From: Halogeometricum borinquense DSM 11551
Lineage (GTDB): Archaea > Halobacteriota > Halobacteria > Halobacteriales > Haloferacaceae
DNA: 32,000 nucleotides
NCBI RefSeq assembly: GCF_000172995.2
Contig: NC_014732.1
Coordinates: 162,835-194,834 of the forward strand
Direction: 5' to 3'
Shown here: one piece after another, positions 1 through 32,000 of the stretch
Layout: each line of letters starts with the position of its first letter
How positions within the stretch are numbered: the stretch's first letter is position 1
The notes under the pieces: model-generated
Database searches by the model: none
What the model was told of the DNA's origin: nothing
Seen by the model: the letters and a program-made list of their open reading frames with translations, nothing else
Made by a program: the position numbers and the translations under genes

Positions 1-1004
1 GTGTCCTCTTCGTCGCCTTCTGCGGTCGATGTGGACTCACCGGCGAGACGTGTCCGAACGCGCGGGTTGAACACGCGGTCGAGACCCTGCGCGAGAAGGA
101 TCATCGCAAGCGAGAGGCCCATGATTGCGACCATCGGAGCGATCAACCAGTAAGCGAGCGACGGGAGATAAAGCGCACCGCCGGTCGTGTAGGCGAGATT
201 CAGCGTGACACCCCAGTTCAGCGTCGAGAACGGGAGAATCCCGAGGAAGTACAACCCGACGGAGGCGAAGATCACGTACCGCGCAGCGTTGACGAAACTG
301 ACGAGTACGTACGGCATGAGGTTCGGGATGATATCTTTCGTCAGGATACGAGTCGTACTGACTCCCATCGTCCGCGAGGCTTCGACGTAGGAATTTCCGC
401 GGATGGTCAGAACTTGCGAGCGGATCGCACGACCGAGGCCTGCCCAGTAGTTGATGGTGATGAGGATCCCGATCAGTATCGGATTCTCGGGACTGAAGAC
501 GACCGCGAGAACCATGATAAGCGGAAGTCCGGGGATGGACATCGCAACGTCGGAGGCCGAGGTCAGCAGACGGTCGATTGATCCGCCTTTGTACCCCGCG
601 ACAGTTCCGATCACGAGCGCGATGCCCGTCGCCCAGATACCGCCGGCCGTCACCATAATCAGCATATCCGGCGTCGCGTGAATGATAAGCGCCGCAAGGT
701 CTTGTCCGGTCGCGGTGGTCCCCAACGGATAGTTCAAGTTCTGGAGCGGTGGAACGAATCGCGGAGCCTGATTCGTCGATGGATATCGCCAGACCCACGC
801 ACCGACCGTTCCCATGAGGATGTAGACGACGAGGAGAAGCGACCCGATTCGCGTCCGCCAATCGCTCCACGCGACGAGTCCCGGTTTGTAGATGAACTCT
901 TCGTAGAACTCGCTGAGACGCTCGCGTCGGCTGGTCTCGACGCTAGAGCTAGTTTCGAAGGTGAACTCACTTCCGTCAACTGTGTCTGTGTCAGTATGTT
1001 TCAC
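1..1004 (-). CDS. ABC transporter permease, DppC/OppC type (partial; C-terminal end runs off the window)
   Basis: This ORF is absent from the ORF track because it has no stop codon inside the window. My own minus-strand translation from GTG at 1004 gives VKHTDTDTVDGSEF...YKPGLVAWSDWRTRIGSLLLVVYILMGTVGAWVW...GQDLAALIIHATPDMLIMVTAGGIWATGIALVIGTVAGYKGGSIDRLLTSASDVAMSIPGLPLIMVLAVVF...RGNSYVEASRTMGVSTTRILTKDIIPNLMPYVLVSF. That is a multi-TM permease with an EAA-loop-like segment. It overlaps the stop of the upstream permease gene by 14 nt. An internal ATG start (MGTVGAW) is also possible. Confidence 0.85.
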   Translation of the reverse strand, partial: MKHTDTDTVDGSEFTFETSSSVETSRRERLSEFYEEFIYKPGLVAWSDWRTRIGSLLLVVYILMGTVGAWVWRYPSTNQAPRFVPPLQNLNYPLGTTATGQDLAALIIHATPDMLIMVTAGGIWATGIALVIGTVAGYKGGSIDRLLTSASDVAMSIPGLPLIMVLAVVFSPENPILIGILITINYWAGLGRAIRSQVLTIRGNSYVEASRTMGVSTTRILTKDIIPNLMPYVLVSFVNAARYVIFASVGLYFLGILPFSTLNWGVTLNLAYTTGGALYLPSLAYWLIAPMVAIMGLSLAMILLAQGLDRVFNPRVRTRLAGESTSTAEGDEED

Positions 1005-1995
1005 TAGAATCACCTGCGCTAACGCGGGGATCGATGATGCCGTACGTGAGATCCGCAATGTAGACTGCGAAGACGAGCGCCGTGGTGATGATGAGGAAGA
1101 TGCCCATCATCAACGGGTAGTCTCGCGCCTGCAACGCGTTGAACATGTACCAGCCCACACCGGGATATTTGAAGACGCGTTCGAGGATAACCGAGCCACC
1201 GAGGTTGAATCCGATGAGTGTGAGAAACGACGTGTACATCGGGAGAATCGCGTTTCGAGCCACATACCGAAGCGAGATGCGGTTATCCGAGAGGCCACGA
1301 AGGCGGGCGACGCGGACGTAATCCTCACCGAGAATCTGGATACTGTTACCACGCATCGTCAGCGCCTGCACGCCCGCCTGCGTGATGACGATGGAGATAA
1401 TCGGAAGCATTGCGTGTTTGAGAGCCGAGACGAAGAACGTCAGCGACAGTTCGGGGTCCACGCCCGACGCGACTTGGCCGCCGGTCGGGAAGACGTTGAG
1501 CTGATAGCCAAGAATGTAGACGAGTACGATGCCGAGAATGTAGAAGGGGAGCGACGACAGGATGATCGACGTGACGCTCATCGCGGAGTCGAACCGTGAT
1601 CCCTCTTTGTAAGCCTGCAACGCGCCGATCACCACACCCACTGCGAACATGAGGATCGTCGCCGTGACCATCACGAAGATAGTCCAGGGGAGTGCCTCGG
1701 CGATGATGCTGGTAACCGTCCGGTCGTACGTCATTGACTTGCCGAGGTCCCCTTGTAAGAAGCTCATCAGGTAGTCGAAATACTGGATATACACCGGTTG
1801 ATCCAACTGCACGTTCTGATACACCGAGACCAGTTCGTTCACCTGATCGGACGGAATGCCCTGCCGAAGGAGTTTCGCGCGAATCCGAGTCAGCGGTCCG
1901 CCGGGGAGGAGCCGAATCATGCCGAACGTGAGAGTGATCACTAACCAAACTGTTAGGATCGCACGGCCGGTTCGTTTGAGATAGTACGAGTTCAT
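991..1995 (-). CDS. ABC transporter permease, DppB/OppB type
   Basis: 334-aa ORF. The N-terminus MNSYYLKRTGRAILTVWLVITLTFGMIRLLPGGP is the classic DppB-type start. It has multiple hydrophobic segments and lies in an operon with the binding protein and second permease. Confidence 0.9.
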   Translation of the reverse strand: MNSYYLKRTGRAILTVWLVITLTFGMIRLLPGGPLTRIRAKLLRQGIPSDQVNELVSVYQNVQLDQPVYIQYFDYLMSFLQGDLGKSMTYDRTVTSIIAEALPWTIFVMVTATILMFAVGVVIGALQAYKEGSRFDSAMSVTSIILSSLPFYILGIVLVYILGYQLNVFPTGGQVASGVDPELSLTFFVSALKHAMLPIISIVITQAGVQALTMRGNSIQILGEDYVRVARLRGLSDNRISLRYVARNAILPMYTSFLTLIGFNLGGSVILERVFKYPGVGWYMFNALQARDYPLMMGIFLIITTALVFAVYIADLTYGIIDPRVSAGDSSETY

Positions 1996-2026
1996 GTGTT
2001 TCAGTAGCGTTGATGAGGTTGCTCCG

Positions 2027-3868
2027 TTACTCTCCTGCGTACGTCATGTCCCCTTGGCGGGGGAGCCAACTGCACGGCCATTTGGCGCTGTATTTGTCAG
2101 AACCTTCCGGCGGGAGATTCCATCCCTTACTACTGATCCACGATTGATTCTGTTTCTCGGCGATGGGAAGCATCGGAAGCTCCTGGTTTGCGACCCATGC
2201 GAGGTCGCGGATTTGAGTTCTCACTTTCTCTTCGTCAATCGTCTGTGCCAGTTGTTTGACCGCCGGTTTTAGCTCGACTGTTTCTGTGCCCGATCCGGTG
2301 CGTGACGGGACGGTGAGTTCTTCCGTGCCCGAGAAGCCCCACGTAATCGATGAGCCGGAACTCCCCGAGTACTCGGGGGTGAGTTGATGAGCGATCGGGA
2401 AGTACGGGAATGCCGAACGAGCGCCACCGGGCAACCAGTAGAACGAAGCCAGTGTGAAGTTCCCGTTGGACCAATCTTTCAACACCGTTCCGAAGTCCTT
2501 CGAGACGAGAGAGGAGTTGAAGCCAAAGGAGCTGAGTTGGTCGGCGGCGGTCTGCGCCGCGGTAACCCAGTCACTCCAGCCGCTGGGGACGAGAATGGGC
2601 AACTCGACGACACTGCCGCTGCTGTCTTTCCACTGACCGCCCTCCTTAGTGAGTCCGGCTTCCTCGAACTTCGCCTCGGCCTTGCTCGTCATCGTCTTGT
2701 CTGCACCGTAGGATTCGAACGTATCGATTTCGTCCCCGAGATACCGCTCCTGTTGGCTGGCGGCGATTGCCGTCGGTATCTCCGGGTAAATCTTCGAGTT
2801 CGGCGCTGCGTTGTTGACGATCTGTTTGCGGTTCAGGACGTACATGATTCCCTGCCGCATCTCCCGTTTGCCGAGGGGGGATTTGTTGTAGTTCGGCGCG
2901 AGACCGTATCCCCAGTTTGACGGGGGCTTCCCGACGCGCCAGTGGTCCGGAAGCTGATCAACGATACGCGAGGGCGTAAACAGGGTATAAGCCGCATCAA
3001 CTTTCCCTGATAAGAGCGCTTGCCACGTGGCCTGATTCCCGCCGGTGTAGTTCGACCGGTACCGTTCGAAGTTGATATTCTCCGCGTCGGGATGATCCGG
3101 ATTACGGGTGTAGATCGCCTGCTGTTTGTCTGCGGACTGTTTCTCGAATGCCCCGCAACCGAGCGGATCGGTCGGCGCGAACTCAGTGAGTTCCGCAATC
3201 GCCTTGTTCTCCTCCTCTTCGGACTCCGCTTCTTGAATTTTCTTCAGGTACTCTCCGTAGACGCTGTGCGGCACCGACGTGTAGTTGTACGCGATGGTGT
3301 GCTTGACGATAGTCGGATTCGTTTCCTGTGCGAGATTGATCACGAGTTTCGTATCGCCATCCATCTCGACCGACTCAGCGTACTGCCAGAGTTCCCCGCC
3401 GGTGTACTTCTGGAGTTCGAACTGCGTCTTGATGTCTCGCGACGTGACCGGGTCCCCGTTGAACCACGTCAGTCCGTCACGAATCGTGATCGTCGCCTGC
3501 TCGGGTTCGACTGTCCAGTCGGAGATTGCGTAGTGAATGAACTCGCCCTTCGCGTAGTTGAACTGCACGAAAAGGTCGAATACGTAATCGAGTCCGATCT
3601 GCGTGTAGTTGTTGGGATTGTACGGATTGAACTGGACGTTCTTGGGGATGAGGAAGTTAACGCCGTCCAGTTCGGCATCGTGAACCGTATCGCTACTACT
3701 CGGATCTGTGTTCGAACTCGTTTCACCATTCGTATCCGAGGTCGAACCGTCTTCTTGATCAGTCCCGCCCGAACAGCCGGCTAACGCGGTTGCTCCGGAG
3801 ACGCCAGTTAATTCGATGAAACGCCGTCGGCTAACGAGGCTACTATAGTCTGCTTGCTTATTCGCCAT
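2027..3868 (-). CDS. ABC transporter substrate-binding protein, family 5 (peptide/nickel/oligosaccharide type), Tat-lipoprotein
   Basis: Long ORF. MANKQADYSSLVSRRRFIELTGVSGATALAGCSG combines a twin-arginine motif with a lipobox Cys and is followed by a Ser/Thr/Asp-rich linker. I prefer the ATG at 3868 over the upstream ATG at 3892. It sits 31 nt upstream of the permease gene. Confidence 0.9.
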   Translation of the reverse strand: MANKQADYSSLVSRRRFIELTGVSGATALAGCSGGTDQEDGSTSDTNGETSSNTDPSSSDTVHDAELDGVNFLIPKNVQFNPYNPNNYTQIGLDYVFDLFVQFNYAKGEFIHYAISDWTVEPEQATITIRDGLTWFNGDPVTSRDIKTQFELQKYTGGELWQYAESVEMDGDTKLVINLAQETNPTIVKHTIAYNYTSVPHSVYGEYLKKIQEAESEEEENKAIAELTEFAPTDPLGCGAFEKQSADKQQAIYTRNPDHPDAENINFERYRSNYTGGNQATWQALLSGKVDAAYTLFTPSRIVDQLPDHWRVGKPPSNWGYGLAPNYNKSPLGKREMRQGIMYVLNRKQIVNNAAPNSKIYPEIPTAIAASQQERYLGDEIDTFESYGADKTMTSKAEAKFEEAGLTKEGGQWKDSSGSVVELPILVPSGWSDWVTAAQTAADQLSSFGFNSSLVSKDFGTVLKDWSNGNFTLASFYWLPGGARSAFPYFPIAHQLTPEYSGSSGSSITWGFSGTEELTVPSRTGSGTETVELKPAVKQLAQTIDEEKVRTQIRDLAWVANQELPMLPIAEKQNQSWISSKGWNLPPEGSDKYSAKWPCSWLPRQGDMTYAGE

Positions 3869-4005
3869 GGTTACACCTACCAATCGAAGCATGGCAAATA
3901 AGCATTACGCTAACAGGTCACAATACCATCTCGTTCGTCTCAGCACCTGTCCGCCTTTCGTACGGATATTATACGACGAACCCGCTTCGTACGCTCGCCT
4001 CACCG

Positions 4006-4320
4006 GTGAGGTCGTTCCTCGAAAGCCCCGAGGCGAACACTCTTGATGAAGGAGGCAAAGTGAACTTCATGAAACTGCCTGCGAAGTTCGGCTCTATCGT
4101 GTGCGATTACCAAGACCAGTTGCGGATCGGATTCATGCTCGGACTCCTCCTCCTCGTCTTCACGGTTCTTTCGTTCCCCTTCATCGAACCGGGGACTGCA
4201 GCGTACGCAATCATCCGTATCGATTTGATTCTCGTGTTGTTTCTCATCGTTGCCACTGGTGGCGCACACTGGTGTTGCATCCGGTACCGACAGCAGGTAG
4301 GAGAGTTCTCGACGAGTTGA
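4006..4320 (+). CDS. small hypothetical membrane protein (two predicted TM helices)
   Basis: The ORF has two hydrophobic stretches, IGFMLGLLLLVFTVLSFPFI and AAYAIIRIDLILVLFLIVATGGA. It starts at GTG 4006, and ATG 4069 (MKLPAKF) is an alternative start. The overlapping antisense ORF 4000..4356 is charged, low-complexity sequence typical of the reverse of a TM gene. Confidence 0.4.
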   Translation: MRSFLESPEANTLDEGGKVNFMKLPAKFGSIVCDYQDQLRIGFMLGLLLLVFTVLSFPFIEPGTAAYAIIRIDLILVLFLIVATGGAHWCCIRYRQQVGEFSTS

Positions 4321-4342
4321 TTGACGGGGGCAGACGGTCGTG

Positions 4343-5251
4343 CTATGCCCGTTCACGATCTAGCCAGTCGGCCGTCCGCACGGCCAGTTCCCGAAGGTCG
4401 CCGTTGTCGTACCGTTTTGCTGCGCTACGGAGTGGTTCAACGGCAGTCGCGGAACCGATGTGCCCGAGCGCCGTTATCGAGCGTGCTGCCACGACCTCGC
4501 TTTCACTGTCGAGACACTCGACGAGCGGCGGAACTAACGCCGCCGTGTCAACCGCCTCCATCTGACCGATGCGCCCGAGAATCTCTGCGGCACACGCGAC
4601 AACGTTCAGGTCTTCGGCCGTGAGCGCATCCATGATCGCAGGTGCGTACGGTGCGATAGCGGCCGGATCACGGTCGGCAATTTCGATGAGGAGATTCCCC
4701 GCGGTCGCTTGGACGCTGTACTGCTGGAACTGCTCACCGTGGCTGACCGCAGCGAACTGCCTTTGAAGCGGGTCAGCCATCGTCCCGGTGAGTTCTGTCG
4801 CCTCGCTGGTCGGGTCAGTGATGTCGGCTCTGAGTGCCTCCAGCAACGGCTCGGGGTGACTGGTGAACCACTCGGGATGCTCGGCACCGATTGTCTGGAC
4901 AGCCTTTGCGGCGAACAGTTGGACTCGTGGGAGGTCGTGAGTCAGCAATGTCGCCAACGTCTCCGTTGCCTCATTCAGTTCTGTCGGTTGCTGCTGTGCG
5001 ACGACGTTCAGTACCGTAACCGCTTTCAGCGCGACGTTGACGTTCTCGTCCCGCGCAGCCGTAACAATCGCCGGAAGGAGTGGAAGAACCACCTCGACAT
5101 CTTCATCTGCGAACGTCACACAGACTGCGGCCGCGCGGTCGCGGACGAGATTTTCGTCGTCGGTTAACGCCGCCCGTAAGGTGGGAATAGTAACGTCTCC
5201 CGGCGAGACGTCGTCCACATCGAGTTCCGTTATCGACTCTGTAGTGCTCAT
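4343..5251 (-). CDS. HEAT-repeat (PBS-lyase HEAT-like) protein
   Basis: Repeated helical units resemble HEAT_PBS repeats (CAAEILGRIGQMEAV, ARSITALGHIGSATAVEPL, VRDRAAAVCVTFA). The protein is acidic. I chose the ATG at 5251 (MSTTESITELD) over the ORF start at 5299. Confidence 0.8.
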   Translation of the reverse strand: MSTTESITELDVDDVSPGDVTIPTLRAALTDDENLVRDRAAAVCVTFADEDVEVVLPLLPAIVTAARDENVNVALKAVTVLNVVAQQQPTELNEATETLATLLTHDLPRVQLFAAKAVQTIGAEHPEWFTSHPEPLLEALRADITDPTSEATELTGTMADPLQRQFAAVSHGEQFQQYSVQATAGNLLIEIADRDPAAIAPYAPAIMDALTAEDLNVVACAAEILGRIGQMEAVDTAALVPPLVECLDSESEVVAARSITALGHIGSATAVEPLRSAAKRYDNGDLRELAVRTADWLDRERA

Positions 5252-5338
5252 CGCTCTCTCTGAGAGAATCGTATCAACCCAAATATAGGTGATGGTCAAA
5301 TCGGAAGAACAGATGCGAATCGAAAGCGGCCCCGTCGG

Positions 5339-6487
5339 TCACCACTCGGCGACGCTTCCGTCCGGATGCCGCCAAATCGGATTGTGCCAGTCAGTATCGT
5401 CCTGCGCTCGCGCGGCGATGGTGTCTCTGTCGGGCGTAATTCCGAGTCCCGGCTGGTCAGTCGGGATGAGATAGCCGTCTTCGAACTCGAATCCCGAACC
5501 GGCGAGGTAGTTCGATCCGTTGTTTCGACGGCCGGATTCGATATCGAAGCCTTGGTCCTGAACGAGAAGGTTCGGCGTGGCGGTACTCACCTGCAACGAG
5601 GCGGCGAGTGCTATCGGGCCGAGCGGACAGTTCGGTGCAACTGCGACGTTGTAGGCTTCGGCCATGCTGGCGATACGGCGCACTTCCGAGATGCCGCCAG
5701 CGTGTGAGACGTTCGGCTGGATGACATCAACTGCGCCGTCCTCAAAGAGCGGTTTGAAATCCCACCGCGAGTACATCCGCTCTCCAGTGGCGATGGGCAC
5801 AGTAGAATGCGTCGCAACGTTCGCCAACTGATCGCTGTGTTCCGGGAGTAGCGGTTCTTCGACGAACATCGGCCGAACGCTTTCGAGTTCGGACAGCAAC
5901 TGCTTTGCCATCGGCTTCGCCACGCGTCCCCGGAAGTCAACGCAAAGGTCAACCTCATCGCCGATTTCCTTCCGGACACCGCTGATCCGTTCGACGATTG
6001 TGTCGATGGCCGCTGGCGTGTCGATGTGCGCTGTTCGTTCGGTCGCGTCCATCTTGATGGCCGTGTATCCCGCGTTGACGAGTTTTTCTGCTTCTGCGAT
6101 GAGGTCTTCCGGGCGGTCGCCTCCAATCCACTGATAGACGCGAACCTTATCGCGCGCTTTCCCGCCTAAGAGTTCATAGACCGGCGCATCGTAGCGTTTT
6201 CCTTTAATGTCCCAGAGGGCTTGATCGATACCTGCCATCGCACTCATCAAAACGGGACCGCCGCGGTAGAACCCACCCCGGTACATCGCTTGCCAGTGAT
6301 CTTGTATCCGTTGAGGGTCCTTCCCGAGAAGGTAGCCGTCCATCACCTCAGTCACTGCGGTCTTGACGGTCTTCGCGCGACCCTCAACGATTGGTTCTCC
6401 CCACCCGACTAGCCCATCGTCGGTTTCGATCCGCAAGAAGAGCCAACGGGGCGGGACTTCAAACAACTCGTAGTCGGTGATTTGCAT
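5339..6487 (-). CDS. enolase-superfamily sugar-acid dehydratase (D-galactonate dehydratase family; could be a xylonate/arabinonate/gluconate dehydratase)
   Basis: MQITDYELFEVPPRWLFLRIETDDGLVGWGEPIVEGRAKTVKTAV...AGIDQALWDIKGKRYDAPVYELLGG is the typical DgoD-family N-terminus. Starting at ATG 6487 gives 382 aa, the usual family length. The upstream 112 codons of ORF 5339..6823 are Cys/Arg-rich and unlike a haloarchaeal protein. Confidence 0.92.
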   Translation of the reverse strand: MQITDYELFEVPPRWLFLRIETDDGLVGWGEPIVEGRAKTVKTAVTEVMDGYLLGKDPQRIQDHWQAMYRGGFYRGGPVLMSAMAGIDQALWDIKGKRYDAPVYELLGGKARDKVRVYQWIGGDRPEDLIAEAEKLVNAGYTAIKMDATERTAHIDTPAAIDTIVERISGVRKEIGDEVDLCVDFRGRVAKPMAKQLLSELESVRPMFVEEPLLPEHSDQLANVATHSTVPIATGERMYSRWDFKPLFEDGAVDVIQPNVSHAGGISEVRRIASMAEAYNVAVAPNCPLGPIALAASLQVSTATPNLLVQDQGFDIESGRRNNGSNYLAGSGFEFEDGYLIPTDQPGLGITPDRDTIAARAQDDTDWHNPIWRHPDGSVAEW

Positions 6488-6552
6488 GTGTTCGTCATTT
6501 AGCGTGAGAGAGATAAGGGTCGGGGTGAAATATCGGTCTGGACAGCGAAATA

Positions 6553-6573
6553 GTGTCCACAATAGATGGACAC
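6553..6573. promoter_or_regulatory. inverted repeat GTGTCCA-N7-TGGACAC in the dehydratase/IclR divergent intergenic region (candidate IclR operator)
   Basis: The arms 6553-6559 and 6567-6573 are perfectly complementary. Extra half-sites TGGACA (6539-6544) and TGTCCA (6626-6631) lie in the same 190-bp intergenic region. Confidence 0.45.
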
Positions 6574-6676
6574 AGTGAGTTCCAGAGCAATCTACTGAAC
6601 CGCGACGGCAGAACTGTCGGCAACATGTCCATAGATAGTGAACAATTATATTGGTTGGCCGTAAGTTGCTGGTACG

Positions 6677-7432
6677 ATGAAGGCCTCCAACACAGCGATG
6701 GTGGGTGCGACGGAGACATCCTTCGATATCCTCCAAGCGCTTCGAGAGCTCGGTGGCGCAGGGGTTACCGAGACAGCAGAGCACCTCGACATTCCGAAGA
6801 GTACCGCTCACAAGCACCTCCATACGCTGGCACAGTTAGGATACGTTACGAACGAAGACGGAACGTACGACCTCGGACTCCTGTTCGTCGGACTCGGGCA
6901 GTACGTTCAAGCGAACAGTGCGTTGGTCCAAGCGACGGGACCGGTCGTCGAGCGTCTCGCTGAGACGACCGAAGCGGTGGCCGGATTCTTTGTCGAACGC
7001 GGCGGTCGAGGCTTCGAGGTGAATCAAGTCACCGCTGGAACATCCCGCGACCTCGACGGCGGCCTCTCGAAATACCTCCATTCCACTGCGCCGGGAAAGG
7101 CAATTTTGGCGAAACTTCCCGACGAAAGAGTTGACGAAATCGTCGATCAACACGGCCTTCCGGCTCTGACGCCGCATACGATCACAACGCGGTCAGCGCT
7201 CGAAGACGAACTGGCGCGTATCCGGGACCGAGGAATCGCCTTCGACAGAGAAGAAAACCGAACAGGAATGCGAGGCGTCGCAATCCCGGTCGTCCACGAC
7301 GGCATTCGAGGAGCGATGTACGTCGTTGGCCCGCAACGACGGTTGACAGGGAAGTGGTTCAACGAGAATATCCCGGGAATCATCATCAGTTCCGTCAAAA
7401 CCGTCGAACAACGACTCCGCGAGCAGGACTGA
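6677..7432 (+). CDS. IclR-family transcriptional regulator
   Basis: The N-terminal wHTH is SFDILQALRELGGAGVTETAEHLDIPKSTAHKHLHTLAQLGYV. The C-terminal part resembles an IclR effector domain (GMRGVAIPV). The gene is divergent from the dehydratase gene. Confidence 0.9.
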   Translation: MKASNTAMVGATETSFDILQALRELGGAGVTETAEHLDIPKSTAHKHLHTLAQLGYVTNEDGTYDLGLLFVGLGQYVQANSALVQATGPVVERLAETTEAVAGFFVERGGRGFEVNQVTAGTSRDLDGGLSKYLHSTAPGKAILAKLPDERVDEIVDQHGLPALTPHTITTRSALEDELARIRDRGIAFDREENRTGMRGVAIPVVHDGIRGAMYVVGPQRRLTGKWFNENIPGIIISSVKTVEQRLREQD

Positions 7433-7763
7433 CGATGGTACGTGGATAGCCACCCCGCACATTACAGAACTAATTCTGTAATCTTGTGGCGGTTTTGTCG
7501 GAGACCAGTTTCGACTGTCAAGGAGTTCGCCTCGTGTCCACGAGTCGTGGACGAACTGGATAGGTTTCCGTGGTATGGGTCACGAGTGAGTGTTCTCACG
7601 CTGTGCTGGTCTCCTGAGACATAGTTCATCCACGCAACGTGGACAACCCTCGGCGTCAGTACTGGTGGTTCGAGAATGCGCTATATGACCTGATACGACT
7701 GAATACCCACCCTTCACGGTTGTTATGCGGTAGATTTTTTATCTCGGTTTGATACTGTTTGGT

Positions 7764-8735
7764 ATGACAACTAGTGTCGAAAGGCTAGTCAGTCGAGAGG
7801 AGATATTCGAGGGTATCGACGTTTGGAATCGTCAGCATCCCGACTTTCGAATCTCCGACGCACTTATCGAGCAGAATCTCTTTGCACCGCTTCCGGATAT
7901 CGAAGTCCGTTGCTATGGTGGATATGATGAACACGAACTCGTTTCGTTCGCGGTCCTCAAACAACTCGACAGTCCAGTACGGGAATTTGAGGACACTGAC
8001 ACGGCGTGGCTTTCGTTGTTCGCATTCGAACCAGACTCCGAACGAGCGCGAACACTCAGCAAAGATCTACTGACGACCGTCGTGGATAAACACGTCGCCG
8101 CTGACCACTCAACGCTACATTTCGGCTGTAGCCCCCAGAACTTTGTGTCTGGAGTTCCGTCAACGTTCCCGGAACCGTATCGAAATGTGCTTCGTGATGT
8201 TGGGTTCGAATCCCAACAAACAGTGTACGATCTGAGTCGAGCGATTACGAGGTTCGACGACCCGGCTACCGTAGAGTCGGTCGGACGCGAATTGGAGACG
8301 CTCCGTGTAGAACGGGCTACTGGATCCGAGGCAGATCTGCTGTCGTTCCTCGAAGATCAATTTCCGGGGCGCTGGTACTACGAAGCGCGCAATATCTGTC
8401 GTATCCCCGGTGGAGCGGCCGACTACTGGCTGCTCCGCTGGGACGGTGATGTTGTTGGCTTCGCTCGTAGTAATCGCTGGGATGGATCGTATCGGGGACC
8501 GAACGTCAACTGGGGATGGCGTTTGTCCAACGTGTACTGTGGTGTTGGCCCGCTCGGGATCCACGAAGAGCAGCAAGGTCGCGGATGGGGGTTGTTCATG
8601 ATCACGAAAATCGTACAGCGGCTGAAACAGGACGGATACGACACGATGGTTATCGACTGGACCGATATTCCGGGATATTACGAAAAGCTCGGGTTCGAAA
8701 GATGGATCTCTTACGAACGAATGGCAAGAGAATAG
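7764..8735 (+). CDS. GNAT-family acetyltransferase-like protein with an uncharacterised N-terminal region
   Basis: The C-terminal motif-A-like segment is IHEEQQGRGWGLFMITKIVQRLKQDGYDTMVIDWTDIPGYYEKLGFERW. I prefer the ATG at 7764 over the TTG at 7749. Confidence 0.75.
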   Translation: MTTSVERLVSREEIFEGIDVWNRQHPDFRISDALIEQNLFAPLPDIEVRCYGGYDEHELVSFAVLKQLDSPVREFEDTDTAWLSLFAFEPDSERARTLSKDLLTTVVDKHVAADHSTLHFGCSPQNFVSGVPSTFPEPYRNVLRDVGFESQQTVYDLSRAITRFDDPATVESVGRELETLRVERATGSEADLLSFLEDQFPGRWYYEARNICRIPGGAADYWLLRWDGDVVGFARSNRWDGSYRGPNVNWGWRLSNVYCGVGPLGIHEEQQGRGWGLFMITKIVQRLKQDGYDTMVIDWTDIPGYYEKLGFERWISYERMARE

Positions 8736-9087
8736 AATGCGCGAAATCAGTCTGTGTCTCTCAGTAACAGTAATACCGAATAAATATAATTAGACTTTTA
8801 GATTTGGTGCGAGTTTGTGAATTTCGGGATCAGATAGGCAAGTGGATACATCCCAAATATTGGAAACATATACAAATAGATTAGCCACACACAGCCACAA
8901 TTCTTAATTATTAAGTATGTATATTGTTCGAATACTATCTGCTGGTGAGAGATAGCTCGAAAACCCGAGTACTGTCTGCAAAGTAGTAGTATTGAGCAGA
9001 TATACGACCAGATAACGATGGTACTGGGTGAAATAGCCCTTTCTCAGAGGGTTGTCGGTCGTTTCGGATTCCAATTATAGGTTGAAC

Positions 9088-9590
9088 AGGCGCAATACCA
9101 CGCCGTTCACGGTGTGGATACGCGCCGTCACTTGTGGTGACGGCCACCGTTGAAATGCTTTTCCGAGTTCCCTACCGTGATGTTTAACTGACAGGCGAGC
9201 GTAGTAGCCGATAGGAATCGGTCGGAACGGAGCGGATTCCGAACCGTCCTTCGGAGGCGGCCTGTCCGCCCATGTAACGAGGCAGTATCCGAAAGGGCAG
9301 TCGGTGAACGCACATTCCAGAAGAGTGTGTCGACGTGCCGACTGCTGAAAGCGAGCACCACGATACCCCCGACTCCACTGACACCTGCTGGCGTCCCTGT
9401 GGCAAAAACAACACTGGGACGCCGTACATGGTCAAGGATAGGGGTAACGGCCACTTGGCATGGCCAGCAGTCCACCAGTCCAACACCGTGGGACTACCCG
9501 TACCCGAAAGGGCTGGTAGTCCGCCGATTGGACTGCGAACCTGAAACTCCCACCGCTCGGGATTCCTCCGCGTTCACGCGGAGGAGGATG
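9088..9590 (+). ncRNA. candidate large structured non-coding RNA (family not recognised)
   Basis: This is a GC-rich island between AT-rich flanks with no credible ORF. Helices read directly from the sequence: 9089-9093/9122-9126 enclosing 9098-9105/9110-9117 (UUCA loop). 9127-9131/9137-9141. 9208-9212/9217-9221. 9222-9227/9237-9242. 9244-9249/9254-9260 with a C(UUCG)G loop. 9298-9304/9338-9344. 9390-9397/9416-9423. 9449-9453/9461-9465. 9468-9474/9529-9535 enclosing 9491-9498/9515-9522 with an inner GAAA loop. 9565-9572/9577-9584 (UUCA loop). The GNRA/UNCG-type loops are canonical only on the plus strand. The ends are approximate. Confidence 0.45.
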
Positions 9591-10077
9591 TCAAACTCTC
9601 ACTCTACTCTACGGCAGTAATCTGGAGATGCTTTCCGGGAGCTACGTAAGAACACAATTCTCTATAAGTCCTAGTTGTACTGCATGATTATCCAGCATTC
9701 GTTTCCAGAGCGGTAGCTTCCAATTGGTATAGAGGTGTATTCTAACACCTGTAATAGGAGATACAGATGATGCGGAGAGTTCTAACACGTAATAGAGGCA
9801 CGCATCGAATCAGAACCAACTCATGGCCTGATAGCACACAGAGGTCGGCAGTAATTCGAATATGAACCGTGTTCTGTGTGATGTCAGACAACAGTGGTTA
9901 TCTCAAGAGGAACATATAATACAGTACTCCCAATTTAGAAACCGCTCAAACAAACGAGTAACCGGCTGTCTGTCCGAATCGGACAATTCTGTACAGACAT
10001 CTTGCTTGATAAAGAACTCGACAGCTACTCAGTACAAACCGCATCCTTTTTGTTTTAGGTACCCCTAAAATCTGGTA

Positions 10078-10245
10078 ATGGCCGCTGGAACTCAGTCATA
10101 CTCCGAGGAAATCTCGGACCCAGAACACCCCTCGACCCCCGAGATATCTGTCTGTGAGAGCTGCCCCGGCAAATCAGTTTTCATCGAAGACGGGAATACC
10201 GACGGCTGGATCTCCAGCGACATGACTGTTGACGTAACTCGGTGA
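10078..10245 (+). CDS. small acidic protein (55 aa) with a CxxC pair
   Basis: This ORF is below the ORF-track length cutoff. My translation is MAAGTQSYSEEISDPEHPSTPEISVCESCPGKSVFIEDGNTDGWISSDMTVDVTR. Its stop lies 9 nt before the amphi-Trp gene ATG. The C-terminal W-I-S-x-D...V-D pattern resembles small haloarchaeal proteins I recall, but I could not verify this. Confidence 0.5.
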   Translation: MAAGTQSYSEEISDPEHPSTPEISVCESCPGKSVFIEDGNTDGWISSDMTVDVTR

Positions 10246-10254
10246 GTAACTACA

Positions 10255-10557
10255 ATGTCCGACTCAAACGAAAGTGCTGACACGGAAAGCGAACGAACGA
10301 CGATTCGGTCCGGACGTGAGTTCGAACAGGAGTACCGCCTTGACGCGAGCGAAGCGGGGAAATTTCTAATCAATCTCGGCGAACAGCTTCGCGATGAAGA
10401 CGAGCTAACGATTTCCACCGAAAAGTGGGAGCTCCCGTTTGCGTTCGGCGAGCCGATCGAGTTGGAAATTGATTTTGACGGAGTTGGGGATCCCGAACTC
10501 GAAGTCGAACTGTCGCTACCGGGACGAACCGATGAAAAAGCGCCTGATATAGAGTAG
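10255..10557 (+). CDS. amphi-Trp domain protein
   Basis: 100-aa acidic ORF. FEQEYRLDASEAGKFLINLGEQLRDEDELTISTEKWELPFAFGEPIELEIDFDG...ELEVELSLPG matches my memory of the amphi-Trp family architecture. Confidence 0.75.
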   Translation: MSDSNESADTESERTTIRSGREFEQEYRLDASEAGKFLINLGEQLRDEDELTISTEKWELPFAFGEPIELEIDFDGVGDPELEVELSLPGRTDEKAPDIE

Positions 10558-10571
10558 CCACCGTAGAAGCT

Positions 10572-11117
10572 TCACTTCGTCGCGGATTCGAGCACGAGCG
10601 TGTCGTCTTCGAGGTAGTGGTCGATGACGTGCGCGTGTTCTTCTATGTCCATGAGTTGCTCTCGGAGCATCTCACCGGTTGCGTAGTCGCCAAGGCCCTC
10701 GATGAGTTCGATGTGTTCTCTGTAGCTCTCGATGATGTCACCGTACATTTCGAGGTCGTTCGAGAGCGACGTCCGGATGTCGTAGACATCCTCGTCTTCG
10801 GCTTCCACCGTTGCGGCCTCCGAGAGTGCGGTCATACTGGCGTGTGGGACACCACCGAGCGTCTGAATCCGTTCGGCGACATCGTCAGCCGCGTCCTCGA
10901 CGTCCTCGTAGGCTTCCTGGAGGAAAATGTGAATATCGCGGTGTTCAGCGCCCTCGACGTTCCAGTGGTGTTTGTGTAGTTGGTGGTAGAGGACGTACGC
11001 GTCCGCGAGGTCGGTGTTCAGCGCGTCTACAATCTGTTCTACTTTGTCTTCATCGAGTCGTACAGGGTTCTCGCCAACGGTTCCTTCTTGACGGCGAACG
11101 GTCTCTTGTGTGCTCAT
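10572..11117 (-). CDS. dpsA: Dps-family DNA-protecting / ferritin-like protein
   Basis: ALNTDLADAYVLYHQLHKHHWNVEGAEHRDIHIFLQEAYEDVEDAADDVAERIQTLGG carries the Dps ferroxidase signature. Starting at ATG 11117 (MSTQETV) gives 181 aa, the typical length. Confidence 0.9.
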   Translation of the reverse strand: MSTQETVRRQEGTVGENPVRLDEDKVEQIVDALNTDLADAYVLYHQLHKHHWNVEGAEHRDIHIFLQEAYEDVEDAADDVAERIQTLGGVPHASMTALSEAATVEAEDEDVYDIRTSLSNDLEMYGDIIESYREHIELIEGLGDYATGEMLREQLMDIEEHAHVIDHYLEDDTLVLESATK

Positions 11118-11451
11118 TGCACGCAGTTGTTGGTTCGGAACCCTCTTAATACTTTCATCGATCAAACAATTTTTCGCGTTGCCTAAAACACCACAATCGT
11201 ACAGTAAATTGGTCTGTGGCGGAGTCTAGTGTATTCTCGAATTCCATGTGTCGATATTTCGAGTGCAATACGGTACGTTGATCGGGAAATGTCGTATCAT
11301 CTTGGAACTCACAGATTCACGTTCAGCGTTCCGATTCTCGGACGTGCAATCAACAGGAGTTCCGACTGGGGGGATTGCAGGGCCCGAAGAACGGGAGCGA
11401 AATACTCGCAAACGAACTTTCCAGTCTCTACCACCGGCATCACTCAAGATC

Positions 11452-11835
11452 TTACTTACATTCTGGATAGGCCTCATCTGCCTGAACGCGGTCTTTGGCA
11501 GCGAGTTCAAGATAGGGCTTCAAAGCGTCTGCCCTCTCTTCGAGTTCGATCAGTTGTTGGTCTGCATCGAACGTAAGTACACCAGCGTCATTGAGTTTCG
11601 AGAGGTGCGTATGGTAAAGAGACGTGACCGTTCGCTCACGATCCTCAGCAGTCGTCGTCTCGCACGCAACGAGTTGGTCGGCTAGTTCTTGCAGCCCGAT
11701 AGTACCGGCATGATCCATGAGAAATCGTAGAACGTCGCGTCGCTGCCTACTTATGAGTAGGTCAAACGCTGTATCTGGAGGAAACGCATTGCTGTGTGTA
11801 TCTGGCTCTGACCAGTCTCTCTCTCGTTCGGTCAT
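11452..11835 (-). CDS. haloarchaeal ArsR-like winged-helix DNA-binding protein
   Basis: AFDLLISRQRRDVLRFLMDHAGTIGLQELADQLVACE...SLYHTHLSKLNDAGVLTFDADQQLIEL is the common haloarchaeal HTH pattern. Confidence 0.8.
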   Translation of the reverse strand: MTERERDWSEPDTHSNAFPPDTAFDLLISRQRRDVLRFLMDHAGTIGLQELADQLVACETTTAEDRERTVTSLYHTHLSKLNDAGVLTFDADQQLIELEERADALKPYLELAAKDRVQADEAYPECK

Positions 11836-12005
11836 TATATCGTGTGTTATCTGGGACCGTCGAAAGTTGGGTTACTAGCGTACTAGCGATAGCGGATTGA
11901 ATAGTCCAGTTGGGCAATAGATGTAGTGCTTCAGAGTGATCGGAGGGTATGCAGTCAGAGAGGAATGCTCAGTCTCGCTGCATCACAAAAGAAGCACCGA
12001 GTGAC

Positions 12006-12239
12006 CTATGATTCAGTATTGAGATCTAATCCGCCGACTGCATCTTCCAGCCCATCCGCGTCAGTCGACGTTTTGACGTACTCAGAAAGAGATTGGTGTT
12101 CGTGATATTCTTCTAGGTCGTCAGTCCGCTGGAGACGAGATTCGTTCTGTTGCTCTGTTATCGTTGATTCGCCAGTAATCGCAACGAACAGATCGCGGTA
12201 CTTCTGACTCCGCTGTTGCTCGGTCGTTTTTTCGCTCAT
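12006..12239 (-). CDS. small acidic hypothetical protein (77 aa)
   Basis: Clean ATG ORF with acidic haloarchaeal composition. It is preceded by a micro-ORF whose stop overlaps this ATG. Confidence 0.55.
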   Translation of the reverse strand: MSEKTTEQQRSQKYRDLFVAITGESTITEQQNESRLQRTDDLEEYHEHQSLSEYVKTSTDADGLEDAVGGLDLNTES

Positions 12240-12367
12240 TATCCCACCACGCCCCCGAGCGCTTCGATTCTCACGGAGATGTTGTAGGTCACTTGGTAGT
12301 CAAGGCTGTTCTGGGAGTTGTTCGTTATCTCGGCGTTGAGTACTGAGTGAGGCTGGTAGTTGCTCAT
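12239..12367 (-). CDS. possible micro-ORF (42 aa) translationally coupled to the 77-aa gene
   Basis: My translation is MSNYQPHSVLNAEITNNSQNSLDYQVTYNISVRIEALGGVVG. Its TAA stop overlaps the downstream ATG (TAATG). It is too short to judge by composition. Confidence 0.25.
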   Translation of the reverse strand: MSNYQPHSVLNAEITNNSQNSLDYQVTYNISVRIEALGGVVG

Positions 12368-12464
12368 TGTGCCAGTCTCACATCCGCAGAGGACGAAAAT
12401 ATAGACAATATCTAGAAGACTAGTGACCCACCGATGACCACTCGTCTGATAACGTCAGCCACAC

Positions 12465-14873
12465 CTAGTCGAACAGTCCAATCTCATCGATCTGTTCCAG
12501 AACCTTCCGAGTCGCCTTCCGCACGTGGAGGTAGAACGTCGGTGACGTGATCCCGAGCGCATCGGCGAGTTCATCACCGGTCGAACAGCGTGGCGATTCG
12601 AAGAAGCCGGCGCGGTAGGCGAGTTCCAGAACCTCACGTTGGCGGTCGGTCAACAGTTCGTCAAGTGCGTCCTGTGTGAGATTGATCGACCGAACTGGGC
12701 GGTCAACCGAACGCTTGGCGATGAAAGTCGTATCCGGGTACGCTGCTTGAATTCCGGAGATGATCTTGCGGCTATCCGCATCCGGGGCAATCTCTCCGAC
12801 AACGGTTTCGTCACCGCTCTCGATGATTGCGGATGTCACAGTCGCACCGTATTCCAGCAGCGTCGTCACCGGTGACTGACTCACCTTGTATTCGACCGTG
12901 CCGGACGTTCCGGTCGCATCGACGACACGGGGATTTTCGACCACCGGCGAGGACGAGAGCTTCGTTGCTACCGCTTCGGGTGACACTCCATCAACCGACG
13001 TATAGCAGAGGTATGCGTTTTCAGAGGTGGGTACGATTGTTTTGAGTTCGAGCCGACAGTCGAGTTCCTCGCTTACCCGAACGAAGATCGATTCCGCACT
13101 TGACGTCTTGAACTCCAGTTCGACGACGGTATCCGTATGAAGGAGCCGTTCGTTCTCTGCGGCGTAGATTGCGTGCCCGATACGTTCCCCGAGTTCACGA
13201 AGCAATCCTTGCTCGTATTCGTCAAACGCGTTCGGCCGGTCCGAGTAGACCCCGATCACACCGTAAACAGTTCCATCAAAGGCAACCGGGATGGCGGCTG
13301 ACGATTGATATCCACCATCGAGCGCATTCTTATGCAACGATTCCGATAACGGATCAGTGAGGATATTCCGGGCTGCTTGGACATCGCAGGAGTGGACGGC
13401 CCGGCCGACCGGTCCCCGAACCGAGTCACCCTCGTTAGTTGTCACCGCAAAGTCGTCGAGACACTCGTCTTCGATTTCAGCCCACTCCTGTGGGGTCACT
13501 TGTTCACGTTCCGGAATATAGTCGCCGTACCACGCAAACAGGTAGGCATCGGACGCCGCTAACTGCTCGCAGACCACCTGTTCGATTTCGTCTCGTGTTG
13601 GGGCCTGCGCGAGCGCTCGATTGAGGGGGCGAAGGCTGTCTGTGATTTGCTTAACGCGTTCGAGTGCGACCCGTTGCCGTTCGAGTGTGCGCTCGCGCTC
13701 TTTTTGGTCGGTGATATCAGCACTCACTGCGACGAACCGCTCGATCTCTCCGTCATCGTCTGTCACTGGCGCGATCGTCTGATTAACGACGTATCGTTCG
13801 CCGGTCTTCCGCTGATTGGTCACTTCGCCCTGCCACACCTCACCCGAACGGATCGTTTCCCAAAGGTCCGCGTAGAACTCGTCGTTGTGCTCTCCGGAGC
13901 TAAGAAGTCGTGGCGTCTCGCCGCAGGCTTCTTCCTCCGAGTAGCCGGTGATATCCTCAAACGCTGGATTAACGTACTCGATGGTACCATCTGTATCAGT
14001 CATATAAATCGAGTGACCTGCTTGCTCAACTGCCTCGCGGAATGCCCGCAATCGCTCTTCGCGTTCCTTACGTTCAGTGATGTCCTCGGCGACGCCATCG
14101 ATGTAGACCTCTCCCTGTTCTTCCCGCCTGATCGCCGTGATTGACGTCCAAATCGTCTCACCTGTCGCAGTTTGTACTTTCAGTTCTTCGTCCGATATAA
14201 CGCCGTCCTCACGTAGCCGTTCCTGGAAGATCTGCCGCTCGTCTGGATCGGCGTAGAAATCCGCAGGGCCTTGCTGGAGGAGAGCCTCCATCGACGTGAC
14301 GTCGAGCATCTCTCGTAACGCTGTATTCCCCTCGACGAAGGTGCCACCGGAACAGGCCTCCGTTCGGTAAATTCCCTCCGGGAGGTGCGTAATTATATCT
14401 TCGTAGCGCTCGAGTTCGTTCCGGCGTTTTTCTCGGTCGGTGTTGTCCCGGAGTATCCCCGTGAAGAGCCGTTGGCCGTCGTGGCTGTGTTCTCGAAAGC
14501 GAATTGAAACTGGGACCTCGTGGCCGTCTTTGTGTCGCGCTGGAAAGTCAACGTCGTCCCAGTCCATCTGGCGTTCGCCTGTTTCGATGTACTGTTGGAA
14601 CGCCCGCGTGTGCTGTTGGTCAAGTCGATCAGGGACGAGCGTGAGCAGCGGTTGGCCGACTAGCTCGTTCGGTTGGTACCCGAGGATACGTTCGACTGCC
14701 GGGTTAGCAAAGACGATTGTGCTGTCTTCATCTACTGTGAGAAGACCCTCCGATGTGTTTGCCACGAGCGCTTGACAGAACTCCGTGGCATCGACATCGA
14801 GAGGAGATGTAGTAAAAACGCTCTCGAGGTCCCCACCCCACTTAGAGAACGAATTCTCACTCCGATTAGTCAT
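12465..14873 (-). CDS. Bat-like (bacterio-opsin activator family) sensor regulator: PAS x3, GAF, HTH_10
   Basis: 802 aa. PAS cores include GLLTVDEDSTIVFANPAVERILGYQPNELVGQPL and HSIYMTDTDGTIEYVNPAFEDITGYSEEE. The C-terminus LTDRQREVLELAYRAGFFESPRCSTGDELADALGITSPTFYLHVRKATRKVLE is the HTH_10 signature. Confidence 0.9.
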   Translation of the reverse strand: MTNRSENSFSKWGGDLESVFTTSPLDVDATEFCQALVANTSEGLLTVDEDSTIVFANPAVERILGYQPNELVGQPLLTLVPDRLDQQHTRAFQQYIETGERQMDWDDVDFPARHKDGHEVPVSIRFREHSHDGQRLFTGILRDNTDREKRRNELERYEDIITHLPEGIYRTEACSGGTFVEGNTALREMLDVTSMEALLQQGPADFYADPDERQIFQERLREDGVISDEELKVQTATGETIWTSITAIRREEQGEVYIDGVAEDITERKEREERLRAFREAVEQAGHSIYMTDTDGTIEYVNPAFEDITGYSEEEACGETPRLLSSGEHNDEFYADLWETIRSGEVWQGEVTNQRKTGERYVVNQTIAPVTDDDGEIERFVAVSADITDQKERERTLERQRVALERVKQITDSLRPLNRALAQAPTRDEIEQVVCEQLAASDAYLFAWYGDYIPEREQVTPQEWAEIEDECLDDFAVTTNEGDSVRGPVGRAVHSCDVQAARNILTDPLSESLHKNALDGGYQSSAAIPVAFDGTVYGVIGVYSDRPNAFDEYEQGLLRELGERIGHAIYAAENERLLHTDTVVELEFKTSSAESIFVRVSEELDCRLELKTIVPTSENAYLCYTSVDGVSPEAVATKLSSSPVVENPRVVDATGTSGTVEYKVSQSPVTTLLEYGATVTSAIIESGDETVVGEIAPDADSRKIISGIQAAYPDTTFIAKRSVDRPVRSINLTQDALDELLTDRQREVLELAYRAGFFESPRCSTGDELADALGITSPTFYLHVRKATRKVLEQIDEIGLFD

Positions 14874-15061
14874 TGGCGGCTCTGAGAGACAAGCACTGAA
14901 AAGCTCGTTGGAGAATGTGTATTATTGCCGTTCAAGATGGATTTGAATATCTACCCGCGCGTTCACGAATAGAACTCCGTTTCACGCACTGAAACAGCGT
15001 TCACGCTGTCGAACGTGTCTTGGTAGGAGGGGACAACACCTGTGTCACCGTTCGGTATAGT

Positions 15062-16477
15062 ATGACGGGGAAGTCAATCAGTGGCGAACCAACAGAACAG
15101 TTCGAAGCGGCGTTATACGGTGACCTGATTCGTCCCACCGATGCCGACTACGACGACGCCCGTGCGGTTTGGAACGGGATGATCGATAAGCATCCAGCGC
15201 TTATCGTGCGGTGTCAGGGTGTCGCTGATGTCGTTGCCGCCGTGAACTTCGCCCGCGAAAACGATGTTCTTGTTGCGGTTCGCGGTGGCGGACACAACGT
15301 TTCGGGGAACGCAGTCTGTGACGACGGCCTCGTTATCGACCTTTCTGAGATGACCGGCGTCAGAGTCGATCCAGCGGCGCAGACGGCGTGGGTCCAAGCC
15401 GGTGCCACGTGGGCCGACCTCGACCGCGAGACGCAACTATTCGGACTCGCGACACCCGGAGGCGTCGTTTCGGATACAGGCATTGCCGGGTTGACACTCG
15501 GCGGCGGAATCGGTCATCTCCGCTGCAAGTACGGTTTGAGCTGTGACAATCTTCGTTCGGTAGAACTCGTCACTGCCGACGGCGAGTTCCTGACGGCCAG
15601 CACAGACGAAAACGAAGAGTTGTTCTGGGGTCTCCGCGGCGGCGGCGGAAACTTCGGTGTAGTCACGGCGTTCGAGTTCGATCTTCACCCGGTTGGACCC
15701 GATGTCGCAACCTGTCTCGTGTTCTATCCGGGTGACCAGTTGCACGACTGTCTGCAAGCATACCGGGCGTACGCCGAATCGTCACCGGATGAAGTGAGTT
15801 CGCTCACGTTTGCGGGTGTGATGCCCGATGCGGAACTCTTCTCGGCGGACGTTCTACACGACTTCAAAATTGCGTTCATGGGCTGCTATGCGGGTCCCGC
15901 CGGAGAGGGAGAGTCCGCGCTCGCTCCACTCCGGGAGTTCGCCGAACCGATTGCTGACTTCAGCGGGACGATGCCGTACACCGACTTCCAGCAACTACTC
16001 GATGAAGATTACCCCGACGGAATGCGGTATTACTGGAAGTCGCTCTACCTCGACGGACTCTCCGATTCGGTCATCGAACGGATCGGACACTGGGCTGAGG
16101 CAGCGCCTTCACCGCTCTCAACAGTCGATGTGTGGCAACTCGGAGGTGCAATTGCGGATATCGATACCGATGAAAGCGCCTTCGCTGGCCGACACGCTCC
16201 GTTCCTCCTCGGCGTAGAGGCCAACTGGGAAGATTCCGAAAACGACGACGACAACGTGGCGTGGGTCCGCGACTGCCTCGATGATATGCGCCAGTTTTCG
16301 GACGGATCAGTCTATCTTAATTTTCCGGGCTTCTTCGAGGAGGGCGACGACATGATGCGGACCACGTTCGGCCCAGCGTACGAGCGGTTGGCCGAACTGA
16401 AAGATGAGTACGACCCAACGAACCGCTTCAGCCTCAATCAGAACATCGTACCGTCCGGAACTGCACAGACAGAATAG
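15062..16477 (+). CDS. FAD-linked oxidase (FAD_binding_4 plus BBE-like C-terminus)
   Basis: VAVRGGGHNVSGNAV is the FAD-binding PCMH motif. DEYDPTNRFSLNQNI is a BBE-type C-terminus. I prefer the ATG at 15062 over the TTG at 15020. Confidence 0.9.
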   Translation: MTGKSISGEPTEQFEAALYGDLIRPTDADYDDARAVWNGMIDKHPALIVRCQGVADVVAAVNFARENDVLVAVRGGGHNVSGNAVCDDGLVIDLSEMTGVRVDPAAQTAWVQAGATWADLDRETQLFGLATPGGVVSDTGIAGLTLGGGIGHLRCKYGLSCDNLRSVELVTADGEFLTASTDENEELFWGLRGGGGNFGVVTAFEFDLHPVGPDVATCLVFYPGDQLHDCLQAYRAYAESSPDEVSSLTFAGVMPDAELFSADVLHDFKIAFMGCYAGPAGEGESALAPLREFAEPIADFSGTMPYTDFQQLLDEDYPDGMRYYWKSLYLDGLSDSVIERIGHWAEAAPSPLSTVDVWQLGGAIADIDTDESAFAGRHAPFLLGVEANWEDSENDDDNVAWVRDCLDDMRQFSDGSVYLNFPGFFEEGDDMMRTTFGPAYERLAELKDEYDPTNRFSLNQNIVPSGTAQTE

Positions 16478-16733
16478 CACCAACTCTCTCCGCCGTCCCT
16501 CAGTTTTGTTCAGAGAGATTTCGACAGGTCACCATTCCGTTCTCGGATGAGTTCGACTGGAACGAGGTCCAATTACCAGTTGTCGTTTGAGAAAACCACG
16601 TGTTGCTCAGATATCGGGGGTAATCAATCGCACACGGCGATCCCTTAGTAACACATGTGTACGACTACGAAAGGTGGGTTGCTCGGATAAGTGACGCGCT
16701 GTGCGCGCGTAACAAAGATTGGGGGCACAACCC

Positions 16734-17429
16734 ATGTCATCACTGAGACGGAAATTTCAGACAGCACTAGCATTCAGTGTTGCATTACTAATCGTCGTCG
16801 CATTCACGGTTCAACCCGTTGCAGCCAGCCACCGCAACTCAGTCGAGGTTAGCCACAAGGGTGACCGAATCGAGGTCGAGACGAATGACTTCGATATCGA
16901 CCTACGGTCCGATAGGGCTGAAATCGATACGCAAGACGTCGACTACGAGTTCGAAGGTGACCGTGTCGAGATCGACAGCGACGATCTGGACGTCGAAATT
17001 GATGGCTCGAACATCGAAGTCGAGGGGCGGGAGCATAATCTCGATTTCGAACTTCGTGACGACGGTGACGACCTCGATGTCGAAAGCGACGACTTCGACA
17101 TCGAGTTCAGAGACGGCAGATGGGAGGTCGAGAGCCACGACAGTGACCTCGAAATCGAGAGCCACGGTGACAGCGTGGAGATCGAAGGCGACAGCTTCGA
17201 CATCGAGATCTTCAGAGGCCACGTCGAGATCGACAGCAGAGACTTCGAGATCGACATCGAATCGGATGGCGAAATAGAGATCGAGACGGACAACTTCGAC
17301 GTCGAGTACGAGAATCCAACCCTCGACCTAGAGAGTGACGACCCCGACCTCGACCTCGAATTCGACGGCCAGAACGCTGACATCGAAACAGACACCCTCG
17401 ACATCAAGATGGCGTTACGGTCGGAATAA
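16734..17429 (+). CDS. secreted or membrane-anchored hyper-acidic repeat protein
   Basis: MSSLRRKFQTALAFSVALLIVVAFTVQPVAAS is a signal or anchor segment. It is followed by about 23 short units of the form [VIL]-E-[VIF]-[DE]-x(2-5)-[FL]-D. I hand-counted about 77 D/E in the last 200 residues. Confidence 0.75.
   Translation: MSSLRRKFQTALAFSVALLIVVAFTVQPVAASHRNSVEVSHKGDRIEVETNDFDIDLRSDRAEIDTQDVDYEFEGDRVEIDSDDLDVEIDGSNIEVEGREHNLDFELRDDGDDLDVESDDFDIEFRDGRWEVESHDSDLEIESHGDSVEIEGDSFDIEIFRGHVEIDSRDFEIDIESDGEIEIETDNFDVEYENPTLDLESDDPDLDLEFDGQNADIETDTLDIKMALRSE
16850..17400 (+). repeat. degenerate intragenic tandem repeats (variants of gacttcgacatcgag every ~21-30 nt)
   Basis: The motifs gacttcgatatcgac, gacttcgacatcgag, agcttcgacatcgag and aacttcgacgtcgag recur through the coding region. 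All three forward and reverse frames stay open, which is a repeat artefact. Confidence 0.8.
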
Positions 17430-17482
17430 CCAACACATCAGAGAGGTACCAACGCGTCAGGGCGCGTCGTCACTCGTTCTTT

Positions 17483-18412
17483 TTAACAAGATAGAAAGGA
17501 ACTCAGTTTGAATATCGGCGACTGGCGAGACGCTCGTAGTGGTCTAAGTGTATGGGAACCAGTTTCGGGAGCGACAACGTCAGTGGACAGAATGCGCGTG
17601 AACGCGTTTCCGAGCGCGTAGTAGCGGGAATTGAACGGCCGAACAACTGCGAGTGCAGCCTTGGCAAGCGGTTTCGGAACGTGTGTAGTCTTCACCCGTC
17701 CGTCGAGCGTACGAGACGCAAGCGCCGCAATCTCGTCGTACGTAAACGTCTCCGGGCCGCCCACAGCGAACTCCTCACGGTCGTCAGAGACCGCATCGGC
17801 GCACGCTGCAGCAAGGTCCGCACCGTGAATAGGGTTGATACGCGCGTTCCCGTCACCGACGAGGAATACTCGCGCCCGGCGGGCCATCTCGAAAAACTCG
17901 GTCATATCCGAGAAGTACCCGGTCGGTCGAACGACCGTCTGCGAGATTTCGGCGTCGTATAACTCATCTACGAACTGCTCTCGCGGTTCCACGAGCGATC
18001 CCCAAAGTTCCGGGGCGAACACCGAAACGAACACGAATCGCTCGACGCCTGCATCGAGCGCTAAGTCGAGAAGGGTTCGGTTCGCCCCGTAATCAACCTC
18101 CCAGTGACTCGCCTGCTGGCGAGTCACACCGAGCGACGAAAAGACCACGTCAATTCCATCGCACAAACCGTCGAGCGTGTCCGAATCCGTAGCCGTGCCG
18201 ACGAAGAGGTCGTCGATGTCCGACCGCACCGCCGGTTCGAGAAACCGACCTGGTGTAGAGAGTTTTTCGACCGATTGCGGCCGCGAAAGCGCCCGCACCC
18301 AGCAGCCGCGACGTTTGAAGGCGCAAACCGCGTATCGGCCGAGATAGCCGGTTGCACCGGCGACCAACACCCGCGTCGGATTCTCCTCCAAGGTATTTTC
18401 TATATTTTGCAT
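17483..18412 (-). CDS. NAD(P)H-binding NmrA/atypical-SDR family protein
   Basis: The N-terminal Rossmann motif is RVLVAGATGYLGRY. The length is 309 aa. The protein starts MQNIEN. Confidence 0.85.
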   Translation of the reverse strand: MQNIENTLEENPTRVLVAGATGYLGRYAVCAFKRRGCWVRALSRPQSVEKLSTPGRFLEPAVRSDIDDLFVGTATDSDTLDGLCDGIDVVFSSLGVTRQQASHWEVDYGANRTLLDLALDAGVERFVFVSVFAPELWGSLVEPREQFVDELYDAEISQTVVRPTGYFSDMTEFFEMARRARVFLVGDGNARINPIHGADLAAACADAVSDDREEFAVGGPETFTYDEIAALASRTLDGRVKTTHVPKPLAKAALAVVRPFNSRYYALGNAFTRILSTDVVAPETGSHTLRPLRASRQSPIFKLSSFLSC

Positions 18413-18428
18413 ATAGTGAATATTGTGT
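18396..18428. promoter_or_regulatory. conserved 33-nt block spanning the start codon, copy 1 (candidate operator); AT-rich box 18436-18442 is placed as a shared TATA for both divergent genes
   Basis: ttttctatattttgcatatagtgaatattgtgt matches 19644-19676 at 29 of 33 positions. It contains CTATAT-N5-ATATAG across the ATG. TATTAAC/TTAATAC lies 24-31 nt from both ATGs (18412 and 18467). Confidence 0.5.
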
Positions 18429-18466
18429 CGTCAGTGTATTAACGTGCTGGTGCGAACGGTCGGGTA

Positions 18467-19012
18467 ATGACGGAAGAGGCGTACGACGAGGCACGAACCG
18501 AAATTGCCGACGCGATGGCTCGGACGGCGGAACTGTACGGACTCAACAGAAGTTATGGGCGAGTGTACGGATTCCTCTACTTCGCAGGTGGACCCAAATC
18601 TCTCGACGAATTAGCCGAGGAGACAGGATACGCGAAGTCCACGGTGAGCAACGCGATGGGAACGCTCGAACGGTATCACCTCGTCCACAGACGGTCGGCA
18701 CCCGGCGAGGGCCGGAAGGTATACTTCGAAGCCGAAACGGATTTCTGGACTGTTCTCACGGAACTGTTCGAACGGGAGGGTCGCCGAGAGATACGTATCA
18801 TGCGACGAGCACTGGAGAACGCACAGGAGACGCTCGAAGAGGCGCCGGAGACAGAGGAGACGAAGCGTGCCGAAGAGCGAATCGAACAACTCCAGCAGCT
18901 CTACCGACAGTCAGAACGCGTCCTCGAATTCTTCACCGAGGTTCCCATCGACGAACTTCTCGCGTATATCTCCGAGTTTCGGAACCGAGACACCGCCACC
19001 CGCGACGACTGA
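18467..19012 (+). CDS. GbsR/MarR-like winged-helix transcriptional regulator
   Basis: GLNRSYGRVYGFLYFAGGPKSLDELAEETGYAKSTVSNAMGTLERYHLVHRR is a wHTH, followed by a helical acidic C-terminus. Confidence 0.85.
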   Translation: MTEEAYDEARTEIADAMARTAELYGLNRSYGRVYGFLYFAGGPKSLDELAEETGYAKSTVSNAMGTLERYHLVHRRSAPGEGRKVYFEAETDFWTVLTELFEREGRREIRIMRRALENAQETLEEAPETEETKRAEERIEQLQQLYRQSERVLEFFTEVPIDELLAYISEFRNRDTATRDD

Positions 19013-19063
19013 CGGCGCTTCGCCGGTCCTCGACTGAATTCCTACTCCCGATTCCTCCGGTTC

Positions 19064-19660
19064 TCACCCACTTGTGAGATGGCCGCCGACGAGTTTGAGG
19101 TAGAGGAACGGCGCGAACCACTCTAGACCGGGTTCCACAGAGACGAGCATGAGTCCGACGAGGACACCAACCGAGACGAGAAGCATGCCGACAGGCCGAC
19201 GGAATCGGTGCGGGCTCAGAAGTACGAGAGCGGCGCTCACAATGAGAAACCCGTAAATAAGGGCACTTTCGTACCACGTGACAGTCTCGAAGAGGACCGC
19301 CAAGACGAACGGGTGGAGATGAGCCGACACGAAGCCGAAATGATCCCACGGTCCCTGTGACGACCGGTGCCACCACCGCGCGCCTGCGTCGGTTGTATTG
19401 GCGACGATTCCCCCCGCGATGTCGAGTGCGAACACCGCGACGACAGCTTGTTGGACGAGGCTCCAGCCGAGTGACTGAATCCGCACGTACGCCAGCAGTC
19501 CAACGGCGAACGAGAGCGCGTACGCCAGTACCAGACCGTGTTCGCCGCGCGTCGCATCCGGCCCGACGAGACGGTCCCAGAGTCCGAGAACGCCGCTACG
19601 TGGCATTCTTGCTGATTGCCCGTCGTGTTCACCCGGATTTTTGTTTTCTATATTCGCCAT
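19064..19660 (-). CDS. hypothetical integral membrane protein
   Basis: 198 aa with about 5-6 hydrophobic segments (LVLAYALSFAVGLLAYV, AVVAVFALDIAGGIV, LIYGFLIVSAALVLL, MLLVSVGVLVGLMLV). The protein starts MANIEN. Confidence 0.7.
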   Translation of the reverse strand: MANIENKNPGEHDGQSARMPRSGVLGLWDRLVGPDATRGEHGLVLAYALSFAVGLLAYVRIQSLGWSLVQQAVVAVFALDIAGGIVANTTDAGARWWHRSSQGPWDHFGFVSAHLHPFVLAVLFETVTWYESALIYGFLIVSAALVLLSPHRFRRPVGMLLVSVGVLVGLMLVSVEPGLEWFAPFLYLKLVGGHLTSG

Positions 19661-19676
19661 ATAGTGAATATAGTGT
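19644..19676. promoter_or_regulatory. conserved 33-nt block spanning the start codon, copy 2 (candidate operator)
   Basis: ttttctatattcgccatatagtgaatatagtgt matches copy 1 at 29 of 33 positions. A TATAAC-like box lies about 24-31 nt upstream of ATG 19660 on the coding strand. Confidence 0.5.
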
Positions 19677-19804
19677 AGAGTGCGTTATAGCTGTGGTGGT
19701 CAATCGAGATCCTGTCGAGTAAACTACAAAAATGCAGTTTGGCAGGCTATCCTACAAAACATCATTTCATCGAAATATTTTGTGGCACGGTCCCGTAACG
19801 TTTC

Positions 19805-20185
19805 GTGATGCACCGACCCAACGAGACCCGCTACCACAGGTCGTACTCGGGAACGCTCAAAAACGCGCTCGATTACTGCGGACGCGACGAGTTCGCAGAA
19901 ACGACTGTCGGACTCCTCGAAGTCGCTGCCGGCAGATTTCCGGGAACCGCAATCGTCCATCTTCGACACGTCGTTCGGACGTTGCACGCGTGGACGGTGC
20001 CGACAGCGGTTGCGATTCCGGACTCACACACAATCGTGACTGCGGACGGCATTACAGACGAAACCATCGCTGAGCGGACTCGACAACTGGGGCGAGAACT
20101 CGTCGAATACGCTGGCGTGGCTCAGTACCCGAAGGGAAGTGTCCAACCGATAGCTGTCGCGGAAGCCAAACAGGGAGACAGTTAG
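19805..20185 (+). pseudogene. NADPH-dependent FMN reductase family, 5'-truncated remnant (may still be expressed as a short protein)
   Basis: HRSYSGTLKNALDYCGRDEFAETTVGLLEVAAG...HLRHVVRTLHAWTVP matches the middle and C-terminal part of the family. About 70 N-terminal residues, including the flavodoxin-like phosphate-binding loop, are missing. An in-frame TAA at 19796-19798 blocks any extension. Confidence 0.5.
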
Positions 20186-20186
20186 G

Positions 20187-21143
20187 ATGAACGCGATTCG
20201 CGTACACGAATACGGCGACGCGGATGTGCTGACTCACGAAGATATACCACGTCCGGAACCGGCCGCCGACGAACTCCTCGTGCGGGTACACGCCGCAGGA
20301 GTGAATCCCATCGACTGGATGGTTCGGGAGGGGTACGCAGACAACGCACTCGATCCGTCGCTTCCGTACGTCCCGGGGTGGGACCTGTCCGGTGTCGTAG
20401 CTGACGTCGGGACGTCCGTCTCGGCGTTCGCCCCCGGTGACGAAGTCTTCGGACTCGTGGGGATGCCGGACCCCGGAAACGCCTACGCCGAATACGCAAC
20501 CGTTCCGGCTGAGGACGTTGTGCTAAAATCGGACGCGCTCACCCACGAGGAGGCCGCCGCCATCCCGATGGTCGCGCTGACCGCTCGACGCGCGCTCTTC
20601 GAAGTTGGCGACGTACGATCCGGACAGCGTGTCCTCGTCCACGCCGCCGCCGGAGGCGTCGGCCACATCGCGGTGCAGTTGGCGTCGCACGCCGGTGCGT
20701 CCGTGATCGGAACAGCATCCGCACGCAACGAGGGCTTCCTCCGAGAGTTGGGCGTTGACGAGTTCGTCGATTACCGGAACCAGTCGTTCGAGGACGAACT
20801 CTCCGACATCGATGTCATCCTCGATGCCGTCGGCGGCGAAACACTCGAACAGTCGATAGACGTGATAACACACGGGGGTCGCATCGTCACCCTTCCGAAA
20901 CCACCGTCTCAGAACGTGGTCACGAACGCCCGCAACGAACGGAACGCATCGATTGACTGGTTCAGCGTCGAACCGGACGCAGCGGCGCTCTCGGAGATAC
21001 GAACGCTCGTCGAGAACGGTCACCTCAGTGTGACCGTCAGCGACGCGTGGCCGCTTTCAGAGGCGCACGCTGCCCACAGAGCGAGCCAACGCGGCCACGT
21101 CCGAGGAAAACTCGTCCTCACGACTGACTTCGAAGCCGACTGA
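20187..21143 (+). CDS. NADPH:quinone oxidoreductase / zinc-type alcohol dehydrogenase (MDR) family
   Basis: MNAIRVHEYGDADVLTHEDIPRPEPAADELLVRVHAAGVNPIDW matches the family N-terminus. The nucleotide-binding segment is VLVHAAAGGVGHIAVQLA. The ATG lies 1 nt after the stop of the preceding remnant. Confidence 0.9.
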   Translation: MNAIRVHEYGDADVLTHEDIPRPEPAADELLVRVHAAGVNPIDWMVREGYADNALDPSLPYVPGWDLSGVVADVGTSVSAFAPGDEVFGLVGMPDPGNAYAEYATVPAEDVVLKSDALTHEEAAAIPMVALTARRALFEVGDVRSGQRVLVHAAAGGVGHIAVQLASHAGASVIGTASARNEGFLRELGVDEFVDYRNQSFEDELSDIDVILDAVGGETLEQSIDVITHGGRIVTLPKPPSQNVVTNARNERNASIDWFSVEPDAAALSEIRTLVENGHLSVTVSDAWPLSEAHAAHRASQRGHVRGKLVLTTDFEAD

Positions 21144-21194
21144 ACGTGTGGCTCGCGTGAATCAGACGGTGAACACGCGAAAACGGTCGCCTCG

Positions 21195-22172
21195 TTACTT
21201 CTGTCCGTAACTTGCGACGTGGTATTCCATCACCGTACGCATCCCGTCAACGAGACGGCGAACGTCGAAGCTCTCGATATCGTATTCTCTACTCATCGCA
21301 TCAGCGTATCGAGTCTCCCACTCCAACTCAAACTGCGCTACGATTCCGCTTTCGTCGATACGCGCTATCGCACGTTCTGGGTCGTCGTCAACCGTGATGA
21401 GACCACGTTCGAGCGCTTCGACGACGACGCCAGCAGTGTAGTCGTCTTCGTACAGTTCTCGTTTCCACGTCGTGATCCAGTTGCCGATGCGGGCCATCCG
21501 CTGCAGGTCCAAAAGCAAACTCCGCAGTTGCCCGAGTTCCTGTCGGTCGAACGACGGCGTCCACATCAGATCGATGCCCGCATACGGGAACATCACCATG
21601 TTGAACGGACCGTGGTGCCGAGACTCCGCGAGATTGGCAATCTCCTGGTTGTCGTTGAGGACGCGTGCGTACTCCATCGCGTTGAGGGCCTGTCGAACGT
21701 CGAAAATGAACACGTCCAGATGCTCTTCGTAGCGTGGAGCGGCCGTTAATCTGTCCGTAACGCGGTTCCAGAGCGTCTCGGCGAACCGCAAAATATCAGT
21801 ATCGACGCCCGGCGCATCGTACCGAACTGACTCCGGCGCGTGCGGGAGGCGTCGCGCCTGTTCGAACGTTGCCTCGTCACCGAGGTGGTCCGTCAAGTCA
21901 TCGAGAGCAGTGATGTACATCGTAAACACCGTCTTCGTCGTTGTAACCTCGTCCAAAACGGAAGACGGAACGCACGGAAGCGTGAACGCGTCGAACAAGC
22001 CGTGAATCCATTTCCACAAGAATTCGTCTCTCGTTCCGACGCATCGGTCGTACTCCGCAGATAATTCGATGATTGATTGCGGCAGTTCGGTTTTGTGAAC
22101 CGATTCGATACATCCTGCATAGTCCCCCCCAAGGTCCCCAGCGGATTGGTGGCGTGATATTCTCCCCGGCAT
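21195..22172 (-). CDS. class I terpene synthase-like protein (putative terpenoid cyclase)
   Basis: 325 aa. DDLTD lies at residues 91-95 (DDxxD). NWITTWKRE lies at 231-239 (N-x3-T-x3-E, an NSE/DTE-type triad), 140 residues downstream. Arg185 is 46 residues before N231. An RY pair lies at 288-289. The size suits a single alpha-domain synthase. Confidence 0.6.
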   Translation of the reverse strand: MPGRISRHQSAGDLGGDYAGCIESVHKTELPQSIIELSAEYDRCVGTRDEFLWKWIHGLFDAFTLPCVPSSVLDEVTTTKTVFTMYITALDDLTDHLGDEATFEQARRLPHAPESVRYDAPGVDTDILRFAETLWNRVTDRLTAAPRYEEHLDVFIFDVRQALNAMEYARVLNDNQEIANLAESRHHGPFNMVMFPYAGIDLMWTPSFDRQELGQLRSLLLDLQRMARIGNWITTWKRELYEDDYTAGVVVEALERGLITVDDDPERAIARIDESGIVAQFELEWETRYADAMSREYDIESFDVRRLVDGMRTVMEYHVASYGQK

Positions 22173-22360
22173 ACCTAAATTAACTAATTACTAATATATT
22201 AATCTTCCTGACAGATTTTGAAATTTTTCAAGAGATTCAGCAACCACAGACAATCTTCAGAATATGGATACGGGTGTTTGTTTTATGTAGTAACAAGCTA
22301 TGGACAATGTATTATTAGTTGACACAACCACTTATTGTCAGAGAAATAGTACTAAGAGCA

Positions 22361-25114
22361 ATGACCGCCGAGTCGGCTACATCACAGTCGGCAGCAGTGG
22401 AGGTCCATCTCCTTGGTGACGGACCGCACGCGGCCGACGTTCGAGAGGATTTGCGGTGCGACGACAGAATTTCGGTACAGTCGTCCGACGAGGAGAGCGC
22501 GTCTCCGGTAACCGAGGTCGATTGTATCGTCTGTACGAGCGTCGATGTTGTCTCAGCTACGCCCGACGGACAGGCCCCGGTCGTGGTTGTCCTCTCGACC
22601 GCCGACAACGACGTCATCTCGCGCGCGTACAGCGCTGGCGCAACATCCGTCCTGTTCTCGACCGAAGCCCTTTCAGATCGACTCGCGTGGGTTACAGGAC
22701 TCAGCAGGGCATCAACCGACGACAGCGTTACCACGACAGACGTCACCGACGTCGCCGCCGGATTCAACGATGCCGCGTGCGTCCTCGACCGGCAGTGGCG
22801 TGTCGTAGAAGCGACGGCGGCGTTTTGTGAGTTCTTTGGTGCGGACCCGACACTCGACGGCGAAAATCTCTGGGCCACCTGTCCGAATACACGCACGACG
22901 GCAGACCGATGTTGGCGTGCGGTACTAACCGGTGATGACGCGGAATTCGAGGTGACCTTTCGGGATGGACGACGGGTCGCCGTGAACGCGGTTCCGTTGC
23001 GCGACGGCCTCGCACTGCGCTATCGAGACGTGAGCGAACGCACGGAGACGGAGAGAGCACTCGACCGGTACAAACGAATCCTCGAAACGATCGACGACGG
23101 AATCTACATCTTAGACGAGAACTTCCAGATCGCGGCGGTCAACGAAGCCGTCTTGGAGATGACCGGCTACGACCGAGAAACGCTCGTCGGCGAACACGCG
23201 ACGATGCTTGCTGACGAGTCGGTGATCATCGAAGCGAGCGCGATCATCCAGCGGATACTCACGGGCGAACTGTCTGACGGTCGTCTCGACGTAGAACTGG
23301 AGACCGCAGACGGCAGTAGACTGCCTGTCGAAACGCGGTTTTCTGCACTTCGGTTTAATGACGGAACTCACGGAACGGTGGGTGTCATCCGCGATATCAG
23401 TGACCGAAGACAGTACGAGCAGACGCTGACAGCGCTCAACAGCTCGGCACACGAACTGTTCAATTCTCAGACAAAGCCGGCAGTCGGTGAGAGGGTTCTC
23501 AACACAGCCACACAGATTCTCGAACTGGAATCGGTTGTCGTCTTCCTCTACGACGAATCGGTCGGTGAACTCCGACCGGTCGCGTGGGAAGGAACGGGAT
23601 CACCGCCGTCTATCGGCCCCGGTGACGGCGTGCTCTGGACGTGCTTCGTCGAGTGTGAGTCCGTCCACCTCAGAACTGACGAACAGACGCTCGACCGCTG
23701 GGACCGACTCGAAGCCGTAGATTCGGACGCGTCGAACGGAGAGAGCGTCGCTATTCCGCTCGGTGAACACGGTGTTCTCGCCACATCGTCGTCCGGAGAG
23801 AACGCCCCCCGGAATCAGTCCACCCTGACACACCTCTTGGCCGCAAACGCGGAGGCCGCACTTGATCGTGTCACTCGGTCTATCGAACTGAAGCGTCGCA
23901 GGGGCGAGTTGGCGCGGCGAAACGAGGAGTTGATGAATCTGAACCGGTTTAACGAACTGCTCCGAGAGGTCAATCGCGTCCTCGTCGAAGCCGACTCACG
24001 CGAGGAGATAGAGCGCGCCGTCTGCGAACGACTCGTCGAGGGACCAGCAATCGCGTTCGCGTGGGTCGGCGCCTACGACCGGGTGGACGAAGCAATTGGT
24101 TCACGCGCGTGGGCGGGCGCCGAGCGCGGGTATCTCGACTGCCTAAGCGAGTCGCCTGCGGAGTTCCGAACGGAACCGAGTGTGGTGACAACCCGAACCC
24201 ACGAAACGACAGTTGTGGACAACGTGGGACAGGAGATTCAAGCACACCAATGGCGACGCGACGCCCTCGATAGAGGGTTCGCGTCCGTTGCCAGCGTTCC
24301 ATTGACGTACAACGAGTTCAGCTACGGAACCCTGACCATCTACGCGACGGAACCGAACGCCTTCGACAAACAGATGCGACTCATGTTCGAAGAACTCGGC
24401 GTCACGACGGCGAACGCCATCAACGGGGCGGAGGCCAAAGAGTCGCTTCACACGGAGTCGTTCGTCGAGCTCGACGTTCACATCACCAGCCAGAATGAAC
24501 CGCTGCTCCGCATAGCGCAGGCGCTCGATGCCACAGTTCAACTTGAGGGAAGCGTCCAGCAGACGAGCGGTTCGGCGTTACTCTATCTCACGGTTTCGGA
24601 GTCGGACACGACTCGAAACGCGGAGATTCTCTCGTCGTTAACAGTGATCGAACAGGTTCGAGAGATTGCCGCACGCGAGAACGAGACGGTAGTCGAAGTA
24701 CAACTGGCCGCCGAGGCGCTTCCGTCTCGACTGGCTGATTTCGGTGCCGTAGCCCGGACGCTGACAGCGCGACCGGACGCACTCACTGTCGTCATCGAAC
24801 TTCCGTCCGGATCCGAGATACGGAAGTTCGTCGAATACCTTCGAGAGTGGTATCCCGGTACCGAGCTGAACGCCAAGCGAACTCGAGAACGGTCTATCGA
24901 GACGCAGCAATCGTTCCGCGCTCGCCTCCGCAAATCACTGACTGACCGGCAGTTCGAGGCGCTCCGAACCGCCTACTTCTCGGGATACTTCGCGTGGCCC
25001 CGCGAACGAACGGCCAGCGAAATCGCAACGTCACTCGACATCGCACAGCCAACGTTCTCACGCCACTTACGTGTCGCAGAGCAGAAGCTATTCGATAACC
25101 TATTAGCAGACTGA
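22361..25114 (+). CDS. Bat-like sensor regulator: degenerate receiver-like N-terminus, PAS x2, GAF x2, HTH_10
   Basis: PAS cores include AACVLDRQWRVVEATAAFCEFFG and GIYILDENFQIAAVNEAVLEMTGYDRETLVGEH. The C-terminus LTDRQFEALRTAYFSGYFAWPRERTASEIATSLDIAQPTFSRHLRVAEQKLF is the HTH_10 signature. I prefer the ATG at 22361 over the TTG at 22319. Confidence 0.9.
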   Translation: MTAESATSQSAAVEVHLLGDGPHAADVREDLRCDDRISVQSSDEESASPVTEVDCIVCTSVDVVSATPDGQAPVVVVLSTADNDVISRAYSAGATSVLFSTEALSDRLAWVTGLSRASTDDSVTTTDVTDVAAGFNDAACVLDRQWRVVEATAAFCEFFGADPTLDGENLWATCPNTRTTADRCWRAVLTGDDAEFEVTFRDGRRVAVNAVPLRDGLALRYRDVSERTETERALDRYKRILETIDDGIYILDENFQIAAVNEAVLEMTGYDRETLVGEHATMLADESVIIEASAIIQRILTGELSDGRLDVELETADGSRLPVETRFSALRFNDGTHGTVGVIRDISDRRQYEQTLTALNSSAHELFNSQTKPAVGERVLNTATQILELESVVVFLYDESVGELRPVAWEGTGSPPSIGPGDGVLWTCFVECESVHLRTDEQTLDRWDRLEAVDSDASNGESVAIPLGEHGVLATSSSGENAPRNQSTLTHLLAANAEAALDRVTRSIELKRRRGELARRNEELMNLNRFNELLREVNRVLVEADSREEIERAVCERLVEGPAIAFAWVGAYDRVDEAIGSRAWAGAERGYLDCLSESPAEFRTEPSVVTTRTHETTVVDNVGQEIQAHQWRRDALDRGFASVASVPLTYNEFSYGTLTIYATEPNAFDKQMRLMFEELGVTTANAINGAEAKESLHTESFVELDVHITSQNEPLLRIAQALDATVQLEGSVQQTSGSALLYLTVSESDTTRNAEILSSLTVIEQVREIAARENETVVEVQLAAEALPSRLADFGAVARTLTARPDALTVVIELPSGSEIRKFVEYLREWYPGTELNAKRTRERSIETQQSFRARLRKSLTDRQFEALRTAYFSGYFAWPRERTASEIATSLDIAQPTFSRHLRVAEQKLFDNLLAD

Positions 25115-25285
25115 TGCCAGACGGTACACTGAGGTCCCGACAGTAGCAGGTGTTTCCCGTCGAACTCACAAAGTTTCGATCCGTGAACGACTGAGCGGAG
25201 AACACTATGAGTATAGTATAGTCATATATCAAACACTAGATCGATAGTTGCAACTGACTTATTTCGTCAGCTCCTTTGCACAACT

Positions 25286-25570
25286 ATGAAGCACGGGGGA
25301 AGCGGTGACTCGAAGGTGGGGCACGAGGATCTTGATTGGAGAATCATAACAGCAGTCGCAGATGCGAAAGGCGTCGAACCGCTGGATATCGATGACCGAC
25401 TACACGACATCATCGACGTAGACGCTGTCAAACAGCTGTTCGTCGGGATGCCGGACAAGCGGTCGATGACAGAGGGGCGCGTGAGTTTCACGCTTGACGG
25501 CTGCGAAGTCACTATCAACGAGCGGTGGGATATCAACGTCAACTCACACTCTAGTGTCGCGGCCGACTGA
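25286..25570 (+). CDS. HalOD1 (halobacterial output domain 1) stand-alone protein
   Basis: IITAVADAKGVEPLDIDDRLHDIIDVDAVKQLF....GRVSFTLDGCEVTINERWDINV matches the HalOD1 pattern as I recall it. Confidence 0.75.
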   Translation: MKHGGSGDSKVGHEDLDWRIITAVADAKGVEPLDIDDRLHDIIDVDAVKQLFVGMPDKRSMTEGRVSFTLDGCEVTINERWDINVNSHSSVAAD

Positions 25571-25612
25571 CCGGAGCCAAGTTTCGAGTTGTGACTCCAC
25601 GTGCGCGAAGGA

Positions 25613-28600
25613 CTATCTTGACGGCTGGCGAATCGATTCCCATCCGGGAAGTGCGGCCATCGTCTCGCGCACACGCGTTCGTTCAGCATCGGTCAACTCA
25701 CACAATTCGGCGACTCGTGCGTCGATTCTGTCGTCCACTGACTCGGCGTGACGGTCAAGTTCGGACGCACGCCGGCAGTTTCGTGCGTACCTCGCTAGCG
25801 CCTCCGCGTGCGTCTCCGGATCCGGAACGCGGAGTTCGCGGAGTCGTTCTACGGGCGTCGTCTGCGAACTCCGGCCGACCGGCCGCAGTCCGCACGCCCG
25901 CCGGTTCGTCACCGTCGTCGCGCCGACCGCTCGAAGCCACGTTGAGACCACGAGGAAGTCTCGCGGCGTCAGCGCGTCGAATCGTAACACGGCTCGCGTT
26001 TCGTCTCCGTTACTCGCCTCGTATCCGTCATCCGTCTCGTATCGCATCCGAACCGTAAACGCCGCCCGTTCTTCTTGTACGGAGAAAGATCCGATCCGGA
26101 GGCCGGGCGTTTCACCGCGGTGCGACCGCGAGAGACCGCTGTCAACGACTTCGGGACCAAACTGTTTCAGGGGCACAGACGCCTCGTCGAAGCCGACGAC
26201 AGATTCGATATCGGTGTCGAGTGACGCCCGTTCGCGCCCGATTTCGAGTCGTCGTTCGACGAGTTCGACGAGTTCGTCGTCCACCGACCCAGCCCAGACG
26301 GGAAGCGTCTCGTAGTTCCGTTGGTTGTTCTGCGGAAACTCCGCCGGGTAGGCGTTCCGGCGGACGTAGTGGTAGTAGTTGTAGACGGCGGAGTTCAACA
26401 AGCCGAGGAGATGTAACAACAAGCGTTCCTCGTCCGCGGCATCGGCATCAGCCCCGTCGTCTACGCTGTCATGGTTGCCAGCCCTGTCGGCTACGCTGTC
26501 ATCGTCATCAGCCCCGTCGTCTACGCGGGGTCGTACGTGAGCATCGTACACCGATTTCAGGTTGGCGACGCCCTCAGTGTCAAGTGTTCCGACGAGAAAC
26601 CGGCCAGTCTGTCGGCAGAGCAACTTCGGCGGGTCGTACACGGTCTTCGACACCGCTACCTCGGGAACATAGCGTATCTTGCGGGCGGAAAGCGCGTAGC
26701 GCCGAACGGCCGATCCGGGGACGAGACGCCGCATCCCTGCCGCGGGTGTCTGCCGAACGCGCTCGTCGGATTTACCGAACTCCTCGCCGCGTGCGACGGT
26801 TCCCACAGCCTCGAACGGTTCGAAGCGCTCGAGTTTGCGAAAGATTCCGTCCGCAACGTCGTCGCGCAGGAGTTGAAAGCGTGCGTACTCCTCGTTCTCC
26901 ACGGTTTCTCGTCGGAGACTGCTGTACTCGAACGACCCGTCTGCGACCGTCGTGGCGAACGCGTCGGCGTTACCAAACCACGTCCGGATTGCATCACCCG
27001 AACCCGTCTCATCCGGCGGGCCCGCCTCCGGGCCGCAGACGACGATAGCGGCACCCTCGTTTGCGTCGGCGAAGACGTTCCCGATTCGAAGGAGGTGCGT
27101 GAGACCGCCCGAATCGAGGAGGAATCGGCGCGCGGACGCAACGGAAAGGCGAACGAGCAACGCGTCAGGGACGACGAACGCCACGTAGCCGTCGGGTGCG
27201 AGACGACACGCACGTTCGAGGAAGGCCGCATAGAGGTTCGGTTGCGGACCATTGGTGGAGTCGAACGCTTTCCTGAGATACGCCGACGTATCGCCGTCGA
27301 TACGCGCGCTGATGTCTGCCCGTCCGGCCGTTCCCTTCCACGGCGGATTGCCGACGACGGCGTCGAATCCGACACCACCGCGTCCGCTGTTCTCGGAGTC
27401 AAACACGCCCGAGAACGCCTCTTGCCACCGAATCGCTCCCGGCAGTGCATCGTTTCGGGGAGTTGCTAACGAATCGTTTCGGGTCGGATCGGGACCGGGA
27501 CCGAGCAACGCGTCACCGCATCGCAAGTGGTCAGCGAGCGTGGGGAGTGTCTCGACGCTTGTGCCGGGACCAAGCGTCTCCGCGAGACAGACCAGACGTG
27601 CGACCGTCGTTGCAGCGGGATTACGGTCAACGCCGTAGAGACATTGCGAGACAACCGCTCGGCGGATCGACGCGAACGATTCGACCGGCGCATCTGCGTG
27701 ACGAGCGGCCCGCCGAATTCCGGACGCGAGTCGTCGCGCGACGGCAACGAGGAGCGTTCCACCACCCATCGCGGGGTCCACAACTCGCCTGCTGAGAAGA
27801 CGTGTCCGAACGTCGGCGGCGACGTTCGTTGCCGATTCGTCCGACGCGGCAGTCCGGGCGTCCCGGACGAGTGACCCAGCCGTCTGCGCTGCGAGGTATG
27901 TGACGACCGACTCCGGAGTATAGAACGACCCGTTGGTCTTCCGTCGCGTCGTCTCCGCGGCCGACGGATCGTCGAACGCGGTTTCGAGGAGTCGTTCGTG
28001 AGCGTCCGCAAGCAGCCGAACGTCTACAGTTCGGTAATCGACGCTATACCACGTATCATCACAAGAGACGGTCGTGAGAAGCGCACAGACGTATTCCAGC
28101 GTCCCGTCGTCGATAGACGAGACATCGAGGCACGGTCGCTCCGTGGCGGTTCGCTCAGTCTCGGTTCGTGTGGGGTCGGTTCGTTCGGAATCGCTTTGTT
28201 CGGGAGCAGTTCGATCAGGAGTAGTTCGTTCGGGAGCAGTTTGGTCAGCGTCGCTCGATGATTGGGTCGTCCAATCAGAGACAAATGGACCGCCGAGCGT
28301 CGAGTCAGCGGCGTGGGCGGCCCACTCACGGAGGATCGTACGCTCCGTAGCGTCGAGCACTATCGCTTCTGTCGGGCCATCTGCCGCCCGTGCGTCGGCC
28401 ACGAGTGTGTCACGAACGGCATGGAGCGCGTCGGGGCGGTCGGAGAATAGCGACGAACCAGTTCGGTCGGCAGCGAATAAATCGAAGGCGAGACGGAAGA
28501 CGAGAGCAGCCGGGGCGTCGGATGACGGACAGTTGGTGGAGTCGCAGATCGCTCCGACGGCCGTAACGAAGCCGTCACAGAGCGACTCACGAACGGATGC

Positions 28601-29173
28601 TCGACGCGTCGCGTCCGCCGATGCAAGTGCGTCGAGGAACGACTGAGAGTCGTCGTGTGATTCGCCGCCTTCGAACGCCTCGTGTGCGAACAGTGCGACG
28701 AAGTGACGGAGCGGTGAGTCGGCGTTAGCAGGATGTGACGCCGTATCCAGTCCCTCGTAGTCACCGTCAAACGCCGGTGCCGCCGCGGCGAGCGTTCGTA
28801 GGTCGAGTTCGTGATACCGTTGTTCGTCCGGGTCGCCGCCGCCGTACAGTCGCCAGTAGCGCCCGTCGGTGAGGACGCCCCATCGGTTCGTTCCGTCGAG
28901 TCGGCACACGAGCGTTCGTGCGGCGGACTCTCGACCGTTCGCGTCGAGGGCACCGGGGGAAACCGTCTCGACGGTAACGTCGCCGTCCGTGAGACCCAAC
29001 GCGTCGCAGATAGCTCTTTGACGTGCGTCACTGTCCCGCCACGCTCGTTTGACTGCCGCTGTCCGTTCGTCAAGCGTGGTCTCGTCGCGCCGCGCGTCCA
29101 CGAGCGCAGGAAGGTCAGCCCGCAGTGTGGGAAGGGCAAATCGCGGGTCGGCGACGCGGCGTGGAACGGACAT
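25613..29173 (-). CDS. Eco57I/TaqI-type gamma-class N6-adenine DNA methyltransferase, type IIG-like large single-chain enzyme
   Basis: 1186 aa. NGSFYTPESVVTYL is the FxTP motif. VVDPAMGGGTLLVAV is SAM motif I. FDAVVGNPPWKG is the NPPW catalytic motif IV. The helical N-domain motif is ALVFRLAFDLFAADRTG. The C-terminal part is a TaqI_C-like specificity region ending ELCELTDAERTRVRE. Confidence 0.9.
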   Translation of the reverse strand: MSVPRRVADPRFALPTLRADLPALVDARRDETTLDERTAAVKRAWRDSDARQRAICDALGLTDGDVTVETVSPGALDANGRESAARTLVCRLDGTNRWGVLTDGRYWRLYGGGDPDEQRYHELDLRTLAAAAPAFDGDYEGLDTASHPANADSPLRHFVALFAHEAFEGGESHDDSQSFLDALASADATRRASVRESLCDGFVTAVGAICDSTNCPSSDAPAALVFRLAFDLFAADRTGSSLFSDRPDALHAVRDTLVADARAADGPTEAIVLDATERTILREWAAHAADSTLGGPFVSDWTTQSSSDADQTAPERTTPDRTAPEQSDSERTDPTRTETERTATERPCLDVSSIDDGTLEYVCALLTTVSCDDTWYSVDYRTVDVRLLADAHERLLETAFDDPSAAETTRRKTNGSFYTPESVVTYLAAQTAGSLVRDARTAASDESATNVAADVRTRLLSRRVVDPAMGGGTLLVAVARRLASGIRRAARHADAPVESFASIRRAVVSQCLYGVDRNPAATTVARLVCLAETLGPGTSVETLPTLADHLRCGDALLGPGPDPTRNDSLATPRNDALPGAIRWQEAFSGVFDSENSGRGGVGFDAVVGNPPWKGTAGRADISARIDGDTSAYLRKAFDSTNGPQPNLYAAFLERACRLAPDGYVAFVVPDALLVRLSVASARRFLLDSGGLTHLLRIGNVFADANEGAAIVVCGPEAGPPDETGSGDAIRTWFGNADAFATTVADGSFEYSSLRRETVENEEYARFQLLRDDVADGIFRKLERFEPFEAVGTVARGEEFGKSDERVRQTPAAGMRRLVPGSAVRRYALSARKIRYVPEVAVSKTVYDPPKLLCRQTGRFLVGTLDTEGVANLKSVYDAHVRPRVDDGADDDDSVADRAGNHDSVDDGADADAADEERLLLHLLGLLNSAVYNYYHYVRRNAYPAEFPQNNQRNYETLPVWAGSVDDELVELVERRLEIGRERASLDTDIESVVGFDEASVPLKQFGPEVVDSGLSRSHRGETPGLRIGSFSVQEERAAFTVRMRYETDDGYEASNGDETRAVLRFDALTPRDFLVVSTWLRAVGATTVTNRRACGLRPVGRSSQTTPVERLRELRVPDPETHAEALARYARNCRRASELDRHAESVDDRIDARVAELCELTDAERTRVRETMAALPGWESIRQPSR
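26445..26530 (-). repeat. in-frame ~30-bp tandem repeat (about 3 units) inside the methyltransferase gene
   Basis: catcagccccgtcgtctacgc occurs at 26445-26465 and again at 26505-26525. ctacgctgtcat occurs at 26460-26471 and 26490-26501. The region encodes DDGADDDDSVADRAGNHDSVDDGADADAADEE. Confidence 0.8.
28198..28257 (-). repeat. in-frame ~30-bp tandem repeat inside the methyltransferase gene
   Basis: gttcgggagcagtt occurs at 28198-28211 and again at 28228-28241. The surrounding ggttcg-rich tract encodes DQTAPERTTPDRTAPEQSDSERTDPTRTETERTATERP. Confidence 0.7.
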
Positions 29174-29222
29174 CTACCGGGACTGGTTGCTCTGTGAAAT
29201 AAAAAGATACGGCCGATACGGC

Positions 29223-30479
29223 TCACTCTTCTGCTGGGACCCCGATCCGGTCCGTAAATTCGGGTGTCTCATCGTGGACGGCTTGCGCACGCGCTAGCGT
29301 GGCGAGTGCGAGCGTCATCCAGCCTTGGCTCCAGCGAATGTACGGCGTCTCGTCGTCGAAGAAACGACCGATACGACGGTAGAAATAGCCCTCGGAGTCG
29401 TAGAGATTCGCTATCGACCAGTCGTAGACTCGGGCAGCCACCTCGTTCGCGTCCGAGTCATCGGACTGGATGAGAGTGATGAGTGCTTGCGCGGACGCGT
29501 GTGCGTCGTACGGTTTTGACGTATCGGACTCGAACTTGGGTGCGCCGTCCGCCTCGAACAGTTCGCGGACGTAGAACTCTAGCCCGTCCTCGTACGCTTT
29601 GCGGGCGCGGTCGTTCCCGAGGTCGCTCGTGGCGTATTCGTGGAGGCTCTCTAAGACGAATCCCGTGTGGAAGTTGTCGTGGCTGAGGTGGGAGTCCGAG
29701 GCGGGCATAGAGTAGTACCACGCGCCGCTGTCGTCCTGTGCGTGGAGAACAAACTCGAACAGTTCGGTCGCACGGCCGGACAGAGATTCGTCGTCAGTGT
29801 AAGTCGGTGAGGCGTCGTCGTCGGTATGATCGGACAAGCGGAGGAAGAACGCGGCCGCGAGGGCGTTCGCGTTGATCACGACGAACTCGTCGTACGGCGT
29901 GTAGGTGTAGGCGTCAAAGCCATCGACGGTCACGACGTTGATCTCTTCTCGAATGTACGCGGCAGCGTCTTCGGCTACTTCCAGCGACCACGCGGCCCCG
30001 GTCAGTTCGTGGTGTTCGAGAAACGCGCGGGCACAAAATACGGTGACGACGATAGACGGATGATACGCGGGGAGGAAAAACCGACGGGCGTTCTGCCAGT
30101 CGAAGTTGTATCCCCACGCGTTTCGGTCCGTGACCGGCGACGTTTGCTCCGTTAGCCACCCCAGAAGTTGCTCTGCTTCGGTGAGATAGGTTTCCTTTCC
30201 CGTCGCTTCGTACAGTCGGAGACACGCGGAGGCGAACAGTCCGATTCCTTTCGGGTTGCGTTCCGGTTCGATACCGAGCAGCGGGCGAAGATTCACGGGC
30301 GACTTGTTGACGCCATGGATAGCAACGAGTCGGGTGAACCAGTTTGTCGCAACTGACGAGAGAATCGGACTGTTAAGTCCGTCGTACGGGTCGTATCCGG
30401 CGTAGTCTCGCTCTCGTGCCCATTCGAGGCTTCGTTCGGCGGTTTCGAGAGAGCAGGGGTGACTCATGGTCGTCTTCAC
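29223..30479 (-). CDS. uncharacterised protein, likely alpha/alpha-toroid (six-hairpin) fold; possible glycan-modifying enzyme
   Basis: 418-aa ORF with regularly spaced aromatic/helical segments (YDPYDGLNS, NAWGYNFDWQN, SGAWYY, RWSQGWMTLALATL). It starts at GTG 30479, with an alternative ATG at 30467 (MSHPCS). The fold assignment is inference only. Confidence 0.7.
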   Translation of the reverse strand: MKTTMSHPCSLETAERSLEWARERDYAGYDPYDGLNSPILSSVATNWFTRLVAIHGVNKSPVNLRPLLGIEPERNPKGIGLFASACLRLYEATGKETYLTEAEQLLGWLTEQTSPVTDRNAWGYNFDWQNARRFFLPAYHPSIVVTVFCARAFLEHHELTGAAWSLEVAEDAAAYIREEINVVTVDGFDAYTYTPYDEFVVINANALAAAFFLRLSDHTDDDASPTYTDDESLSGRATELFEFVLHAQDDSGAWYYSMPASDSHLSHDNFHTGFVLESLHEYATSDLGNDRARKAYEDGLEFYVRELFEADGAPKFESDTSKPYDAHASAQALITLIQSDDSDANEVAARVYDWSIANLYDSEGYFYRRIGRFFDDETPYIRWSQGWMTLALATLARAQAVHDETPEFTDRIGVPAEE

Positions 30480-30861
30480 CAGTATTTCGCACGAAGTCTA
30501 TTCGTTAGTTCGTGCACAATACCCTGACGGCGAAGCACCCGGTAGTTGAGTCATGAAGGCGGGTGCTGCGAAGACAGCACCGTCGTCTGAAGCCGCCATT
30601 TAACCCGACCATCAAGACCCCACAGGAGTCAGTGCTAGTGAATTCGTACTGTAAATGTCACTCAAACGGAACTGAATGCCACGTCGAGGAGAATGTGTGT
30701 GTGGTAGTAGCATGATATACATACTCAGATGGCGGCGAACAATTACTCCGGCCATAACAAAGCGCGTACCGAAGAGACAACCGGCGAGAGCCTCATGAAC
30801 CTCCCAACGCACGCAAGTGTCATACTTCGCGTTCGGAGTGATGCACCCGGAGTGATCAGCC

Positions 30862-31887
30862 GTGAGTAACCGTGCTGTCTACGCAGACACCGTCGCCACC
30901 ATCGCACTCACTGCAGGTGCAATCCTCGCCGTCCTGAATCTGCCACCGGTAACCGCGAGAGCGGCCCTCGCCGGGATACTCGTCCTGTTCCTTCCGGGTT
31001 ACGCGTTGACGACGCTCGTGTTCCCCGCCACGAAGGAGACTCGTCTCAGCGTAGGCGACGTACCGTCTGCCTTCGTGGGAAATAATACCAAACACGCGGG
31101 AGTCCCGTTTCTCGAACGCGCCGCGTTGAGTATCGGACTGAGTGTCGCGCTCGTCCCACTCTTCGCGTGGTCGCTCGAAGTCAGCGGGGTCGAGTTTCTC
31201 GCACCGAACGTCGCCGCCGCCTGTGGCGGATTCGCTATCGTCGCCGCACTGCTCGGTGGCGTCCGGCGTCTACGAACCGCCGCGGAGACGCGGTACGTGG
31301 TTCCGATTGGGACAGTCGCTGCATATCGAAACGCTGCACACGACCGGTCCAACTGGGACAACGTTCTCAACGTCGCCCTCGTCGGAGCGGTCGTCGTCGC
31401 AACCGTCGTCGTCACGTTCGCACTCGTGTCGCCAGCTAGCGTGGCTAGCGCCTCGTACACACAGGCATCGCTCCTGACCGAGGCAGACGACGGGTCGTTG
31501 GTCGCCTCAGACTATCCACAGAACCTTACTGTCGGGGAGAGCGGCGAACTCGTTCTCCTCGTCGAAAACTACGAACAGGAGACGACAAGATACACCGTCG
31601 TCGCCCAACTGCAACGGGTCGAATCGAACGGGGAGGTGACCGCCACCAGCGAAATCGACCGCTTCTCGGAGACGGTCGAAACGGGCGACCGGTGGCAGTT
31701 GACGCACGAAGTCGCACCCAGTATCCCGGGCGAAAACCTTCGACTCACCTACCTCGTCTACAAAGGTGACGCCCCGGAGAACCCCACCATCGAGTCGTCG
31801 TACCGGCACGTCACGCTCTGGATGGACGTGACAGAAGGTGGCGATTCGGACGCACAGAACACAGTCTCATCGGTCGAATCGAGCTAA
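30862..31887 (+). CDS. DUF1616-like archaeal membrane protein with an extracellular C-terminal domain
   Basis: GTG start. MSNRAVYADTVATIALTAGAILAVLNLPPVTARAALAGILVLFLPGYALTTLVFP is followed by further TM segments and then a soluble beta-rich acidic domain. The architecture matches DUF1616 as I recall it. Confidence 0.7.
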   Translation: MSNRAVYADTVATIALTAGAILAVLNLPPVTARAALAGILVLFLPGYALTTLVFPATKETRLSVGDVPSAFVGNNTKHAGVPFLERAALSIGLSVALVPLFAWSLEVSGVEFLAPNVAAACGGFAIVAALLGGVRRLRTAAETRYVVPIGTVAAYRNAAHDRSNWDNVLNVALVGAVVVATVVVTFALVSPASVASASYTQASLLTEADDGSLVASDYPQNLTVGESGELVLLVENYEQETTRYTVVAQLQRVESNGEVTATSEIDRFSETVETGDRWQLTHEVAPSIPGENLRLTYLVYKGDAPENPTIESSYRHVTLWMDVTEGGDSDAQNTVSSVESS

Positions 31888-31926
31888 TCCGGCAGCCTCG
31901 AAAGACAGATCTGCGGCGAAACCTCT

Positions 31927-31974
31927 GCTGTCGGGCGTTCACTGACGCATGCTGTCGGACGTTCACCGACGCAT
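31927..31974. repeat. 24-bp tandem duplication downstream of the DUF1616-like gene
   Basis: gctgtcgggcgttcactgacgcat is followed directly by gctgtcggacgttcaccgacgcat, identical at 22 of 24 positions. Confidence 0.85.
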
Positions 31975-32000
31975 AACCAAGTGTGTTCTTGCTCCTGTAT

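Follow-up and report, generated by a model that had tools for sequence, protein, structure and literature searches.

What occupies the island at positions 9079-9594 (plus strand, 516 bp) of the window, the 32-kb stretch of Halogeometricum borinquense DSM 11551 DNA that we analysed? The island is GC-rich, ORF-free and strongly structured, and a sequence-only reading had proposed a large RNA of about 0.5 kb, of a class that it could not name, or the RNA of a decayed mobile element. We can name the class: 9079-9594 is a tnpB-less IS200/IS605-type element, a palindrome-associated transposable element (PATE), with an ωRNA-like 3’ half. The mobile origin thus stands and the decay does not; the island does code for RNA, of which only about 385 nt (9213-9594) is likely to be transcript. 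Our full reading, to which we give a probability of roughly 0.75, is that of a non-autonomous IS200/IS605 (IS1341/TnpB-associated) PATE that uses TnpA in trans and whose RNA would guide a TnpB encoded elsewhere.

Composition and coding content agree with the earlier description of a GC-rich island in an AT-rich gap, with GC 0.59-0.61 over 9100-9600 and 0.38-0.45 in the flanks. The claim that 8736-10077 holds no credible gene also stands, as this interval has short overlapping ORFs only. Those inside the element are Arg/Pro-rich and match no Pfam family, and the 97-aa ORF at 9327-9620 likewise has no Pfam match. Blastx, named earlier as a check for a decayed protein gene, revealed no frameshifted gene: the island gave a single marginal 23-aa match, to the C-terminal tail of its cognate TnpBs. 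No tnpB, iscB or cas gene was found in the 32-kb window, as previously noted, and no tnpA either.

Boundaries and identity of the element

We defined the ends by comparing filled and empty sites, using assemblies GCA_000337855.1 and GCA_004150395.1 for the locus. A sister assembly (L133) has identical flanks and lacks the element; its empty site reads …AATTAT and then ACTCTCAC…, with the insertion point between the two, so that insertion occurred 3’ of TTAT without target duplication. The boundary is ambiguous by one base, 9080-9595 being formally possible. This presence and absence between near-identical strains marks the insertion as recent and precise, and because the island is precisely absent from the sister strain it is not a resident host RNA gene. 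The intergenic spacer at the insertion locus measures 1,004 bp in the element-free strain. Coordinates are collected in Table 1.

Table 1. Features of the island and its flanks in window coordinates.
Feature	Position	Strand	Remarks
Native AT-rich intergenic DNA, upstream	8736-9074		GC 0.38-0.41; identical in L133
TTAT target / transposon-adjacent motif (TAM)	9075-9078	+	Directly 5’ of element; L133 empty site
Mobile element (PATE), 516 bp	9079-9594	+	Absent from L133; sharp ends in alignments
Left-end subterminal hairpin CCACGCCG-UUCA-CGGUGUGG	9098-9117, within 9089-9126	+	Outer helix 9089-9092/9123-9126
TATA-like motif TTTAAC (family: TTnAA)	9183-9188	+	W-W at 9202-9203; predicted start ~9213
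PATE-specific 5’ RNA domain	9213-9360	+	Absent from tnpB-bearing relatives; covaries in helices 3-7
P1 (5’ domain)	9213-9250	+	
P2 (5’ domain)	9252-9255/9288-9291	+	Encloses hairpin 9256-9270 and conserved 17-nt internal loop
P3 (5’ domain)	9299-9305/9337-9343	+	Encloses 9312-9315/9327-9330
GCUGAAAGC (5’ domain)	9344-9352	+	
ωRNA-homologous scaffold	9361-9594	+	Rfam sot0042, nhmmer; covariation in helices 8-18
Long stem (scaffold)	9367-9444	+	Inner hairpin 9389-9424
Hairpin, loop UUGGC (scaffold)	9449-9465	+	
Stem (scaffold)	9467-9536	+	
Helix (scaffold)	9540-9544/9557-9561	+	
Right-end hairpin, UUCA loop (scaffold)	9563-9586	+	
Terminal GUCAA (TEM / right cleavage site)	9590-9594	+	Scaffold end
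Predicted guide segment ACTCTCACTCTACTCTACGG	9595-9614	+	Flank transcribed past right end; by analogy with ωRNAs (PMC10055086)
Native AT-rich intergenic DNA, downstream	9615-10077		GC 0.43-0.46; collinear with L133

The same boundaries recur elsewhere. TTAT adjoins the left boundary in 61 of 64 related elements (TTATA in 57, TTATT in three, TTATC in one) and also flanks tnpB-bearing relatives. When copies from unrelated loci are aligned, both ends stand out sharply. The 3’ flanks differ in 120 of 121 relatives, and nhmmer found one full-length match in the window (E=8.7e-145). Like other PATEs, the element has no terminal inverted repeats (neither end is an inverted copy of the other), no target-site duplication and a short specific oligonucleotide, TTAT, next to the insertion. 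At 516 bp it is too short for a transposase and lacks coding capacity, it carries subterminal palindromes related to those of IS605-type transposons with tnpB or tnpA, and it has many copies, dispersed over plasmids and genomes, with presence/absence polymorphism.

We found at least 120 related right ends, every one in Halobacteria, and related sequences at 147 places in 59 plasmid records; the copies occupy unrelated genomic contexts. Right-end matches with sufficient upstream DNA were classified, among the matches listed, as 51 gene-less, 18 with tnpB and 15 other. Roughly three in four classifiable copies among these matches are therefore gene-less, at 517-526 bp, and the rest hold tnpB between the same ends. 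Subfamilies sharing just 52-67% identity keep to the same 517-526 bp, and because structure and both ends are kept as well, the element is not decayed. Haloquadratum matches, among those listed, have only the 3’ ~240 nt in common, and a phage collection contained no match to the element.

Conserved structure, scaffold and 5’ domain

Selection acts on the plus-strand secondary structure of the segment that begins near 9213 and ends at 9594. In alignments of 36-40 homologues, 119 pairs had 93.2% of cells paired, against 34-41% when partners were slid, and double changes occurred at 48 pairs against 17-28 in the slid controls. The covariation score was 0.284 (at most 0.056 in controls), and the observed values were reached in none of 500 shuffles. 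About 17 internal helices covary. Covariation in homologues, which had been named earlier as a check, thus supports a large plus-strand structured RNA, the substitutions being compensatory.

Several helices drawn from the single sequence were confirmed by covariation: 9089-9093/9122-9126 enclosing 9098-9105/9110-9117 (outer helix adjusted as in Table 1), the hairpin 9256-9260/9266-9270, and 9468-9474/9529-9535, now placed at 9467-9473/9530-9536. The proposed 9491-9498/9515-9522 corresponds to a covarying helix at 9489-9492/9520-9523, and the UUCA-loop hairpin 9563-9586 is almost invariably paired in the homologues. Of the tetraloops, the first GAAA hairpin (CCGAAAGG, ~9290) has to be withdrawn, as its UCCG pairs with CGGA 9252-9255 with compensatory changes; the C(UUCG)G “tetraloop” (~9249-9254) is actually the junction between two helices; and the second GAAA loop (9506-9509) holds for the present subfamily, another having a 7-nt loop in its place.

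Some further pairings were considered and set aside. RNAalifold proposed two long-range helices, of which 9189-9193/9589-9593 was rejected because it lies upstream of the inferred start site, and 9245-9249/9585-9589 because it is broken in two copies (L032 and L053), in which the competing local helix AGGA/UCCU becomes AGGU/ACCU. P3 might also pair with the ωRNA stem (GACUGC 9340-9345/GCAGUC 9467-9472), and AGGAAUC at the 5’ end with GAUUCCU 9561-9567; these pairings are invariant or unconserved in divergent copies and were not adopted.

Upstream of the structured segment, 9079-9212 is a left end functioning at the DNA level together with a putative promoter. The left-end hairpin has compensatory changes at 7 of 7 inner and 2 of 3 outer pairs, and its sequence and UUCA loop are common to the left ends of tnpB-bearing elements; the apex CG-UUCA-CG is shared by the left- and right-end hairpins. 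It is presumed to be the structure that TnpA recognizes in single-stranded DNA, and its covariation could stem from DNA rather than RNA structure. A promoter with transcription starting near 9213 is predicted from the TATA-like motif (T109, T110, A112 and A113 are invariant or nearly so in alignment A3); the spacing agrees with the haloarchaeal TTWT/WW promoter (PMC4983044). Conservation becomes strong at about 9210, where the blastn matches of diverged subfamilies also begin.

By homology, the 3’ half (the last ~190-230 nt) is a diverged TnpB ωRNA. Rfam, suggested earlier as a check, returned nothing in the whole window at gathering thresholds; by E-value, sot0042 (RF02656; 9406-9585, 43.2 bits, E=1.7e-9, full model, gathering score 88) and HgcC (RF00062; 9516-9607, 26.2 bits, gathering score 50) surfaced below them. 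The sot0042 threshold is narrow, since even the tnpB 3’ end of one relative (L007) scores 84.9 bits, just under it. Against tnpB-bearing relatives the 3’ part gave nhmmer E-values of 1e-23 to 1e-30 (profile positions 333-522). These tnpB-encoding elements, of about 1.54 kb, have in common with the PATE the left end (~125 nt with the UUCA hairpin, 88-90% identical) and the right end/ωRNA (~190 nt), and no counterpart of the central ~150-200 nt appears in the nhmmer profile.

Among the features of described ωRNAs are a right-end hairpin and a pseudoknot between a loop and the TEM (PMC12558985). Here the loop UUGGC at 9455-9459 is complementary to the terminal GUCAA in 99.4% of cells, and the right-end hairpin and pseudoknot are 98.9-99.4% paired, an invariance that the search pattern partly imposed; covariation therefore gives no test of these two features. 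As in ωRNAs, the region stops at the right boundary, 9594, and variable flank follows; its homology is to that 3’ part of tnpB elements which codes for RNA. No tnpB overlaps it or lies in the window, so the element would depend on TnpB in trans. The empty allele in L133 consists of TTAT and then exactly the predicted guide sequence 9595-9614.

This kind of element is already known; the present one carries an extra conserved 5’ RNA domain. It would take the place of the tnpB ORF and belong to the same RNA as the scaffold. The domain occurs 81 times in 0.94 Mb, 75 times followed by the right end, the other six being truncated copies. It is the best-conserved non-terminal part (column identity 0.80-0.93) and covaries, for example at A3 columns 188/225 (GC in 21, AU in 15) and 189/224 (AU in 21, UA in 15). 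Rfam searches with the domain alone, from two subfamilies, gave chance-level matches that disagreed with each other. Our best guess is that the domain helps the guide RNA to fold, to persist or to be processed.

The domain is without precedent in described ωRNAs, and so the RNA may act beyond, or instead of, guiding TnpB. Less likely than not, the element did not arise by deletion within a tnpB insertion sequence but represents a distinct, widespread haloarchaeal class of ~385-nt “long ωRNA”, whose 5’ domain may have its own function, perhaps independent of TnpB. If so, the domain might bind proteins as a platform, work as a ribozyme or processing module, or serve as a switch by which gene-less elements out-compete tnpB elements for TnpB.

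We think it unlikely that the RNA works mainly without TnpB, as a riboregulator or protein-binding RNA benefiting host or element, with the 5’ domain as functional core and the ωRNA-like part kept for transposition and stability. The conservation and covariation of the domain, and its absence from every tnpB-bearing relative, could be taken that way, as could the improved growth of Halobacterium salinarum on overexpression of a PATE-derived RNA and a sotRNA (PMC4615843). Against this, scaffold helices 8-18 upstream of the right-end hairpin covary, which transposition alone would not need, neither the contexts of the copies nor their 3’ flanks are related, and no candidate target or partner is known.

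Strand of the RNA and remaining alternatives

The strand cannot be told from folding energy alone, since the MFE z-scores of 9060-9620 are similar on both (-4.9 on the plus strand and -4.6 on the minus strand). The pairs themselves do. On the plus strand G:U exceeds A:C by 250 to 72 in the ωRNA part and 113 to 61 in the 5’ domain, and some pairs are mainly G:U (A3 columns 244/279 are UG in 31 of 32). A G:U pair would be an A:C mismatch on the opposite strand, so a plus-strand RNA is indicated. The sequence-only reading had thus called the strand correctly; its argument from loop types gives way to the G:U excess and the ωRNA homology.

The same excess makes it very unlikely that the conserved pairing reflects single-stranded DNA hairpins for transposition rather than RNA. 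IS200/IS605 elements do depend on subterminal hairpins for their movement as single-stranded DNA, the left-end hairpin covaries upstream of the predicted promoter, and folding is alike on both strands. Known TnpA substrates, however, need two subterminal hairpins only, far fewer than the internal helices that covary here, and the 3’ part is homologous to sot0042, an experimentally detected RNA family.

Slightly less probable still is a host gene, resident at this site, for a new large ncRNA, or else an intron-like element akin to an IStron that splices itself or is otherwise processed. A large structured RNA with a GNRA loop would suit it, and a structured 5’ part followed by a 3’ ωRNA recalls IStrons (bioRxiv 10.1101/2023.11.20.567912). 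The precise absence from a strain with identical flanks, the dispersed multiple copies and the promoter-like motif within the element speak against it. Rfam gave no match to group I/II introns or ribozymes at E-values up to 10, the element ends in …GUCAA, that is in A and not the terminal G of group I, and its ends cannot form a flank-independent bulge-helix-bulge motif. Readings as a group I/II intron, bulge-helix-bulge intron, RNase P or SRP RNA found no support.

A decaying, functionless remnant of a tnpB insertion sequence is the least credible reading and is already contradicted: the 3’ ~190 nt do derive from a tnpB 3’ end/right end, and the blastx match lies in the TnpB tail, but the central ~200 nt has no similarity to tnpB, length is fixed across diverged subfamilies, changes are compensatory and not random, indels among copies are not multiples of three, and the insertion is recent and precise.

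Proposed mechanism, known relatives and meaning

For the TnpB-guiding PATE that we favour, we propose the following course. A Y1 transposase (TnpA) from elsewhere would excise and insert the element as single-stranded DNA by way of its two subterminal hairpins. The promoter, kept from a tnpB element, would drive a ~385-nt RNA plus guide, and the 3’ two-thirds of this RNA would be loaded as ωRNA scaffold onto TnpB that a related element makes in the same cell. Transcribed flank from 9595 onwards would then direct TnpB to cut the vacated donor site, TTAT plus ACTCTCAC…, and homologous recombination with another genome copy would restore the element.

Insertion 3’ of a tetranucleotide (TTAC in IS608), a right end of TCAA, hairpins at both ends and lack of duplication make up the IS608/ISDra2 paradigm reported by Barabas 2008 and He 2013. 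The PATE has the corresponding TTAT, TCAA right end, subterminal hairpins and absence of duplication; it differs in encoding neither tnpA nor tnpB and in its archaeal host. AATA, which directly precedes the left-end hairpin on its 5’ side, may act as DNA “guide” for TTAT.

PATEs “often encode ωRNAs” that TnpB uses in trans (PMC10055086), and a PATE-derived RNA with the same UUCA right-end tetraloop is expressed (PMC4615843). The haloarchaeal PATEs described in the Haloquadratum walsbyi HqIRS families (Dyall-Smith et al. 2011, PMC3119063) likewise have no transposase capacity, no terminal inverted repeats and no target duplication, and share a 4-5-bp 5’ targeting sequence, near-terminal IS605-like palindromes, strain-specific insertions and occasional invasion by small repeats with terminal inverted repeats. 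The present family differs in being 516-526 bp long and found across many genera, and it is no simple core deletion of its parent, as a ~200-nt core unrelated to tnpB is kept as RNA structure.

TnpB ωRNA/sotRNA (RF02656 sot0042; Gomes-Filho 2015, PMC4615843; Karvelis 2021; Meers 2023, PMC10055086) resembles the PATE RNA in its place at an IS200/IS605-type right end where it stops at the boundary, its UUCA right-end hairpin, the hairpin loop complementary to the terminal TEM, and sequence/profile homology. In contrast, the PATE RNA has no overlapping or adjacent tnpB, scores below the Rfam gathering score, carries an additional structured 5’ domain of ~150 nt, and has an expanded stem at 9383-9432 compared with the tnpB-linked ωRNA. 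HgcC is similar in its GC-rich, UUCA right-end-like hairpin followed by GAGGAGGxxGUCA, a motif already tied to IS1341 right ends (PMC4615843); the match covers only the last ~90 nt, and HgcC is defined in methanogens and Thermococcales.

A 489-bp PATE of Halorubrum lacusprofundi and virus HRTV-DL1 is also haloarchaeal and ~0.5 kb long, and its 3’ ~300 nt are very highly transcribed (PMC10544981), which matches our model that only the 3’ three-quarters of the element is RNA. With no phage-collection match, and no Hrr. lacusprofundi among the plasmid matches listed, it probably represents a different family.

The locus is a clean natural case of an IS200/IS605 element without genes, its boundaries placed at single-base level and its site filled or empty in near-identical strains. 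The predicted guide RNA should target exactly the empty allele, which is the expectation of the TnpB “homing/retention” model, here in a polyploid archaeon. The family could seed an Rfam model, because the sot0042 threshold misses both the PATEs and a bona fide tnpB-linked relative, and the 5’ domain gives RNA biologists a concrete target. The excess of gene-less over tnpB-bearing copies, about 3:1 among the matches listed, together with the intact large RNA structure, suggests that RNA-only elements parasitising TnpB are a stable strategy.

The island is a mobile, gene-less IS200/IS605-type element

ORF and Pfam inspection found no credible gene within 8736-10077. GC content is 0.38-0.45 in the flanks versus 0.59-0.61 over ~9100-9600, and the plus strand of the island centre folds far better than shuffled sequence (z = -4.9), as does its reverse complement (z = -4.6), so the gene-free, GC-rich, well-folding island of the sequence-only reading is real. 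Two sister assemblies, L133 (GCA_004150395.1) and L134 (GCA_000337855.1), were retrieved via the neighbouring IclR-type protein. L133 lacks the element and has identical flanks, its empty site reading …GGATTCCAATTAT[A]CTCTCACTCTAC…; comparison with the filled site therefore sets the insert at 516 bp, 9079-9594, with one A ambiguous in the boundary assignment and family termini always GTCAA. The insertion point lies 3' of TTAT with no target duplication, TTAT stands at 61 of 64 left boundaries across the family and 3' flanks differ in 120 of 121 relatives, all hallmarks of IS200/IS605-type transposition. The right end of IS608 likewise terminates in TCAA. Copies aligned with their flanks end abruptly, with a conserved TTATA at left and …GGAGGAGGATGTCAA at the right terminus, and this alignment contains no inverted termini. 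The empty site and the dispersed copies bear out the earlier alternative of a mobile element RNA, and the implied resident gene falls away. L134 has the element with two mismatches, and its contig ends inside it, consistent with an assembly broken by a repeat and implying more copies in that genome.

Blastn against plasmid records placed the island at 147 positions in 59 haloarchaeal records, including 11 full-length matches (9075-9594; 82-87% identity) lying between genes in unrelated surroundings. When species-representative genomes were scanned for the right-end sequence pattern, at least 120 stretches matched, with only Halobacteria among the matches listed; of the 84 listed with sufficient upstream DNA, 51 were gene-less like the window element, 18 carried tnpB and 15 were other or more diverged. 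Gene-less copies measure 517-526 bp, a length kept even between subfamilies 52-67% identical.

Some copies carry a nested insert of 54-56 bp that has inverted ends of 7 bp (TCGTTCG…CGAACGA) and encloses two hairpins, always at one identical 5'-domain site (equivalent to 9256/9257), where 7 of 29 plasmid records show a split match. The related locus L008 carries the reverse complement of the insert shared by L001 and L073, which suggests a tiny nested mobile element, similar to small mobile repeats reported as attacking Haloquadratum PATEs (palindrome-associated transposable elements).

Features of the window and of related loci
Feature	Position	Remark
GNAT acetyltransferase gene	7749-8735	left neighbour of 8736-10077
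TTnAA motif; W-W	9183-9188; 9202-9203	TTnAA conserved
Helix P3	9297-9302/9340-9345	GCAGUC…GACUGC
sot0042 (RF02656) match	9406-9585 (+)	43.2 bits, E = 1.7e-9, full model
Main ωRNA stem	9467-9472/9531-9536	near-identical in sequence to P3
HgcC match	9516-9607	26.2 bits
Small acidic ORFs	from 10078	right neighbours of 8736-10077
Acidic 55-aa ORF, CxxC motif	10078-10245 (+)	directly 5' of Amphi-Trp-like gene; not annotated as a gene in L133; no Pfam match
Amphi-Trp-like gene	10255-10557	100 aa
ORF, Asp/Glu-rich repetitive protein	16719-17429	contains the repeat array
Array of ~14 degenerate repeats	16858-17411	21/27-nt phasing, 62-79% identical
AT-rich 33-nt motif, TTTTCTATAT…CATATAGTGAATAT.GTGT	18396-18428; 19644-19676	88% identical, 1.2 kb apart, intergenic; may be a common operator or promoter
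Minus-strand ORFs	17483-18412; 19064-19660	each start adjoins a 33-nt motif
Nested insert	L001:3186-3241; L008:3185-3238; L073	L073 on minus strand, same site
Element part at draft contig end	L134:6399-6798	AOHT01000043.1
tnpB-linked ωRNA, Haloarcula marismortui	L007:2883-3054	sot0042, 84.9 bits
HgcC-like match, Halomicrobium sp. LC1Hm	L003:3571-3664 (minus)	27.8 bits

Kinship with TnpB guide RNAs

At gathering thresholds Rfam gave zero matches across the entire window; in E-value mode, below gathering scores, the same check found sot0042 (gathering score 88) and HgcC. The sot RNAs arise at tnpB genes of the IS1341 type, whose 3' end they overlap in sense orientation (PMC4615843); today they count as the guide RNAs (ωRNAs) of TnpB (PMC12558985, PMC10055086). 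The bona fide L007 ωRNA itself scores just below 88, and routine Rfam annotation therefore overlooks much of the haloarchaeal family. In L003 the HgcC-like match lies ~50 nt downstream of that locus's element copy on the opposite strand and may mark a second IS200/IS605-type element, inserted tail-to-tail, of which it would be the right end.

A profile of gene-less copies matches ~1.54-kb tnpB elements at positions 2-125, the left end with its UUCA hairpin and the stretch up to the tnpB start, and at 333-522, the ωRNA and right end (E = 1e-23 to 1e-30), with no match in them between 125 and 333; ~200 nt of unrelated sequence stands where they have a 1.3-kb ORF. Both left-end subtypes of the gene-less copies have tnpB-bearing counterparts. 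A frameshifted tnpB gene, the decayed protein gene that blastx was to exclude, is rejected: blastx against related TnpBs gave only a marginal 23-residue match, in the C-terminal tail overlapping the ωRNA, and the middle has no profile match. Rfam gave no match to this central domain. A search of 0.94 Mb of haloarchaeal loci gave 81 hits to it, 75 of them with the right end next downstream and the remaining 6 in truncated copies; in none did the domain stand free or accompany tnpB.

The ωRNA/TnpB framework dates from 2021-2023. Haloarchaeal PATEs were described in 2011 (PMC3119063); an RNA derived from a PATE and bearing this UUCA 'RE-like tetraloop' followed in 2015, along with the HgcC link (PMC4615843). 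What had been proposed as an unnameable ncRNA class is a new, sharply delimited PATE with an ωRNA-homologous RNA. Its conserved, covarying, PATE-specific 5' domain and the fixed ~520-bp architecture common to many genera seem to be undescribed in the literature searched.

RNA structure and predicted transcript

RNAalifold on an alignment of 36 sequences predicted 85 pairs, 40 with compensatory double changes. For a curated structure (119 pairs, 20 helices) we folded the 5' domain and ωRNA part separately, added the left-end hairpin and a pseudoknot, and scored it against partners slid by 1-3 columns and 500 shuffles. In total 93.2% of cells were paired (slid controls 34-41%), 48 pairs (controls 17-28) and 380 cells (controls 32-58) changed on both sides, and the covariation score was 0.284 (controls 0.056 or less); 0 of 500 shuffles matched these values. 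Substitutions among relatives are thus compensatory. The left-end hairpin, 5'-domain helices and ωRNA stems all covary (9254/9289 switches GC↔AU and 9255/9288 AU↔UA). The right-end hairpin and the complementarity of loop UUGGC (9455-9459) with the transposon-encoded motif GUCAA (9590-9594) are invariant and hence lie outside this evidence.

G:U pairs far exceed A:C pairs (the ratio is 250:72 for the ωRNA part and 113:61 for the 5' domain) and certain pairs are G:U nearly throughout, which favours a plus-strand RNA over hairpins in DNA or transcription of the minus strand. The large structured plus-strand RNA proposed earlier is upheld by covariation and G:U excess; the GAAA hairpin near 9290 and UUCG hairpin near 9250 are contradicted by covariation. 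P3 and the main ωRNA stem could exchange partners, a potential not kept in the most divergent copies, L032 and L053.

The TTnAA and W-W motifs fit haloarchaeal TATA and -10 elements (PMC4983044), and their spacing would place a transcription start near 9213, where the first helix, a jump in column conservation and the blastn matches of diverged subfamilies also begin. The predicted RNA would comprise a ~382-nt scaffold plus transcribed flank. A 489-bp PATE of Halorubrum lacusprofundi, probably of a separate family, has the same layout, with high expression confined to its 3' ~300 nt (PMC10544981).

Proposed mechanism

The element's RNA is homologous to ωRNA and structurally constrained. TnpA supplied in trans would act on both subterminal hairpins, and TnpB made by a related element would load the RNA, whose flank-derived guide would steer cleavage of TTAT + ACTCTCAC…, a predicted target that is precisely the empty allele of L133. 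Recombination after cleavage would then bring the element back, following the scheme of Meers et al., who note that PATEs often carry ωRNAs that TnpB uses in trans (PMC10055086).

Follow-up and report, generated by a model that had tools for sequence, protein, structure and literature searches.

A haloarchaeal gene resembling class I terpene synthases is paired with a Bat-type regulator and belongs to a family linked to signalling proteins

We analyzed a 32,000-nucleotide stretch of DNA from Halogeometricum borinquense DSM 11551 (NC_014732.1:162835-194834; hereafter, the window), in which a gene resembling class I terpene synthases and a gene for a Bat-type sensor regulator diverge from a common AT-rich spacer. 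The features considered here are as follows:

21195..22172, minus strand: class I terpene-synthase-like gene (325 aa), no operon partner
21888..21902, minus strand: DDLTD (residues 91-95), Asp-rich putative Mg-binding motif at the C-terminal end of predicted helix 70-95
21456..21482, minus strand: NWITTWKRE (residues 231-239), NSE-type second putative metal-binding motif in predicted helix 210-241
21306..21311, minus strand: R288-Y289, of which the Arg alone is a family feature
22173..22360, no strand: AT-rich divergent promoter region between the synthase-like and regulator genes (188 bp, GC 31%)
22197..22209, minus strand: conserved box AGGAAGATTAATA
22327..22337, plus strand: conserved box ACCACTTATTG
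22361..25114, plus strand: Bat-type sensor regulator, PAS/GAF/BAT/HTH_10 (917 aa if read from ATG 22361)
25286..25570, plus strand: HalOD1 (halobacterial output domain 1) protein (94 aa), just 3' of the regulator

The synthase-like ORF is convergent with a Zn-ADH gene that ends at 21143, and the homologues of its product (n = 239) are annotated as 'hypothetical' throughout. On the other side, the 188-bp spacer is as AT-rich as originally described, and its GC content (31%, versus 57% for the window) is the minimum among 188-bp segments of the window, only 0.03% of which are equally AT-rich. Two blocks within it are conserved among three Halogeometricum species. The first, AGGAAGATTAATA, is shared without change by the window, H. 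pallidum, and H. limi; its TTAATA portion is placed 25-30 nt ahead of the synthase start codon, and the box may represent a BRE/TATA element of a leaderless synthase transcript. Likewise, ACCACTTATTG lies 24-34 nt upstream of ATG 22361, its reverse complement (CAATAAGTGGT) is invariant in the three species, and it could serve as a TATA-like element of the regulator gene. Because this box would fall inside the longer reading from TTG-22319, we favor ATG 22361 as the start of the regulator.

Assignment of the regulator to the Bat family was borne out by its domain architecture, with PAS (3e-17), GAF (GAF_2, 3e-19), BAT (PF15915, 3e-42), and HTH_10 (PF04967, 3e-19) all above the Pfam cut-offs. 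It matches the second Bat-type paralogue of the window with 43 bits only, compared with 385-500 bits for the Bats that adjoin synthase-like genes in other genera, and thus belongs to a group of orthologues that accompany the synthase-like gene. The adjacent HalOD1 ORF matches PF18545 (E 2e-16; 60.3 bits versus a cut-off of 26.3). The window ORFs examined included no opsin, brp, crtB, or other carotenoid genes.

The original prediction of a terpene synthase cited DDLTD and NWITTWKRE in the 325-aa ORF, and both motifs, as well as the 140 residues from D91 to N231, were confirmed from the sequence. When the protein was shuffled 100,000 times, DDxx[DE] by itself arose in 37% of cases, an NSE-like string by itself in 30%, and the two together at a distance of 130-150 residues in only 0.6%. 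The motif pair is probably beyond chance, with its main support coming from conservation rather than from these shuffle statistics. Across 121 homologues, D91, D92, N231, T235, and E239 are invariant, as proposed for metal-binding residues, and so are W236 and R238; position 95 is Glu in 90/121 and Asp in 31/121. The strings DDxx(D/E) and NxxxTWxRE were present in nearly all of 147 more distant representatives checked, and the second position of the NSE-type motif is Trp, which replaces the canonical second Asp. Invariance extends to further basic residues (R48, K80, R217, R228, and R238, with R288 mostly retained) and to a set of aromatic residues (W53, W55, F63, W135, Y168, F195, Y197, W232, W236, and W285), and a conserved C-terminal H-x-x-A-S-x-G-x-K runs to the final residue.

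Two further features named in the original prediction fared less well. R185 is indeed placed 46 residues upstream of N231, as expected of a pyrophosphate-sensor Arg, which typically sits at a break in helix G, but it is only semi-conserved in the family: Arg occurs at 185 in 39/121 and at 186 in 65/121 homologues, with Arg or Lys at either position in 101/121, and in the predicted structure a helix break at the invariant N191-M192 lies downstream of this shifting residue. The R288-Y289 pair lies only 57 residues past N231, relative to the ~80 residues after the NSE motif that apply to class I enzymes. Since Y289 is retained in only 42/121 sequences (35%; R288, 110/121 or 91%) and the 325-aa protein also has RY at two further places, 117 and 147, the family is not characterized by an RY 'dimer'.

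Structural prediction gave an all-helical AlphaFold2 model of the 325-aa protein (pLDDT 90.2, pTM 0.89), and all of its top 50 Foldseek matches in the PDB (50/50; E 5e-5 to 9e-4, TM 0.45-0.63, rmsd 6-10 Å) were class I terpenoid-synthase folds, with no unrelated helical family among them. The best match was hydropyrene synthase (8B4L, E 5e-5); the ent-kaurene synthase BjKS (4XLX) reached a TM of 0.63, and other matches included geosmin synthase (5DZ2, N-domain), T-muurolol synthase (9HQD), and FPPS. The best viral match was an Orpheovirus 'terpenoid synthase'. As the TM values are only 0.45-0.63, the rmsd is 6-10 Å, and FPPS also matches, it is the fold that is supported by these comparisons, and the subfamily is therefore read from the motifs, whose Mg-binding residues would face one site according to the helix assignment.

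Profile searches divided along similar lines. The 325-aa protein itself had no Pfam match at E ≤ 1, no gathering score for PF19086 or PF03936, no NCBIfam match, and no PDB sequence match, so that the expected terpene synthase domain was not detected in the window protein; it was, however, matched by its homologues (PF19086 in 71/121, PF03936 in 14/121). Seven homologues checked individually (P0026, P0033, P0055, P0080, P0083, P0094, and P0104) scored 24.5-29.9 bits against PF19086, all seven above its gathering cut-off of 23.7 bits, and the passing homologues align over profile positions 2-194 of 199. Comparison by hhalign of the family profile with pentalenene synthase, epi-isozizaene synthase, and a three-sequence profile gave no signal. 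Taken together, the fold, the PF19086 matches in 71 homologues, and the invariant Mg motifs support the class I terpene-synthase-like reading, though remotely. Two other isoprenoid families were considered and rejected. A trans-isoprenyl diphosphate synthase (FPPS/GGPPS), which would carry two conserved DDxxD motifs (FARM and SARM), does not fit a protein with a single conserved DDxx(D/E) and no Pfam polyprenyl_synt match; DDDPE at 262 falls in a variable, gapped region of the alignment and is not a second conserved Asp motif, and the Foldseek matches to FPPS are due to a superfold common to both. Nor was there an SQS_PSY match indicative of squalene/phytoene synthase, a family with two Asp-rich DxxxD-type motifs that is absent from the 25 commonest Pfam families of the 121 homologues.

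The pairing with the regulator, which the original prediction had noted in this single genome, proved to be conserved. An orthologous Bat-type regulator flanks the synthase-like gene, within ~1.2 kb, in 46/80 haloarchaeal species from at least 9 genera and in three gene orders (24 divergent, 20 Bat-HalOD1-TS, and 2 TS-Bat-HalOD1, where TS denotes the synthase-like gene or domain), and 39 of these 46 loci also carry a HalOD1 gene next to the regulator. In 18 further species, the regulator is replaced by a PAS histidine kinase or by another protein with PAS domains: a short PAS kinase ≤215 bp away in 13, a REC-PAS kinase ≤34 bp away in 4, and an adjacent REC/multi-PAS protein in 1. The remaining 16/80 loci are without an adjacent sensor gene, 3 of them being of insufficient length or interrupted by a contig end. 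Such a pairing is not due to chance. No conserved prenyltransferase, P450, or other tailoring gene was found near the synthase-like loci.

Linkage to signalling proteins takes a second form in the wider family, which numbers 728 representatives at 50% identity and in some members of which the TS domain is fused to REC, PilZ, or cNMP-binding domains, or else to DXP synthase (DXS), HMG-CoA reductase (HMGR), or a geranylgeranyl-reductase-like domain. In the signalling fusions (REC-TS, PilZ-TS, REC-PilZ-TS, and cNMP-TS), the input domains are N-terminal and TS is C-terminal; the REC-TS proteins retain the phospho-acceptor Asp and have PAS kinases adjacent. The DXS-TS fusions form a cluster of 13 sequences from Planctomycetota, mostly full length and from several assemblies, and IspH lies 4 kb from one isoprenoid-enzyme-TS fusion gene. 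In the literature searched, we found no account of REC, PilZ, or cNMP inputs acting on a terpene-synthase output domain. The notion of a controlled terpenoid module is thus supported beyond its original form, by the conserved pairing, by the PAS kinases that replace the regulator, and by the REC, PilZ, and cNMP fusions.

Our best reading, which we judge reasonably probable, is that the 325-aa protein is a Mg-dependent, prenyl-diphosphate-ionizing enzyme of class I terpenoid-synthase fold that serves a signalling module as its output. It would be a divergent, single-domain member of this fold, in which D91, D92, and D95 (helix D) together with N231, T235, and E239 (helix H) hold a three-Mg2+ cluster, and in which R48, K80, R217, R228, R238, and mostly R288 bind the diphosphate group of an all-trans prenyl diphosphate. 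Candidate substrates are FPP, GGPP, and GFPP, all of which are made by haloarchaea. The substrate would be ionized, and the resulting carbocation cyclized or quenched in a pocket lined by the invariant aromatic residues. As to control, the leaderless synthase promoter would lie within the 188-bp region common to the dedicated PAS/GAF/BAT/HTH_10 regulator, which, with its HalOD1 partner, presumably switches transcription on a cue, for instance light, redox state, or a ligand. In other lineages, control of the enzyme domain would fall to the neighboring PAS histidine kinase or, directly, to REC, PilZ, or cNMP-binding domains at its N-terminus. Linkage or fusion to sensors across many genera suggests signal-switched terpenoid production.

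A different view of the same linkage is that the TS domain is a non-catalytic prenyl-diphosphate sensor, which binds a Mg-diphosphate-isoprenoid without forming a product and reports isoprenoid pool size to DXS or HMGR (in the fusions) or to Bat, HalOD1, or kinases (in haloarchaea) as a feedback device. DXS and HMGR control flux in isoprenoid precursor supply, and TS fusion to both would suit such a device, as would the persistent linkage to signalling proteins in archaea and bacteria alike and the lack of conserved tailoring or prenyltransferase genes near the synthase-like gene. Motif conservation cannot separate the two views, because binding and catalysis need the same motifs. However, in the REC, PilZ, and cNMP fusions TS is found at the C-terminus, where output domains usually lie; a closed class I site with three Mg2+ and an allylic diphosphate normally ionizes its substrate, as general enzymology has it; and the relatives that share TWxRE may include an active beta-bisabolol synthase. 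We therefore regard a pure sensor as improbable.

It is similarly doubtful that the protein is a class I-fold enzyme other than a cyclase, releasing linear products (farnesol, geranylgeraniol, or farnesene-type) in the role of a regulated outlet for prenyl diphosphates, or transferring the prenyl cation to an acceptor. It has the fold and motifs of the synthases, the effector and RY features that aid site closure in cyclases are not conserved, and flux control would fit the link to precursor-pathway enzymes, but the numerous invariant, pocket-shaping aromatic residues are typical of cyclases. This alternative overlaps the best reading and differs from it solely in the chemistry after ionization, and our observations fit linear and cyclic products alike. 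Far less credible is an accidental juxtaposition of the synthase-like gene and the regulator, for which one could invoke the abundance of Bat paralogues and HalOD1 proteins in haloarchaea (two Bat-type genes within the 32-kb window; >2,000 HalOD1 copies across haloarchaea, up to 49 per genome). This explanation is already contradicted by the adjacency in 46/80 species, at least 9 genera, and three orders, by the mutual orthology of the neighboring Bats (385-1200 bits, versus 43 bits for the window paralogue), by the presence of only ~3-5 other Bat-like matches in ~1.1 Mb of flanking DNA, and by the PAS kinase at the same spot or the REC fusion in other lineages.

For the favored reading of a signal-controlled, prenyl-diphosphate-ionizing enzyme, the nearest known group comprises the bacterial and fungal class I terpene synthases (PF19086, Terpene_syn_C_2; 8B4L, 5DZ2, 4XLX, and 9HQD). 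Common to both are a single all-helical alpha domain of ~320 aa, a DDxx(D/E) terminating helix D, an NSE-type motif in helix H that follows at a distance of 140 residues, and a basic residue preceding the final Glu of that motif. In contrast to that group, with which it has no detectable pairwise or profile-sequence similarity beyond weak but repeated PF19086 matches in homologues, the haloarchaeal family has an N-W-x-T-T-W-x-R-E motif with Trp at the canonical second Asp, lacks the RY pair as a pair, has a candidate sensor Arg that moves between 185 and 186, and carries the C-terminal H-x-x-A-S-x-G-x-K together with signalling linkage or fusion.

The premise that terpene synthases are rarely described in archaea is outdated, since a 2024-26 preprint has confirmed the first three archaeal enzymes as active (A0A5E4I9B1, A0A0E3NXY0, and A0A537EJD0) and predicted many more in Halobacteriota (bioRxiv 10.1101/2024.01.29.577750). 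No haloarchaeal origin is given for any of the three; two members of the haloarchaeal family are in the fine-tuning sequence set of that study but are uncharacterized there, and a search of its main text found nothing on sensor linkage or domain fusions (10.1101/2024.01.29.577750). Like the protein described here, the preprint's synthases have a single alpha domain and are missed at default Pfam thresholds. Compared by motif, the beta-bisabolol synthase A0A5E4I9B1 (10.1101/2024.01.29.577750) has an NSE sequence of NTLNTWPRE, sharing the TWxRE signature with NWITTWKRE. Its DDxxD is at residue 67 with R24 43 residues upstream, just as R48 lies 43 residues before D91, and its DDxxD-to-NSE spacing is 154 residues versus 140 here.

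As for the regulator, the Bat regulon of Halobacterium salinarum is bat-brp-bop-crtB1, in which the regulator also sits beside isoprenoid-related target genes. By domain set, both cases feature a PAS/GAF/HTH_10 regulator adjoining an isoprenoid-related gene. The present regulator differs in belonging to a separate group of orthologues, namely those that accompany the synthase-like gene, in its greater length (917 aa, with ~240 extra N-terminal residues and two GAF regions), and in being paired with HalOD1, with opsin, brp, and crtB not seen in the window ORFs examined. Fusicoccadiene synthase is a cyclase fused to a GGPP synthase, and PleD is a REC-GGDEF protein with an enzymatic output. DXS-TS and HMGR-TS are analogous in logic to the former, although their partners are the first MEP enzyme and the key mevalonate reductase rather than a prenyltransferase, and REC-TS, PilZ-TS, and cNMP-TS are analogous in logic to the latter.

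The terpene-synthase-like (TS) gene and its pairing with a Bat-type regulator are a real feature of this locus, and the interpretation in the original prediction, that of a possible controlled terpenoid module, holds with corrections. The TS open reading frame (ORF) carries DDLTD at residues 91-95 and NWITTWKRE at residues 231-239, with 140 residues between D91 and N231; R185 lies 46 residues ahead of N231, and an RY pair occupies residues 288-289. The predicted ORF, both metal motifs and their 140-residue spacing were thus borne out. When the protein was shuffled, single motifs were frequent (37% and 30%), and the pair at a distance of 130-150 residues arose in 0.6% of cases.

Features of the TS locus and nearby genes in the window
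15020-16477, plus strand: FAD/BBE-type oxidase, near the TS gene
17483-18412, minus strand: NmrA-like NAD(P) protein, near the TS gene
18467-19012, plus strand: MarR-type regulator, near the TS gene
20187-21143, plus strand: Zn-dependent dehydrogenase (Zn-ADH), near the TS gene
21195..22172, minus strand: TS-like gene, ORF of 325 aa
22173..22360: divergent spacer, 188 bp, 31% GC (window, 57%)
22197..22209, minus strand: conserved block AGGAAGATTAATA, its TTAATA part 25-30 nt 5' of the TS ATG
complement of 22327..22337: conserved block CAATAAGTGGT, 24-34 nt 5' of ATG 22361
22361..25114, plus strand: Bat-type regulator
25286..25570, 3' of the regulator: HalOD1 protein, 94 aa (PF18545, E 2e-16)

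The TS gene stands alone, convergent with the Zn-ADH gene. Across the spacer, on the plus strand, the regulator shows PAS, GAF, BAT (PF15915) and HTH_10 domains, in agreement with its predicted Bat-type identity; the spacer itself, correctly described as AT-rich and divergent, is the most AT-rich stretch of its length in the window. The two conserved blocks are invariant in an alignment of the window, H. pallidum and H. limi, and we infer that both are TATA-type elements of leaderless transcripts, a reading that would favor ATG 22361 (917 aa) over TTG 22319 as the start of the regulator. At 11 other TS loci (including L012, L016, L023, L031, L036, L041, L042, L045, L046, and L047, from Halorubrum, Halobellus, Halovenus, and MAGs), the motif TGAWWNTCAC lies 5' of the TS gene, 42-43 nt 5' of a BRE/TATA-like GAACAAAA-N(2-4)-TTAA. 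The exact motif is absent upstream of the window TS gene, where only a degenerate form (CTGAATCTCTTG) occurs. We consider TGAWWNTCAC a candidate binding site for the regulator. In H. pallidum (locus L006, about 7984-7998), a perfect palindrome, CCTAATTAATTAGG, sits between the TATA-like box and the TS ATG, and the window holds a related sequence, TAATTAGTTAATTTAGG, at 22176-22192; a palindrome in this position could be an operator. Residues 1-240 of the regulator (22361-23080) lack a Pfam domain. Residues 62-111 faintly resemble the diguanylate cyclase DgcR (NCBIfam NF047654; E 0.11), and we read the N-terminus as possibly a degenerate receiver-like domain.

Regarding the other genes in the window, the nearby oxidoreductases (the FAD/BBE oxidase, the NmrA-like protein and Zn-ADH) were considered as tailoring enzymes and rejected. 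Zn-ADH, the sole one directly searched for, was not found in other genomes beside the TS gene, and the conserved TS neighbors include no recurring oxidoreductase family. The window also encodes a second, 802-aa Bat-type regulator (12465-14873, minus strand), which carries three PAS domains, GAF, BAT, and HTH_10, and is unrelated to the TS-linked regulator except for a PAS domain (43 bits). An Eco57I-type restriction-modification methylase of 1186 aa is encoded at 25613-29173 on the minus strand, and Halogeometricum limi has a 54%-identical gene in the same place beside HalOD1. By eye, a 197-aa ORF (10572-11165, minus strand) looks Dps/ferritin-like, and a 127-aa ORF (11452-11835, minus strand) resembles small HTH proteins seen repeatedly in related loci.

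Among 5.8 billion proteins searched, 239 homologues of the TS protein were found, the closest (95% identity) also from Halogeometricum borinquense; all named ones are annotated "hypothetical" and all named hosts are haloarchaea. The window protein had no match in Pfam or NCBIfam. Likewise, phmmer against PDB sequences, using the window protein, a profile of 121 homologues or the best Pfam-scoring homologue, gave no relevant match. No signal was obtained by hhalign between the family profile and pentalenene synthase, epi-isozizaene synthase or a three-sequence bacterial synthase profile; therefore, the register of the motifs relative to canonical enzymes is not demonstrable by sequence. The profile check proposed with the original prediction succeeded for relatives but not for the window protein itself: when the 121 homologues were scanned singly, PF19086 (terpene synthase family 2) matched 71 and PF03936 matched 14, and seven homologues exceeded the PF19086 gathering score, with coverage of profile positions 2-194 of 199. 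The family exemplifies how far the class I fold can drift from existing profiles.

For the structural check, the 121-sequence alignment was used to build an AlphaFold2 model, which was confident and all-helical (pLDDT 90.2, pTM 0.89), and its best 50 Foldseek matches in the PDB were all class I terpenoid-synthase folds (E 5e-5 to 9e-4, TM 0.45-0.63), led by hydropyrene synthase, the N-domain of geosmin synthase, the ent-kaurene synthase BjKS and T-muurolol synthase; the top viral match was an Orpheovirus "terpenoid synthase." In the model, the helix 70-95 ends with DDLTD, helix 210-241 carries the NSE motif, and a helix break falls at N191-M192. FPPS also appeared among the structural matches because FPPS and terpene synthases share the superfold. 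Prenyltransferases have two DDxxD motifs, and the TS family has the synthase pattern of a single Asp-rich motif plus an NSE-type motif; this pattern and the Pfam results argue against a prenyltransferase or a squalene/phytoene synthase.

Conservation of the motif residues among homologues was confirmed, and further positions are fixed as well: D91, D92, N231, T235, W236, R238, E239, R48, K80, and D158 are invariant in 121/121 sequences, as are N191, M192, D201, R217, Q224, R228, E242, D244, and W285, and position 95 is D or E throughout. The C-terminal H-x-x-A-S-x-G-x-K is conserved up to the final residue. Two further assignments fared less well. R185, proposed as a pyrophosphate sensor, has the claimed position in the window protein but is present in just 39 of the 121 sequences (Arg or Lys occurs at 185 or 186 in 101). 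Similarly, the RY pair exists in the window protein, and R288 is kept in 110 sequences, but Y289 in 42. These counts rule out R185 and RY288-289 as family signatures.

As to the regulator, conservation of the pairing in other haloarchaea, which the original prediction had put forward as a check, was upheld across 80 TS loci from one-genome-per-species collections, with neighbors found by tblastn. In 46 loci, the TS gene has a full-length regulator orthologue (fragmented in one case) no more than about 1.2 kb away. The named genera among these loci are Halogeometricum, Halomarina, Halorubrum, Haloarcula, Halorientalis, Halobellus, Natronomonas, Halovenus, and Halobaculum. Three arrangements occur (divergent, 24; Bat-HalOD1-TS, 20; TS-Bat-HalOD1, 2), and in 39 of the 46 loci the regulator has HalOD1 alongside. 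Against the window regulator, these orthologues score 385-1200 bits, versus 43 bits for the second Bat-type gene of the window (12465..14873), and therefore form one orthologous group; roughly 1.1 Mb of flanks held only a handful of other Bat-like matches. Among loci lacking the regulator, the TS gene has a short PAS-HisKA-HATPase kinase within 215 bp in 13, a REC-PAS kinase within 34 bp in 4, and a REC/multi-PAS protein at 120 bp in 1. No sensor gene was seen in 16 of the 80 loci, 3 of which were too short or ended at a contig edge. The family is widespread in Halobacteria: when 185,579 species genomes were scanned, 113 of 148 pattern matches encoded a relative. Two MAGs have two TS paralogues each: in a Natronomonas MAG (loci L028 and L049), one lies beside Bat and the other beside a REC-PAS kinase, and in a Halobacteriales MAG (L008 and L083), one lies beside Bat and the other has no nearby sensor. 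In Haloarcula regularis (L025, 5074-7071), the Bat orthologue is in three tblastn pieces and the adjoining TS gene is intact; the broken copy may have decayed to a pseudogene or been misassembled.

When 1.84 billion representative proteins were searched with a profile, 728 were retrieved at E <= 1e-3, and DDxx(D/E) and NxxxTWxRE persist across this wider family, in nearly all of the 147 representatives checked. N-terminal extensions of >100 aa were found in 39 of 147 new representatives among the matches listed, and in all 39 the TS domain is C-terminal. Signaling partners comprise REC, REC-HalX, REC-PilZ, PilZ, and cNMP-binding domains (proteins P0129, P0141, P0149, P0182, P0197, P0205, P0261, P0231, P0262, and P0265; loci L086 and L091). 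The REC of REC-TS retains the acidic pocket and the acceptor Asp, together with the Thr and Lys, and two REC-TS genes adjoin PAS histidine kinases. Enzyme fusions (P0207, P0237, P0192, P0168, and P0189; L088-L090) involve DXP synthase (DXS), the first enzyme of the MEP pathway, and HMG-CoA reductase (HMGR), the key reductase of the mevalonate pathway. More specifically, complete DXS-TS proteins form a cluster of 13 sequences, mostly full length and annotated from Phycisphaerae; degenerate DXS-like-TS forms occur in Planctomycetota, where one gene has a PilZ protein, a hybrid kinase and a REC-HATPase protein as neighbors and IspH at a distance of 4 kb; and HMGR-TS was seen on a single contig, where a frameshift is probable. 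A geranylgeranyl-reductase-like FAD domain is also fused to TS, as is DHBP synthase, a partner without obvious isoprenoid logic. The DXS, HMGR, and geranylgeranyl-reductase fusions provide independent genomic evidence for an isoprenoid role of this "hypothetical" family.

Taken together, the TS protein is probably a Mg-dependent enzyme that ionizes prenyl diphosphates as the output of a signaling module; in the window, the Bat-type regulator and HalOD1 would jointly control its transcription. Because of the fusions to DXS and HMGR, it is also attractive to regard the TS domain as a sensor that binds prenyl diphosphates without turnover, but its C-terminal placement, as for an output, and its complete set of catalytic motifs point to an enzyme, and we find a sensor role unlikely. 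We are similarly doubtful of a catalytic TS protein whose products are linear or that acts by prenyl transfer. An accidental adjacency of TS gene and regulator is contradicted by the synteny and is very improbable.

More tentatively, the TS domain of this putative enzyme may serve signal transduction in archaea and bacteria as a dedicated output module, with its activity or expression set by signals. Control could then run through two-component phosphorylation (PAS kinase plus REC-TS), c-di-GMP (PilZ-TS), cyclic nucleotides (cNMP-TS) or PAS/GAF transcription factors (Bat plus HalOD1), and in some lineages TS is joined to DXS (MEP) or HMGR (mevalonate). Cells would then, when signaled, produce a terpenoid or draw down the prenyl-diphosphate pool. 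If true, these would be the first terpene synthases gated directly by second messengers or phosphorylation, and haloarchaea would gain a signal-induced terpenoid. The clues to control are built in (a dedicated PAS/GAF regulator, PAS kinases, and REC/PilZ/cNMP fusions) and pose a testable question: is a terpene synthase switched by phosphorylation, second messengers or a sensor regulator, and what is its product for?

To our knowledge, archaeal terpene cyclization was unknown before a recent preprint, and we know of no characterized haloarchaeal enzyme of the TS type. The enzyme class is already known, and that bioRxiv preprint (10.1101/2024.01.29.577750) reported the first three active archaeal terpene synthases and predicted many more, mostly and widely in Halobacteriota, and two haloarchaeal TS-family members are in its fine-tuning set. 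The family's systematic connection with sensors, receptors for second messengers and enzymes of the precursor pathways appears undescribed. Among the output domains that a 2018 census lists for archaeal two-component systems, none is isoprenoid-related, and a full-text search found no paper tying terpene synthases to PilZ or REC fusions. Compared with canonical class I enzymes, which have a second Asp in the NSE motif, the TS family has Trp there. One of the three active archaeal enzymes makes beta-bisabolol; its DDxxD is located at residue 67 and preceded by an Arg 43 residues earlier, and its NSE motif reads NTLNTWPRE (10.1101/2024.01.29.577750); in the window protein, R48 likewise lies 43 residues before D91, and TWxRE is common to both NSE motifs.
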